A stretch of 64,000 nucleotides of DNA from Candidatus Latescibacterota bacterium (GTDB lineage Bacteria; Latescibacterota; CBDEFO01), in NCBI GenBank assembly GCA_965248755.1, contig OZ252149.1, forward strand, positions 4,224,001-4,288,000, given 5' to 3'. The notes under the pieces are model-generated. The model was not told where the DNA came from. It saw only the letters and a program-made list of their open reading frames with translations, and ran no database searches. Within the stretch, counting starts at the first letter, position 1; each line of letters begins with the position of its first letter. Shown here in pieces: positions 1 through 64,000 of this stretch. Made by a program: the position numbers and the translations under genes.

Positions 1-43
1 ATCTTGGCTCACTTCGTTCCATCCAGTAGGGTATAGTAAACAT
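1..43 (-). CDS. 5' start of a gene running off the window (MFTIPYWMERSEPR...)
   Basis: ATG at 43 preceded by AAGGAG; frame open to the window edge. Confidence 0.35.
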   Translation of the reverse strand, partial: MFTIPYWMERSEPR

Positions 44-324
44 GATGCGACTCCTTTTGTTTTGTCTCTCCCAACAAACAATGCCGTGTAGCACTTGCTG
101 CAGGTTTGAGTTTTTCTTTGGCATTTCCTGATTCCGAATGATGCATGTGTTCAGATGTTGTTCTTCCTCCATACAATGCCTTTCATATTGATAGACAGCT
201 ATGTTCTTGTTTGCTGTCCACGTTGTTGCCAGCTTGCCCTATGGCCTCAGTCCTGGCCTAACCTCTTTGACTTTGCGAGTGTATTCTTCCAAGGTTGAGA
301 CACCTATATATATAACCTAACTCG

Positions 325-667
325 TCACCTATCGATAGCCATAAACAACGTGTTTAGTGATTCAGCCAGCGTGGGATGAGAGAACATGCCATCGCGAAGG
401 GCAGTGTAGGGCAGGTTGCCCATCATCGCCAATTGGAGCATCGACATGATCTCGCCCCCTTCGATGCCCAGAATGACAGCGCCCAGAATTTGATCGGTAT
501 CAGCATCGACGATGGCCTTCATAAAACCTCTAGTCTCGCCGACATCCATTGCTCTGAGTACCATCGCCATAGGAAGTCTGGCAACTCGAATGTTGCGTCC
601 TTGCGCGCGGGCCTCCGTCTCGGTCAGCCCAACCCGACCCAGTTGGGGATCGATGAATGTAGTATGG
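325..667 (-). pseudogene. C-terminal dimerisation domain of a pyridine nucleotide-disulfide oxidoreductase (MerA/RclA-like); N-terminus missing
   Basis: TFIDPQLGRVGLTE...GFMKAIVD...ILGA...FSHPTLAESL; no FAD/NAD-binding domains upstream. Confidence 0.75.
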
Positions 668-1035
668 CGCACCACTTCAGGAAGACTCTCGGTAAGCATT
701 GCCGTAACCGTGGTTCCCGTGAGCAGGCCGAATCTCGGCACCAAACCCGTAACCGCCCAGTCCCGAGTAATTTCGATGTCGTCAATGTGCACGAGCAGAG
801 TGTCGCCCTTCTCCGCGCCATTGACGTAGACCGGTCATGTTTGCGGGTTCAAGTACGGATATTTACAGACCTCGGAATAACCTTGCTCTTCGCGCACCAA
901 GCGATTCTCTAAGCAGTCCACACAGTGAATACGTACACGCTGCCCTGGCTCTACATCGGCAATCGCTTCATGGGCGGCCGAAAACGTATACAGATACCGT
1001 TGGTGTTGATGAATATCCAAGATTTCGTCACTCAT
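668..1035 (-). pseudogene. N-terminal fragment of an acetamidase/formamidase-family gene with an internal stop
   Basis: YTFS...VEPGQRV...LNPQT*PVYVNGAEKGDTLLVHIDDI; AAGGAG before ATG 1035; in-frame TGA at 835-837. Confidence 0.7.
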
Positions 1036-1060
1036 ACTACTGCTCCTTGCGAGTCCTTCT

Positions 1061-3565
1061 TCAGTTGTACGGCAGCAACCTGAGCGGGCTTCCGCCTTCT
1101 TCAACTCTGCGGAAAAATGTCAACTCGAGTTGGCTGGCCAGATCAGGTCTAGCCTTCAGAAGGGACAATCGATCCCGCACCAGAGGGGCGACCGGTGCGG
1201 CTTTGGCGCCGAGAGCGATGAGGTACCTGACTACATCCTTCCACGCCCCGGAATTCTCTTTGTCGCCCAGCAGCCCGACCATAGTTTTGAGGTCTGACTC
1301 CTCGCCACGAATGCAGAACAGGGCGTAGCACGTGTCAGCCAGGTGTGAGTTTTGCGGCGTGCGGTACCGTTCCAGGACCGGGACGGCCTCAGAGGCCGCC
1401 GGCCCTATCGCCGCCAGCGTGCGGGCGATCAGATTCTCATTGCCTTCGGATTCTTCGTACGCCTTCGCGAGGGTGGGAACAGCACTCGCAGCCCCCGGAC
1501 CCATGCCCGATAGCACCTGCAAGCCGACCGCCTTACGGAGGTAAAGAGGGAAAGGACCATCATAGTGGGTTCCCAGCAGAGCCAACGCGTCAGGCAGCGC
1601 GGGTGCAGCCGCCTCACCGCAGAGGAACAGCCCGAGAGCGGCCAACTGCACGACCGAGCCGCCCCCGTCTCGCAGCGCCTGGCGAAGCGGTGCGACAACA
1701 GTACGAGCATACGGCGACAGATCATCCGGTAGGTAGCCCTTCACATCTTCATCCCAGCTCGGGGGACGCGTCATGCCGGTGAGGGCGAACGTTGCGCCCA
1801 GACGCACGTAAGCATCGGGATGCGACAGAAGCGACGACACTCTCGGCGCCGCCAGATACGCATCCGGACCGATCATTTCGATTGCGCGCAATGCCGGAAT
1901 GCGAACCTCCGGATCCGCAAGCGCCTCGACCAGTGCATCCACGGCCGGGGATACCCCCGGGCCGTCCATCTCAAAGAGCGCCCACGCCGCAGCGCGACGC
2001 TCGGAGGTCTCGGCGCTTTTCAATCCCGCGATGCATTCATCCACCGACTTGCCCCGGAAGGCGGCGGCCTCGTCCTTGAGGTTCGTGACCGGCCACGGCT
2101 CAACGCGGCCGGTCGGCGCGCTCAGCTTCTCTATATAGTCGGACGCAGTTGCCAGTATCTCGTCGTATTCATCGAAGGTCAACGGTTTTCCCTCCTCGAC
2201 CAGGTGGGGATCGAACGGGGCCAGGCGGGCCCGCAGGGCCTCGAGCCATGCGGCCGCCTCCACGGCTAGGGGATCACCCTCGTTCGCCGCCGCGCAGTCC
2301 TCGACCATCTGGAGATAGCGATAGTCGTCAACGCCCTCGCGACGCGCTTCCCAGCCGGTGAGGGGCATCGGCTCGTCACTGCCGGGCAACCACCAGGCAT
2401 GGCCGTGGCGGGTTCCGTCGGTGTAGGCCCATACGACATTCCCCCCAAGCCGGTGCGCCCAGGTGTAAAGTCCCGCATAGTAACGCTGCCGAACCGGCTT
2501 GTAGCCTTCTCTCAGTATGCGATACGAATACGTCCAGACCTGCGCTCCGCGGCGCTCCGCCTCGGCCCGCATCTCGGGCGTGATATGTCCGTCATGAACG
2601 ATCCACACATCGTGGACGTCACCGTGCGCGTACGTCGCCGTGCCAGACATGCCTGTCCCCAACCGCATGGACACGTCGCGCATAGGAAGATACGTTTCCC
2701 TCAACCCGGGTGCGGGATAGGGCGGCTCATCCCAGCCGTATACGATGATCTCCGGCCATCCCTGCTCCAGGCGTTGCGCCTCCAGCCACGCCACCGCCGC
2801 TCTTCTCTGTCCTTCCTCGATGTTCGCGATATTGCCCTGTAGAATGAGACACGGCACATCCGGATGGATGAGTCCCGCCTCCTTCGCCAACCCCAGGGAC
2901 TTCGGCAGCCTGCTGCTCTTGGGTGGCGACTCGCTGAAGTCTCCCGCCCCGTAGAACGTGACTGAGTTCTGCCCGTGCACCGTCATGTCCCGATAGTCAG
3001 GAAGGGAACCCCCGCGATAGAACATGCCGAACGCGGCGCGCGGCGTCTGTAGCAGAAAGGGTCGCACCTGTACGTTGAGATCAACAACCGTCACCGGCTT
3101 GACCGCGGGTTTGATGCGGATCTTGCCCGCGTGCGGACCCTCGGATGTCTCGCGATCCGCAAGAAACGTCAGCCAGAAATTGACGCTCGTGCCCCTGGGA
3201 AGGTCGGCTACGACATCACCCCGCTGCAGATAGACTTCTCCGAGTATCGTGCTCAGCCACGGCATGTCCGTTTCAGCTAGTTTCTGATTGACGCCAGGGT
3301 CGATGCGATGATAAACGGTTACCTCGAGGTCCGATTCCACCTCGATCCGGACGTCCTTGACGCCGTCCGAGATCGCGTGCACGCCGAACTGAATAGACTC
3401 GTACTCATTCCTGGCTAAGGCGCATGAAAGTTTCTTCACAACGTCGCCCGGCGCGGGTACGTGCGAAGGCGGCAGGTTCTTCAGCGTGCTGTAATTAAAG
3501 ACAACGTAACCCTTGTCTCGATCCAGTTTCATCCACTCCACGGGCGCACCTGAATTATCCTTCAT
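1061..3565 (-). CDS. GH123/DUF4091-like putative glycoside hydrolase with C-terminal HEAT (PBS-lyase-like) repeats
   Basis: 834-aa ORF; ARNEYESIQF, GWDEP, WEARREGVDDYRY; repeated ALxxIGPxAxxAVPxL units. Confidence 0.6.
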   Translation of the reverse strand: MKDNSGAPVEWMKLDRDKGYVVFNYSTLKNLPPSHVPAPGDVVKKLSCALARNEYESIQFGVHAISDGVKDVRIEVESDLEVTVYHRIDPGVNQKLAETDMPWLSTILGEVYLQRGDVVADLPRGTSVNFWLTFLADRETSEGPHAGKIRIKPAVKPVTVVDLNVQVRPFLLQTPRAAFGMFYRGGSLPDYRDMTVHGQNSVTFYGAGDFSESPPKSSRLPKSLGLAKEAGLIHPDVPCLILQGNIANIEEGQRRAAVAWLEAQRLEQGWPEIIVYGWDEPPYPAPGLRETYLPMRDVSMRLGTGMSGTATYAHGDVHDVWIVHDGHITPEMRAEAERRGAQVWTYSYRILREGYKPVRQRYYAGLYTWAHRLGGNVVWAYTDGTRHGHAWWLPGSDEPMPLTGWEARREGVDDYRYLQMVEDCAAANEGDPLAVEAAAWLEALRARLAPFDPHLVEEGKPLTFDEYDEILATASDYIEKLSAPTGRVEPWPVTNLKDEAAAFRGKSVDECIAGLKSAETSERRAAAWALFEMDGPGVSPAVDALVEALADPEVRIPALRAIEMIGPDAYLAAPRVSSLLSHPDAYVRLGATFALTGMTRPPSWDEDVKGYLPDDLSPYARTVVAPLRQALRDGGGSVVQLAALGLFLCGEAAAPALPDALALLGTHYDGPFPLYLRKAVGLQVLSGMGPGAASAVPTLAKAYEESEGNENLIARTLAAIGPAASEAVPVLERYRTPQNSHLADTCYALFCIRGEESDLKTMVGLLGDKENSGAWKDVVRYLIALGAKAAPVAPLVRDRLSLLKARPDLASQLELTFFRRVEEGGSPLRLLPYN

Positions 3566-3801
3566 GTTAGCTTCCCCCTCTTAGTTGGCATTGAGAACCG
3601 TTAATCCAACGGCCAGTAATGTATAGGCAATTATGCTGCGTTTTCTCATGTTCCATCTCCTTTCAGCGAGTTAGGATCCGTTTTGTCGGCACGTTGCGAC
3701 CGGCCAATTCACTTCCCCACCGAAAAGACCCTTTATCTTTCCTATACCTTTTACCAGGTCCTACAAGCGACAATGTCTAGCGACATGGAAGTTCTCTTGC
3801 T

Positions 3802-4197
3802 TCACCGCAACAGCAATCTGAGAGGCGGCGCCCCTTCCTCCACTCTCTTGAAGAAAACGTCCTCGATGTAGCGCCTTAGCGAAGGATCGGTATCCAGAAG
3901 TGGTAGCCGTTCCCTGACCAGGGGGACAACCGACGCGGCCTCGCTGCCCAGGGCCGAGAGGAACCTGGCGGCATCCCGCCACCAGTCAGGTATTCCCGTC
4001 GTATCCGTTCCCTCCGCTACCTCAAATCGAATACCCTTGTTCCCTTCATATTGTCTTGTGTGGATAACGTCACCAAAAATAATCGGCTCTGGGATGCCTT
4101 CAGAAAAAGCCTCGCAACCCAAAATATCATTATCCCAAATATACTGAGGCATGTAATATCGACATACCACACAGATTGGAGCCACTCCAATGGTCAC
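3802..4197 (-). pseudogene. Chimeric ORF: phage-like CxxC/CEAF-GIP N-terminus fused to the tail of a paralog of the 1061-3565 protein
   Basis: C-terminal FFKRVEEGAPPLRLL matches FFRRVEEGGSPLRLL at the end of 1061-3565; GC shift near 3985. Confidence 0.55.
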
Positions 4198-4504
4198 TTT
4201 GCACCAATCCTCTTTTTAGCTTGAGTATTTCTTCCTTGGCTTTTTTCTGTGCCTTCGGCGTTAGTTCAGCAATATATTTAACAACAAGAAGTATCTATCC
4301 AAACACTGTTTTTCATAATATCCAACAATTCTTTGTGGTGTCTAACGTAAGGAAGACTCTTAATTGCACATAGCGAAGGCTTCACCAATGTCTGATATTT
4401 ACGTGGGTCTGAGAAAAAACCCAAGACAGACTTACACTATGAACGCAAAATGTACACCACATTTATATGGAGGAACTTCAGATGGAGATTAACTAAAGGA
4501 AATA

Positions 4505-4834
4505 TTATAAGGAGGAGAACGGCGGAGAGCGACTGCGGAGAAGTAAAAGGAAAGGATAGGATATGCGCGGACAGAAAAGCGGAATGAGGCTTATCAGAAA
4601 AGCTGTCGGATAAATCAGGACCGCAGACGAACGCACACACACCGGAATGTGAGTCAAGATGCATAAAGGACAGTTGATCTCATCCAGATAATTTGTCCCA
4701 TATGGATGTACATGCCCCCAGGCTTCTGTCCCATATGCATGAACGTGACCCCAGGCTATGAAGAACAACAATAGAAGAACCAGGGCTATAAGAGGCGCGA
4801 AAATTGAACCGAAACTATGTCTGGTATTGTTCAC
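4505..4834 (-). CDS. Small DUF2946-like protein (hydrophobic N-terminus, His-rich, CPLC, RSPP near the end)
   Basis: LIALVLLLLFF; AWGHVHxYGT twice; CPLC; RSRSPP. Confidence 0.55.
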   Translation of the reverse strand: MNNTRHSFGSIFAPLIALVLLLLFFIAWGHVHAYGTEAWGHVHPYGTNYLDEINCPLCILTHIPVCVRSSAVLIYPTAFLISLIPLFCPRISYPFLLLLRSRSPPFSSL

Positions 4835-5028
4835 TGTAACGTACCCCGCTTAAAATCCCGGTCAAGTATGGGTTTTCTTTGTAGTAAATATGTTAAATGA
4901 CAATGCCAAGGTCAAGCTCTTTTTGAAGCTTACATAAAAACAGCGAGGGCCAGAGCAACAAGATTTGGAAAGAATGTATAACAGGGCGGACAGAAGGAGG
5001 GCTAAATAATACTTACATTTTGCGACGT

Positions 5029-5792
5029 TTACAGGGAGTTAACGCTGCTTTTCAAAGCTATGAGATTCTGAACGGCGTTTTCGTAGTTAGGATCTAATCT
5101 TAAGGCGGCTCTGTAGCTGGATAGAGCCGATTCGTACTGTCCCATCTGCGCATAGCAGGAGCCGAGATTGGTAAGAACTTGGGGGTCAGCATTGCCACTC
5201 TCACAGTTGTTACGGTGGAGGAATCTTTCGTAAAGCCCTGCGGCTGTTTCGTAATCTGCAATGTTCACGCTTATGTCTCCGAGCTTCCTGATGGCTTTAA
5301 GTGACATGTCTTCGACAAGTTTTGTCCTTTCGACGATGCTTTTGACCTTGTCCCTTCTATCTTGAGCGATATATACCTGGGCCAGATTCAAAAGGGCTTC
5401 CGGCCAGTCAGGCTTGTACCTCAGGGCAGCATTTAACTCCTCTAGAGCCTTATCGAGTTTGCCCTTGAGAAGATATACATACCCAAGTCCATTGTGAGCC
5501 TCAGAATATGTGGGGTCTATCTCTGAGGAAGCTTTGTATGCCCGTTCGGCTTCCTCCAAAAAGGTCAGCGATTTTGAGGAAGAGTGGTGCGACCATAGTG
5601 AAAGGTAGCAGTATCCGATCAAAGAGTAGGCGATTGCATGGTCTTCTATGGTGTTGACTATGAGAAAGTTGAGCTTTGGGCTATCAACCCATTCTTGCCT
5701 TTTTGCAAGATAGGTCTGTAGAACTTGGATGGACTTTTCGTGTTCCCTTGTTTGGAGATAGACCTGTCCCAATGTAAGAAGGACGTCTATAT
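5029..5792 (-). pseudogene. TPR-repeat protein, 5' part lost at the IS1380 junction
   Basis: Multiple TPR motifs (EAHNGLGYVY, VLTNLGSCYAQMG); the ORF-track start lies inside the IS end. Confidence 0.7.
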
Positions 5793-7418
5793 CCGACATT
5801 CCCCATATCACATTCATGAGGGATTATATTTCGATACATTCTTGTTTCTGAATTAATATTACCACTTTTACATTTTTCAACAAGTACTTTTTTCAATTAA
5901 AATAGTATTTTCCTCTGAATTATCACTTTCTTTGTGTTTAAATCCTCCAATTAGAGACACCTCTCCATCGACTCACAAAAAAATGTGGCAGTTTAAACAG
6001 AATAACATCGCAATCGTTCAATCCGGGATAATATTTCGGCAAATAACCTCTTGTCTATCCCAACCTCAGCCATTTGAAACGTAATATATCCGCTGTGTCT
6101 GACAATCTTCGCTCCGATTTTGATAAATTTCACGAGGAGGCTGCGTAGTGACCAGTGTTTGATTTTCTTCGGAAGAACAAAACGTCGCAGGAAGTTGCCC
6201 AAGTTGTAAGCCAGAACAAACAGCCAGAGCCTCACCTGATTGGAGACGAAACGCTTGCATGAGAGTCGGGTCCAGTTCAGAGCATACTTGCCCTCCTTAA
6301 TCCACTGCTCAGCTCTGCCACGGCCATTGTAGAAGTGTACCACGCCTTCTGGCTTGGCGCTCATGTTGGTCACGATAAATCCCACTCTTGGGAATAACTC
6401 CCCTTGGTGCCATTCAACCTTGGCGACCACTCGCCTCGATTGATCCCAACTGGCCGCTTTATATTGAAATTCATATAACGATACAATCGGTTTCCTCGGC
6501 GGTCGTCCAACTGGCCGAGTCAGCAGGTATCGTATCTTTTCATAGAGTATCTCATTTGCGGGAAGCCGAATGGCATACAAATAGCCGTTTCCCTCCAGAT
6601 AATCATAAATCTCAGGCTTTGCGAATGCAGCATCGCCTCGAAAGTATTTCCTATTCTTCTTGCTCTCGTATCTCTTGACGATCGGTTCCAGAACTTCCTT
6701 CCAACGATCAGCACTGTGAACATTACCAGAGCGAAGTAGGACTCCTTCACAATCCCCGAACTGATTGAAGCAGAACACTGGATGAAAACAGGTACATCCG
6801 AAATGACCGTTGTAAGCTGATCCTTCCTGCTGGCCATGTACCGGACTCTCCGAACTGTCCATGTCCAGAATGATTCGTTGATGCTGTGTTTTACTCATCG
6901 CTTTTTGAACCCACTTGCCATTGATATCTGACAAGTTTCTGAGATTGTCATGCTGAGTCAGTATATCAGTTTCAAAACGTCCTATCGTGTTGGAGCTGGC
7001 AGCTTGCCTGCCTTTGTCCTTCTTTCCGGTAATCGCTCGCATGACGGGATCAACGGATAATCGCTCGGCGTCATTTACATCTTCATATCCTGCAAGACGG
7101 CTGTATATCGATTGACGCAGGAGAGTAGATATATCATGTTGGATATTACGGCCTGTGCGTTTATCGGTAAAAACCGCTGATACCGAATCAAATAATCCCA
7201 GTGCGTAATCAAGGTCACGATACGCAAGAAGTCCACCGTTTGATGTCACCTTTGCACCATGAAATTCAAGCTTTATTCCTCCATCAAAACCTACTTTCAT
7301 TCTTTCACCCTCTGGATGATCAATATTTATCCGCCATTTATGAGTCTTATTTATTGTAATATAACATGTTCTGGCGACTTTGACAACCATTTTTCGGGTC
7401 TAATATGGCGAATGGGGG
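5793..7418 (-). mobile_element. IS1380-family insertion sequence, full length
   Basis: Imperfect 16-bp terminal IRs CCGACATTCCCCATAT / CCCCCATTCGCCATAT; paralogous copy at 40478-41748; no TSD seen. Confidence 0.85.
5993..7390 (-). CDS. IS1380-family DDE transposase (true start probably near 7300)
   Basis: TSNGGLL, GYEDVND, LDMDSS, FRGDAAF, YNGRGRAEQWIKEGK. Confidence 0.9.
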   Translation of the reverse strand: MVVKVARTCYITINKTHKWRINIDHPEGERMKVGFDGGIKLEFHGAKVTSNGGLLAYRDLDYALGLFDSVSAVFTDKRTGRNIQHDISTLLRQSIYSRLAGYEDVNDAERLSVDPVMRAITGKKDKGRQAASSNTIGRFETDILTQHDNLRNLSDINGKWVQKAMSKTQHQRIILDMDSSESPVHGQQEGSAYNGHFGCTCFHPVFCFNQFGDCEGVLLRSGNVHSADRWKEVLEPIVKRYESKKNRKYFRGDAAFAKPEIYDYLEGNGYLYAIRLPANEILYEKIRYLLTRPVGRPPRKPIVSLYEFQYKAASWDQSRRVVAKVEWHQGELFPRVGFIVTNMSAKPEGVVHFYNGRGRAEQWIKEGKYALNWTRLSCKRFVSNQVRLWLFVLAYNLGNFLRRFVLPKKIKHWSLRSLLVKFIKIGAKIVRHSGYITFQMAEVGIDKRLFAEILSRIERLRCYSV

Positions 7419-7473
7419 TTAATATCTCCTGTGCCATGATACTGTGCAGCGAAACTCTCCGCCCAGCTTTCCC

Positions 7474-8310
7474 TTATGGGGTCTGGTCCTGCAATTCATA
7501 GAGTGACACGAGCTTACTCTCATACTGGGGAATTGGGAATTCGTCCATCGTGAGACGGGCCACAGGGGAGCGCTGACCGCGTACCAGTCGGACGTGCTCT
7601 TCGACAAACCCCGTTATCTCACCACAATAGATCAGGTATGCATCTGCGGCCCGGTAACTCAGAATGAGTGTCCGACGCGGCTCTTTTGACGTGTTCGTGA
7701 CAGAGGCGTGCGGGGTCATACAGCTCATAAAGATGGCCGAGCCCACTTCGCCTTCTAGCGGCACCGCCTGCGTCGCGTCCACCGGCTCTGTTACCTTTCC
7801 GCGGAAAAGCCCGTCAGAGCTATGCTCCATCAAGGATGTCTGATGGCGACGTGGGATCACCTGCAGGCAGCCGTTTTGCACGGTGGCGTCATCCAGGTAG
7901 AAGAGGATAGAGACGGAGTCCCGGTTCGTAAGGGGGTAGTAGGAGAGATCCTGATGCCATTCAACGGGTGATCCGATCCCGGCAGGCTTCATGTTAATTT
8001 TGCTGTAATGGAAAAGGATATTCGAGCCGAGTAACTGCTCCACACAATCCAGTAATCGGTCCGATTCGGAGAACTCCCGGAAGCGCTCGTAGTAAGTGCA
8101 GGGCTCGTTGATACGCCGGACCAGGGTCCCATCCGGGGCCTGCTTCGGCTCCATCTCCAGACGCGTGTTGTCGTGATGTGCAAGCGTATTGTCCGCGGTG
8201 ATGGCCTCCATCTCGGCGTGAAAAGCCGCGACCTCGTCCCCGGACAGGAATCCCGGATAGACGCTGTACCCCTCGCGGTGGTAGTGTTCGACCTGTTGTG
8301 GTGATAGCAT
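7474..8310 (-). CDS. Phytanoyl-CoA dioxygenase (PhyH)-family Fe/2OG oxygenase
   Basis: WHQD, NGCLQVIP, PHAS, RR motif; ATG 8310 with GGAGG. Confidence 0.85.
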   Translation of the reverse strand: MLSPQQVEHYHREGYSVYPGFLSGDEVAAFHAEMEAITADNTLAHHDNTRLEMEPKQAPDGTLVRRINEPCTYYERFREFSESDRLLDCVEQLLGSNILFHYSKINMKPAGIGSPVEWHQDLSYYPLTNRDSVSILFYLDDATVQNGCLQVIPRRHQTSLMEHSSDGLFRGKVTEPVDATQAVPLEGEVGSAIFMSCMTPHASVTNTSKEPRRTLILSYRAADAYLIYCGEITGFVEEHVRLVRGQRSPVARLTMDEFPIPQYESKLVSLYELQDQTP

Positions 8311-8424
8311 GGTTATGCCCTCCGGTTGCAGTAAGATTACTCGCCCAAAAGACACAATTCACCTATACCGCTTCTCGAACAAACGGACAGTGCTCTGCAC
8401 GGTCAGACAGCCCAGTCTGACCCG

Positions 8425-8664
8425 CTACTCAAAGCTCCCGTACATGCCAAACTCGGTCCCGAATGCCAGTCCGTAGGTGCGCGACACCATCACAGACGCC
8501 GTGTTCTGATTAACCAGATCGCTGAGCTTGGTGGGCTCGCCGACGGTGCTCTTCAGAATCTCGGTCTCTTCCTCTGCCGCAGACTTTTCGGCACAACCAG
8601 CATAAGGCAGAATGGCCGCAAGGCAAAACATAATACTTATTACACTAAGCCAATCCCATTCCAT
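8425..8664 (-). CDS. Short protein with a signal-like N-terminus, probably a truncated secreted protein
   Basis: AAGGA before ATG; hydrophobic segment ending AGC. Confidence 0.35.
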   Translation of the reverse strand: MEWDWLSVISIMFCLAAILPYAGCAEKSAAEEETEILKSTVGEPTKLSDLVNQNTASVMVSRTYGLAFGTEFGMYGSFE

Positions 8665-8979
8665 ATCGATTCCTTTCAGACTTGAAAATTAGGACAATAA
8701 ATATATATCACACTCACATACGAATTGCCCGGGGTAGAAAATCGTCACCTGTCTACTTTACAGTAGAGATTTTCTCCAGGCATAGAAAGGTTCGCCTTCT
8801 CTCAGGCCATAGATCCATTGAAAAACCCCCGGTATCGTTAGTATTTTGTTGCCGTCTCCACCTTCTCCACGAGGAGCGTGTATGCCTTGGCGTAAAGTCG
8901 GTATGGCAACGCATATCCCCACAGGTCATGCCGGGATATACCTCCACCAACAGAACCGGCTGTTGTGCAGCATACCGGC

Positions 8980-10215
8980 CTATTCTTGCGGCAAACGCCA
9001 GCGAACCACTTCACAATTGAAGAGTTTGTCCGGTGTCGGCGGGTCCGGTGGCCAGCCGTCAGGTCGCCAATACGAATAGCTGGTTACCAGTGTACCATCG
9101 TCGAGCTCGACGGTGTTGCCGAAACCTCCACCCGAGCAGCGGCCGATGGGAGTTCTGATGTCAACCATGAAGACGTCGTGCTCAAAATCGAATTCAAAGC
9201 CGTCTTCGCTTTCACGGCCGAGTACCGCACGGACGCCGAGGGGAGGATCGATCGAGCGCTGAGTATAAGTAAACAGCAGCCGTCCATCCCTCAACCGCAG
9301 AATGGAATGAAACATGCGGCCGTAGTCGCCCAAATCCGCACCGGCCTGCCACGTATGGCCCTGGTCGGTGGAGAAGAAAGCTTTCAGTCTATGGAACTGG
9401 TCGAAGTTAAGTTCGGAAATACTCTGAGCAGGGGGCTCACTGTAGTGAAGCATGGTGATGGCAGCGTTGCCGAGTTCTTGGGGGGTCAGCACCCGCCCCG
9501 GAAGGGCATAGAACCGATGATCAACCCTGGCTATGGCGTAAATCTTCCCGGAACGCGCCTGCCAGAGCACTGCTTCGGCAAATATGGACCCTGGATAGCG
9601 TTCCGGTACCCCTTCTACTTCTATCGGGTAGCAGTCCGGCCACGTCCGACCCCCATCGTAGCTCCGGGCTACGTATTCGTCCCCGTATTGAGCATGGAGA
9701 GGAGGATTCTGTTCTTTTGGTATATCCACGATCTGCAGCAACGAACCGTCTTCCAACTGCAGTATATTTCGCGAACAGTTGTTCCCTCTGACCCTGCGCG
9801 AGTTGTTCCCCCTGACCCTGGTGGCAAATTCCGGAGGCAAGTGGTATTCCGACCAGGTGTGTCCATTGTCCTCAGAACGGTACCCCCACGGGCCTCCCGT
9901 GACCAACAGGGTTCCGTCTCGCATTTGAGATAAATAGGGCTCTTCGCCGTCCGGCAGGTTGGTAGTGTGACGCCCTCCCTCCCAGGTCCGACCGCCGTCG
10001 TGCGAACGATACAGATAGATGGGTAGCCCCGCTGTCACATCAAGAAGGTAGCACAATAGCAGCAACTCGTTTCCACCCAGGTATGCGATATTAGGCTTGT
10101 ATTCAAGCTTTTGGCCTACCGGAACCCGTTCGGCTTGCAGCTTTTCTACCGTTAGCTTGCGCGGGTTTCGAATGGCAATGAAGTCCTGAAAGGGCTCCTG
10201 TGGTGAGTTATTCAT
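8980..10215 (-). CDS. BNR/Asp-box (sialidase-like) beta-propeller protein
   Basis: SHDGGRTW, SEDNGHTW, SYDGGRTW, STDQGHTW; internal 24-bp duplication (RVRGNN twice). Confidence 0.75.
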   Translation of the reverse strand: MNNSPQEPFQDFIAIRNPRKLTVEKLQAERVPVGQKLEYKPNIAYLGGNELLLLCYLLDVTAGLPIYLYRSHDGGRTWEGGRHTTNLPDGEEPYLSQMRDGTLLVTGGPWGYRSEDNGHTWSEYHLPPEFATRVRGNNSRRVRGNNCSRNILQLEDGSLLQIVDIPKEQNPPLHAQYGDEYVARSYDGGRTWPDCYPIEVEGVPERYPGSIFAEAVLWQARSGKIYAIARVDHRFYALPGRVLTPQELGNAAITMLHYSEPPAQSISELNFDQFHRLKAFFSTDQGHTWQAGADLGDYGRMFHSILRLRDGRLLFTYTQRSIDPPLGVRAVLGRESEDGFEFDFEHDVFMVDIRTPIGRCSGGGFGNTVELDDGTLVTSYSYWRPDGWPPDPPTPDKLFNCEVVRWRLPQE

Positions 10216-10967
10216 CTCTGTCTTCTCCTTTCGATGGTTTTCTCTTTACGTGGTTGTTAAAGGTGACATTCTAAGCAAAAGGACAATTTCAACAAAGTTG
10301 CCTTGCCAGAGATATTCCACGCATCTTCAGTCACAGTTCTGCAATCTTGGAGTTCGTAATCATACTCGTCAGTGTTCGTCAATGCAGGAAGAAAGACATA
10401 AAGGTACAGATCAATTTGGTGGGAAGATACAGAATAAGACAGTGGATGTCAATAGGAATTGTGGAGTGGATCGTCAGGCTCTCAACGAACTATTACTCTG
10501 GACGGCGGGCTCATACTTTTTTAAGAAAGTTGCCGGTGTCCATATAGTGTCCAAAATATGTCAAAACAGATGGAAACAGATGGAAAGAGATAATAATAGA
10601 TAACAGTAGATAGCGATATCCAATTTCTGTAAAATTAAGCACGTAACCTGTATCCTATTGTATTGCAATATCTTACACAAAAGGGTATGAATAATAATAC
10701 ATAATAATTGGCCGTCATTTCCCGATATACACACAAAATTTCCAGACATGGTTCCACTAATCTAAAACCCCTTTGATACCAGTAGCCTCGAGTAGTACTG
10801 CCCCACACAAAATACGTACAGGGAAACGGAATTTCATGAAATCTCCATATCAGTATTACGACCACTTCCGTAGCGGAGTATGCCGACCACTTCTGGACTG
10901 CTTTTGAGCCGAGCGATGAGATCTTCCAGATCCTGAAACATTGAATTTTTATATCCCTCATATAGAG

Positions 10968-11612
10968 TCAGTCTGCCTGCTCGCCGCCTCCGGGGTTTAT
11001 GGGAGCTCCCTCCCAGAGTTGGAGGAATTCCTGAGCTTTTTGCGACGTGTGCAGATAAGAAAAGCGAGCCACCTGGCGTCCGATGTCCATGACCCTTTCC
11101 TGCAGTCGGTCGTCTTTCAAATTTCCGTCCTCATCGAACGCATTCCATGCTTCAGGGATAGATGCCTGTTCCGGGATGACCCATGCATGGAGCGCACGTC
11201 CTACCGTCCGGAGACTGTTCAAGGCGTTAAGACCGCCCATCTGTCCCCCCGATACGCCCACAAGCCCGATCATCTTGCCTTCAAACTCATCAAACCCCAG
11301 CAGATCTACGGCGTTTTTCAACACACCGCTGAAGCTACCATGATACTCAGGTGTCCCCAGAATAATACCTCGTGCCCTACTTACCTCTTCCCGCAGTTTA
11401 AAGATGTCCTCGGGATAGGCACTTTCGTCTTCCTTCCCATCGCACAAAATGAGGTCGTATTCCTTCAAGTCTATCAATTGGGTCTGGACACCCACCTCCA
11501 GAGCACCTTGTAGTGCGACGTTCACTGCCATGCGGGTATAGCTGCCATCTCTAAGGCTCCCACAGATGCCGACGATCAGGATGTTGTTTTCCGTATGATC
11601 TGTTTGATTCAT
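10968..11612 (-). CDS. NADPH-dependent FMN reductase
   Basis: GICGSLRDGS, GTPEYHGSFSGVLKNAVD. Confidence 0.9.
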   Translation of the reverse strand: MNQTDHTENNILIVGICGSLRDGSYTRMAVNVALQGALEVGVQTQLIDLKEYDLILCDGKEDESAYPEDIFKLREEVSRARGIILGTPEYHGSFSGVLKNAVDLLGFDEFEGKMIGLVGVSGGQMGGLNALNSLRTVGRALHAWVIPEQASIPEAWNAFDEDGNLKDDRLQERVMDIGRQVARFSYLHTSQKAQEFLQLWEGAPINPGGGEQAD

Positions 11613-11822
11613 GGTGATCTCCTTTTGACATTGACGTCAAGTAAACGTCCCTCAAATACGCTAAGAACGAACCGACTCTTTTACCGAATAATCACGGCTA
11701 CAATTCTATCCGCTTATAGAGTCCCGCTGCATAAAGATGTGCCGCATCATTTAGTCTTTCTATCGTATGCTGGTTCCATTGATTTGTTCTGAGCACGGTG
11801 ATCCCCATCAGTGAAGCATCAA

Positions 11823-11977
11823 CCAACATTCCCCATATCACATTCATGAGGGGTTTTATATCGATACAATCTTATTTGTGAATGAATATTACCACTTTTA
11901 TATTTTTCAACAAGTACTTTTTTCAATCAAAATAGCATTTTCCTCTGAATTATCACTTTCTTTGTGTTTAAATCCTC
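11823..11977 (-). mobile_element. Isolated downstream end fragment of the same IS1380 element
   Basis: Close match to 5793-5947 and to the start of 40478-41748. Confidence 0.85.
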
Positions 11978-12662
11978 GGGGTCGAAGGGGCGTCCACTGA
12001 GACGGTAGTGGTTAAGCGTGATAGGGAACTCCTACATCCCAAATTGTCATGTGCACTTGCAGGCGACCATATGCACTCCGCAAGGCTAAATGCCTCACTA
12101 ATGAGCAGTATGTATAAAGTACAAAAAATCCACCACAATCACAAGACAACTTTTGACCTTTACTTTTCTACCAACTTCTACTAAATTTCTACTGGAACAA
12201 GCCAAAACACCGTGAAACACAAAGAAACACCGTAGAAGGTGAAGGGTTGTTAGCCTAAATAAAATAAAGAGTTAGGTAACAACACGAAACAGCAGGGAAA
12301 ACACTTAACTGACAGTGGGTCAGACAGGAATGTCACTGGAAGGTTTCCTCACCATAGCGTTCACCTCCTGCCGCCTAAGATACTACAGAACTAATAATAG
12401 GGCAATACTTAAGAGGAGTGACTACCTAGCCGCAAACTTTCCCCGCGAATTTTATAGTCAATTGAAGATAGGTGCAGTATAGTCTTCCGTCAAGAATGCA
12501 TCTGTCCTTGTATTACTTAGTTGACACTCCATCACGAATTCCTTATATTACTTCATATCAGTCTCTCGGAACTCTACTTGAAATAATCAGGCAAGGCTGC
12601 AGGCGAGATTCCGTGCCATCCGTGTTACGATCGGTAAGAACACGACTGCTCAAGGCGAAAGA

Positions 12663-13067
12663 ATGTACAGACTCTTCTTAACTTTCTTTGCAATAGTATC
12701 TTTGATCCTTTACACTGGATGCTCTCAGACAAGGCCGATAAAGACGGTCGATTCGATTTTACCGGAAGATATAAAAGAGGGAGAAGAAGCCAAGATTATC
12801 CTCAAGGATCGGACCACAGCCGAGGGCACGATTATCTCTTCAAATGAAGATGAGATAACCCTCAAAATTGTGTATCAAGATTACGAAAAAGGCGGGAAAA
12901 GAGCAAAGTTCATATCTTACAGATGGGATGACATCGAAAGAGTCGAATCCAAGTCACAGGGGGAAAAGACCAGAAGCAGCCTTCGCGTGGCGGCGATAAT
13001 GACCGGTATTGTAATAGGTACCGGTTTTCTGCTTTTGGGACTCATAACAGATGCCCTGTCCAATTGA
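12663..13067 (+). CDS. Hypothetical lipoprotein with a C-terminal TM helix
   Basis: Signal peptide ending YTGC; hydrophobic C-terminus. Confidence 0.6.
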   Translation: MYRLFLTFFAIVSLILYTGCSQTRPIKTVDSILPEDIKEGEEAKIILKDRTTAEGTIISSNEDEITLKIVYQDYEKGGKRAKFISYRWDDIERVESKSQGEKTRSSLRVAAIMTGIVIGTGFLLLGLITDALSN

Positions 13068-13171
13068 TTGAGCTCTTTAAGTAAGAAGCTCCAAAAGTGC
13101 AACAGCAGAGAGTCCTGATGCCTGAAGAATCCTTTGTGCTGAATTAATACTGAAGAAGGACTACACCAAAT

Positions 13172-13792
13172 ATGAAGGTCAACAAAAAGGGAGTGGCTTT
13201 CTTGATTTCGGGGATGTGCAGCCCGTTTATCCTGCTCTTTCTGACCTCAATCCCTATAGTCTATCTGCATACATCTTCCCTCGGTTCCTTTCTGCTGTTC
13301 TTCTTTTTGACTCTTGTCTTTGTAATTATGGTTCCTCTGGTTTCTATTGTTATGCTGTTCGTAAAGGGGAAGATAACGAGCATACACATTATAGACAAAG
13401 GTGAACGCAAGCTCCCCTTTGTAGTGGTGATCTTAAGCGTGTGCCTCGGTCTGGTTTTTTTTTATCTTTTCGATGCTCCGCTGGAGCTTATCGCTTTGGC
13501 TATTACATTTATAGCTAATGGTATTGTTCTGGCGGCGATCACACCCTATTGGAAAGTGAGCCTGCACGTAGCCGCGGCGACGTGCTGTTTTACAGCGGTG
13601 ACCGTGTTCTGCGGATGGAAGATGTCTTTTTCGTTTCTTGCTCTTCCTCTCATATCGTGGGCGAGGATCTCGAGAGGGAGGCACAATCTTGCGCAGTCGC
13701 TGGGAGCAGTTTTGGCCTCACTGGTAGTGACGATTTTGATGTTCTATATATTCCTGCCCGATTATATACACAGGCTGTTGTCTTTCGAGTAG
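13172..13792 (+). CDS. PAP2-like integral membrane protein
   Basis: Multiple TMs; KVSLH and WARISRGRHNLAQ motifs. Confidence 0.6.
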   Translation: MKVNKKGVAFLISGMCSPFILLFLTSIPIVYLHTSSLGSFLLFFFLTLVFVIMVPLVSIVMLFVKGKITSIHIIDKGERKLPFVVVILSVCLGLVFFYLFDAPLELIALAITFIANGIVLAAITPYWKVSLHVAAATCCFTAVTVFCGWKMSFSFLALPLISWARISRGRHNLAQSLGAVLASLVVTILMFYIFLPDYIHRLLSFE

Positions 13793-13820
13793 CAACGAAT
13801 GATATAAGGGGATGATCTGT

Positions 13821-13868
13821 TTGGACGATCTAAAATCGTGGCTGACTCTATTTAACATTAAGGGTGTG
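13821..13868 (+). repeat. Left copy (attL-like) of a 48-bp direct repeat; displaced original 5' end of dprA
   Basis: 44/48 identical to 27317-27364; TTG start with AAGGGG upstream; the stub stops at 13892. Confidence 0.9.
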
Positions 13869-13975
13869 ATAAGACTAATAAATCTGTATTAAAATGTGTA
13901 AATACGGCTCATGCGGTTATGGATCCTGAGCTTTTAGTTCAAACTATCAATGGGGTAAAGAATAGATAAGAAAGA

Positions 13976-15310
13976 GTGTATAGAATGCCAATTCATAGAG
14001 AATCAACCAACATTAGTGGAAAGTTAGTTCCTAATATTTTGATGGTAGGCTCAGGTCATTATACCACTGGTTGGGTTAAAGGACAACAAAACAAATCAGA
14101 TAAGAAGATAGGTGTTATTGCTCCTGTTCTTTTTGATCAAAGAAGATTAGGTAATGTAGGAAATTTATCTATGGTTGGAACGAATGGAACAAGATTCCCT
14201 GAGATAAGATCACATTTAGAAGAACATGTTGCACAGGTCTATAGAGACATGGATACTTCTTTTAGATCATTTCCAAATGATGACGTTAAAAGTAATCCTT
14301 TGGCATATTTGGAAGCTATGGAAACTTTGGATCCCGGGGATGCAGTTATAATTACCACGCCAGATGATACCCACTTCAAAATCGCAAAAGCTGCTATAGA
14401 AAAAGGTCTTCACTTTTTGATTACAAAACCGCCAGTAAAGACACTTAAAGAGCATCTTGAACTAATTAATATTGCAAAACAACATGATGTACTGGGTGCT
14501 GTTGATGTGCATAAAAGATATGATACAGTGTATGCTGATGCAAGACAACAAATAAGGGAACAATTACAAAAACATGAACGTCTTACTTGCCTACAGGCAC
14601 ATATGACCTGTCAAAAAGAACGACTGGATAATGTCCCTTGGGCCGGAAAATCGAGCGATGTTAGTTATTATTTGAATTCACACCATATTGACTGGCATGT
14701 GTGGACTATGGAAGATTTTGCTAGACCCGTTAAGGTTTATGCTACTGCTGCCAAAGGTATTGCAAATAACCCTCCTCATAATTTACCGACAGAAGATATG
14801 ATTATATTAACTGTTGATTGGGAACATTTCTCTGATCCCAAAAATAATGGGATAGCTGTGTACATAGCAGGATGGGTAGATCCAGCAAGTGATGTCTATA
14901 CAGAACAAGGATTTACAATCAATGTACCAGGGTACAAAATAGATGCTGACCAAAGTCGTAGAGGTTACATGACATCAGAAGATGGTCCAGGTATTAAGTC
15001 ACTAAATCCCTTTTATATGAAGTACTCACCTAATGAAGAAGGGTACTTTGATAGTAGAGGTTACGGGTGTTTATGCATTGCAGCTTTTATAGAAGCTATC
15101 GGTCAAATACTAAATAAACAAAAAACTGTAACAGATTATGATAGAACACTCCCCATAATTGCTAGGACAACCCAGATGACAGCAATTTTAGAAGCAGGAA
15201 GAGAAAGTTTAGATGCTGGAGGAGTTCCTGTGTCCATTAAATATGATAAGAAAGATAAATCGCTTCCGGTTGGGCTGACTAAGTACAAATTATTAAGAAC
15301 AAGAATGTAA
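13976..15310 (+). CDS. Gfo/Idh/MocA-family oxidoreductase (D-galacturonate-reductase-like)
   Basis: MVGSGHYTTG, TPDDTH, ITKPP, HKRYD, YLNSHHID; visibly AT-rich. Confidence 0.75.
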   Translation: MYRMPIHRESTNISGKLVPNILMVGSGHYTTGWVKGQQNKSDKKIGVIAPVLFDQRRLGNVGNLSMVGTNGTRFPEIRSHLEEHVAQVYRDMDTSFRSFPNDDVKSNPLAYLEAMETLDPGDAVIITTPDDTHFKIAKAAIEKGLHFLITKPPVKTLKEHLELINIAKQHDVLGAVDVHKRYDTVYADARQQIREQLQKHERLTCLQAHMTCQKERLDNVPWAGKSSDVSYYLNSHHIDWHVWTMEDFARPVKVYATAAKGIANNPPHNLPTEDMIILTVDWEHFSDPKNNGIAVYIAGWVDPASDVYTEQGFTINVPGYKIDADQSRRGYMTSEDGPGIKSLNPFYMKYSPNEEGYFDSRGYGCLCIAAFIEAIGQILNKQKTVTDYDRTLPIIARTTQMTAILEAGRESLDAGGVPVSIKYDKKDKSLPVGLTKYKLLRTRM

Positions 15311-15640
15311 CGAAAGAAAAAATGTGATTTTGCAAGACCTTGATTCATTATAGACAAGAAGAAACTTCGATTGGAGCAAGAAAGAAACTTTAAGTATAGA
15401 CTTGCATTCTTTGCCTCAGTCGTACATTTCCCATACTAACTGATATAGTTGAAAATGAGGCTGACCCCCCCTACTTAGCTGAAGATTTACTCTAAAACTG
15501 GATAAGGATGCAGGAAACTTGTGCTCTCTCATTTTCTGATAACTTTCTCCTTCTCTTAATCCTAAGTCGCCTTACGAGATCTCTGTCAAGTGAACTATTA
15601 GATACGCACGCTGGCTTAATGCACAATAAGATTTGTATCA

Positions 15641-16141
15641 TTGAATAATGTAGATAGGACATTTGCAGACAAGGTAGATTATGCCACTGGAGATACTGCC
15701 AATTGAGTCTTCAGTGCAGATTTAGATAGTGATGGTGATAATGACATGGCAGTGGCTAATGTTGACAGCGGTAGTGTATCAGTGTTTTTGAATCGCTCTG
15801 ATATACCCACTGCTGGTGTCACTGCTGTAATCGAGTATAAAGGACCATTATCAGTTATTCCCGAAGCTTATGCTTTCTCGCAGAACTATCAAAATCCCTG
15901 TATCCCCTCAGACGGTGATCTATCATGATCTTCGTGTTTGAACCACGTTAACTTATCTAGCTTCAACATGGTGGGGCAGGAGGTGGCGACGTTGGTGGAT
16001 GGAGAGACGGATGCGGGCAGGCATTCAGTGGTCTGGGATGCTAAGGATAGCGACGGATAAAGCCTTGCCAGCGGAGTCTATCTGTATCGGATGGAGACAG
16101 ATGGATTTACAATGACAAGGGAACCGATATTAATGAGATAG
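15641..16141 (+). pseudogene. Remnant of an FG-GAP repeat protein with an FlgD/T9SS-like tail
   Basis: TFADKVDY..N*VFSADLDSDGDND; SQNYQNP; LASGVYLYRMET; stop and frameshifts. Confidence 0.75.
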
Positions 16142-16467
16142 ACCTTCTCATCTTAAGTGATGCGACAGAGCCGGAGCTCAGTTTATAAGGGTTTCGGTTT
16201 TTTGTCTAACTGAATCTGCCCGATGAAGTTATTGTTGACATCTGTTTCGTTTTTCCTTATCTTGTGACCCATATCACAGTACGGACGCTAAAGTTTGATT
16301 ATCTTAACTGAGATAATTAAATGTAGGGGCGGGGTTATTCCCCCCTATAGGATTGTAGTGGAACGTAAATTCAATAAGTCATCTTCAGCCCATGGATGAG
16401 GAGGTGATACGATTTATCCGGGCTTAAATAGAGTCGAAGTTTTGTCAGTTGGTCAATGTTTTTCAAT

Positions 16468-16488
16468 CCCCGATAGATTCAATCGGGG
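16468..16488. repeat. 21-bp palindrome, copy 1 (intergenic, just upstream of an RBS)
   Basis: ccccgatagattcaatcgggg. Confidence 0.9.
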
Positions 16489-16512
16489 ATCAATCTCAAG
16501 GAGGTTTTTGCA

Positions 16513-17544
16513 ATGACTGCCAAGATATTCTGCTTGGTCGTTTTGGTCATAGCCATCTGCGCGCTTGCAACGTCTGCCACTGCCAAAATTTGGCGGGTTG
16601 ATAACAATCCTGGTAACGCGGCGGACTGGAGGACCATACAAGCGGCTCACGACGGCTCAGCAAGCGGCGATACGCTCTATGTTTCGGGTACTGCAATTAG
16701 CTATGGTAATTTGTTTGCTTCAAAGAAACTGTTTGTCTTCGGACCCGGTTATCTCCTGGGTGAAAATCCCAAAACCCAGGCAAATCTAGCCTCTGCCAAA
16801 ACTGACGCTATTAGATTCGACTCGGGTTCGGATAGTTCACTCGTCACAGGTTTAGATGTACAGGGTACATTAGAAGTTAATATTGGTGTGAGCAGCGTTA
16901 CTATCAAGAGAAATAGAATAGTCCACAGCTTTAGTCCGTGTGTCTGGATAGATGACAATACCACCAATATATTCGTTATACAGAATTACATACAAATGAC
17001 TAGTAATTCTTCTGGCACCGACGCAATCCGAGTAGATCCTGGTGTCAGCTCTACTTTCATCAATAATAATTTCATAGAGGCTGGCGTCACAACTACCGAC
17101 GCAATCGACGCAAGTACCACCTCATCTATCACCGTTGAGCAAAATGTTATCCGCGGAGATGTGATAGTATATAATACGGGTTTTAACAATAACGTATGGA
17201 GAGAGGGGACTTTTACCGGTACGAATAATGCCGTATTCAATAACATCACAAATAGTACACAGTTTGCAAGCTTTGATACAACCAACGCTAATCAATCCAG
17301 CGTAGATATGGCGACTGTTTTTGTGGGAACCGGCAGCACCGATGGCCAATGGCAATTGACAACAGGTTCTCCTGCAATCGGTGCGGGCTTAGGTGGTAAT
17401 GATATTGGAATGTTCGGTGGACTTGATCCTTATATCCTTTCCGGGATGCCTGCTATTCCTGCCATTTACTTTTTCAGCGCCCCTGTATCGGGTTCAAACA
17501 CCAGCGGCCTTCCGGTTCAAGTGAAAGTCAAATCGCATAACTGA
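16513..17544 (+). CDS. Secreted right-handed beta-helix (pectin-lyase-like fold) protein
   Basis: Signal peptide; TIQAAHD..SGDTLYV; Asn-rich ladder; SPAIGAG; AAGGAGG RBS. Confidence 0.7.
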   Translation: MTAKIFCLVVLVIAICALATSATAKIWRVDNNPGNAADWRTIQAAHDGSASGDTLYVSGTAISYGNLFASKKLFVFGPGYLLGENPKTQANLASAKTDAIRFDSGSDSSLVTGLDVQGTLEVNIGVSSVTIKRNRIVHSFSPCVWIDDNTTNIFVIQNYIQMTSNSSGTDAIRVDPGVSSTFINNNFIEAGVTTTDAIDASTTSSITVEQNVIRGDVIVYNTGFNNNVWREGTFTGTNNAVFNNITNSTQFASFDTTNANQSSVDMATVFVGTGSTDGQWQLTTGSPAIGAGLGGNDIGMFGGLDPYILSGMPAIPAIYFFSAPVSGSNTSGLPVQVKVKSHN

Positions 17545-17663
17545 TAATCGACACAAACAGTAGGCAGCATATTTTTGTTGGGGCGAGGTTCTCTCGGCTA
17601 ATGGTTGGGTAGCCCAGCCTTTACACGATAGGTGATACGGAGAAGAGAAGGTGCCCTGCCTAC

Positions 17664-17711
17664 GAGATTGCTTCCCCCCGATAGATTCAATCGGGGGTCG
17701 CTCGCAATGAC
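17664..17711. repeat. REP-like GAGATTGCTTC...TCGCAATGAC element containing palindrome copy 2 (17676-17696)
   Basis: An uninterrupted version of the same repeat is at 63733-63760. Confidence 0.8.
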
Positions 17712-17938
17712 ACGGTGTACTTTTGCCTTCGATCATTGAGAGGGGTGGAACCTCGACTCCGTCAGGAGTTACGACCCCGAGGAGACGCGAAGCGGAAGCA
17801 GAACCAAGCTCAAAGACTTTTTTCTAATGAAAAGTAATCAGTAGGGGCGAGCCCATGTGTTCACCCAGTGGGTAGGGGACACATCCTTCTCCCTATTTGC
17901 TAACAGAACAGACTCCTCCCCATAACAGGAGTATAGAG

Positions 17939-20900
17939 ATGAGTAGAGTGCAGTATGCACTCAGCGCGGTAATTCTTGCCATTTTGCTTGGTCCACAGGC
18001 GCTGTACGCACAAAACATTGTGCGGGTGGAGTACTACATCGACTCAGACCCCGGATTTGGGAATGCAACTCAGCTGGGCATTACGCCTGCCCCCGAACTG
18101 GATCTAAACTTCAATGCAAATCTTTCAGGCATAAGCGCAGGCTTGCATACTCTGTATGTTCGAGCCAAGGACGATAGTAGTAAATGGAGTTTGTCCTATA
18201 CCAAGCCCTTCTGGACTCTGGCGCTCGATGTTGCTCCAAACATTACGAAAGTGGAATATTACATAGACACAGATCCGGCCTTTGAAGCGGGCGTGGATGT
18301 GCCGATTACGCCGGGAAGTGACGTTACGCAGGATTTCACAGTTGACTTGAGTGGTCAAAGTACAGGCTTGCACGTGCTATATATTCGAGCCAAGGATCAA
18401 GGTGGCAACTGGAGTTTATCCTACGCAAAGCCCTTTATAACAGTTGCGTTGACTGTTACGCCTGATATTACGCAGGTAGAATATTACGTAGACACAGATC
18501 CTGGTTTTGGAGCGGGTGTGGATGTGCCGATTACGCCGGGAAGTGAAGTTACGCAGGATTTCACAGTTGACTTGAGCAGTCAAAGCGAAGGACTTCACGT
18601 TTTGTATGTTCGAGCCAAGGATCAAGGTGGCAATTGGAGTTTGTCCTATGCTAAGCCCTTCATAACACTTGCTTTGACTGTTGCGCCTGATATTGCGCAG
18701 GTAGAATATTACATAGACACAGACCCAGGATATGGAGCGGGCGTGGATGTGCCGATTACGCCGGGAAGTGACGTTACGCAGGATTTCACAGTTGACTTGA
18801 GTGGTCAAAGCGAAGGACTTCACGTTTTGTATGTTCGAGCCAAGGATCAAGGTGGCAATTGGAGTTTGTCCTATGCAAAGCCCTTCATAACAGTTGCTTT
18901 GACTGTTGTGTCTGATATTACGCAGGTAGAATATTACATCGACACAGATCCAGGCTTTGGAGCGGGTGTGGATGTGCCGATTACACCGGGAAGTGACATC
19001 ACACAGACTTTCACAGTTGACTTGACTGGTCAAAGCGAAGGACTTCACGTTTTGTATGTTCGAGCCAAGGATCAAGGTGGCAGTTGGAGTTTGTCCTACG
19101 CCAAGCCCTTCATAACGGTCTCTCTCGCAGTTGCTTCAAACATCATGAAGGCAGAATATTACATAGACACAGACCCCGGCCTTGGAAACGGCGTAGAAAT
19201 GCCTATTACTACACTGGGGACTGACATTACGCAGGATTTCACAGTTGACTTGAGCGGTCAGAGCGGAGGACTTCACGTTTTGTATGTTCGAGCGCAGGAT
19301 GAAAGCGGCGATTGGAGTTTGTCCCTGGCAAAGAGCTTTACTGTCATTGTGGATGTTTCGCCTGAAGTTGTACAGATGGAATATTATATCGACACAGACC
19401 CTGGCTTTGGAGCAGGTGTGGACGTGCCTATTTCTACACCTGGAAATGACGTCACGCGGGGTTTCATAGTAGACTTAAGCAGTCAAAGCGAAGGACTTCA
19501 TGTTCTATATGTTCGAGCCAAGGACCAAGGTGGTAACTGGAGCTTATCTCATGCCAAGCCATTTACAAAGGTGACTTTAGCTGTGGCGTCTGATATTGTT
19601 CAGATGGAGTATTATATTGACACAGACCCTGGCTTTGGAGCAGGTGTGAATGTTTCTATTGGTACACCGGGTGTTGACATTACACAAAGTCTCACAGTCG
19701 ACCTGAGTGTTCAAAGCGATGGACTCCACGTTCTATATATTCGAGCTAAGGATCAGAATGGCAGTTGGAGTTTGTCCCATGCCAAGCCATTTACGAAGGT
19801 GACTTTAGCAGTTGCTTCTGATATTGTTCAGATGGAGTATTATATTGACACAGACCCTGGATTTGGAGCAGGTGTGAATGTGCCTATTGCTTCACCGGGT
19901 GTTGACATTACACAGAGTCTCACAGTCGACCTGAGTGTTCAAAGCGATGGACTCCACGTTCTATATATTCGGGCCAAGGATCAAAATGGGAATTGGAGTT
20001 TATCATATGCTAAACCATTTACAAAGGTGACTTTAGCTGTGGCGTCTGATATTGTTCAGATGGAGTATTATATTGACACAGACCCTGGCTTTGGAGCAGG
20101 TGTGAATGTTTCTATTGGTACACCGGGTGTTGACATTACACAAAGTCTCACAGTCGACCTGAGTGTTCAAAGCGATGGACTCCACGTTCTATATATTCGA
20201 GCTAAGGATCAGAATGGCAGTTGGAGTTTGTCCCATGCCAAGCCATTTACGAAGGTGACTTTAGCAGTTGCTTCAGATATTGTTAAGATGGAGTATTACA
20301 TAGACACAGACCCTGGGTTTGGAGCAGGTGTGAATGTTTCTATTGTAACTCCGGGTGTTGATATTACACAAAGTCTCACAGTCGACTTGAGCGGTCAAAG
20401 TGATGGGCTTCATGTCCTGTATGTTCGAGCTAAGGATCAAAATGGGAATTGGAGTTTATCTTATGCTAAGCCTTTTACGAAGGTGACTTTAGCTGTGGCA
20501 TCTGATATTGTTCAGATGGAGTATTACATAGACACAGACCCTGGATTTGGAGCAGGTGTGAATGTGCCTATTGCTTCACCGGGTGTTGACATTACACAGA
20601 GTCTCACAGTCGACCTGAGTGTTCAAAGCGATGGACTCCACGTTCTATATATTCGGGCCAAGGATCAAAATGGGAATTGGAGTTTATCATATGCTAAACC
20701 ATTTACAAAGGTGACTTTAGCTGTGGCGTCTGATATTGTTCAGATGGAGTATTATATTGACACAGACCCTGGCTTTGGAGCAGGTGTGAATGTTTCTATT
20801 GGTACACCGGGTGTTGACATTACACAAAGTCTCACAGTCGACCTGAGTGTTCAAAGCGATGGACTCCACGTTCTATATATTCGAGCTAAGGATCAGAATG

Positions 20901-23900
20901 GCAGTTGGAGTTTGTCCCATGCCAAGCCATTTACGAAGGTGACTTTAGCAGTTGCTTCTGATATTGTTCAGATGGAGTATTACATAGACACAGACCCTGG
21001 ATTTGGAGCAGGTGTGAATGTTTCTATTGTAACTCCGGGTGTTGATATTACACAAAGTCTCACAGTCGACTTGAGCGGTCAAAGCGATGGTCTCCACGTT
21101 CTATATATTCGAGCTAAGGATCAAAATGGGAATTGGAGTTTATCGTATGCTAAGCCTTTTACGAAGGTGACTTTAGCTGTGGCGTCTGATATTGTTCAGA
21201 TGGAGTATTACATAGACACAGACCCTGGCTTTGGAGCAGGTGTGAATGTGCCTATCGCTACACCGGGTGTTGACATTACACAGAGTGTCACAGTAGACTT
21301 GAGTGTTCAAAGCGATGGGCTTCATGTCCTGTATGTTCGGGCTAAGGATCAGAATGGCAGTTGGAGTTTGTCATATGCTAAGCCATTTACGAAGGTGACT
21401 TTAGCTGTGGCGTCTGATATTGTTCAGATGGAGTATTACATAGACACAGACCCCGGGTTTGGAGCAGGTGTAAATGTTCCTATTGTTACACCGGGTGTTG
21501 ACATTACACAGAGTCTCACAGTTGACTTGAGCGGTCAGAGTGATGGGCTTCATGTCCTGTATGTTCGGGCTAAGGATCAGAATGGCAGTTGGAGTTTGTC
21601 ATATGCTAAGCCATTTACGAAGGTGACTTTAGCTGTGGCGTCTGATATTGTTCAGATGGAGTATTACATAGACACAGACCCCGGGTTTGGAGCAGGTGTG
21701 GATGTTTCTATTGCTACACCGGGTGTTGACGTTGAGCAAAGTTTTGTGGTTGACCTGGGTGTTCAGAGCGATGGTCTGCACGTTCTATATGTTCGGGCTA
21801 AGGATCAGAATGGCAGTTGGAGTTTGTCATATGCTAAGCCATTTACGAAGGTGACTTTAGCTGTGGCGTCTGATATTGTTCAGATGGAGTATTACATAGA
21901 CACAGACCCTGGGTTTGGAGCAGCTGTGGATGTGGCTATTGCTACACCGGGTGTTGACATTACACAAAGTCTCACAGTCGACCTGAGCGGTCAGAGCGAT
22001 GGACTCCACGTTCTATATATTCGAGCTAAGGATCAGAATGGCAGTTGGAGTTTATCATATGCCAAGCCATTTACGAAGGTGACTTTAGCAGTTGCTTCTG
22101 ATATTGTTCAGATGGAGTATTACATAGACACAGACCCTGGGTTTGGAGCAGGTGTGGAGGTTACTATTGTTACACCGGGTGTTGACATTACACAGAGTCT
22201 CACAGTTGACTTGAGCGGTCAAGGAGATGGTCTGCACGTTCTATATATTCGGGCCAAGGATCAAAATGGGAATTGGAGTTTATCATATGCTAAGCCATTT
22301 ACGAAGGTGCGTCGTGAAATAGCCCCAAATATCACTGCTGTTGAATACTATTTCATTAAGGATGGGACAAAGACCCAGGTCAGTACTTACACGAATTTCA
22401 CATCCACAACAGATGTTGGGGCCAATTTCGTAGCGGATATATCAGCCTTGGATAATAATAGTTCCTACAATTGGCATATCTACGGCATAGCTGAGGACGA
22501 CAGAAGGAGTTTGGAGTACGTTCACTCATTTACGGTCGGAAACGCCCCTCCGGTTGCCGTGGACGATACCGTAACCACGCCTGAGGACACGTCGATTGTC
22601 ATCGCTGTGCTTTCCAACGATTTTGACGTGGCTGGAGACACGCTCAAAGTGCAATCGGTTGACACGACCGGCACTGTAGGAAGGGTCGTCGTCGATCCCG
22701 GTGATACTACACTAACGTATGCGCCGAAGGCCGACTTCAACGGTATAGATACGTTCGAGTACGTGGTAACAGATGGTGTAGTGACTGACACAGCCACGGT
22801 CACGGTTACAGTGGAACCGGTGAACGACGCGCCGGGGGACTTTGTCCGGCTTTTGCCCGCTGATAGTAGCCTCGTCCAGCGCGATTCTGTCCTTTTCCTC
22901 TGGACAGCAGCGTCCGATGCGGACAGGGATACGGTGGAATATACGATAAGTATCTCTTTCGCTCAGATCGATACTAGCTTTGTCGTGGAAGACACGACGT
23001 TAGTGGTCGATTTCCGAACGTTTGAGCTGCCCAAGGCCCAGCTTCCTGTGACGTGGTTGGTAGTCGCCTCAGATGGCATCGTGACCTCTGGGCCGACCAA
23101 TGGAAACGGGAACTTTACTTTGAACACGCCACTTCTGTTCGGCGATGTATCGGGCAACGGCGAGATCACCTCCTTCGATGCGGTGTTGATCTTGCAGCAT
23201 ACGGTGGGGCTGATCACACTGACGGATCCCTTTGCCCGCGTTGCAGATGTCTCCGACAACGGCAGAATCAGCGCCTTTGACGCCGCTTTAGTGCTGCGCT
23301 TTGTCGTGGGTGGTATCTCGTGCTTGCCGGCTGACCCAGACTGTGGAGTATTAGCTAAGGGTAAAGCCGTTGCAGGCACACTTGCCTGGTCAGAGACTCA
23401 GTCAGGAGATGTGCCCGGGCACGTCGATCTACCGATCATGTGGAACAGTGAGATGGGAGATGTGATCTCCGCAGAGTTCACCGTGCAGATCGACACGAGT
23501 TTTGCAAAGTTAGTAGATGTGGTTTCAAACCTTCCGGGGGACTGGCAGATGGTGTATAGTTTCTCCAGCGGTGAGCTAAAAGTGGCGATGGCTGGTCTCA
23601 CACGTATATCTGACGCACGCTTAGCTACGCTCCGGTTGCTGATGAGCCAACGGGAGACAGAGGTGACGATTCGCGGTGTAGGGTCGGTCAACGAGGAGCA
23701 GGAGCAGGAGTTGGGAGCTGCAAGGGTCCGGTATGTGCCGAAGGAATACGCGCTGGAGCAGAACTATCCCAATCCATTCAATCCCCAGACTGTGATCCGT
23801 TACGATCTTCCTGTCCGAAGCCAAGTTACCTTATCTGTCTTTAACATAGTGGGACAGAAAGTTGCCACACTGCTGAATGAGGAGATGGATGGAGGCAGTT

Positions 23901-24019
23901 ACTCTATCGTCTGGGACGGTAAAGATCATAGTGGAAGGAGCCTTGCCAGCGGAGTCTATCTGTATCGGTTGGAGACAGATGGGTTTGTTCAGACAAAAAA
24001 GCTGGTGTTGATGAGATAG
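17939..24019 (+). CDS. Giant secreted protein: 19 tandem Ig-like repeats, a cadherin/Big_9-like domain, a dockerin, and an FlgD/T9SS-like C-terminal domain
   Basis: ATG 17939 with AGGAG; signal peptide; EYYIDTDPG repeats; PVAVDD; GDVSGNGEITSFDA/DVSDNGRISAFDA; QNYPNPFNP. Confidence 0.85.
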   Translation: MSRVQYALSAVILAILLGPQALYAQNIVRVEYYIDSDPGFGNATQLGITPAPELDLNFNANLSGISAGLHTLYVRAKDDSSKWSLSYTKPFWTLALDVAPNITKVEYYIDTDPAFEAGVDVPITPGSDVTQDFTVDLSGQSTGLHVLYIRAKDQGGNWSLSYAKPFITVALTVTPDITQVEYYVDTDPGFGAGVDVPITPGSEVTQDFTVDLSSQSEGLHVLYVRAKDQGGNWSLSYAKPFITLALTVAPDIAQVEYYIDTDPGYGAGVDVPITPGSDVTQDFTVDLSGQSEGLHVLYVRAKDQGGNWSLSYAKPFITVALTVVSDITQVEYYIDTDPGFGAGVDVPITPGSDITQTFTVDLTGQSEGLHVLYVRAKDQGGSWSLSYAKPFITVSLAVASNIMKAEYYIDTDPGLGNGVEMPITTLGTDITQDFTVDLSGQSGGLHVLYVRAQDESGDWSLSLAKSFTVIVDVSPEVVQMEYYIDTDPGFGAGVDVPISTPGNDVTRGFIVDLSSQSEGLHVLYVRAKDQGGNWSLSHAKPFTKVTLAVASDIVQMEYYIDTDPGFGAGVNVSIGTPGVDITQSLTVDLSVQSDGLHVLYIRAKDQNGSWSLSHAKPFTKVTLAVASDIVQMEYYIDTDPGFGAGVNVPIASPGVDITQSLTVDLSVQSDGLHVLYIRAKDQNGNWSLSYAKPFTKVTLAVASDIVQMEYYIDTDPGFGAGVNVSIGTPGVDITQSLTVDLSVQSDGLHVLYIRAKDQNGSWSLSHAKPFTKVTLAVASDIVKMEYYIDTDPGFGAGVNVSIVTPGVDITQSLTVDLSGQSDGLHVLYVRAKDQNGNWSLSYAKPFTKVTLAVASDIVQMEYYIDTDPGFGAGVNVPIASPGVDITQSLTVDLSVQSDGLHVLYIRAKDQNGNWSLSYAKPFTKVTLAVASDIVQMEYYIDTDPGFGAGVNVSIGTPGVDITQSLTVDLSVQSDGLHVLYIRAKDQNGSWSLSHAKPFTKVTLAVASDIVQMEYYIDTDPGFGAGVNVSIVTPGVDITQSLTVDLSGQSDGLHVLYIRAKDQNGNWSLSYAKPFTKVTLAVASDIVQMEYYIDTDPGFGAGVNVPIATPGVDITQSVTVDLSVQSDGLHVLYVRAKDQNGSWSLSYAKPFTKVTLAVASDIVQMEYYIDTDPGFGAGVNVPIVTPGVDITQSLTVDLSGQSDGLHVLYVRAKDQNGSWSLSYAKPFTKVTLAVASDIVQMEYYIDTDPGFGAGVDVSIATPGVDVEQSFVVDLGVQSDGLHVLYVRAKDQNGSWSLSYAKPFTKVTLAVASDIVQMEYYIDTDPGFGAAVDVAIATPGVDITQSLTVDLSGQSDGLHVLYIRAKDQNGSWSLSYAKPFTKVTLAVASDIVQMEYYIDTDPGFGAGVEVTIVTPGVDITQSLTVDLSGQGDGLHVLYIRAKDQNGNWSLSYAKPFTKVRREIAPNITAVEYYFIKDGTKTQVSTYTNFTSTTDVGANFVADISALDNNSSYNWHIYGIAEDDRRSLEYVHSFTVGNAPPVAVDDTVTTPEDTSIVIAVLSNDFDVAGDTLKVQSVDTTGTVGRVVVDPGDTTLTYAPKADFNGIDTFEYVVTDGVVTDTATVTVTVEPVNDAPGDFVRLLPADSSLVQRDSVLFLWTAASDADRDTVEYTISISFAQIDTSFVVEDTTLVVDFRTFELPKAQLPVTWLVVASDGIVTSGPTNGNGNFTLNTPLLFGDVSGNGEITSFDAVLILQHTVGLITLTDPFARVADVSDNGRISAFDAALVLRFVVGGISCLPADPDCGVLAKGKAVAGTLAWSETQSGDVPGHVDLPIMWNSEMGDVISAEFTVQIDTSFAKLVDVVSNLPGDWQMVYSFSSGELKVAMAGLTRISDARLATLRLLMSQRETEVTIRGVGSVNEEQEQELGAARVRYVPKEYALEQNYPNPFNPQTVIRYDLPVRSQVTLSVFNIVGQKVATLLNEEMDGGSYSIVWDGKDHSGRSLASGVYLYRLETDGFVQTKKLVLMR
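18017..22330 (+). repeat. Coding tandem array: 6 x 225 bp plus 13 x 228 bp
   Basis: Counted from the translation; lengths sum to 4314 bp. Confidence 0.9.
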
Positions 24020-24197
24020 GATCCGTTCAAAAGAGATAATATCTTGTAGCTAAGGTAGACTATCCGCGGAGATAGGAGGCGATGCACAAATATCTTGATT
24101 TTCGGGTCAGTTTGGGGTATATTGTTACCTAAATTAGATCGTCACCTGATAGATAATCGTGTTTTTTCCATTTGCATCATAGTCAAGGAGATAGATT

Positions 24198-26022
24198 ATG
24201 TATGGATGGACAGGAAAGATTCTGCGCGTTGAGCTTACGCGCGGCACGTGGCAGGTTGAGGATGTGCCGAAAGCGTGGATGCGCGATTTTGTCGGCGGAC
24301 GCGGGCTGGCGGCCAAGTACCTATACGAGGAGATGGACCCTATGGTGGGCTTTAAGCCCCGAGAATAAGTTGATTCTGGCTACGGATCCCCTTACCGGCA
24401 CGCCCGTCTCCTGCGGTGCGCGCTATATGGTTGTGACCAAGGGGCCTTTGACAGGGGCTATTACCACATCCAACTCCGGCGGACACTGGGGACCGGAGCT
24501 CAAGTTCGCAGGTTATGATATGGTCATCGTAGAGGGGAAGGCACAAAAGCCGTCCTACATCTTCATCTACAACGACCGCGTGGAAATACGCGATGCCAAG
24601 AACGTATGGGGCAAGACGGTCTCTGAGACTGAAGACCTTATCCGTGCGGAATTGGGCGTTCCGGGAACGCGTGTGACGGGCATAGGCCCTGCAGGAGAAA
24701 ATCTCGTTCGGTTCGCCTGCATTATCAACGACAAGCACCGTGCGGCAGGGCGCTCCGGAGTGGGCGCCGCTATGGGTTCCAAGAACCTGAAGGCTATCGC
24801 CGTGCGGGGCACAAAAGCTGTCAGGGTCGCGCGCCCTGAGGATTTTATACGCTCTATGTGGGACTTTGCCCAAAAGCTCGCGAAAAGCCAGGAGCGAGCA
24901 GGGTTGACAGAATTAGGCACAGCTCCGACTATCGATCTTGTGAACGCCTTCGGCGGCCTTCCGACGCGCAACTTTCAGGAGGGACAGTTCGATCAGGCGG
25001 ACAACCTCAATGGCAACAGCATCAAAGACCAGCGGCTTGTAACCAATAAAGCCTGTTTTGCCTGCAATATCGCCTGCGGGCGAGTGACGCAGTTGGGGGA
25101 CGGATCCGGCAAGTTCCTGGTCAACACTCACCCGCGCAACTGGGACGTAGCCGGCGAAGGCCCCGAATACGAGACGGTCTGGGCGCTCGGCGCAGATACG
25201 GGCGTGGGTGACCTGAACGCGGTGATCAAGGCTAACTTCCTTTGCAACGATCTGGGCATGGACCCCATCTCGATGGGTGCGACACTTGCCGCGGCGATGG
25301 AACTCTACGAGAAGGGCTTCATCGATGACTCGATGGTTGAAATTCCCCTGGAGTTCGGAAGCGGCGACGCCCTGGTGCGTATGACAGAGGCGACGGGCTA
25401 CCGAGAGGGCTTCGGAGACAAACTTTCCCAGGGCAGCAAGCTCATGACCGAAAAATTCAAGCATCCCGAATTATTTATGGGCGTCAAGGGCCAGGAATTT
25501 CCGGCTTATGACCCGCGGGGCTTCCAGGGCATGGGAGTCGCCTATGCCACCTGCAACCGTGGCGCATGCCACATTCGAGCCTGGACCCCCGCTGTAGAGG
25601 CGTTAGGGGATATGGACCCGCATACGACCGAGGGCAAATCCAAATGGGTAGTAGATGAGAAAGATAGGACGACGGTGCACGATGCTACGGGTATCTGTCT
25701 CTTCATCACAGCGGGCGCTTCGCTTGAGGACCTCCTGCCCTGCCTTATAGGAGCCACAGGGATAGACTACACCTGGGATGACTTCGTCAAAGCCGGCGAG
25801 CGCATCTGGAACATCGAGCGACTTTGGAACCTCAAGGCGGGGCTGACTTCCAAGGACGACACCCTGCCCAAGCGTCTGATGACCGAGGCGCACAAATCGG
25901 GACCGTCGGAGGGCGTCACCGTCAAATTGGACCGGATGTTGCCCGAGTACTATGAAGAGCGATGCTGGACGCCCGACGGAGTGCCGAGGGAGGAGAAACT
26001 TGTGGAACTGGGACTCCTGTAA
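24198..26022 (+). pseudogene. aor: Tungsten-type aldehyde:ferredoxin oxidoreductase, frameshifted near 24348
   Basis: MYGWTGKILRV...GGRGLAAKYL in one frame; LSPENKL...GRSGVGAAMGSKNLKA, CFACNIAC, GPEYET in another. Confidence 0.85.
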
Positions 26023-26205
26023 GACGAACAGAAAAGCTACGGTGTTCCGTCTTCGTATCCTGTGCGACTGTCAAAGAGATGGTCGCCCAGTTTCCTATGC
26101 TCCACCATTATCCTCGCACTACAGGGTCGTTGCAGTTTGATACATACTTGCCAAGTAGTCTTGAAATGCGAGGGACAATGTTACACATTTCCCTGGTGCT
26201 GTTGT

Positions 26206-26226
26206 CCCCGATTGAATCTATCGGGG
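26206..26226. repeat. 21-bp palindrome, copy 3 (at the truncation point of the IS3-like remnant)
   Basis: ccccgattgaatctatcgggg. Confidence 0.9.
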
Positions 26227-26506
26227 ATCAACCTCCTGCTCCTTCGGATCCTTGCGACCACGCCGAGACTTCAGGCTCTCCTGGCCTCCTTCTAAGAAAC
26301 TATCACGCCAAGCATATGCCTGCTACTGGCTGATTCCATTCTTCCGACATACTTCCGATACATCCACTCCTTTCAAAAGAGTCAGCACCACCTCTGCCTT
26401 TCGGGTCGCCGTCCAGCGCTTACTATCTTTCACTTCGGGGCTTGACACTTTGACCTCCTTTCCCAGATAGTATCACTCGGGGACAAGCCTCAAACCCCAA
26501 TTTACA
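26227..26506 (-). mobile_element. IS3-like left-end remnant with a broken OrfA (HTH)
   Basis: 5'-TGTAAATTGGGG end at 26506; AAGGAGG then GTG 26448: SSPEVKDSKRWTATRKAEVVLTLLKG..VSEVCRKNGISQ*QAYAWRDSFLEGG. Confidence 0.65.
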
Positions 26507-26994
26507 AAATATTTGTCGCTCTGTCAAGGGGAGCGGTATGCCGCAGCGTCTTCTACTGTAAGAAAATACGATGCCGATGGCAGTAAAAAGACGACTTTCG
26601 GCAGAGTTTCGGCACCTTCGCCAAAAACAAGAGGATCAAAATGAAGTCCCACTTCGCGATCGAAGGCAACAGCGTCCTCATTCATGCCCCTAACTTTTGC
26701 TTCGGTACACCTATGAGCAAATTGGAAGTATTGTTTAACTTCCTCAGTTCTTGGCATGTATTAGAAAGTTTTCCTGGGCAGATGTCAAAAAGCTGACTAC
26801 AAAAGTTATGATCCATCGGAGGATGACACTGTTTGTTTAGGTTGGAAGACCGGTTAAGTTCTTTGGGTGAGACACATGGGAAAGGATTGATTCTTGTAAG
26901 AAAAAGAAGACTTTTCCTTGTTATCTGCTCAAAGATTTAGTATATTAATACATATCACCTATGAGCGGGGTAGAAATGTCTGAGGAGGATTTAA

Positions 26995-27270
26995 GTGAAA
27001 AAGTTTATTGTATTCGCTCTTAGTGGACCTGAAACGCTACCGGCCTCATTTACTATTCATGAAGAGCAGTTAATTCTACTTGCTGAAGAAGAAAAGAAAA
27101 CAGTCGAATCCGTTGATCTTCCTACAGTTCAGAAACTTATGGGAGACAAGATCATCGAGATGACATTACACTATGCCCATCTTACCCCAGATCATCTAAA
27201 AGATTCTATCAATAAACTGAATCTTGGTGGACACTATTTGGAGGCCGAGCAAAAACTGGAGGGCAGGTAG
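26995..27270 (+). pseudogene. Tyrosine recombinase (integrase) C-terminal remnant fused to unrelated sequence
   Basis: VDLPTVQKLMGDKIIEMTLHYAHLTPDHL matches the box II consensus DLxTVQxLLGHxxIxMTxxYAH, with His changed to Asp. Confidence 0.75.
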
Positions 27271-27316
27271 AAACAGGATACTATTACGTATACTGTTGAT
27301 AAACCACAACATACAG

Positions 27317-28414
27317 ATGGATGATCTAAAATCGTGGCTAACCCTATTTAACATTAAGGGTGTGGGACCGAACCGCTTTCGGGCTCTTGTAGGGAAGTTC
27401 GGATCTCCCGCGGCGGCTCTTGAGGCGAGCACTTCTGATCTGATGTCCGTGCCTACTATAGACGAAAAGATATCAGCCGCTATAAAGGGGTACAAAAACG
27501 AGGTGGAGATAGAAAGACAGATGGCGGCTATAGAAAAAAAGGGAGTTCGTTCTATCACGTGTTTCGATACAGATTATCCCGAGTTGCTGAAGAACATATA
27601 CGATCCTCCACCTATGCTGTTTGTGAAGGGAACTATAAAGCAGGAGGATTCCTCGGCAGTGGCTGTGGTAGGTACGCGCAACCCTAAGCGCTACGGGAAG
27701 ATGATGGCTGAAAAGCTGTCCAGGGAGCTAGCTGATGGGGGAATTACCGTAGTAAGCGGGCTTGCACGGGGAATAGACTCACTAGCGCACAAGGGTGCGC
27801 TGTCAAGAGGAGGACGGACAATAGGCGTGTTGGGTTGCGGCGTTGATGTGGTCTATCCCCCTGAACATAAGAAACTCTTTGAGGCCGTTATCGCTAATGG
27901 TGCCCTCATCTCCGAGTTTCCGATGGGGACAAGACCGGAAGCACCGAACTTCCCCCGCAGAAACAGAGTCATAAGCGGCATGAGTTTAGGTGTTGTGATA
28001 GTTCAGGCGCCGGCCAAAAGTGGAGCTCTTTTGACGGCTCGATACGCTCTGGATCAAAACAGGGAGGTATTTTCCGTACCAGGGAACGTGGACGATATGC
28101 AGAGCCGCGGGACAAATGGCCTCATTAAACAGGGGGCAAAGTTAGTAGAAGATGTAGAGGATATACTTGAGGAGATAAAGAGCTCCCTAAGGATGCCCAT
28201 AGAACCGAAGCCGCCTGTGCCTGATGACGTTGAGGAATTGGAACCTAATGAAAGGTCGGTGCTCCAGGCTCTGACGGACGAGCCAAAGCATATAGACGCC
28301 ATATGCAATCAGACTAGATTAGAACCATCTATTACCTTGGCTGCACTCTTATCATTAGAACTTTCGGGACTGGTAAGACAGCTTTCGGGGAAGATGTTTT
28401 TAAGACAAGTATAG
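27317..28414 (+). CDS. dprA: DNA-processing protein DprA
   Basis: YPELLKNIYDPP, AVVGTR, VSGLARGID, FPRRNRVISG, SGALLTA, C-terminal winged helix; start set at ATG 27317. Confidence 0.95.
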   Translation: MDDLKSWLTLFNIKGVGPNRFRALVGKFGSPAAALEASTSDLMSVPTIDEKISAAIKGYKNEVEIERQMAAIEKKGVRSITCFDTDYPELLKNIYDPPPMLFVKGTIKQEDSSAVAVVGTRNPKRYGKMMAEKLSRELADGGITVVSGLARGIDSLAHKGALSRGGRTIGVLGCGVDVVYPPEHKKLFEAVIANGALISEFPMGTRPEAPNFPRRNRVISGMSLGVVIVQAPAKSGALLTARYALDQNREVFSVPGNVDDMQSRGTNGLIKQGAKLVEDVEDILEEIKSSLRMPIEPKPPVPDDVEELEPNERSVLQALTDEPKHIDAICNQTRLEPSITLAALLSLELSGLVRQLSGKMFLRQV

Positions 28415-28431
28415 AAAGGAGAGCATACGGG

Positions 28432-28542
28432 ATGACTAAGACGCCGAGAAAATTGAGGATAAAAAAGAGAGCAAAGCAAAACGCCGCCGACAGGAGGGCT
28501 ACAAGAAAGGCAAGCAGAAAAAAGGTCAAAAGACAGTTGTGA
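28432..28542 (+). CDS. 36-aa highly basic small protein (below the ORF-track cutoff)
   Basis: AAAGGAG upstream; MTKTPRKLRIKKRAKQNAADRRATRKASRKKVKRQL. Confidence 0.5.
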   Translation: MTKTPRKLRIKKRAKQNAADRRATRKASRKKVKRQL

Positions 28543-28589
28543 TTCCAAAGCCCTGCCGAAGTTGGCAACGCTCTCCTTTCTCTTCGGGC

Positions 28590-29123
28590 TTATTTCCACT
28601 TTATAGTGCAGCCAACAGCCTCCGTCTCAGTTACCGCAACTTCTGCTCCTGAAAGGACAGCGTCGATGGCGTTTCTGAGATCCGGGGATTTGATGCTGTC
28701 GGGGTCCTCCCAGTTGTCGTCAATTCTGCCTTGATAGCGCAGTGTGCGTTGGGAATCGAACAGGAACATCTCAGGAGTCCTCTCAGCTCCGTAGGCGGAG
28801 GCGGCACTCTGAGCTTCGTCTCTCAAATATGGAAAGTTGAAGCCCCTTTCCTCTGCCCGTATAACCATATTGTCGAAACCGTCTTCCGGGTGGTTCATAT
28901 CCTCGTTGGGGTTGATAGCTACAAGAGCCACACCATTGTCCTGGTAGTCTTTCTGTATGGCAATAATTCTCTCTTCGTATGCCTGCGCATAGGGACAGTG
29001 GTTGCAAGTGAATACCACGATTAACACTTCTTTATCCTTGAAATCGTCCATACTGTGATTCACCCCGTCCACACCGGGAAGATCAAAAGGCGGTGCTTTG
29101 TCGCCTATCTTCAGATCTGCCAT
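28590..29123 (-). CDS. AhpC/TSA thioredoxin-family protein
   Basis: FTCNHCPY, YGAERTPE, YQGRIDD, GCTIKWK. Confidence 0.9.
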   Translation of the reverse strand: MADLKIGDKAPPFDLPGVDGVNHSMDDFKDKEVLIVVFTCNHCPYAQAYEERIIAIQKDYQDNGVALVAINPNEDMNHPEDGFDNMVIRAEERGFNFPYLRDEAQSAASAYGAERTPEMFLFDSQRTLRYQGRIDDNWEDPDSIKSPDLRNAIDAVLSGAEVAVTETEAVGCTIKWK

Positions 29124-29205
29124 GCTATTTTCCTTCCTTTATATGATTAAGCTCTGCTCGTGGCATCACTTAGGAAGAATCAGTATTAATGCTTCCGTTG
29201 CGATT

Positions 29206-30054
29206 TCATCTTAGTAGAACCATCTTTCTTGTGGCGGTAAAGTCCCCCGCTTTCAAGATGTAGAAATAGACTCCGCTCGCCACGCTCCTGCCCTCTTCAT
29301 CCAGACCGTTCCACACTAAAGAATAGCTTCCTGCGTCTGCCTGACCCTCCATAAGCTTCCTTACTGCCTGTCCGTTGATGTTGTAAATGACAAGCTTTGC
29401 CCTTGAGTCTTCGGGCACATCGTAAGCTATGGTGGTCTCGGGGTTGAAGGGATTGGGATAGTTCTGGGAGAGAGAATAGACGGTCGGTATATCCTGTGTG
29501 TCTTTGAAGCCTGACCGGGTCCGTCTGACGACGATCTGAACTGGATCCAGGGATTCTATCAGGTCAATGTCGTCTTTAGCGATCCCTTTAAGCTCTATTC
29601 TGGCGAGAGTGAAAGTGACCTCAGATCCTACGGGAAGTTCACCTGAAGGTATAAATGAGATTACCCCCAGAAGTCCCTCTCCAGAGGGAGCTGTCCTATG
29701 GTCGGGCTTCACAATGGCGTTGGCTACGATGACCCTGTTCTCCCTTTGCGTCTTCAAAGAGATGGGTGTTGCACCTCCCCTGGAGGATAGTATGTTGCGC
29801 TTCCCTTCACAAGATGCCAGCGTGGAAGGCTCGTTCCAGGAGAAAAGCTCGCTGTCATATAGGAGGTCTATGCGGTAAGCAGTCAGGTCAGATACGCCTT
29901 CTGCATAGACAGCCACATCTACAGTCTGCTGATTGGACTTATACAGATCGAGTCTCAGTGAGGCTGCGCTGTTTGTGCCTGCCATTGGCTCCGATATAGG
30001 CATCAGAGCGACAGTCAGAAGGATAGCTCCAATAACGATGACTCTGGATATCAT
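29206..30054 (-). CDS. Secreted protein with a cohesin-like domain and an FlgD/T9SS-like tail
   Basis: Signal peptide; DLLYDSELF, SGEGLLGVISF; QNYPNPFNP...KMVLLR. Confidence 0.65.
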   Translation of the reverse strand: MISRVIVIGAILLTVALMPISEPMAGTNSAASLRLDLYKSNQQTVDVAVYAEGVSDLTAYRIDLLYDSELFSWNEPSTLASCEGKRNILSSRGGATPISLKTQRENRVIVANAIVKPDHRTAPSGEGLLGVISFIPSGELPVGSEVTFTLARIELKGIAKDDIDLIESLDPVQIVVRRTRSGFKDTQDIPTVYSLSQNYPNPFNPETTIAYDVPEDSRAKLVIYNINGQAVRKLMEGQADAGSYSLVWNGLDEEGRSVASGVYFYILKAGDFTATRKMVLLR

Positions 30055-30219
30055 GATTTCCTCCTCCATTTAGGGTTGAATTGAGATTATGCTCGATCTT
30101 TGTGAGTATGTTTACTGATTATGTTTACAGTTCTTATGCGTACAATATACAATATAATCGCTCAAAAGCCAAATCTTTTTTTTCATCAGAGAATATTTAG
30201 TCAATATACAACCGTAAAG

Positions 30220-30912
30220 CTATCCTGTTTTGCCGAAGTTATCCAGAAAAAGGACAAAGTCGGAAAGGCCTACCTCTTCATCATTATCCAAATCAAATGT
30301 AGAATCCCAATTGGTAGAACTGGACGTCGTCCCGAACACATCCAGAAAAAGGACAAAGTCGGAAAGACCTACTTCATTGTCGCCGTCGAAGTCTCCTACA
30401 AGTCGGATGGCAGCGCCGTCTGAGCTGAGGAACTGTATTTCATAAATGACAGCGCCACCGACAACCTGGAAGCTGATGTTATCAATGGCAAATTCCGGCG
30501 AACCAGGGATATCGTACCAACCGGTGACTCCAGCGGGTACAACCGCCTCATGTCCGTAGAGCGACGTCAGCCCACCTACACGAAAGCCCTCCTCAGTGAA
30601 GCCCCCTCCTAAATAGCCGAATACTCTGTATTGGTACATCTCTCCGAGATAGACCCGGATAGTCTGAAGCCGTACAGTGTCAGGCCACGATACAGCCAAC
30701 AAACCGATCCAATCCCATACAAAAGCGGGAGCGTCCGGGTCAATATCGGGCGTGCGCCCATCGGTGAGTGAGGCTACATCGCCTGTCCAGGTGTTGTGCG
30801 TGGTGGCCATGGTAATTGCATCGGGGGTGATGTCTTTGGCAGAAAAGCTTCCTATGGTCGCGAGGATGATAGGAACTCCCACGATCACTAATATAAGGAT
30901 AATCTTATACAA
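30220..30912 (-). CDS. Secreted protein with a C-terminal dockerin/EF-hand-like duplicated module
   Basis: GDFDGDNEVGLSDFVLFLDVFG...DLDNDEEVGLSDFVLFLDNFG. Confidence 0.7.
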   Translation of the reverse strand: MYKIILILVIVGVPIILATIGSFSAKDITPDAITMATTHNTWTGDVASLTDGRTPDIDPDAPAFVWDWIGLLAVSWPDTVRLQTIRVYLGEMYQYRVFGYLGGGFTEEGFRVGGLTSLYGHEAVVPAGVTGWYDIPGSPEFAIDNISFQVVGGAVIYEIQFLSSDGAAIRLVGDFDGDNEVGLSDFVLFLDVFGTTSSSTNWDSTFDLDNDEEVGLSDFVLFLDNFGKTG

Positions 30913-30997
30913 GGAGTTCTTATCCTATTCCCACTGACAGATTTGAGGAGGACTTTCCTGGTGCACTCAAAGAGAAAACCCTGAAGGTGAGAAAAGC

Positions 30998-32122
30998 TTA
31001 TGCCTTCCACTCTTCAAGCCATTTATACTTCTCCGGCAAGTAGTCTCCCTGGCTCTCGTCGGCTGCTTGAGCATAGATCTGCAAAAGTCGGATGTCCATC
31101 TCAGATAAGCCATCGCCCTGCGTCGCTCCTACGTTCTCTACAACTTCATCTATAGAATTCATCGCCGGGATCGTGCTGGCAATCTCCTTGGCTTCCAGGA
31201 TAAACCTCAATGCCGCCTGAGGGAGACTTGACTCGATGCCCTCTAGCTCCGCTAGAAGAGGATCTGAGGGCTCCAGGTTAAGCAAAGCTCCTCCGGCAAA
31301 TGGCTTGATCCCTATGAGCCCCAGGCCGGCTTCGCTGATCCGGGTGGCAAAGTCGGGCTCGTCACAAGGCTCGAAGAAGCAGTCGACAGTTTGCTGAGCG
31401 GCTTTCGGCGCTCGGTCAGCAGTCACTCCCGCCTTGATCTGTCCCCAGGAAGAGGCCTGAGCTGAGGTGACAGGAGATAATCTCCGATGCCGGAAGTTAT
31501 ACGGTAGGAACAGGTAGTCCAATTCCGGATTGTCGCTAAGTAGCTCCAGCAATCTTTTCTGATCGTGATTCGTTACCCCAATGGCCCTTATCTTGCCCTG
31601 CTCCTTGGCCTGCTGCAAAATTTTGAAACGCCCGGTCTCGCCGCGCGCGTCGCGATAGAGATCGATGTAATCGGTATTGAAGGTCTTCAAGGCAAATTCG
31701 ATCTCCCCCATGAGGTCGCTCTCCACGGCGACTAGAGATATTACGACATCTTGGCGCACCGGTCCCAACACCTCGCTCATCAGATCAAACTGATGATAAT
31801 TGTGCTCATAGATGTCGAAGAGGTTTATGCCTAACTCTAAGCCTTTTCTGATTACCGCTGCTCTCGCCTGGGGATCACCCCTTTTGTCTTGATTGAGATG
31901 AGATCCAAAGCCCATCTCTGAGACGCGGATTCCTGTTTTACCCAGTGTTCTATATTTCATGTCCCCTGAAGCAGTCGTAGAGCCGGAACTTGCAACAGCA
32001 GGGGTTAACAATGCTCCAGCCCCTAAAGCAGCAGCACTCATCTTATGGATAAATTCTCGACGGGTGAGTTCTGTGGCCTTCGTTGACTGCAATCTATGAT
32101 TAGAAGATCGAATAGACTTCAT
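30998..32122 (-). CDS. Tat-exported aldo/keto reductase-family protein
   Basis: TRREFI; YRTLGKTGIRVSEMGFG; TDYIDLY; GKIRAIGV; IKPFAGG. Confidence 0.85.
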   Translation of the reverse strand: MKSIRSSNHRLQSTKATELTRREFIHKMSAAALGAGALLTPAVASSGSTTASGDMKYRTLGKTGIRVSEMGFGSHLNQDKRGDPQARAAVIRKGLELGINLFDIYEHNYHQFDLMSEVLGPVRQDVVISLVAVESDLMGEIEFALKTFNTDYIDLYRDARGETGRFKILQQAKEQGKIRAIGVTNHDQKRLLELLSDNPELDYLFLPYNFRHRRLSPVTSAQASSWGQIKAGVTADRAPKAAQQTVDCFFEPCDEPDFATRISEAGLGLIGIKPFAGGALLNLEPSDPLLAELEGIESSLPQAALRFILEAKEIASTIPAMNSIDEVVENVGATQGDGLSEMDIRLLQIYAQAADESQGDYLPEKYKWLEEWKA

Positions 32123-32334
32123 ATCAGTACCCTTTCATTTGGGTTTATGTGATGACGGAACTAATGGACTTTAAGATACGAACAAGCAGGTCAAAGTCAA
32201 TTCCTTTTTCACGGCGAATGACGACCATTATCGAGCGAACTGCGATTATTTGTATAACTTCATAATGCAAAGGATACTATCTGATTAAGATCAATTTCCT
32301 TGTCTGTACGGATCCATCTGCTTTCGATCCATAC

Positions 32335-33228
32335 TTAGTTGGAGAAAGTTGACTTCATGCGGCCCCAGGTGTCAGCTTCGACCGATGTTGCAGGTACCCA
32401 GATGCTGGAATCAAAGGGGGCCAGGAGATAGTCGACGCAGTTGTCGGCATGATTGTCCAATCTTGTGGCCCCGCTGTTCGTCCAGAAGCCGTTGTAGCCC
32501 CCAACTTCGAGATCGTCATCGTCCATAACAGCAAAGCCTATTCCGATGATGGCCCCCTCTTCATAGGTATGTATTATGCTATCATCTACACTATTAAAAT
32601 CTATATCGTCAAATCCCATGAAGTATGTCTCCACATTCAGCGTGCCCGGTCCACCAATTACACCAGCAAAGGTCCAGGTAAGGTCGGCATAAGGAGGCAA
32701 TCCTGCCCATGCGGCCGCTCCCCAAAACCAGATGGGATTCTCTCTGTTCAGAAAATAGTGATAGTTTTGCGCCTGAGCTGAGTTGTACCTGTCGGGATCC
32801 AGATCGAGATCTTGCATGACCTGGTACTGTCCTCCGCTGTGGTCAGCATCGATGACCCACTCGATCATCTCCCGAATGTCCACCCCTGCGAAGGAAAGAG
32901 AGACATCGTCGTACCTATCTTCCATTGTATATATCAGGTTAGTCACCGGACTCCATCCTACGATTATCCGTTCGGCAAGGTTAGAGGAGTCCGGATCCCC
33001 CAGGCCTCTGACAGTCTCTATCAGATCGTCATGCGTCACCCAGAACTCTGAGGGAACGTTAGCCCACTCGCTTAGATCGCTGTCTACTTCAATGTTCTGG
33101 AACTCATCGGTGCCAATCGGCACCTGGACAGCAACGAAGTTCCTATCCGACCTCAAATGAGCAGAACCCGTACTTATAGCAAAAAGAACAAATCCCAGGG
33201 CTGTAAATATCGCAAATATTGTCTTCAT
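32335..33228 (-). CDS. Secreted acidic protein (CBM9/DOMON-like) with a TSVEADTWGRMK C-terminal motif
   Basis: Signal peptide; IEVDSDLSEW; terminal ATSVEADTWGRMKSTF. Confidence 0.6.
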   Translation of the reverse strand: MKTIFAIFTALGFVLFAISTGSAHLRSDRNFVAVQVPIGTDEFQNIEVDSDLSEWANVPSEFWVTHDDLIETVRGLGDPDSSNLAERIIVGWSPVTNLIYTMEDRYDDVSLSFAGVDIREMIEWVIDADHSGGQYQVMQDLDLDPDRYNSAQAQNYHYFLNRENPIWFWGAAAWAGLPPYADLTWTFAGVIGGPGTLNVETYFMGFDDIDFNSVDDSIIHTYEEGAIIGIGFAVMDDDDLEVGGYNGFWTNSGATRLDNHADNCVDYLLAPFDSSIWVPATSVEADTWGRMKSTFSN

Positions 33229-33266
33229 GGCGCTATCCTTTCATTGTGAATAATTAGACTCCGAAA

Positions 33267-36200
33267 TTATTGTGTCCTTCCGAAGTTATCCAGAAAAAGG
33301 ACAAAGTCAGAAAGACCGATCTCTCCATTGCCGTCTAAATCAAATATAGAATTGGCTGAAGTGGTCGTTGTCCCGAACGCATCTAGAAACAGGACAAAGT
33401 CGGCAAGGCCTACTTCATTGTTCCCATCGAAATCTGCTGCAAGGTCTGGGGGAACAGCAGATATATCAGAGAGATTCAACAACACTGATACATTATCGCT
33501 GTTCCAATTAGCCACAGCCAGGTCATTTGTCTCATCGCCATCTAAATCTGAAATAAATACGGAATGGGGACCGTCTCCAGCATCAAAGTCCAGCTTATCT
33601 TCGAATGTCCCATCTCCTTTATTCAAGAATACTGACACATTATCGCTGAAAGAATTAGCGACAACCATGTCATTATCCTCATCACCATCTAAATCCGCGA
33701 TGAAAACTGAGCGGGGAAAACTTCCGGCGTCGTAGTCTATCTTAGGTGCAAATGTCCCATCGCCATGGTTCAACAACACAGATGCGTTGTCGTTGAAAAA
33801 ATTTGCCACAGCTATGTCATTATCTCCATCAGCATCTACATCCGAAACGAAAACGGATATGGGACCATTCCCAGTGGGATAGTCCACCTTGTCTGCAAAT
33901 GTCTCATCTCCATTATTCATCAGCACTGATACGTTGTGGCTGGACGTATTAGCTACAGTCAGATCATTATCTCCATCCCCATCGAGATCCGAAGCGAAAA
34001 TCGAATGAGGACCAGCGCCAGCGGCGTAGTCGCTCCTATCTGGAAATATTCCATCTCCTTTATTCAGCAACACTGACACACTATTGCTGAGCTGATTTGC
34101 CACAGCTAAATCATTATCTCCATCGCTATCTATATCCGAACTATAAACCGATATAGGACCATCACCGGCAGCATAATCTATCTTAGGCGCAAATGTGCCA
34201 TCGCCATTATTCAACAGTATTGATACATTGTCGCTGCTGAAATTAGCTACAGCTAAATCGTTATCCCCATCGCCATCTAAATCACCAATGAATACTGATT
34301 GAGGAACATCTCCAGCGGGATAGTCTATCTTGGGCGCAAACTTCCCGTCTCCATCATTAAGTAGCACAGAAACAATATCATTGCTCAGATTAGCTACAGC
34401 TAAATCGTTATCCCCATCGCCATCTAAATCTCCACTGAATACTGATTCCGGTTTTTCCCCGGTGGCGTAGTCAGTCGGAAGTCCGAAAAAGACAAAAGCA
34501 AACGCAAATCCATTCTCAAGTGTGTCTGCCTTACCGTCAGCATTTGCAACTATCACATCGACAGTACCGACAGGGTGTGCGGGAGGCAGAGCGGTAATTC
34601 TATTGCTGGCCACTACGACTACATCTATGGCTGCCATATCCCCGAAAGTGACAGTCGCTCCGATCCCGAAATTACTCCCCGTAATCGTCACAAGCGTACC
34701 GCCCGATTCTGAGCCGACACCGGGCCTGATAGATGTCACAACAAGAGGGGGAGGAACAATAAACTCAAAGGCGTTAAAGAGCGTGTCTGTCTGACCGTCT
34801 GGATATGTGAGTATCACATCCACAGTACCAACAGGATGACCGGGAGTCAGAGCGGTAATTCTATTGCTGGCCACTACGACTACATCTGTGGCTGCCATAT
34901 CCCCGAAAGTTACAGTCGCTCCGATCCGGAAATTACTCCCTGTTATCGTCACGGACGTACCGCCCAATTCTAGGCCGGAAGTGGGACTGATAGATGTTAC
35001 AACAGGAGGAGGAGGAACAATAAACTCAAATCCGTTAAAGAGTGTGTCTGTCTGACCGTCGGGATTTGTTACTATCACATCGACAGTACCGAGAGGATGA
35101 GCAGGAGTCACAGCCCTAATAGCAAGGGAGGATAGTACGGCTACGTCTATGCCTGCCATATCCCCGAAAGTAACGGTCGATCCGATCCGGAAAGTACTCC
35201 CTGTAATCGTCACAGGCGTACCGCCCGATTCTGAGCCGACACCGGGCCTGATAGATGTCACAACAAGAGGTCCAGTAAGGACAAACTCAAAGCCACTAAA
35301 GAGCGTATCTGCCTGACCGTCGGGATTTGTTACTATCACATCCACAATACCGAGAGGATGAGCAGGAGTCTTGGCAGTAATAATACCCAGAAGTCCTACA
35401 GCTACATTTGTGGCTGCCATATCGCCGAAAGTAAGAGTCGCTCCACTCTGGAAATTGCTCCCCGTTATCGTCACAGGCATACCGCCCAATTCCGTGCCAG
35501 AGGTAGGACTAATAGATGTCACAACTGGAGAAAGCGGCACATTAGACCGATTCAACAACACTGATACACCGTTGAGATGAGCCGTAACCAGGTCATTATC
35601 TCCATCCCCATCTAAATCTGCAATGAAGACTGATATGGAACCATCCCCAGCGGTGTAGTCCACCTTAGGTGCGAATGTACCATCTCCATTATTCAACAAC
35701 ACTGACACATTAGCGCTTTCCAAATTAGCCACAGCAAGGTCATTATCCCTATCACCATCTAAATCTGCAATGAAGACTGATATGGAACGATCCCCAGCGA
35801 TGTAGTCCACCTTAGGTGCAAATGTACCATCTCCATTGTTCAATAGCACTGACACAATACCGGGCCTGCTACTAAAGCCTCTCGCATTAGCCACAGCAAG
35901 GTCATTATCTCCATCTCCATCTAAATCCGCACTGAATACTGACCTGGGATCTTCCGTTGCGTGATAGTCCACCTTAGGTGCAAATGTACCATCCCCATTA
36001 TTCATCAACACTGATACAGTATTGCCGGGACGTCCACTAGCCACAGTCAAGTCATTATCTCCATCCCCATCTAAATCTGCACTGAAGACTGAATTGGAAC
36101 CAGACTCAGTGGTATAGTCCACTTTGTCTGCAAATGTCCCGTCTCCATTATTGAACAGTACTGATACAGTACCCACCACATTAGCCACAGCCAGATCATT

Positions 36201-36947
36201 ATCCCCATCCCCATCTAAATCAACACTGAAAACTGATTGGGGACTATCCCCAGCGGGATAGTCTACCCTAGGTGCAAATGTTCCATTTCCATTATTCATC
36301 AACACTGATATACTACCGATGTCAACAAATGAAAATAAAGCAGAATTAGCCACAGCCAGGTCATTATCCCCATCTCCATCTAAATCTGCACTGAATACTG
36401 AATTGGGAACACGCCCAGTGGGATAGTCCACTTTAGGTGCAAATGTACCATCTCCATTATTCATCAAGACTGATACAGTGCTGTCGGGGGTGGGGGTGAA
36501 ACCCCCGAAACCCCCATTGGCCACAGCCAGGTCATTATCTCCATCTCCATCTAAATCCACGCTGAATACTGACGAGGGTTTATGCCCAGCGGGATAGCTT
36601 GTCGGAAGTCCGAAAAGGGTAAAAAGAAACTCAAATCCATTCTTAAGTGTGTCTGCCTGACCGTCGGGATTTGTGACTATCACGTCCACAGTGTCAGCAG
36701 GATGAGCGGGACTCACAGCTCCAATAGCGAAGGAGAATTTACGGTTTACATCTGTGGCCGCACGATCTCCGAAAGTGACAGTCACTCCGCTTTGGAAATT
36801 GCTCCCTCTTATGCCCACAGCCGTGCGCACGAATTCCGGTCCGGAACTGGGAGTAATAGATGTAACGACAGGAGGTTCCTGTGCATAGGCAGTCGCATTC
36901 AAAGCGTACAGCAGTGCCAGCGCAGTGTAGAGTATGGTTAATTTCAT
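33267..36947 (-). CDS. Secreted FG-GAP/VCBS plus IPT/TIG repeat protein with a dockerin-like tail
   Basis: Many DLDGDGDNDLAVAN repeats; five VTSIxP..GGTxVTITGSNF-type units; terminal EF-hand pair. Confidence 0.9.
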   Translation of the reverse strand: MKLTILYTALALLYALNATAYAQEPPVVTSITPSSGPEFVRTAVGIRGSNFQSGVTVTFGDRAATDVNRKFSFAIGAVSPAHPADTVDVIVTNPDGQADTLKNGFEFLFTLFGLPTSYPAGHKPSSVFSVDLDGDGDNDLAVANGGFGGFTPTPDSTVSVLMNNGDGTFAPKVDYPTGRVPNSVFSADLDGDGDNDLAVANSALFSFVDIGSISVLMNNGNGTFAPRVDYPAGDSPQSVFSVDLDGDGDNDLAVANVVGTVSVLFNNGDGTFADKVDYTTESGSNSVFSADLDGDGDNDLTVASGRPGNTVSVLMNNGDGTFAPKVDYHATEDPRSVFSADLDGDGDNDLAVANARGFSSRPGIVSVLLNNGDGTFAPKVDYIAGDRSISVFIADLDGDRDNDLAVANLESANVSVLLNNGDGTFAPKVDYTAGDGSISVFIADLDGDGDNDLVTAHLNGVSVLLNRSNVPLSPVVTSISPTSGTELGGMPVTITGSNFQSGATLTFGDMAATNVAVGLLGIITAKTPAHPLGIVDVIVTNPDGQADTLFSGFEFVLTGPLVVTSIRPGVGSESGGTPVTITGSTFRIGSTVTFGDMAGIDVAVLSSLAIRAVTPAHPLGTVDVIVTNPDGQTDTLFNGFEFIVPPPPVVTSISPTSGLELGGTSVTITGSNFRIGATVTFGDMAATDVVVVASNRITALTPGHPVGTVDVILTYPDGQTDTLFNAFEFIVPPPLVVTSIRPGVGSESGGTLVTITGSNFGIGATVTFGDMAAIDVVVVASNRITALPPAHPVGTVDVIVANADGKADTLENGFAFAFVFFGLPTDYATGEKPESVFSGDLDGDGDNDLAVANLSNDIVSVLLNDGDGKFAPKIDYPAGDVPQSVFIGDLDGDGDNDLAVANFSSDNVSILLNNGDGTFAPKIDYAAGDGPISVYSSDIDSDGDNDLAVANQLSNSVSVLLNKGDGIFPDRSDYAAGAGPHSIFASDLDGDGDNDLTVANTSSHNVSVLMNNGDETFADKVDYPTGNGPISVFVSDVDADGDNDIAVANFFNDNASVLLNHGDGTFAPKIDYDAGSFPRSVFIADLDGDEDNDMVVANSFSDNVSVFLNKGDGTFEDKLDFDAGDGPHSVFISDLDGDETNDLAVANWNSDNVSVLLNLSDISAVPPDLAADFDGNNEVGLADFVLFLDAFGTTTTSANSIFDLDGNGEIGLSDFVLFLDNFGRTQ

Positions 36948-37001
36948 TTTAGATCCCCCCTCAATTTTTGGTCGATCCGGTATAACTGCTCAGAAGCGGC
37001 T

Positions 37002-37193
37002 TCATAGAAAAGAAATTATAATATATGTAAGCAACGCTAACACCAAAAATCCGATCACGATTCTTATGACGAACGCTCCGATTTTCATCGCTATCCACAG
37101 AAGGACAAGGACTGCTATCGCGGCTATTATGATTTCTACTTGCGTGAGTTCGCCTGTGGAGAATCTTTCGACTATCGTATCGAGAAGCCCCAC
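37002..37193 (-). CDS. Small two-TM membrane protein
   Basis: AAGGAGG upstream of GTG; two hydrophobic helices. Confidence 0.6.
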   Translation of the reverse strand: MGLLDTIVERFSTGELTQVEIIIAAIAVLVLLWIAMKIGAFVIRIVIGFLVLALLTYIIISFL

Positions 37194-37818
37194 TTTGAAG
37201 GATCCTCCTTACTTTCTTATTGACTTTATCCCAAGGTATATCTATATTACTCCTTCGTTTCGGCAGAATATAATCAAGTTTCTTTTCAAAGTCAAGCGGA
37301 TTTAGTCAACGCAAAACAGTCGGGGAATTTTGATAAATGAAGCATCATCAACAGCAAACAACGTTAAGCTCCTCATCGCAGACGTGGATGAAGTCCCGAC
37401 CCCACGCAGCAAAGACGATACATTGTTGGTACTAAGGGCATGTAGGCCATGTACAGAAGAAATTCAACTCCAAGGACGGAAGTGGGATTTTATTTCTGAG
37501 AGAACTCGCAAAGCTCGAGGCTATGCTTTTCTCCCAGGATGGCACGCAAGTTATCTCAAAAAAAGCAGAATGGCTAAATATACGAGGGCTTCATCAGGGA
37601 GTGGAGCACAAAGTCTCGTATGAAGAAGGTCGGATTCTCGGTCGCAGTCCATGACGTTGTTACAGCCGTAAGACAGATCGTCCGCTATGTGACCTCGCGC
37701 TCGTGTAGCAGATGGAGCCTTCTGCGAGGTCTGTGAGATAATACTCAAAGCCAGAGGCGTAGGCCTAACGTGAGCATTGCTGGCATTTGATCGTAGTTCA
37801 CAGGAATCAGATCTAGAG

Positions 37819-38586
37819 ATGACAATTGGTTATGTAATAAAAGGTGCGCTTAAGAATCTGAGACATCATAAGATCGGGAAATGTAATATATGTGGCAACT
37901 TCACAGTCTTTATCTGCACAGACTTGATGACAGCGACCAACAACATGTACTGCCTTTTCTGCGTCAGCTCATCCCGGAAAAGACATGTTGCAAAAATGAT
38001 CATTGAAGAGGTTATTCAGGGTATCTCCTCTATCTCCAAGATTCCGAAAGGTAAGGATATCAAGATTTACAATACAGATGTAGGTGAATCATTTTATAGA
38101 GTGTTACATAAGCACGAGTCATATATTTGCTCCGGTCTGTTCCCTGATGTTGAACCGGGGACTCAGATTAGGAAGAGGGTATTTTGCCAAAACATAGAGA
38201 ATTTGACATTCCAGAACGATACTTTTGAGCTGGTAATAAGCGAAGATGTCTTTGAGCATGTAAGAGATCACGAAAAGGGATTTCGAGAGATTTGTCGTGT
38301 ATTGAAAGTCGGTGGTTATCATATTTTTACAGTTCCCTGCTATTTCGATAGACCTAGCATCGCTTATGTTGATACCTCTGGCGACGAGGATGTCCATATT
38401 CACCCACCGCGGTACCACGGTGATAAAATCCGGGGCAAGATACTGGCTTATAGGATGTTTGGGATCGATATTTACGATCTTCTCAAATCTATCGGCTTCG
38501 AAACGAAAGTGAATTTTCCCAGATATGTGGATCGAAAGTACGGGATTTTTGATAGTCATGTATTCATCTCTAAGAAATTGGGTTAG
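37819..38586 (+). CDS. Class I SAM-dependent methyltransferase with N-terminal CxxC pairs
   Basis: CNICG, CLFC; QNIENLTF, SEDVFEHV, RVLKVGGYHIFTVP. Confidence 0.75.
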   Translation: MTIGYVIKGALKNLRHHKIGKCNICGNFTVFICTDLMTATNNMYCLFCVSSSRKRHVAKMIIEEVIQGISSISKIPKGKDIKIYNTDVGESFYRVLHKHESYICSGLFPDVEPGTQIRKRVFCQNIENLTFQNDTFELVISEDVFEHVRDHEKGFREICRVLKVGGYHIFTVPCYFDRPSIAYVDTSGDEDVHIHPPRYHGDKIRGKILAYRMFGIDIYDLLKSIGFETKVNFPRYVDRKYGIFDSHVFISKKLG

Positions 38587-38688
38587 CATCGCGTTCTAGC
38601 GATCTCTCTTGGAGTTGACTCAAATGACTTCGGGATTTTAGATAAACATGAACTGTAATTAAGCGGTTGTGATTTCAAGAGTGAACTT

Positions 38689-39558
38689 GTGATACTTCAG
38701 ATACTGATATCCATGCGGCCCAGGCAGTGGATTAAGAACTTCTTCGTACTGGCGGCCCTGGTCTTTTCAAAGAATCTCCTCGATACCGATTCCCTGTACA
38801 AGAGCCTTGAAGCCTTTGGACTTTTCTGTCTCATTTCAAGTTCTGTATATATAATCAACGACATCCTCGATCTGGAAAAGGATAAAAGACATCCTGAAAA
38901 AAGAAAAAGGCCCTTGGCCGCCGGGAAGATGAGCGTCCCGACAGCTTGGGCCGCGGCTGTCACAATGTTGTCCCTTTCCCTATTACTTTCCTTTTGGCTT
39001 AAAACATCTTTCGGAGCCGTAAGCTCTGTATACTTGGTGCTCAACCTTGCGTATTCTGTCTACCTTAAGCACATAGTTATCGTAGATGTTATGATGGTAG
39101 CCTTCGGATTTCTGCTGAGAGCTGTTGCAGGAGCTGTCGTCATAAATGTTGATATATCATCCTGGTTTATGCTGTGCACCGTGCTTTTGGCGCTCTTTTT
39201 AGGGTTCGTCAAGAGGAGACACGAGCTTGTTATCCTCAAGGAAGGCGCATCAGATCACAGAAAGTCGCTCGAAGAATACAGCTCCCTGTTCCTCGATCAG
39301 ATGATAGCCGTCGTCACCTCTGCCACTTTAATTTGCTACGCCCTCTACACCATGTCGCCTGAGGTCGTACGCAAACTCGGAACGGAGCGTCTGGACCTGA
39401 CCGTTCCCTTTGTCCTCTACGGAATCTTGAGATACCTATATCTGGCCTACGAAAAGAGCGAAGGTGGTAATCCCACTACGACCATCTTACACGATGGTCC
39501 GCTTCTGATAGACCTGGGACTCTGGCTCTTGACTTTGGTGCTTATCCTCTACACTTAG
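38689..39558 (+). CDS. UbiA-family decaprenyl-phosphate phosphoribosyltransferase-like protein
   Basis: RPRQWIKN, YIINDILD..D..HPEKRKRPLAAG, KRRHEL. Confidence 0.9.
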   Translation: MILQILISMRPRQWIKNFFVLAALVFSKNLLDTDSLYKSLEAFGLFCLISSSVYIINDILDLEKDKRHPEKRKRPLAAGKMSVPTAWAAAVTMLSLSLLLSFWLKTSFGAVSSVYLVLNLAYSVYLKHIVIVDVMMVAFGFLLRAVAGAVVINVDISSWFMLCTVLLALFLGFVKRRHELVILKEGASDHRKSLEEYSSLFLDQMIAVVTSATLICYALYTMSPEVVRKLGTERLDLTVPFVLYGILRYLYLAYEKSEGGNPTTTILHDGPLLIDLGLWLLTLVLILYT

Positions 39559-40477
39559 CAAGTAGCAGCATCTCTTCCCGAAAAGAAGTCAGGTTACTTT
39601 GTGTTCTTCGCGCCTTGACGCTATATCCTGTTCAACCTGGCGCGGTAGCAATGCCCACAGCGCCCGTGAGACCTGCATGACTTAGATACGTTTCGGATAA
39701 CCTCAGTATAACCGAAAGCCGATCAAAAGCCTCCAGACCTGATGCGTATTGTCCTCTTTGGGCCCTGCTCCCTTTTCAAATCTGCGAGAGAACTTGTACA
39801 CTTTCCCCTGAAGATGGAGGTAAAACCTGTCACCTTCCTTGCGGCGTTTTATGTCGACTCCGATGTAATCTAATCCTTCCTCCATCCTGTCTATGCCCTC
39901 GTCTCCCGAAAAAGGCACAAGTGCCTCAGCCCTTTCACGGTCGTATTCAAAACCCACCCTAATGTCATTCCAGATCTGATAAGTCGTCCTGAAGAAAGCG
40001 TCTCTTTCTTCATTCCTGAAGCCCTGCTCTTCTGTGCCTCTCCCGACGTGGTGTCCTACAATCCAATCCCTGTAGATATAGGGGAAGTTGCCAGCGACAT
40101 CCCCGCTGTGCGCATACCAGCCGTTCGGCGCCGAGATCCCTCTCCTCAAAAACCTACTTTCGACGACCTGAAATAGCCTTGCTAACTCTATCCTCAGATC
40201 CGCCCTTCCGTCCCTAAATAGGTCTCCAAGGTACGCACCTATCAAATAAGCACTATTGCGGCCCCAAGGTATTACCCTCCTTGCAAACCCCGGGTACCAC
40301 ACATCGTCTCCGGCTGTTAAACCATAGAGCTTAACGTAATCGTATAGATATACACTCCCCCCCACCTCAGCGATGGCATTGCCTCTTATATCCCCTGCTG
40401 TCTGATTAAGAATGCTCTCTATGGGGTTCTCCTTAATGACGCCCCCGACGCTTGCTCCTACAGCGATCTTGTTTAGA

Positions 40478-41748
40478 CCGACATTCCCCATATCACATTC
40501 ATGAGGGATTGTATTTCGATACAATCTTGTTTGTGAATGAATATTACCACTTTTACATTTTTCAACAAGTATTTTTTTCAATTAATTATAGTATTTTCCT
40601 CTGAATTATCACTTTCTTTGTGTTTAAATCCTCCAAATCGGAGACACCTCTCCATCGACTCACAAAAAAATGTGGCAGTTTAAACAGAGTAATATCGCAA
40701 TCGTTCAATCCGGGATAATATTTCGGTAAATAAGCTCTTGTCTATCCCAACCTCAGCCATCTGAAACGTGATGTATCTGCTGTGCCTGACAAGCTTCGCG
40801 CCAATCTTGATCAATGTCACGAGGAGGCTGCCAAGAGACCCCGGGATAATATCAGTGTTTGATTCTCCCTGGAAGAACCAACCGCCTTAGCCCGATTAAT
40901 TCATAAACTTGCTGGAGTTATTGCGAGGAGCAAAGCGGTCCCCGATTGAGTCTATCGGGGAAGCAATCTCAAGGTTTTATAGTGGTCTCCTATGAGAGTC
41001 GGAGAGTATTACATCTACCACAAGTAACCCCCGATTAAATCTATCGGGGGGATTGCTTCGCCTTCGGCTTGCAATGACACCGAAGGTGGTTAAACGGCAT
41101 AACTATAATATAATACAATCCCTTAATTAATACACGGACTTTTTTTGTGAATTATTCGCCTCAGAAAGTTTCCAAGATTATAGGCCAGAAGAAATAACCA
41201 GAGCCTCACCTGATCCCTTTCTGAACCCACATAGCATTGATATCTGTCAGGTGATATCTGACAGGCTGTTGAGATTTTCCAACTGAGTCAGTATCTCCGT
41301 TTCAAAACGTCCTATCGTGTTGGCGCTGGCGGCGTGCTTGCCTTTGCCCTTCTTTCCGGTAATCGCTCGCATTACTGGGTCAACTGGTAAAGGATGAGCA
41401 TTATTCACAGCTTCATATCCTGCAAGACGACTGTAAATCGATTGACGCATCAGTGTGGGCATATCATGTTGGATATTAAGTCCTCTTCGTAGATCGTTAA
41501 AAAGACTAGATACTGAGTCGAATAATCCTAAAACGTCATCGAGGTCACGATACGCAAGAAGACCACCATCAGATGTCACCTTGGCACGATCAAATTCAAG
41601 CTTAATAGTTCCATCAAATCCCATATTCATCCTTTCACCCTCTGGATGATCAATACTTATCCGCCATTTCCGAGTCTTATTTATTGTAATCTAACATGTT
41701 CTGGTGACTTTGACAACCGTTTTTCGGGTCTAATATGAGGAATGGTGG
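40478..41748 (-). mobile_element. Internally deleted IS1380 copy with a 5-bp TSD (TTAGA)
   Basis: TTAGA at 40473-40477 and 41749-41753; same IRs as 5793-7418; lacks the segment matching ~6241-6898. Confidence 0.9.
40891..41160. mobile_element. MITE-like insert inside the IS1380 copy, carrying an inverted REP-like pair and palindrome copies 4 (40940-40960) and 5 (41029-41049)
   Basis: Absent from IS copy 1; imperfect IRs cccgattaattcataaa / tttgtgaattattcgcc; flanks ttag/tcag. Confidence 0.6.
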
Positions 41749-42591
41749 TTAGATATGTCCACTGGAGCCTTGCGGTAATAAGGCTTACCTCATCTCCGGT
41801 TCGACTTTGAAGACCGTCGATAATAGAGGTGCTCCCGGACACTGGACCCAAACTATGTTCTATCTGAATGGACCTAAGAGGAGGAGCGTTGTCTGTCAAC
41901 ACAAAATTTCCATGGTAGCCCGGTCCCCACCATTGTCTGCTCTTCCCAAATAAAAAATCGGTCCTCAGAAACCTTACTTTAAGATAGACCTCGTCTAACT
42001 TTGCTACGGTTCTCTCGTCCTTTCCGAAAAGGTAAGGAGATGCAAAAAAGGCAGCATAAGGCGTAATACTTGCTCCTACATCTATTTTGGCCCCGATGCT
42101 GCCGCCCTTGGAAAAGTGATAAGGCTCAATATTATCCACATTTTTAACTGCCGCTCTGGTAGCTCCAAAGAGGGTTAACTCCCCCTTTATGTAAGGGATA
42201 AAAAGTTTTTTCCTTTTTCCCCGCTCTGCCTTTGCTATATCCTCCAATTCGAGTCGAAACTCGTGCTCAAGGTCTAAGACCCATCTTTCTACCTCCAAAG
42301 ACAATGCCGGCTTACTCTTTGACAGTCCATAAACTAAAAGAGCGGCCTCATAACGTCCGATGGGTTTGCTCTCGGACGGAGGACGCTCTAAAAGTCCCTT
42401 TGTGTTTAACCTTTCCAGGATACCGTACGCCCAGTGATGCAGGGGCAAAGCGACAGATGCTCTCCTTTCCTGGAACGGAGTCCACGTTCTACCTTGTGCC
42501 CAAACCTTACCGGCGTTAGCAGTACTGAGGTTCCCAAGCAGTATCGGAGAACTTTTTGGGGAAAAGAGGATTAGGGCAACATACGCACAAC

Positions 42592-44426
42592 TTAAGAACT
42601 TCCACTTTGATGATTTCTGCAAAACTCCTGAAGTCCCTTCAAAAGTCCCTCTCTGTCTACCCTATCGACGTAGTCGATAATGTTTTGGATCTTCTTGTCC
42701 AGCCCATCGATCCGATTAGAAGACGTGATCCTTAGTATCTTATCGTGCACAGTAGGCTCTACCTTTTCGTCTCCGTTCCAAAGTTCTTCGTGCATCTTTT
42801 CTCCGAGCATAAGTCCTGTGAAGACTATCTGTATATCCTTGTCCACTTCCAGTCCGGAAAGATGTATCATGTCCTTTGCCAGATCCAATATTTTGATCGG
42901 GCGTCCCATGTTCAATATGAATATATCTCCCCTATTTCCTATCGCCGCTGCCTCCAATACCAACTGTGCCGCCTCTGGGATTGTCATAAAGTAGCGGGCT
43001 ATATCAGGGTGAGATACTGTAACGGGGCCTCCTTCTGCTATCTGTTTCCTGAATATAGGGATGACACTTCCGTCGCTGTCCAGGACGTTGCCGAATCTGA
43101 CTGTGACAAACTTGGCCCTGCTTTGTCTGCCGAAATCCTGGATGAAGAACTCCGCCAGCTTCTTGGATACACCCATAACTCCCACCGGATTAACTGCCTT
43201 GTCTGTTGAGATATTAACAAAGGTCTCCACACCGCCTTCCTCTGACAGCTGTGCCGCAGCTATAGTCCCAGCTAAATTGTTCTTTATGGCTTCCTCAGGG
43301 TTCAACTCCATCAAAAGCACGTGCTTATGAGCCGCAGCGTGAAAGACGATCTGTGGCTTGTGTTCGCCTATCATGGCCCTGAACTTTGCCCGGTCGTTAA
43401 TATCTCCTATTATCTGGACAATCTCCGTATCTCTTGCAATCTTTTCAAATTCAATTCCCAAAAAGTGCATATTGTTCTCAGCTTTGTCATAGAGCACAAT
43501 TTTGAAGGGATTATAAGCAGAAGTTGGCGGCATATCTCCGCACCGATAGAGCCCGCTGCTCCGGTTACTAATACAGTTTTATTTGCTATAAACGAGCGTA
43601 ACTTCTTAGTATCTAAATTCACCTCCTCTCTACCTAAAAGGTCCTCAACCTTGACGTCCCTGAGTTGATTTATAGGAGATTTTCCATTTACCATCTCGGA
43701 GGATGCGGGTGCGATCTTGAAATCGATGTTGCATTCTGAGCATATATCTACGATCTCCCTGATCTCTTGTCCACTCGCATCTGGAACCGCCATGATCACT
43801 TGCCTGATCTGTCTGCTTTGAATGATGTTTTTCATCTTCTCCACCCCGCCTAAAATCTCGATTCAGTGAATCCGCATGCCCACATTGGCGCCCGAATTGT
43901 CTATGAATCCCTCGATCTTATACTGCTCCCGATGGTTATTCTCCACCTCCCTGACGATCAGCTCTGCTGTGCTTCCTATGCCGTATATTAGGACAGGTGC
44001 GGCAGATCCTCGCGGTCTCAGCACAGACTCCAAACTCGACCGGAATCTGATAACAAATCTGCTACCCCCGATAAGCAGGATCATAGACATCCAGTCCAGC
44101 AAGAAGACACGCCTTGGGAAGTCCACCGTGCGCAGGACGTATACCAAAGCGATCAGAACTATACTCCCTATCGTAATACTCTTGCATATCTGAACTAAGT
44201 CCTCAACACTTGCATATTTCCATAGTCTGCGATAGAGATTCGTAACTGAGAATATGCCTATCCTCACTGGGATCGCCAATACCACCATAAGCATCAGGTT
44301 ATACCTCTGAGCTTCGGGGAATGAGAAGTTAGAGATCACCCCGAACGATAGGAAAACCGAAATTGCTATAGACAGCAAGTCTGCTACTATCAGGAGGATT
44401 TGGTGTCTTTTTAATCTTATGTTCAC
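42592..44426 (-). pseudogene. CapD/PglF-like nucleotide-sugar 4,6-dehydratase with a nonsense codon and a frameshift
   Basis: VEDLLGRE, VTGAAGSIG, HAAAHKHV, STDKAVNP, VRFGNV; TGA at 43863-43865 and a 1-nt loss near 43519. Confidence 0.85.
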
Positions 44427-44451
44427 CGATTCGTGTCCCAGAATTTCAGCT

Positions 44452-45576
44452 TCAGAACAAAGCTTTTTTATTCTTACGTATTGCCTCTTTGAGTCTTTTG
44501 CACACGTAGTCAATCTGTGCCTGGGATATATTTCCGAAGAAAGGCAGCGCCAGGACATATCTTGACGCCTCCTCACAGACTGGAAAATCTCCCACTTTAT
44601 ATCCAAACCTCTCCCTATAGAAGGGCTGAAGGTGTATAGGAGAAAAATAGGGTCGCGATTCTACACCATCTGCTCTCAAATCCCTCATAATTCCTTCTCT
44701 ATCAACATTTGTACTTAATCTTATTACATACACAAACCAGCTTATCTTCACACCCTTTGCCACATACTGAGTTCCTACTTCCTCTACATCTTTAAGGTTC
44801 TGATTGTACTTCTGTGCCGCCTCATCCCGCTTTGACAGCAATTCATCTATCCTTTCAAGTTGAGCCAGCCCCAGCGCTGAGCTCATCTCATCCAGGCGAT
44901 AGTTAAATCCGAGTCTTTCGTGCTCAAGCCAACTTCCATTCTCCGAACGCCCCTGATTTCCCAGACTCCTCAAGAGCCTGGCTAATGCCTCATCATCAGT
45001 GACGACAACGCCCCCTTCTCCCATGGTCATCTGCTTGTTGGGATAGAAAGCAAAGACACCAGCCCTCCCGAAACTCCCCACGAGCTTGTCACCATACTTT
45101 GCTCCTGTTGCCTCACAGGCGTCCTCTACCACCTCCAGACTATGTTCTTGTGACAATTCCATAATAGCATCCATATCGCACGGATGTCCGAAGATGTGAA
45201 CCGGAAGTATCGCCTTTGTCCTTTCTGTGATCGCCTCCTCTATCCTGCTTGGATCCATATTCAGAGTCAGAGGATCCACATCTACGAAGACCGGCTTGCC
45301 CCTGGCCATAAGGATGCAGTTGCTCGAAGCCACGAAGCTGAACGGAGACGTAATCAGCTCATCGCCTGGTCCTATCCCGATTCCTATCAAACAAAGATGC
45401 AGTCCACCAGTCCCACTCGAGGCTCCTACGGCGAACCTGCTCCCTATGTACTCTGCAAACTTACGCTCAAAATCCCTCAGCTTCGGACCCAGAGAAAGCC
45501 GCCCCGAGCGGAGGACTTCATTTACCGATCTGATCTCGAGTTCGCCTATATCGGGCGAGGAAAGGGGCACTTGCAT
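44452..45576 (-). CDS. DegT/DnrJ/EryC1/StrS sugar aminotransferase
   Basis: SSGTGGLHL, EDACEA, FAFYPNKQMTMGEGG. Confidence 0.92.
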   Translation of the reverse strand: MQVPLSSPDIGELEIRSVNEVLRSGRLSLGPKLRDFERKFAEYIGSRFAVGASSGTGGLHLCLIGIGIGPGDELITSPFSFVASSNCILMARGKPVFVDVDPLTLNMDPSRIEEAITERTKAILPVHIFGHPCDMDAIMELSQEHSLEVVEDACEATGAKYGDKLVGSFGRAGVFAFYPNKQMTMGEGGVVVTDDEALARLLRSLGNQGRSENGSWLEHERLGFNYRLDEMSSALGLAQLERIDELLSKRDEAAQKYNQNLKDVEEVGTQYVAKGVKISWFVYVIRLSTNVDREGIMRDLRADGVESRPYFSPIHLQPFYRERFGYKVGDFPVCEEASRYVLALPFFGNISQAQIDYVCKRLKEAIRKNKKALF

Positions 45577-45635
45577 AGCAAAATATGGGTTGGACTAAAC
45601 ACCTTTACGTCCAGAGCGATTCTCTGATTGCTCTA

Positions 45636-46742
45636 TCAGATCGCAGATGATTTCAACTTCCGCGCTATAACTATAAGCCCTATTGTCTCCACAAAGATAA
45701 GACCCAGACCTAACTCTATCGGTAGTTCGACTACAAAGAGCGCGGAAAGACCGAAGAAGAATCCCATCCCAGAGCAGATAAGAACTGTGTGCTCCTGGGA
45801 AAATCCCATATCAATCAGCTTATCGTAGAAATGGCTTCGATCTCCTGAAAATATCGGCTTTCTGTTTGCTCTCCTTTGCACAACTGCCAGAAGCGTGTCG
45901 AAAATCGGCACGGTCACTACCAGAAGTGGTCCCAGGATCCACCTTAGATCGAATCTCTGCGACGGCAGGAGAAGGATCAGCATAAAGGCGCACATAAATC
46001 CCAAAAATAGACTCCCAGAGTCACCCATAAAGACGTCGGCAGGGTGCCAGTTGAAAAATAAAAATCCCAGGCAGATTCCCAAAAGACATAGGGATATAGC
46101 TATACCTATTGGAGACTCAGCCATGTAAGAAAGTAGCGCGAAGAATCCGAAGGCAATAGCAGACACCCCCCCTGCAAGTCCATCTATCCCATCCAGGAGA
46201 TTCATAGCGTTGGAACTCCCCACTACATAGAGCACTACAAGAAGAACTCCCAAAAGTCCCAAAGGGATAACTTTTGTCATTCCGATCAACACAATTACAG
46301 CCGTTATCTGTCCCAAAAGCTTAGCAAAAGGTGAAATTCTCTTCATATCGTCAATAAGTCCTACTATAAAGATAACTCCTGACGACAAAATTGCTGTGAT
46401 ATAAATCACCAGAAAGTCCGAATTTAAATAATTAAATCGATATGCACCATATCCGACAACCGCAAATGTCAAAAACATAGCGATCCCTCCTGTTCTGGGG
46501 ATCGGATAAGAGTGAACGTCCAACCTTCCCGGAGTATATACGATGTTCAATCTCTTTGCTGTCTCCTTTGCCAAAAAAGTTAAAGCTATAGATAGAGCAA
46601 GGCAGATCCAAAATAGAGCCGCATTGACCTTGATTCCTGTCAACTCAAAGCTGGCCCCGACAAGCAGAGCAGCCCATAGTGGGAGACGAAGAAAACGCCT
46701 GGAAGATAAATTTTCCGTCCTTTGTGTAAGACTTTTGCTCAT
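45636..46742 (-). CDS. MraY/WecA-family polyprenyl-phosphate sugar-1-phosphate transferase
   Basis: PRTGG, GLIDD, NAMNLLDGIDGL, FMGDSGS, GDRSH. Confidence 0.9.
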   Translation of the reverse strand: MSKSLTQRTENLSSRRFLRLPLWAALLVGASFELTGIKVNAALFWICLALSIALTFLAKETAKRLNIVYTPGRLDVHSYPIPRTGGIAMFLTFAVVGYGAYRFNYLNSDFLVIYITAILSSGVIFIVGLIDDMKRISPFAKLLGQITAVIVLIGMTKVIPLGLLGVLLVVLYVVGSSNAMNLLDGIDGLAGGVSAIAFGFFALLSYMAESPIGIAISLCLLGICLGFLFFNWHPADVFMGDSGSLFLGFMCAFMLILLLPSQRFDLRWILGPLLVVTVPIFDTLLAVVQRRANRKPIFSGDRSHFYDKLIDMGFSQEHTVLICSGMGFFFGLSALFVVELPIELGLGLIFVETIGLIVIARKLKSSAI

Positions 46743-46817
46743 AACTGTGGAATCCAGACAAGACTGACGAAGATACCGCAAAGCCCAGCAGAAACGAGAA
46801 TTAAAATATACGTTATT

Positions 46818-47177
46818 CTACGTCAAAACACAAGCATTATCCACATAAAAAAATGTGGAGAGGGAGGGATGTTTGATTGGCCATGCGATCACTGGCCCGC
46901 TGCACCAGAGAGTTAAGGGTCTGTCGAGATTTTCGGCGATCTCCAAAGGTTCTGGGGCAGAGGGAATCTTGAAGAGTTGGCAATACTCCTTGAGGAGGTC
47001 CACAACAATAACATCAAGGGCTGTCGCTAATCTTCTCAGTGTCCTAATGGAAAAACTGCTGTCGGATTTCTCCCACTTCGTGATAACAGTCCTGTGAACG
47101 CCGACCTTCACCGCTAACTGATACTGTTTCAGCCCGCGCTCCTTGCGAATGTTTCTGAGGTTTTCTCCTACCGTCAA
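46818..47177 (-). CDS. XRE-family HTH regulator (start uncertain)
   Basis: GENLRNIRKERGLKQYQLA..VGV....ITKWE. Confidence 0.65.
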   Translation of the reverse strand: MTVGENLRNIRKERGLKQYQLAVKVGVHRTVITKWEKSDSSFSIRTLRRLATALDVIVVDLLKEYCQLFKIPSAPEPLEIAENLDRPLTLWCSGPVIAWPIKHPSLSTFFYVDNACVLT

Positions 47178-47237
47178 ACTTGTCTTCTTTGCTAACGTAT
47201 GGCTGTTCTGACAGGATGTCGGATACGTAAATAAAAA

Positions 47238-48112
47238 GGTAATGCAGTAGAAAACTTGCACCTGGTACATTGACAATTTGTTGATCTGTAGCGATATTTG
47301 GGACATGAAAAATTGCCCTCGCTGCAGGGGAAGAAAATTTTGGTTACTGAAGACTGGTCAGTTACGCTGTCGGAGGTGTAAATTGACTAGAAAGTTGACC
47401 TCCTCCTCCTGGGAGAAAACTCGAATGTCTCCGTACTGGAAGGGGAGGTTGGTTGAGTATTTTTGTCTTGGTGTTCCTGTTTACCGGTTGCGATTCCATG
47501 TTCCATACACGAGGAAGACTATGGAGCGCTGGTATCGGATCATTCGAAAGGAAATCTACCACCTCACCTTCAAGGAGCTTGAACTCCTTGAAGGTGAGGT
47601 GGAAATGGACGAAACTCTCTTTGGTGGTAGAAGGCCTGGTAAGAGGGATTGGGGTGCTTTGGGCAAACAGATGGTCTTTGGGATCTATCAGAGAAAGGGT
47701 AAGGTGTTGACGTTTCCTATCTCGTCAAGGAGTCGTGACTCACTGTTGCCTCTTATTACCCAACACATCAAACCAGGGAGCTTATATTACACTGATGATT
47801 GGATAGCCTATGCCTCCCTTTCTATCAGTGGCAACCACGTGGTAGTGCCGAAAGAGAAGGGAATAGCTAGAGGAAGAGATCACCTTAATGGCGTGGAAGG
47901 TTTCTGGTCGTATGCCAAACACTGGCTTTACCAGCGATCCCCGATTGATTCTATCGGGGAGGTGTTGACAAAAACTCCTTCCACCTTTACCTTAAGGAGA
48001 TCGAGTGGTGCTTCAACCATCGCCACGAAAATCTCCTTCCACTTATAAGAAAGCTACTCGATCAACAAGCTGTCAAAGAGCTAAATTAGTGCAACTTTAG
48101 TTATGCATTACC
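47238..48112 (+). mobile_element. IS1595-family insertion sequence
   Basis: 24-bp IRs GGTAATGCAGTAGAAAACTTGCAC / GGTAATGCATAACTAAAGTTGCAC; 8-bp TSD AATAAAAA at 47230-47237 and 48113-48120. Confidence 0.9.
47305..48089 (+). pseudogene. IS1595 transposase frameshifted by palindrome copy 6 (47939-47959)
   Basis: CPRC..CRRC, EMDET, YTDDW, NGVEGFWS; the family-type tail GVDKNSFHLYLKEIEWCFNHR lies in another frame after the palindrome. Confidence 0.85.
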
Positions 48113-48284
48113 AATAAAAATAACATATTTCTAGCGGCATTGGCAACTATTTTCTTGCACATGTAGAGATAATTTGTCATCTTGTGTGCCCAATATAGAT
48201 TTTTTATTGCTTTTAACTCTAAAAAAGCTTATATTTTGACGTTGATTATCATCTGCCGATTTAACCTTAAAAGAGGCGTCCGTA

Positions 48285-49592
48285 ATGTTTGACCAGCTCA
48301 CAGACAGCTTGGAGCAAGTGTTCAAGAAGCTAAGAGGACGCGGCAAGCTTTCGGAAAAGAATATAGAGGAAGCGCTGCGCGAGGTAAGACGCGCCCTTTT
48401 GGAGTCAGATGTCAATTACAAGGTAGCCAAAGACTTCATCGAGAAGGTGAAGCAAAAGGCCACAGGTCGGGAGGTCTTAAAGAGCCTTACTCCAGGTCAA
48501 CAGGTCATAAAGGTAGTCCATCAGGAACTTGTACACCTTATGGGCGGGGATGAGAGAGCTGATATAAAGTTCGCTGGTTCTCCTCCCACTGCGATAATGC
48601 TCGTCGGGCTTCAGGGATCAGGCAAGACCACAGCCGCTGCCAAATTGGCAAGACACTTCAAATCTAAGGGCAGCTATCCCTTGCTGGTAGCTGCTGATGT
48701 GTATCGCCCCGCAGCTATAGATCAGTTAGAAACACTAGGCAAGTCCATAGACGTTCCCGTCTATAGAGCCTCGGAGGGGACTGACCCTGTGGACATCTGC
48801 CAGGACTCCCTGCGAAAGGCGAAGGCTACAAACCGAGACCTTATCATTCTGGACACCGCCGGTAGACTCCACATAGACGACGAGATGATGCGCCAACTTG
48901 AGAGGATAAAAGCGGAGACTGTTCCGGATGAGATCCTCTTTGTAGCTGATAGCATGACAGGTCAAGACGCAGTGGGCGCCGCCACCGAATTTAGAGAGCG
49001 TCTCAACTTTGACGGTGTCTTTTTGACCAAGCTCGACGGAGACGCAAGGGGTGGAGCCGCTCTTTCTATAAGGGCTGTCACAGGTGCACCCATCAAATTC
49101 GTCGGAGTCGGAGAAAAAACAGATGCCATAGAACCTTTTTATCCCGACAGAATGGCGTCCAGAATTCTCGGTATGGGGGATATTCTGTCTCTTGTTGAGA
49201 AAGCGGAAAGATCTATAGATAGAGATAAGGCGCAGGAGCTTGAAGAAAAGCTCAAAAAGGATGCCTTCTCACTCGAGGACTTTATGGATCAACTCAAACA
49301 GATAAAGAATATGGGCCCTTTAGAGGAACTTCTGGGCTTAATCCCCGGAGCGGGTAAGGCTATGAAAGGGCTAAAGGTGGATGAAAAGGCCTTCATAACT
49401 ATAGAAGCAGTAATAAACTCGATGACCCCACAAGAGCGCAGAAAGCCCAATATAATAGACGGTAGAAGAAAAAAACGCATAGCAAAGGGGAGCGGGACCA
49501 CAGTCCAGGATGTCAACAGGCTCCTCAAACAGTTCGGGATGGTGCAAAAGATGGCTAAGAATATGAATAAGGCCAATCTGTCGTGGATTTAA
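48285..49592 (+). CDS. ffh: Signal recognition particle protein
   Basis: [24 protein letters not shown], Met-rich C-terminal domain. Confidence 0.98.
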
Positions 49593-49642
49593 GAAAACTA
49601 TTTGGATATTGACAAGAGAATCGATCTAAAAGGGAGGACAAT

Positions 49643-50035
49643 TTGTCAGTAAAACTAAGATTGATGAGGCTCGGAGGCAAAAAGAGGCCGTTTTACAGAG
49701 TCGTCGCAATGGACATCAGAAGTCCCAGAGATGGCAGACCAATAGATACGCTGGGATACTACAATCCAATTCCGGAAGAGTCTGAAACAAAGATAGACGA
49801 GGATAAGGTCTTCCTCTGGCTTGAGCGCGGAGCTACGCTCAGCCAGACGGTCAAGAGCCTACTTAAAAGCCAGGGGATCCTTCAAAAGTGGAATCTGATG
49901 AAGTTCGGTTCTGGAGAAGTCGAAACACCGCCGGAGGAGCCTTTCGAGGGAGTAACGCTCAAGGGGAAGGACTCCACAGAAGAATCGTCGCAATCCGAAG
50001 AGACTACCGAAGACGAATCTGACTCTTCCGAATAG
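49643..50035 (+). CDS. rpsP: 30S ribosomal protein S16 with an acidic tail
   Basis: VKLRLMRLGGKKRPFYRVV, PRDG, GYYNP. Confidence 0.97.
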   Translation: MSVKLRLMRLGGKKRPFYRVVAMDIRSPRDGRPIDTLGYYNPIPEESETKIDEDKVFLWLERGATLSQTVKSLLKSQGILQKWNLMKFGSGEVETPPEEPFEGVTLKGKDSTEESSQSEETTEDESDSSE

Positions 50036-50053
50036 TAGCTTCAACAGCAATAT

Positions 50054-50590
50054 ATGGCAGATACAGACAACGAAGTTTCTAGATTCGCGTTCGTCACGAT
50101 AGGGGAAATAACAAAGACACGGGGCGTAAAAGGCGAAGTTAAAGTGGTTCCAGTTACGGATTGCCCCGAGAGGCTCTGCGATCTAGAATCTGTCTATGTC
50201 GAAGCGAAAGACGGGACGGTGCAGATCGCCCAGATAGAACGCGTGCGTCTTCATTCGGGCTTTGCGTCGTTCAAGTTCAGGGGCATAGAATCTCCTGAAG
50301 CCGCGGAAAAACTGCGCGGAGCTTTCATAATGGTTAAAAGAGAAGACGTATTCCCGCTTAAAGATGGGAAATTCTACGTATTTCAGCTTTTGGGCCTAGA
50401 TGTTCAGACTGAGGACGGTACATTTGTTGGTACAGTGCATGAAGTCATACATTCTCCCGCTAACGATGTTTATGTCGTAAGAAACGGACAAAGGGAATAC
50501 TTAATTCCCGCTGTTCGCCAGATTGTAAAAGACATAGACCCCGAAAGGGGGAAGATAACTATAGATGCCATAGATGGACTTTTGGGTTAG
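50054..50590 (+). CDS. rimM: Ribosome maturation factor RimM
   Basis: IGEI..TRGVKGEVKV, ANDVYVV, YLIPAV; synteny. Confidence 0.95.
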   Translation: MADTDNEVSRFAFVTIGEITKTRGVKGEVKVVPVTDCPERLCDLESVYVEAKDGTVQIAQIERVRLHSGFASFKFRGIESPEAAEKLRGAFIMVKREDVFPLKDGKFYVFQLLGLDVQTEDGTFVGTVHEVIHSPANDVYVVRNGQREYLIPAVRQIVKDIDPERGKITIDAIDGLLG

Positions 50591-50593
50591 AAG

Positions 50594-51343
50594 ATGCGTA
50601 TAGATATACTCACTATATTCCCAGGAATGTTCAACGGCCCCTTCGGTTGTGGCATAGTCAATAGGGCCCGGGAAAAAGGCCTAGTGGAGATAAATATAAA
50701 CAATCTGAGGGACTTCTCCCAGGACAAGCACAAACGGGTGGACGATTACCCTTATGGCGGTGGAGCCGGAATGGTCTTCAGACCCGAACCCATAGTTGGG
50801 GCTTTGAATTCCCTGAACTCCGATCAGGAAGGTTCAAGATCAAGGGTCATCTTCCTATCCGCCCAGGGGCGCACACTCAATCAGGCGCTTTTAAATGAGC
50901 TGTCCCTGGAAAATCACCTTGTTCTTTTGTGTGGACACTACAAGGGTGTGGACGAAAGGGTCATAGAAAAGTACGTCACAGATGAGATTTCAATAGGAGA
51001 CTACGTCCTTTCAGGGGGGGAGCCGGCGGCCGTAGTCATAACTGATGCTGTAGTCAGACTTATCCCGCAAGTGATAAGCGACTTTGAGTCTGCAATGGAA
51101 GACTCATTTCAAGATGGCCTGCTGGACTGTCCCTGGTACACCAGACCGGTCGAATTTGAGGGCATGAAAGTTCCCCAGGTGGTCCTTTCCGGCGACCACA
51201 AAAAGATAAAAGAGTGGAGGAGACGGGAGTCCATCAGAAGGACGCTCCAAAGGAGACCCGATCTCCTTAAAGGGGCGCGCCTTTCGGATGAAGACAGAGA
51301 AATTCTGCAATCTCTAACTGAACAAGAGAACTTGAAAGTATAA
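50594..51343 (+). CDS. trmD: tRNA (guanine37-N1)-methyltransferase
   Basis: VDDYPYGGGAGMV, CGHYKGVDER, SIGDYVLSGGE. Confidence 0.98.
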   Translation: MRIDILTIFPGMFNGPFGCGIVNRAREKGLVEININNLRDFSQDKHKRVDDYPYGGGAGMVFRPEPIVGALNSLNSDQEGSRSRVIFLSAQGRTLNQALLNELSLENHLVLLCGHYKGVDERVIEKYVTDEISIGDYVLSGGEPAAVVITDAVVRLIPQVISDFESAMEDSFQDGLLDCPWYTRPVEFEGMKVPQVVLSGDHKKIKEWRRRESIRRTLQRRPDLLKGARLSDEDREILQSLTEQENLKV

Positions 51344-51361
51344 GGCTATTAAGGAGGGAAA

Positions 51362-51703
51362 ATGGACGTTTTGCAAACCGTAGTGTCTCAACACCTGAAA
51401 GACAATGTTCCTGACTTTGGCCCCGGCGATACGGTCAGGGTACATGTCAGAGTCATAGAAGGTGAAAAGGAGAGGACACAGATCTTTGAAGGGACAGTAC
51501 TGCAAAGGAGAGGTGGGGGTATATCAGAGACATTCACAGTCCGAAAGGTATCCGCAGGTTACGGCACCGAAAGGATCTTCCCGCTCCACTCTCCTGGAGT
51601 AGCCAAGATCGAACGCATCCGAAGAGGGAAAAGCAGACGAGCGAAACTCTTTTACCTCAGAAAGCTCAAAGGCAAAGCCGCCAGAGTTGCAGCAAGAAGG
51701 TAG
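51362..51703 (+). CDS. rplS: 50S ribosomal protein L19
   Basis: [32 protein letters not shown]. Confidence 0.98.
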
Positions 51704-51746
51704 GTGGCGCACCTCTGCTAAGCGATGTTTCTTGCTCTTTTCCATT

Positions 51747-51781
51747 GCCCCATCACAGCTGTCCGATGGGGCGTTTTATTT
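51747..51781 (+). terminator. Intrinsic terminator after rplS
   Basis: GCCCCATC...GATGGGGC stem followed by GTTTTATTT. Confidence 0.75.
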
Positions 51782-51812
51782 ATCCGTCAAAGTGGTGCGA
51801 CCGCTCCGTGAT

Positions 51813-53456
51813 ATGAAGAAGATCACACCTTTCCATATATTAGCGATCGTTCTTACAGTATTCTTCTGCGCCGTAAGATACATTAGATGGCAGGAGCCTA
51901 TGGGACTTGACCAGGGTCTCTTTGCCTACTTCGGAAGACACATCCTCACCGGCAGTGTCCCCTACTTAGACATCTGGGACAGCAAACCTCCCGCTATATT
52001 CTATATATACTCCATCAGCTTTGCTCTACTGGGGGACTCCTTTTTCAGCGTCTTTCTTAGCGAAACCCTATTCTTGGCTCTCACGGCCCTCTTGATCTAT
52101 CTTCTGTGCGCAGAAGTTTTCGATAAGACAGTCGCCCTATTTGCCGCGGCCATCTACGTTCTCTTTTCCAACGCTTCTATATTCGACGGATTCTGGTCCA
52201 CAGCACAGGCTGAGGTCTTCATGAACTTGCCCATAGTCGCAAGCTTCTACATCCTCACCAAGAACTTAAGGAGATGGCACTTTTTCGCCTCTGGGGTTCT
52301 TCTCGGACTGTCAGCGATGTTCAAACTTACCGCCCTATTCCTGCTACCCTCTTTTATCCTGTATCTCTACCTATCCTGCAAAGAGAGATCCCCGATTGAA
52401 GCTACCGGGGATGGGATTCACAGGTACACATATTTCGGCATCGGACTTATCATCCCCCTGTCAATCTGCGCCTTCTACTTCTGGATGCAGGGAGCCCTGG
52501 ACGATATGATTTACACACTTGTCTCTTACAGCTACCGGTACTCGCAAGCCATAAACCAGGGACATCCTTTTCTCAAGACTTCCCTTGGACAGGTCATAAG
52601 GTTTGTCTATTTCAACCCCACAGTATCCATTTTATCCCTCGTCGGACTTATATATCTCCTTGTAAAAAGACGTTCTAAAGAAACGTATCTTTTAATATCC
52701 TATCTTGTGCTATCCTTTATTTCGGTCTGTGCGCAAAGACAGTTTGCAGGGTACCACTTCATCGTGCTCTCTCCTCCGCTTGCCGTTATCTGCGGCAGTG
52801 CATGCCCCGTTATATTCAACTGGATAGTCCAAGTCGTGCGACCACTCCGTAGTGCAAGGACGATCCTCCGCAAAAGATCCTCAAAGCCTCTGCTCAGGTC
52901 ATCGGCAGCTATTATGACAGTTGTATTATTAGCCTCCCTTCTTTACGCGGACATTTCCCGTTATTATCGGTACTACAAACCCGACATCGCCTATGCTCTT
53001 GGAAAGATCCCCGAAAGACAATATCTAAAGACCTTTGACAGGGGGGCAATATCCTTTCTGAATAACAACTCTGTAGCTGACTATATAAAAAATAGGACCG
53101 ATAGTGACGACTATGTCTTGGTATGGGGATTAGCTCCTGCTATATATTATCTGTCAGACAGAAAATCTCCCACAAAATACGTCTTCCACCACGTTCTGTT
53201 GACCGACGCTCCGCTGTCCCTCACTCTTGGCGGACTTGAAGAAAGGAGGAGGGAATTCATAGATAAAGTAAGTGAAAGCAAGCCCCGTTACATCGTCATA
53301 GGCATCAACGACAGGAACGGCTTTGAGCCGCAGGACTCCTACACTCAGCTTCTCAATTTCAAAGAGCTCAAGGACTATGTCTTTACAAACTACGATAGAG
53401 AGAAAAGAATCGGGAATTTCATCCTTATGAGGAGAAAAGACCAGAAAGTACTTTAA
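51813..53456 (+). CDS. GT-C (ArnT/PMT-like) membrane glycosyltransferase; contains palindrome copy 7 (52390-52410) in frame
   Basis: DQGLF, PYLDIWDSKPP, many TMs; start set at MKKITP. Confidence 0.8.
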   Translation: MKKITPFHILAIVLTVFFCAVRYIRWQEPMGLDQGLFAYFGRHILTGSVPYLDIWDSKPPAIFYIYSISFALLGDSFFSVFLSETLFLALTALLIYLLCAEVFDKTVALFAAAIYVLFSNASIFDGFWSTAQAEVFMNLPIVASFYILTKNLRRWHFFASGVLLGLSAMFKLTALFLLPSFILYLYLSCKERSPIEATGDGIHRYTYFGIGLIIPLSICAFYFWMQGALDDMIYTLVSYSYRYSQAINQGHPFLKTSLGQVIRFVYFNPTVSILSLVGLIYLLVKRRSKETYLLISYLVLSFISVCAQRQFAGYHFIVLSPPLAVICGSACPVIFNWIVQVVRPLRSARTILRKRSSKPLLRSSAAIMTVVLLASLLYADISRYYRYYKPDIAYALGKIPERQYLKTFDRGAISFLNNNSVADYIKNRTDSDDYVLVWGLAPAIYYLSDRKSPTKYVFHHVLLTDAPLSLTLGGLEERRREFIDKVSESKPRYIVIGINDRNGFEPQDSYTQLLNFKELKDYVFTNYDREKRIGNFILMRRKDQKVL

Positions 53457-53600
53457 GTAACACCTAATTTTTCATATCAAAGAGGATTCTGGGTATTTAA
53501 TCCTTGCGCCATAAGATGAAAATCGCTATTTTCTGGTGTCGGTCTGCTGATATTAGGAATAATCGTTCAATGTCCACATCAAAAAAGGCGGCATTCGAAG

Positions 53601-54284
53601 ATGAAAAGAGAACTCATAATCTTGTTGGCAGGATGTGTGCTCATTCTTTACGGCTGCGGCGAAGATGGAGGTCCCACCTCCGGGACAAAGAGCGGACAGG
53701 TTCTATACCAGGAGGACTTCGATTCATACATCGAAGCAACTCTGCCCGATTCCTGGGTGTGGACCGGTGACCCAACAGGTGGAGGCGCTTTCACTGTTGA
53801 GGATAAAGTGTTCAAACATACCGTGGAAGGGGACGTGTACTACTTCTATCAACGGCAGACGTTCGGCAGCGGGACATATGAGTTCGACGTGGATAGCGAT
53901 GACACCTCGTGGATCTTTGCCTGGAGGATTACGTCTTCAGATCCTTCGGAAGGGCAGGCGCTGCATCTCCAGTATAATATTCCGGTCGGCAGCAACAACC
54001 TGATCTTCTCCCAGTCGGATTGGTCCACACTGGAGCAACATCCGCACGGTCAATTTATGTGGCACAACGCATCCTTCACGACCCTCGCGGAAGCTAAATT
54101 ACCCTTGTCCTCCGACGAACATCACATGAAAATCGAGGACAACGGAACAGGCGCTACCTTTCTCATTGACGATCAGATCGTATTGGGGGCCACACACGAG
54201 CTGGATTCTGAGGGATTTATCGGACTCGGGAGCCAAGATGCCTTAGGCATCGAATACGACAATATTTCGGTAAAGGCCCTCTGA
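53601..54284 (+). CDS. Hypothetical lipoprotein (possible ConA-like beta-sandwich)
   Basis: LYGC lipobox; YQEDF, GFIGL, EYDNISV. Confidence 0.6.
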   Translation: MKRELIILLAGCVLILYGCGEDGGPTSGTKSGQVLYQEDFDSYIEATLPDSWVWTGDPTGGGAFTVEDKVFKHTVEGDVYYFYQRQTFGSGTYEFDVDSDDTSWIFAWRITSSDPSEGQALHLQYNIPVGSNNLIFSQSDWSTLEQHPHGQFMWHNASFTTLAEAKLPLSSDEHHMKIEDNGTGATFLIDDQIVLGATHELDSEGFIGLGSQDALGIEYDNISVKAL

Positions 54285-54377
54285 TTCTAAAGTGAATTCA
54301 GGCTGATCCTGCGTCTTGTTTCTCCCTATCGCCAGCAACCCACCGATAGGGAGTCTTTACATATCCAAGACATAAAG

Positions 54378-55877
54378 ATGAACTACACAAAGAACATCGG
54401 TCTTGAGATACATTGTCAACTCGACACGGAAAGCAAGCTGTTCTGCGAGTGTAGTGCCAGATATTTCCAGAAATACCAAAGGACAGGGACTTCCAAGATA
54501 AAACCAAATATGGAGATATGTCCTATCTGTCTCGGGTTTCCGGGGATACTCCCTGTTCCTAACTTTGAGGCGATAAGGCTCTGCGTTAAATTGTCTTTAG
54601 CCCTCAACTGCGTAATCTCAGAAGAAGTGATCTTCCACCGCAAGAGCTATACGTATCCAGATCTTCCAAAAAACTATCAGATCTCGCAGTTCAAAAACGC
54701 AATAGGCAGTAACGGATACATGGACCTGGACCTGAATGGAGAGAATAAGAAAGTAACAATAACCGAAGTCCATCTGGAAGAGGATCCCGGAAAGCTCGAA
54801 CATGAAAAAAGCGACACGGGGATAGACTTCAACAGATGCGGCATACCGCTTGCGGAAATCGTCACTGACTACAGAGATATAACCACGTTCAGGGAGGCCC
54901 AGGCGTTTGTTCTAAAGCTCAGAGATATAGTCAGAGACACAGAAGTATCCAACGGAGATATGGAGAAAGGATCCTTACGGGTGGACATAAATATCTCCGT
55001 CCTCCCCCAAGACGAAGGAAATTACGGCACCAAGACCGAGATCAAAAACCTGAACTCTATAAGAGCCGCAGGAGACGCTATTGACGCCGAATCTGAAAGA
55101 CAGAGAAATCTCCTTGAATCAGGGGATAGAGTCAGACCGGTCACTTTAAGATGGGATGGTCACGGATTAAGCCTCCTCAGAGTTAAAGAAGAGGTCTCAG
55201 ACTACAGATATTTTCCTGATCCTGACTTAGCCCCTATCAAATTAGACCTGGAACTTATAGAAGAGATAAAAAGCCAACTGCCGGAGGAAAGGGACGAGCT
55301 TTTCAGGCGACTTGTGGAAGAATATGCCTTGACGGAAGATCAGGCGGAAATCCTGATCTTCGAGAGGAGGCTTGCACGCTTCTTTGAACTTGGGGTCGCT
55401 GGGACAAAAGATGCGGAGCTTACTTATAACTTCCTTACATCCACGCTTCTTCCGAACCTTCAGAAGCGCAATTTGGAGCTTAAAGACGTTTCTTCTGAAA
55501 AGATAGCTCAATTCTTAAGGTACGTCAAAGATCACAACACTGATAAGACCCTTGTCCACCAGGCACTCAATCAGTCTATAGACCAAAAGACAGATCTTGT
55601 CGAGACTATAAAAGTAAAAGGCCTATCCTCCAAAAGAATAGGAACAGATGAGACCGAACGCATAGTGGATAAGACCATACAGAGTCTCAAGAAGGATGCC
55701 TCCGACGACAAGGGAAACGTAGTTGACAATGCCGTTGCGGAGTTTAAGGATATAGGGGAGTCCAAAGCCGTAAACGTTATAATAGGCGCCATAATGAGAG
55801 AATACGGCAGGAAGGTCGATCCCAAAGACGTAGGGAAATTGGTCAACCGGAAGATACAAGAGATGGTCGAAGCATAA
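54378..55877 (+). CDS. gatB: Asp/Glu-tRNA amidotransferase subunit B
   Basis: IGLEIHCQL, YPDLPKNYQISQ, HLEEDPGK, DYRYFPDPDL. Confidence 0.95.
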   Translation: MNYTKNIGLEIHCQLDTESKLFCECSARYFQKYQRTGTSKIKPNMEICPICLGFPGILPVPNFEAIRLCVKLSLALNCVISEEVIFHRKSYTYPDLPKNYQISQFKNAIGSNGYMDLDLNGENKKVTITEVHLEEDPGKLEHEKSDTGIDFNRCGIPLAEIVTDYRDITTFREAQAFVLKLRDIVRDTEVSNGDMEKGSLRVDINISVLPQDEGNYGTKTEIKNLNSIRAAGDAIDAESERQRNLLESGDRVRPVTLRWDGHGLSLLRVKEEVSDYRYFPDPDLAPIKLDLELIEEIKSQLPEERDELFRRLVEEYALTEDQAEILIFERRLARFFELGVAGTKDAELTYNFLTSTLLPNLQKRNLELKDVSSEKIAQFLRYVKDHNTDKTLVHQALNQSIDQKTDLVETIKVKGLSSKRIGTDETERIVDKTIQSLKKDASDDKGNVVDNAVAEFKDIGESKAVNVIIGAIMREYGRKVDPKDVGKLVNRKIQEMVEA

Positions 55878-55883
55878 GGATTA

Positions 55884-56843
55884 TTATGTTCGCTGGTCAG
55901 CCGTGTAGACATCTACTGTCTCCACAGGGCGGAATTTTCTCTTAAACTGTCTTAAGCCAGCACTTCCCAAATCGCTCGCATCGTTTACAAGCTCGAACTT
56001 TCTCATTTCACTAAAGAAACAATATCTCGTATATTCTGATAGTCCTTTTATGTCCAGATCACCTTTGGAGACGAAGAAATTAGCCATCTCCTCCCACATC
56101 CTTCCCCCCATCCAGAATCCCCTTATCTTCCCATCTATCTCGGCAACCCACCCGGAAAGATCTGGAACTTTTGCATAATACTCTAAAGCGGATCTCGTAT
56201 AAGCCCAGTCCAAGAGCCTCAGTGAACGTCCCTCTCTCCCATGTCTTTTAGCCTTTCTCCATGCACGCATAATTTCCATGCACCCGTCCACATCTTCTTT
56301 CCCCATCTTTCTACATAGGACTTTATAATCCTTTTCAGTCCGACGTATTCTCTTCCTCAGGTCACTGTAAGCGCTCCCTTCCATCTGCACAATCTTCTTT
56401 GGGTCATATATATACTCCGCCTCCTTCCACCTGAGATAGCAGACGCCCATCTTATCCATCGCCACTTTGTCACACCTGTCCACCCACAAGATTCTCCCCT
56501 CTTTATCTTCGTTAAAAGAGTTCATCAACTCTGTGCACTGCACAAGAGCACTATCTGAAAAGGGCAGGGGAGGGAAAAACATATTCATCCTGACGCCCTC
56601 AGGTCTGTGATTTACCACAAAGACACAGAGACACCCACTTATCTTCATCCAGAATATGTCTCTTGAGGGGGAGGCCCCGTAGCAGAAGATAAACGGAAAG
56701 TAGTAACACCAGGTCTTCTTTCGATTCTCGCTAAATGTCTCTCTGAACAGATCCGCATCCTCAAGCGTCAGGCGCTTTAAGTGTGTCTCAAAGAGGGCTA
56801 TTTTACTATCTGCAGTAAGAAGGGCACTATCCGCGCTCTGCAT
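55884..56843 (-). CDS. DUF2156 / LPG-synthase C-terminal-like (aminoacyl-tRNA-dependent transferase fold) protein
   Basis: EYIYD....MEG, GKIRGF, ND.SDLGSAGLRQFKRKFRP. Confidence 0.75.
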   Translation of the reverse strand: MQSADSALLTADSKIALFETHLKRLTLEDADLFRETFSENRKKTWCYYFPFIFCYGASPSRDIFWMKISGCLCVFVVNHRPEGVRMNMFFPPLPFSDSALVQCTELMNSFNEDKEGRILWVDRCDKVAMDKMGVCYLRWKEAEYIYDPKKIVQMEGSAYSDLRKRIRRTEKDYKVLCRKMGKEDVDGCMEIMRAWRKAKRHGREGRSLRLLDWAYTRSALEYYAKVPDLSGWVAEIDGKIRGFWMGGRMWEEMANFFVSKGDLDIKGLSEYTRYCFFSEMRKFELVNDASDLGSAGLRQFKRKFRPVETVDVYTADQRT

Positions 56844-57216
56844 CGAACAACCTCGTCCTTGAAGGCTTCAGCACCTTCTTCAGATGATCTACAATTACCG
56901 AACTGTCCATCCCACCTGGTGGCTTGCTGCCGCCCCTGAAAGAATCATTCGGGGACTGTTCGTCCCTCCCGTCACAGGTCAGAATATCCACAGCCATAAA
57001 TCCCTCCTCAGCCCAGGTGTGGACGCTCACGTGCGACTCGGAGATCATGACAAATCCGCTGAATCCGTAAGGCTCGAACTGATGAAAGTGATGGTGCACG
57101 ATCCTGGCACCTGAAAGCTTCACAGCCTCTATCAATACGCTCTTGACAGGCTCTACCTGCTTCAAGAGGTCTATGTTATCAAACCACATATCCAAAAGGA
57201 TGTGGCTCCTTGTCAT
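56827..57216 (-). CDS. speD: S-adenosylmethionine decarboxylase proenzyme with a ~19-aa insertion containing degenerate palindrome copy 8 (56934-56954)
   Basis: HQFEPYGFSG, ISESHVSVHTW, DILTC. Confidence 0.9.
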   Translation of the reverse strand: MTRSHILLDMWFDNIDLLKQVEPVKSVLIEAVKLSGARIVHHHFHQFEPYGFSGFVMISESHVSVHTWAEEGFMAVDILTCDGRDEQSPNDSFRGGSKPPGGMDSSVIVDHLKKVLKPSRTRLFDAERG

Positions 57217-58256
57217 CTTTTCCTTTTCTCCCTCTTTTTCACCTGTAATGTGTACAGTTGTCCTTCATAGACGCTCCTTACAGAAGAGCGAGCTGAAGGC
57301 GTAGTCAGGGCGTGGATCAACTGACTCGATCCCGCCAGAATCTGAGACCCTTCATATCTATTGAACCCGGGAATAATCTCTCTTATAAGTAGACCCATAG
57401 AAATAGCGCTCTTGTGTATCCTTATCATCTCGTTCCACCCTTTATGAGCAAATGAAATGAACATCTGCTGTCCTTGATCATCTTTTAGTCCCTCAAGTCC
57501 TCGCGATACGAAAAGCTCAAACCCTTCCAGGGTATAAGGGGGATCTGTCGCAAGGACATTGAAACTGTTTTGGAATCTTTTGGGAAGAGGCGTCCTCAAG
57601 TCGTGCTGCACAGCCTCGATCATCAGATCCTCTTTTTTTGAAGTGTGCGATATATAATCTACTATCCTTCCATCTACTTCCAGGACGCATATACTCCCCT
57701 TCATATTCTCACTTTTGCAATATAGCTCCCTTTTCAAGAGTCCCAGAGCCAAAGACGCCAGATCGTCATCTCCCAGGATCAGAACATCCCTGCCCTCTAC
57801 AGCATCGTTTTCATACATATACAGAGCCCTGTTCAAGGCCGTCTGTGGAGTATCGTGTGACTGATCCAGGGACCTGTCCACAGATGGCCTTTCCCTGCAA
57901 TAGTGAGTCAGGGTTTCCAACAGCGGCTCTAATTCAGAAGACGCCAGGATTCCTCTCGCTTGGCAATGTGGGCAGTTAAAACGCTCTCTGCTCCATATCC
58001 CCATATCCTCCTTCAAAATATCATTTCCCACCTCCGAAAGACATAATCCGCTTTTTCTAACTAATATGCCCCTCTTTTCTAATTCTCTCCTCACAGCCGA
58101 CACCACGGGCAAAGGGAGGTGGACCGACTGAGAGAGTTCCCAAAGACTTACGTTTCCCCTCCTGTAGACCTCCCTTAGAATGCGCCTTATAGCCTCAGGC
58201 CCTTCGTATATTTGTGTTGCTGCTGAAACCTCCGAAAGGAGATCGTCGCCTGTCAC
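57213..58256 (-). CDS. bpsA: Branched-chain polyamine synthase (BpsA/DUF43)-like aminopropyltransferase
   Basis: RP....LDQSH.T, ILGDDDLAS, HDLRTPLP, TDPPYT, GFNRY. Confidence 0.75.
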   Translation of the reverse strand: MTGDDLLSEVSAATQIYEGPEAIRRILREVYRRGNVSLWELSQSVHLPLPVVSAVRRELEKRGILVRKSGLCLSEVGNDILKEDMGIWSRERFNCPHCQARGILASSELEPLLETLTHYCRERPSVDRSLDQSHDTPQTALNRALYMYENDAVEGRDVLILGDDDLASLALGLLKRELYCKSENMKGSICVLEVDGRIVDYISHTSKKEDLMIEAVQHDLRTPLPKRFQNSFNVLATDPPYTLEGFELFVSRGLEGLKDDQGQQMFISFAHKGWNEMIRIHKSAISMGLLIREIIPGFNRYEGSQILAGSSQLIHALTTPSARSSVRSVYEGQLYTLQVKKREKRKR

Positions 58257-58369
58257 TATTTTCTCACTTTCTTGCTTACGGCTATCCTTAATCTACGACT
58301 TTCAAATAAGCCTATTTTATCAAAGTCAGCTTCCTCGTCTGCACAAATTCATCCGCCTCTAACTGTAAA

Positions 58370-60935
58370 CTATCCTGTCGTGCCGAAGTTATCCAGAAAG
58401 ATCACAAAGTCAGATAGACCTACTTCTCCATCGCTGTCCAAGTCATACGCAGAATCCCAATCGACTGAACTGGTAGTTGTTCCGAACACATCTAGAAAAC
58501 GGACAAAATCGGAGAGACCTACTTCATTATCCCCGTCGAAATCTCCTACAAGGTCAGGGACGACAGTAAAGTCAGAGATATTCAACAACACTGACACACT
58601 GTCGCTCCATCTATTAGTCACAACAAGGTCATTATTTCCATCTCCATCCAAATCCGCACTAAAAACTGACACGGGACCATTCCCAACACTATAGGCCGCA
58701 TTAATTTCAAATGTCCCATTTCCATCATTCAACAACACTGACACATTATCACTGTTCTCATTAGCTACAGCCAAGTCATTATCCCCATCCCCGTCTAAAT
58801 CCACACTGAAAATTGATATAGGACTGTCCCCAACAGCATAGTTCATCTTAGGAGCAAATGTTCCATTTCCATTATTCAACAACACTGATACACTATCGCT
58901 GCCAATATTAGCTGTTGCTAAGTCATTATCTCCATCTCCATCTAAATCTGTACTGAATACTGATGCGGGTTCATTTCCAGCGTCATAGTCTGCCCTAAAT
59001 GGAAATGCTCCATCTCCACTATTCAACAACACCGATACATTTTCGCTAATAAGATTAGCCACAACTAATTCATTATCCCCATCCCCATCTAAATCCACAC
59101 TGAAAATTGATATAGGACCCTCCCCAACAGCATAGTCCACCTTAGGTGCAAATGTGCCATTCCCATTATTCAACAACACTGATACATTATCGCTGTTCCA
59201 ATTAGCCACAGCCAAGTCATCATCCCCATCTCCATCTAAATCTGTAATGAATACTGACTCGGGACTACCCCCAACTGCATAGTCAGTCCTGGGTCCGAAA
59301 AGGACATCGACAAAAGCAAATCCGTCAGAGAGTGTGTCTGTCAGACCATTGGGATTTGTAACTATTACGTCTACAGTGCTAATAGGATGAGCGGGAATCA
59401 CAGCGGTGATCGTACTGGAGGATACTATGACTACGTCTGTGGCTGCTCTATCTCCGAAAGTAACAGTTGCTCCACTTTGGAAATCGCGGCCTTTTATCGT
59501 CACAGATGTACCACCCAATTTCGTGCCGAAAATAGGATCAATAGATGTCACAATAGGGGGAACCCCAATAAAAGCAAATCCATTAGACAGTGTGCCAGCC
59601 TGACCGTCGGGATTTGTGACTGTCACATCCACAATGCCAACGGGATGAGCGGGAGTTGTTGCGGTAATGGTACCCCAAAGTCCTACAGCTACATTTGTGG
59701 CATCGCTCTCGCCGAAAATAACAGTCGCTCCACTTTGGAAATTGCTCCCTGTTATCGTCACAGACGTACCCTCTAATTCCAGGCCAGAAGTGGGATTGAT
59801 AGAGGTTACAGCCAGAGAAGGTATCACATCGGAGAGATTCAACAACACTGATACATTATCGCTACCCAAATTAGCCACAGCCAAGTCGTTATCACCATCT
59901 CCATCTAAATCCACACTGAATACTGATTCGGGACGACTCCCAGCGGCATAGTCTACCTTAGGTGCAAATGGTCCCATTCCCATTATTCAATAACACTGAT
60001 ACATTATCGCTGAGGAAATTAGCCACAGCTAAGTCGTTATCTTCATCACCATCTAAATCTGCAATGAATACTGAATAGGCATGATCCCCAGCGGGATAGT
60101 CCACCTTAGTTACAAATGTCCCATTCCCATTATTCAATAACACTGATACAGTACCGTCGAATACAGAATTAGCCACAGCCAAGTCATTATCCCCATCTCC
60201 ATCTAAATCTGCAATGAATACTGAAGAGGGACCAAGCCCGGCGTTATAGTCTGTCTTAGGTGCAAATGTCCCATCTCCTTTGTTCAACAACACTGATACA
60301 TTATAGCTGTTCCTGTTAGCCACAGCCATGTCATTATCCCCGTCTCCATCTAAATCTGCGATGAAAACTGAAACGGGATTATCCCCAACAATCAAGTCTA
60401 CCTTAGGTACAAATGTTCCGTTCCCATTGTTCAATAATACTGAAACGCTATCGCTCCCTGCATTAGCCACAGCGAGGTCATTATCTCCATCCCCATCTAA
60501 ATCTGCAATGAATACTGAACGGGGGAAAACCCCAGTGCCATAATCCACCTTATGCCCAAATGTTCCATCCCCATTATTTAACAACACTGATACAGTACCT
60601 GGGGGGATGTTATTAGCCACAGCTAAGTCATTATCCCCATCTCCATCTAAATCCGCACTGAATACTGAACGGGGATATTCCGTAACACCATAGTCCACCT
60701 TAGGTGCAAATGTACCATCGCCATTATTCAACAACACTGATACAGTACCTGGGGAGATGCTATTAGCCACAGCTAAGTCATTATCCCCATCTCCATCTAA
60801 ATCCGCACTGAATACTGAACGGGGTTTATCCCCAGTGGCATAGGAAGTCGGAGGCCCCAAAAGGGCTTGTGCATAGACAGGCGCATACAAAGCGACTAAC
60901 AGGATCAAAGCAGTATATAAGATTGCACACCTCAT
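58370..60935 (-). pseudogene. Secreted FG-GAP plus IPT protein with a dockerin-like tail, split by a 1-nt insertion near 59970
   Basis: ORFs 59958-60935 and 58370-59983 join at NGTF-APK if one base is removed. Confidence 0.85.
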
Positions 60936-60966
60936 TTTATTATCTCTTAACGGAAAGATCCGAGAG

Positions 60967-62289
60967 TTAAGCGACTCGCTTTAAGACTCGTTCGAAAGCG
61001 CTGATAGCCTCGTCTATATTTTCTCTACCGGTCGGGATGGAGATACTGTGCATTGTCAGACCGGGATTTGTGTGAACGCCCTCCTCAAGGAGTCCGAGAT
61101 ATAGCCTGTATGACAGCGCTCTATCACTCGCAGCGCCGGCGCGATAGTTGAGGATCTCCTGATTAGTGAAATAGATGCCGAATAGCGGCCCGATACCGAT
61201 CACACAAGTTGCAATGCCGACCCGGTCTGCGGCTTCTTTTAATCCTCTTCGGATTCGGTCGCCCAGTGTTTTAAGGTGAACGTACATCTCATCTGTCAGG
61301 AGCCGCAGAGTGGCAAGGCCCGCGGTGGTCGACATGGGGTTGCCCGCAAATGTGCCGCTTTGAAAGAAACCCTTACCGGTCCTTGCGTCCAGAACGTCCA
61401 TAAGTTCAGCTCGTCCGCCGAGCGCGCCGCCGGGGAATCCGCCCGCGATAATCTTTCCAAAGAGTGTAAGGTCAGGTTCAAAACCGTAGAGTTCCTGGAC
61501 ACCTCCGGGGGCAACAGAGAAGCTGACGACTTCGTCAAGGATAAGGTAGAGGTCGTACTTGTGAGTGATGTTCCGAACAAAGCGCGAAAATTCAGGACCT
61601 ACTGACATAACGCCTGCCCGGACATCAAAAAGTACGCCCGCCAATTCATCCCGGTGTTCCGCCAATATGCGATCTACAGATTCAGGGTCATTCAGCGGCA
61701 GGACAACAGTATCCTCAGCCACGTGGCACGACACTCCTTTGACTGTCACGACAGGTTCAGGTGAATCGGCCGGACCTGCCATATCGGTCGGCGGAGCTAC
61801 GCTGACCTCAACAGCGTCGTGGCTGCCATGAAAGGCCCCCTCAAATTTCGCGATTTTCTCCTTTCCGGTCAGGCCGCGCACCAACCTTACTGCGTTGAGG
61901 CTTGCTTCTGTGCCTGAGTTAGTAAACCGGACCCGCTCGACGGATGGGACCCGCCGACATATCTCCTCGGCAAGTTCAGCCTCTACACCGACTTGGCGGC
62001 CAAGGGCAAAGCCCCTGCCAATCTGGCTTTGCACAGCTTCAACGACATTCGGATGGCGATAGCCCGCTATAGCCGCCGTATGGTGATTAGCTACATCCAA
62101 GTAACGATGGCCGTCAACGTCATAAAGGTAACATCCCTCGCCACGCTCCATATAGAGCGGAAAGGGGAAGGTATCATAAGCCCCTTTGGCGACGCCTCCC
62201 GGCATAGAGGACAGACCTTTTTCGTAAAGGGCCAAAGACCTGGGGTTGTTCTTGAGATATCGAGATTCCAGGGTTTCGATAGATTCCAC
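60967..62289 (-). CDS. Class III aminotransferase, HemL/GSA-aminomutase-like
   Basis: RFTNSGTEA, KFEGAFHGSHD, ILDEV, FGKIIAGGFP, SGTFAGNP. Confidence 0.85.
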   Translation of the reverse strand: MESIETLESRYLKNNPRSLALYEKGLSSMPGGVAKGAYDTFPFPLYMERGEGCYLYDVDGHRYLDVANHHTAAIAGYRHPNVVEAVQSQIGRGFALGRQVGVEAELAEEICRRVPSVERVRFTNSGTEASLNAVRLVRGLTGKEKIAKFEGAFHGSHDAVEVSVAPPTDMAGPADSPEPVVTVKGVSCHVAEDTVVLPLNDPESVDRILAEHRDELAGVLFDVRAGVMSVGPEFSRFVRNITHKYDLYLILDEVVSFSVAPGGVQELYGFEPDLTLFGKIIAGGFPGGALGGRAELMDVLDARTGKGFFQSGTFAGNPMSTTAGLATLRLLTDEMYVHLKTLGDRIRRGLKEAADRVGIATCVIGIGPLFGIYFTNQEILNYRAGAASDRALSYRLYLGLLEEGVHTNPGLTMHSISIPTGRENIDEAISAFERVLKRVA

Positions 62290-62390
62290 GTTGTATTCTC
62301 CTTTGCACGCTGTGACGGACGCGGCTGGACATGCCTCATTCTAAAATAACCTGATAAAGATGGAAAATCAAGTCAAATCATTTTTTTGGT

Positions 62391-62411
62391 CCCCGATAGA
62401 TTCAATCCGGG
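62391..62411. repeat. 21-bp palindrome, copy 9 (divergent intergenic region)
   Basis: ccccgatagattcaatccggg (1 mismatch). Confidence 0.85.
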
Positions 62412-62510
62412 AAAAGAAAATCCTTGCTTTGTGTCTCGATCTGCATTATCATATTTCAATCTGCTACGTTCCTTGCTATCTTAGGCTACTTTCAATCAGA
62501 GAATATTCAA

Positions 62511-63527
62511 ATGGAAACTCCCCTTTTTCCCGGCAAACTGCCGCCCGGTCTCCTTAAACGCCTGACAGAGACGTACACAACATCAGACGAAAGAGTAGTA
62601 ATAGGCTCAAAGTTAGGGGAAGACGCCACAGTCATAGACTTCCATGATACCTATCTTGTTGCGAAGACAGATCCCATCACTTTTGCGACCGACCAGGCAG
62701 GCTGGTACGCTGTCAACGTCAACGCCAACGATATAGCCGCAATGGGTGCAAGACCCAAATGGTTTCTGGCAACAGCTCTCCTTCCTGAAAGAGACGCTAC
62801 GCCGCAACTTGCCGAAGAGATCTTCAGGCAGATCAGTCAGGCCTCCTCATCTTTAGGCATAGCCTTCTGCGGAGGACATACGGAGATAACTTACGGCCTC
62901 GACAGACCCATACTCATAGGCTGCATGCTCGGCGAAGTTCCGAAAGAAGGGCTCGTCAGATCGTCCGGCTTGATTCCCGGAGATAGGATCATCCTGACGA
63001 AGGGACTCGGCATAGAAGCCACATCCATCATTGCAAGAGAAAAAGAGGAGCAACTAAAAGAAAAGTGGGGGAAGGAATTTGTTCAAAGATGTAAGGACTA
63101 CCTCTACAAGCCCGGTATAAGTGTAGTCAAAGACTCAGAGATAGCCTGCGCCACAGCCCGAATAAAGGCCATGCACGATCCGACCGAGGGCGGAGTAGCC
63201 ACAGGATTGTGGGAACTTGCCCAGGCATCACAGGTTGGGATCGAAATATATGGTGAAAGGCTCTATATTTCAGAAGAATCCAAAGCCCTCTGCGAGGAAT
63301 TCGACATCGTCCCTCTAGGGGCTATCTCATCAGGCGCCCTCCTGATAGGTGTCAATCGGACTGATGTTCAACCTGTACTTCAAGCCCTGCGGAGGGCCGA
63401 GATCGAATCTGAGGAGATAGGACAAGCTAAAGACAAGGACTTCGGATTAAGGCTGAACACAAAAGGAAAGCTTTCCGAGCTTCCCCGCTTCGACAGAGAC
63501 GAAATAACGAAGCTCTTTGAGGGCTGA
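62511..63527 (+). CDS. AIR synthase-related (HypE/ThiL-like) protein
   Basis: GEDA, KTDPIT, NANDIAAMGA, GGHTE, MHDPTEGG. Confidence 0.88.
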   Translation: METPLFPGKLPPGLLKRLTETYTTSDERVVIGSKLGEDATVIDFHDTYLVAKTDPITFATDQAGWYAVNVNANDIAAMGARPKWFLATALLPERDATPQLAEEIFRQISQASSSLGIAFCGGHTEITYGLDRPILIGCMLGEVPKEGLVRSSGLIPGDRIILTKGLGIEATSIIAREKEEQLKEKWGKEFVQRCKDYLYKPGISVVKDSEIACATARIKAMHDPTEGGVATGLWELAQASQVGIEIYGERLYISEESKALCEEFDIVPLGAISSGALLIGVNRTDVQPVLQALRRAEIESEEIGQAKDKDFGLRLNTKGKLSELPRFDRDEITKLFEG

Positions 63528-63658
63528 TCTTATTATATTTGATTCTCCTCTGCAGCCCTGTAACAATTTTGCATCTTTTTGGACGACACAAGTAGTTTGG
63601 AATACATATAGGTACTGCATAGATTTAAGGATCGGTTCAGAATAGTCTGGACAAGATT

Positions 63659-63697
63659 ATGGATATCTCAAATGGATATCTCAAATGGACATCTAAA
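63659..63697. repeat. Three tandem 13-bp repeats
   Basis: atggatatctcaa atggatatctcaa atggacatctaaa. Confidence 0.8.
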
Positions 63698-63732
63698 ATA
63701 GTAGACAGCATAGAGGGAGGGGGCGGTCTAAC

Positions 63733-63813
63733 GAGATTGCTTCGCTTCGCTTGCAGCGACATCGCGGCCTTTCGGTACAGTCATTGCGAGGAGTGAAACC
63801 ATGAAGGAATCAC
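63733..63813. repeat. REP-like pair without the palindrome insert
   Basis: gagattgcttcgcttcgcttgcagcgac ... gtcattgcgaggagtgaaaccatgaaggaatc. Confidence 0.7.
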
Positions 63814-64000
63814 AAGAGATGGACAGGGCTGTCCTATTTTCTGTCTTCTACTTACTGTCGAGTTATTCAGTATGGGCATTACGGTATCCTATAAATCTCT
63901 GAAAGAATCGCCCGTCCCTGATGCATTTTGGGCTCAGATCGGGCTGGCAGGTCCTGACGGGTCGGTGGATCGAGCTAAGATCAAGAAGTACCAAGAGGTT

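Follow-up and report, generated by a model that had tools for sequence, protein, structure and literature searches.

A 13.5-kb island in dprA as the probable relic of a retargeted tRNA-type integrase

Our results suggest that 13.5 kb of a Candidatus Latescibacterota genome are probably a fossil element, now grounded, whose site-specific insertion into dprA was the work of a tRNA-type tyrosine integrase retargeted to this gene. The island lies in the window, by which we mean the whole stretch of 64,000 nucleotides that was analyzed. It is bounded by two copies of the first 16 codons of dprA, which start 13,496 bp apart and, as the initial annotation had observed, agree at 44 of 48 nt when positions 13821-13868 and 27317-27364 are compared directly. 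The four mismatches, at repeat positions 1, 6, 24, and 27 (TTG/ATG, GAC/GAT, CTG/CTA, and ACT/ACC), fall on synonymous positions, and the last 21 nt do not differ. The chance expectation for such a repeat is about 2e-15.

13806..13811, forward strand: Shine-Dalgarno-like AAGGGG, 9 nt upstream of the original TTG start
13821..13868, forward strand: left att site, the displaced original dprA codons 1-16 (sequence, repeat search, comparison with G001)
27317..27364, forward strand: right att site, the element-borne replacement of dprA codons 1-16 (repeat search, comparison with G001 and the sister element)
27317..28414, forward strand: restored full-length dprA, 365 aa (PF02481, E 1e-80; TIGR00732 above cut-off)

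The left copy keeps its Shine-Dalgarno-like motif (ACGGGG in G001, a genome of the same genus) and stays in frame for 23 codons, up to a stop at 13890-13892. The right copy follows the tail of an integrase, starts with ATG without any Shine-Dalgarno-like run upstream in the sequence, and heads full-length dprA. This had been described correctly before, and our comparison bears out the reading that the element rebuilt the open reading frame and exchanged its upstream signals: the left copy, with the original Shine-Dalgarno motif and TTG, is the displaced start of the host gene, and the element brought the right one. The signature of an island, an intact target with a displaced 5' fragment upstream in the same orientation, is present. 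A dispersed repeat, which the initial annotation had considered, is ruled out, since the 48-nt block has two copies in the whole 4.54-Mb genome even if 12 mismatches are allowed. An assembly artefact is also ruled out: the structure recurs in G001, which shows differences particular to it, and the right junction is crossed by two of the listed run contigs (runs X3 and X7), both of which are occupied.

G001 carries the island at 89–96% identity. The comparison dates two of the four mismatches as mutations that occurred in this genome after insertion. The claim of a "recoded" replacement stands only in part: the four codon mismatches exist, but two are later changes to a block whose two copies were ancestrally identical over nt 7-48, the host differing in codons 1-2 only. 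The left copy has mutated separately in each lineage. dprA itself has a dN/dS of 0.15 against G001 (8 non-synonymous changes at 833 sites, 16 synonymous changes at 262 sites; Fisher p 9e-6): the gene stayed under purifying selection after the insertion. Judging from its sequence, dprA appears still to work, with no sign of lost function, because the element supplied a copy of its first codons.

The integrase tail noted beside the right copy matches positions 143-170 of the PF00589 model (E 0.022, below the Pfam cut-off) and a PHROG integrase (E 3.5e-7). The remaining roughly 320 codons are lost, and the remnant is down to 46 codons in both genomes.

27103..27270, forward strand: tyrosine integrase C-terminal remnant, about 46 conserved codons plus tail (PF00589, PHROG)
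27229..27246, forward strand: putative arm-type direct-repeat pair GGACAC-N5-GGACAC, perfect in G001, with two changes here
27289..27301, forward strand: IHF-site-like stretch (weak match to the consensus), its register matching that of the tRNA-Thr sister described below

The position of the GGACAC pair in relatives points to an arm-type role. The ATG of dprA lies 70 bp downstream of it, and dyads within the dprA block lie at offsets 101 and 107-108. Because 5/7 dyads recur at 13 of 1,074 positions within dprA, they leave the position of the crossover unfixed; it probably falls within 27348-27361, dprA codons 11-15. A single crossover at nt 32-38, as we first read it, fits no better than one at nt 38-45. 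On the left, relatives lead us to expect an arm pair about 157-171 bp past the start of the displaced fragment, and near 13978-13992, at the start of the Gfo/Idh/MocA gene, there is no match with four or fewer mismatches. The DNA past the left copy is no nearer to the ends of sister elements than shuffles are (p 0.3-0.9). A pair at 10535-10552 was ruled out as the left arm, being on the opposite strand and outside the island.

We call the relatives of this element the GGACAC-arm integrase clade, a working label for at least 120 loci with the arm motif. An integrase tail overlies the motif in 36 of the loci listed. A tRNA adjoins 32 of these 36, on the same strand with its 5' half restored in 29 and on the opposite strand in three; the other four comprise two that end too early and two without a tRNA, one of them the dprA locus of G001. 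The offset from arm to anticodon loop is 84-88 or 100-108 bp in 37 of the 38 same-strand cases among the arm loci listed. The dprA locus fits this layout: its arm pair overlaps the integrase 3' end, and the putative crossover sites fall at offsets 101-108. In 30 of the other 78 arm loci listed, a piece of the tRNA 5' end lies displaced upstream, as the left dprA copy does here. A further set of integrase homologues, which are not the nearest clade, is found mostly downstream of tRNA-Ser/Leu or tmRNA. Viral contigs gave no match to the arm motif or the core.

The nearest sister element sits at tRNA-Thr in both this genome and G001. It matches 42 of 60 nt upstream of the arm pair, where the best of the 116 other listed arm loci matches 24, and its arm-to-boundary spacer is 70 bp, as in the dprA element; the two spacers match at only 30 of 70 nt, no more than the top of the background. 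One could also argue that an ordinary tRNA-type element landed off target and broke dprA once, and that local copying restored the codons, so that no dprA-adapted element ever circulated. The single known event, the ancestral block that departs from the host in its first two codons alone, a nearest sister that still sits at tRNA-Thr, and two clade members in another genome (G002) that end at non-tRNA DNA all agree with this. It would, however, require a clean removal of the tRNA half and an ATG placed at exactly the sister's 70-bp offset: there is no tRNA in the window and no tRNA remnant at the ATG boundary. The usual route is a replacement block carried in attP, according to PMC10111431. We consider such a repair rather unlikely.

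The retargeting that we favor would have proceeded as follows. The integrases of this clade normally cross over in tRNA anticodon loops, with an attP that carries the displaced tRNA half. One lineage would have exchanged its tRNA block for the first 48 bp or so of dprA while the distance from arm to site remained unchanged, and an element with this attP would have circulated until, in an ancestor shared by this genome and G001, it entered dprA at codons 11-15. The integration would have cut off the host start (Shine-Dalgarno motif, TTG, and 16 codons) at the left and restored dprA at the right, where element DNA precedes it and an ATG without a Shine-Dalgarno motif opens it. Later, the left arm pair was lost together with the bulk of the integrase, and host-type genes accumulated; hence the island would now be fixed. 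The present content is metabolic and surface genes.

13976..15310, forward strand: cargo Gfo/Idh/MocA oxidoreductase (domain search; dN/dS 0.23 against G001)
15650..16141 (approximate), forward strand: broken repeat-protein fragments with a FlgD-Ig-type tail, from a multicopy family of this genome; missing from G001 at the same place
16513..17544, forward strand: cargo protein of 343 aa, probably secreted; three paralogues elsewhere in the genome at 56–62% identity
17897..24019, forward strand: cargo surface protein of about 2,040 aa (domain search), with 75-76-aa tandem repeats and domains of the Ig-like, dockerin, and FlgD-Ig/sorting types; one paralogue, at 67%, elsewhere in the genome
24172..26022, forward strand: cargo aldehyde ferredoxin oxidoreductase (dN/dS 0.10 against G001; paralogue elsewhere at 63%)
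26229..26540, reverse strand: short IS-derived repeat, with 79 genome matches longer than 250 bp

The domain search found no virion, replication, or transfer genes among the cargo, and none of the three cargo proteins scanned, those other than the surface protein of about 2,040 aa, has a PHROG match. This host-like cargo with its paralogues, in a genome where integrases have left many scars (15 integrase-domain matches and 12 sites that nearly match the arm motif), would also be expected if short-homology recombination during transformation had patched in foreign DNA and the integrase tail were a bystander. A bystander would not give the register that tail, arm pair, and gene start share with the tRNA-targeting relatives, which weakens this account, and the right copy lacks the Shine-Dalgarno motif that a donor's native dprA would bring. 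It is the least probable of the explanations that we considered.

With the 5' end replaced, the promoter and the ribosome-binding site of dprA are necessarily rewired. Before the insertion, a consensus match ahead of the host genes would have served the genes preceding dprA.

12521..12549, forward strand: sigma-70-like promoter, 11/12 consensus (consensus match only)
12663..13067, forward strand: host gene of 134 aa, no family above cut-off in the family search, also in G001
13172..13792, forward strand: host gene for a PAP2-like membrane protein; 28 bp separate its end from the left dprA copy

The PAP2-like protein has no Pfam match at E 0.1; its top Atlas matches are PAP2-superfamily clusters at 0.96. 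For an element-borne promoter, the dprA spacer scores at p 0.07 in G001 and 0.115 here against shuffles; of the tRNA spacers, 6 of 38 score better than their shuffles at p<=0.05, and the median p is 0.4. Given these scores, a leaderless start, from which dprA may now be expressed, remains a guess.

It is tempting to see in the exchanged signals a live switch, a dprA-specific element that tunes transformation through promoter and ribosome-binding site and is reversible by excision. Both genomes have intact comEC and comM, competence genes are known as element targets (PMC12378983), and the integrase at C1:1235889-1236983, which is intact and has a related arm motif, could act in trans. Against this stand the element's own 46-codon integrase and the missing left arm pair, which also speak against the proposal that excision would put dprA back behind the PAP2-like gene. 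The separately mutated left copies, the purifying selection on dprA, and the lack of recurrence argue in the same direction. No empty junction was found in the contigs of 4 of the 14 listed runs over 24020-30100, contigs in which rare variants are dropped, and no loose end at the right junction appeared among the contig matches listed. We regard a switch as very improbable; the island looks like a one-off relic that has probably lost its mobility.

Elements in icd replace the 3' end of their target. At protein-coding targets such as icd, a replacement block in attP keeps the target working, as PMC10111431 describes; the dprA element resembles these in its replacement block and differs in exchanging the 5' end, and with it the promoter and the ribosome-binding site. 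It also resembles the anticodon-centered (A) tDNA islands of Islander, which have a tyrosine integrase by the restored gene and, at the opposite end, the displaced 5' piece (PMC4383910, where a 5' tDNA fragment is counted in 159 of 3,919 islands), and it shares the arm-to-crossover spacing of its tRNA-targeting relatives. Unlike in those islands, the target here is protein-coding, only a remnant of the integrase is left, and there is no left arm pair. The competence genes comM, comK, comYC, comGA, comFA, comEC, ssbB, and radC are disrupted by elements that interrupt the gene, several of them recurring across strains or genera (PMC12378983, PMC4774983). The dprA island likewise hit a transformation gene, but dprA was rebuilt as a full-length open reading frame under purifying selection, and the event has been seen once. 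dprA is absent from the integration targets in Table 2 of PMC12378983, and a literature search, with TIGER data beyond its reach, did not find it as a target. PMC5341023 describes dprA as cargo of the mecD island rather than as its target, the mention of dprA in PMC2440964 is confined to a figure legend, and PMC12637031 describes a prophage that raises dprA transcription without inserting in the gene.

With this insertion, dprA joins the genes of transformation that site-specific elements have entered, here with the target restored and not disrupted. The tRNA-Thr sister and the dprA copy, in one genome with the same 70-bp spacing and an exchanged target block, offer a snapshot of an integrase changing its target. 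The event is single and immobile, its genus is uncultured, and dprA shows no sign of having lost its function, so the event carries modest weight as long as no intact relatives appear.

Such relatives would be expected if the retargeted lineage were spreading as a family that replaces the dprA 5' end, leaving the protein intact and turning transformation down through signals without a Shine-Dalgarno motif, with our locus as a fossil. The idea of a dprA-specific element family fares badly: the 112 dprA loci hold no independent insertion (only that of G001, a shared event), the at least 120 arm-site loci hold no second dprA-targeting event, and a targeted genome scan gave one dprA insertion among eight matches and no second independent case. 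No locus retrieved, including sets of 17, 79, and 80 loci, has an intact integrase beside dprA. We find such a family decidedly unlikely. An empty site was found neither among 40 relatives nor among the five loci from metagenomes, all of them distant. PAP2-like homologues occur in 13 of 41 genomes and, by coordinates, lie beside the dprA start in two of them alone, this genome and G001. The family has no other genome than these two, and G001 shares the insertion; a genome scan for the locus gave 12 loci, one of them close, that of G001. Since the gene before dprA in our sample is more often obgE (46 of the 112 loci), the former adjacency of the PAP2-like gene and dprA is inferred rather than observed. 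In five loci, an integrase-domain gene lies about 2 kb downstream of the dprA match, presumably the host's xerC.

The two copies of the dprA start are probably a real att-site pair, belonging to a retargeted and now grounded member of a clade of integrases that target tRNA genes. The copies (13821-13868 on the left and 27317-27364 on the right) are equal at 44 of 48 positions and do not differ over the final 21 nt, so the repeat and the four mismatches listed in the initial annotation are confirmed. A dispersed multi-copy repeat would look different: the 4.54-Mb genome holds these two copies only, even with up to 12 mismatches allowed, and a protein-level search with the first 25 DprA residues finds the same two places only at E <0.3. 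The left copy begins 28 bp downstream of a PAP2-like gene. As first described, it retains a Shine-Dalgarno-like AAGGGG (9 nt 5' of its TTG) and a frame that ends after 23 codons, while the complete dprA (365 aa) begins at the right copy.

The right copy is preceded by the tail of a tyrosine integrase, of which the last ~46 conserved codons are left. A GGACAC direct-repeat pair, the arm pair, overlaps this tail; it is perfect in G001, a genome of the same genus, and carries two changes in G000, the source genome. Scanning species-representative genomes for the arm motif yielded at least 120 loci. Among the matches listed, an integrase tail sits on the motif at 36, followed by a same-strand tRNA in 29 and an opposite-strand tRNA in three; two end too early and two have neither, the G001 dprA locus being one of the latter. 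Also among the matches listed, the anticodon loop starts 84-88 or 100-108 bp past the arm pair in 37 of 38 loci with a same-strand tRNA, and in 30 of the other 78 loci a second arm pair in the same orientation is preceded by a displaced 5' piece of a tRNA; these pieces mostly end at tRNA positions 38-45 and start 157-171 bp before that second pair. tRNA adjacency, loop offsets and displaced fragments together mark a clade with crossover at anticodon loops and, in most cases, restoration of the 5' half. For comparison, Islander gives a 5' fragment in 159 of 3,919 islands (PMC4383910). In another genome, G002, two integrases of this arm clade (loci L068 and L080) end at DNA that matches neither a tRNA nor Rfam; the clade may therefore use further targets other than tRNA genes. 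An orphan, perfect arm-site pair lies at 10535-10552 (minus strand), and the motif has 12 near-matches in the genome, several of which share upstream sequence and one of which lies behind a tRNA-Thr fragment.

Judged from its sequence, the dprA end fits the layout of this clade. The arm pair lies 70 bp from the dprA ATG. The nearest relative, a broken integrase adjoining tRNA-Thr in both G000 and G001, stops at the same point, and 70 bp again separate its arm pair from the tRNA. Ahead of the arm pair this sister equals the dprA locus at 42 of 60 nt, compared with at most 24 in 116 other loci among the matches listed. The orientation of the clade is not fixed, since the sister restores a 3' half. 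Imperfect 7-7-7 dyads occur in the dprA block at anticodon-loop-like offsets (101 and 107-108), but they are suggestive only, because 5/7 dyads are found at 13 of 1,074 positions across dprA and no more than 30 of 70 nt agree between the two 70-bp spacers, a value equal to the background maximum. We infer a crossover within dprA codons 11-15.

An attP may acquire a new target block through imprecise excision from a secondary site. A member of the clade was probably retargeted to dprA in this locus, leaving the att-site pair, and the element-borne, captured copy of the dprA start would have rebuilt the gene and then drifted. That an attP block restores the target is a stated rule (PMC10111431; PMC12884075). 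The mechanism is already known; what seems new is the dprA target and the matched sister element.

The insertion is old and common to G000 and G001, the sole other genome of the family among those searched. The G001 island is 89-96% identical; it has an additional 1.3-kb insertion and lacks ~1.2 kb corresponding to 15310-16490. In an alignment of the four copies, CTA (right copy) and ACT (left copy) occur in G000 only, and TTG-AAC (left copy) in G001 only. The most parsimonious reading is that the ancestral copies did not differ over nt 7 to 48; the difference between host and element is confined to codons 1-2. Hence, the replacement 5' end is probably not recoded, as had been proposed, but a captured copy that later drifted.

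Nor did we recover the dprA-specific element initially envisaged, as a second case is absent from 112 dprA loci and eight scan matches. The 112 loci comprise 98 from the phylum, picked for long contigs among 146 genomes with a match, and 14 from metagenome and genome scans; 96 have at least 10 kb of upstream sequence. Some short repeat of the dprA 5' region occurs in 12 (11 of them 14-23 bp long), and only G001 has a 42-bp copy of the start with an integrase within 3 kb upstream. Searching for the arm motif with Gly-Ile/Val-Gly codons at the correct distance, a scan blind to elements with different arm sequences, gave the eight matches, with dprA in G001 only. No empty site was found among 40 relatives, five metagenome loci and the run contigs, and the only same-family genome is itself occupied. 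In 46 of the 112 loci obgE is immediately upstream of dprA; in G000 it is 1.9 Mb off. Literature searches on dprA, competence targets and tRNA sites yielded no report of dprA as an integration target (TIGER data were outside this scope). Table 2 of a 2025 review names comYC, comC, comGA, pilB, pilQ, comFA, comEC, comM, ssbB and comK (PMC12378983); dprA is not among them.

We read the island as probably fixed. About 320 of ~365 integrase codons are gone in G000 and G001 alike, and the left arm pair, expected at ~13978-13992, is absent at up to four mismatches. The DNA following the left copy is no nearer to the sister ends than shuffles are. The same genome encodes an intact integrase, beside tRNA-Arg, whose arm motif is related; excision in trans seems unlikely because the left arms are missing. 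The cargo consists of an oxidoreductase, two surface or secreted proteins, an aldehyde ferredoxin oxidoreductase and an IS-derived repeat; neither phage nor transfer genes turned up in it. Three cargo genes have paralogues elsewhere in the genome, and purifying selection acts on both enzymes (dN/dS 0.23 for the oxidoreductase, 0.10 for the aldehyde ferredoxin oxidoreductase). The latter gene is seemingly frameshifted near its start (24172-24400; Pfam match from model position 47), where a short indel separates the contigs of two runs; the gene may truly be damaged here, or the assembly may be wrong. Between 18013 and 22390, ~19 tandem repeats of 225-228 bp lie within a 2,040-aa protein, their number or order differing in G001. 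A 21-bp palindrome-like repeat (16468-16488, 17676-17696 and 26206-26226), one copy of which abuts the IS-derived repeat, has 293 genome matches (both strands, at most one mismatch).

The rebuilt dprA is probably expressed, because its post-insertion dN/dS between G000 and G001 is 0.15 (eight non-synonymous changes in 833 sites, 16 synonymous in 262; Fisher p 9e-6). Promoter candidates are as follows.

12521-12549: probable old promoter, 11/12 match, now 14.8 kb away
26918-26946: candidate new promoter, 9/12 match
Weak site ending 4 nt before the ATG in G001: candidate new promoter, p 0.07

The last of these would give a leaderless dprA message. Both genomes have intact comEC and comM, and both carry a shorter second dprA paralogue (G000:C1:4443372-4444250), 39% identical, without a match to the winged-helix part and apparently with a TTG start. 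The suggestion that the element modulates natural transformation, as a live dprA-specific regulator, is not supported by what we found; the findings speak neither for nor against a change in transformation as such.

A second integration junction lies upstream of the island, at 12150-12330 and G000:C1 ~3,934,150, with an ~18-bp core repeated at either end of a ~302-kb interval. A tyrosine integrase frame of 396 aa opens this interval, and the flanks of the interval are joined directly in G001. Because G001 holds several copies of the arm region (12151-12315) and has the genes of 1-12300 scattered about, either stacked islands or a rearrangement may be involved. A tiny ORF (~12300-12375, minus strand), with a strong AGGAGGTG ribosome-binding site and 11 codons to a TGA, has the core at its end. 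In the G001 version the frame runs seven codons beyond the TGA. G000 has a tRNA-Sec.
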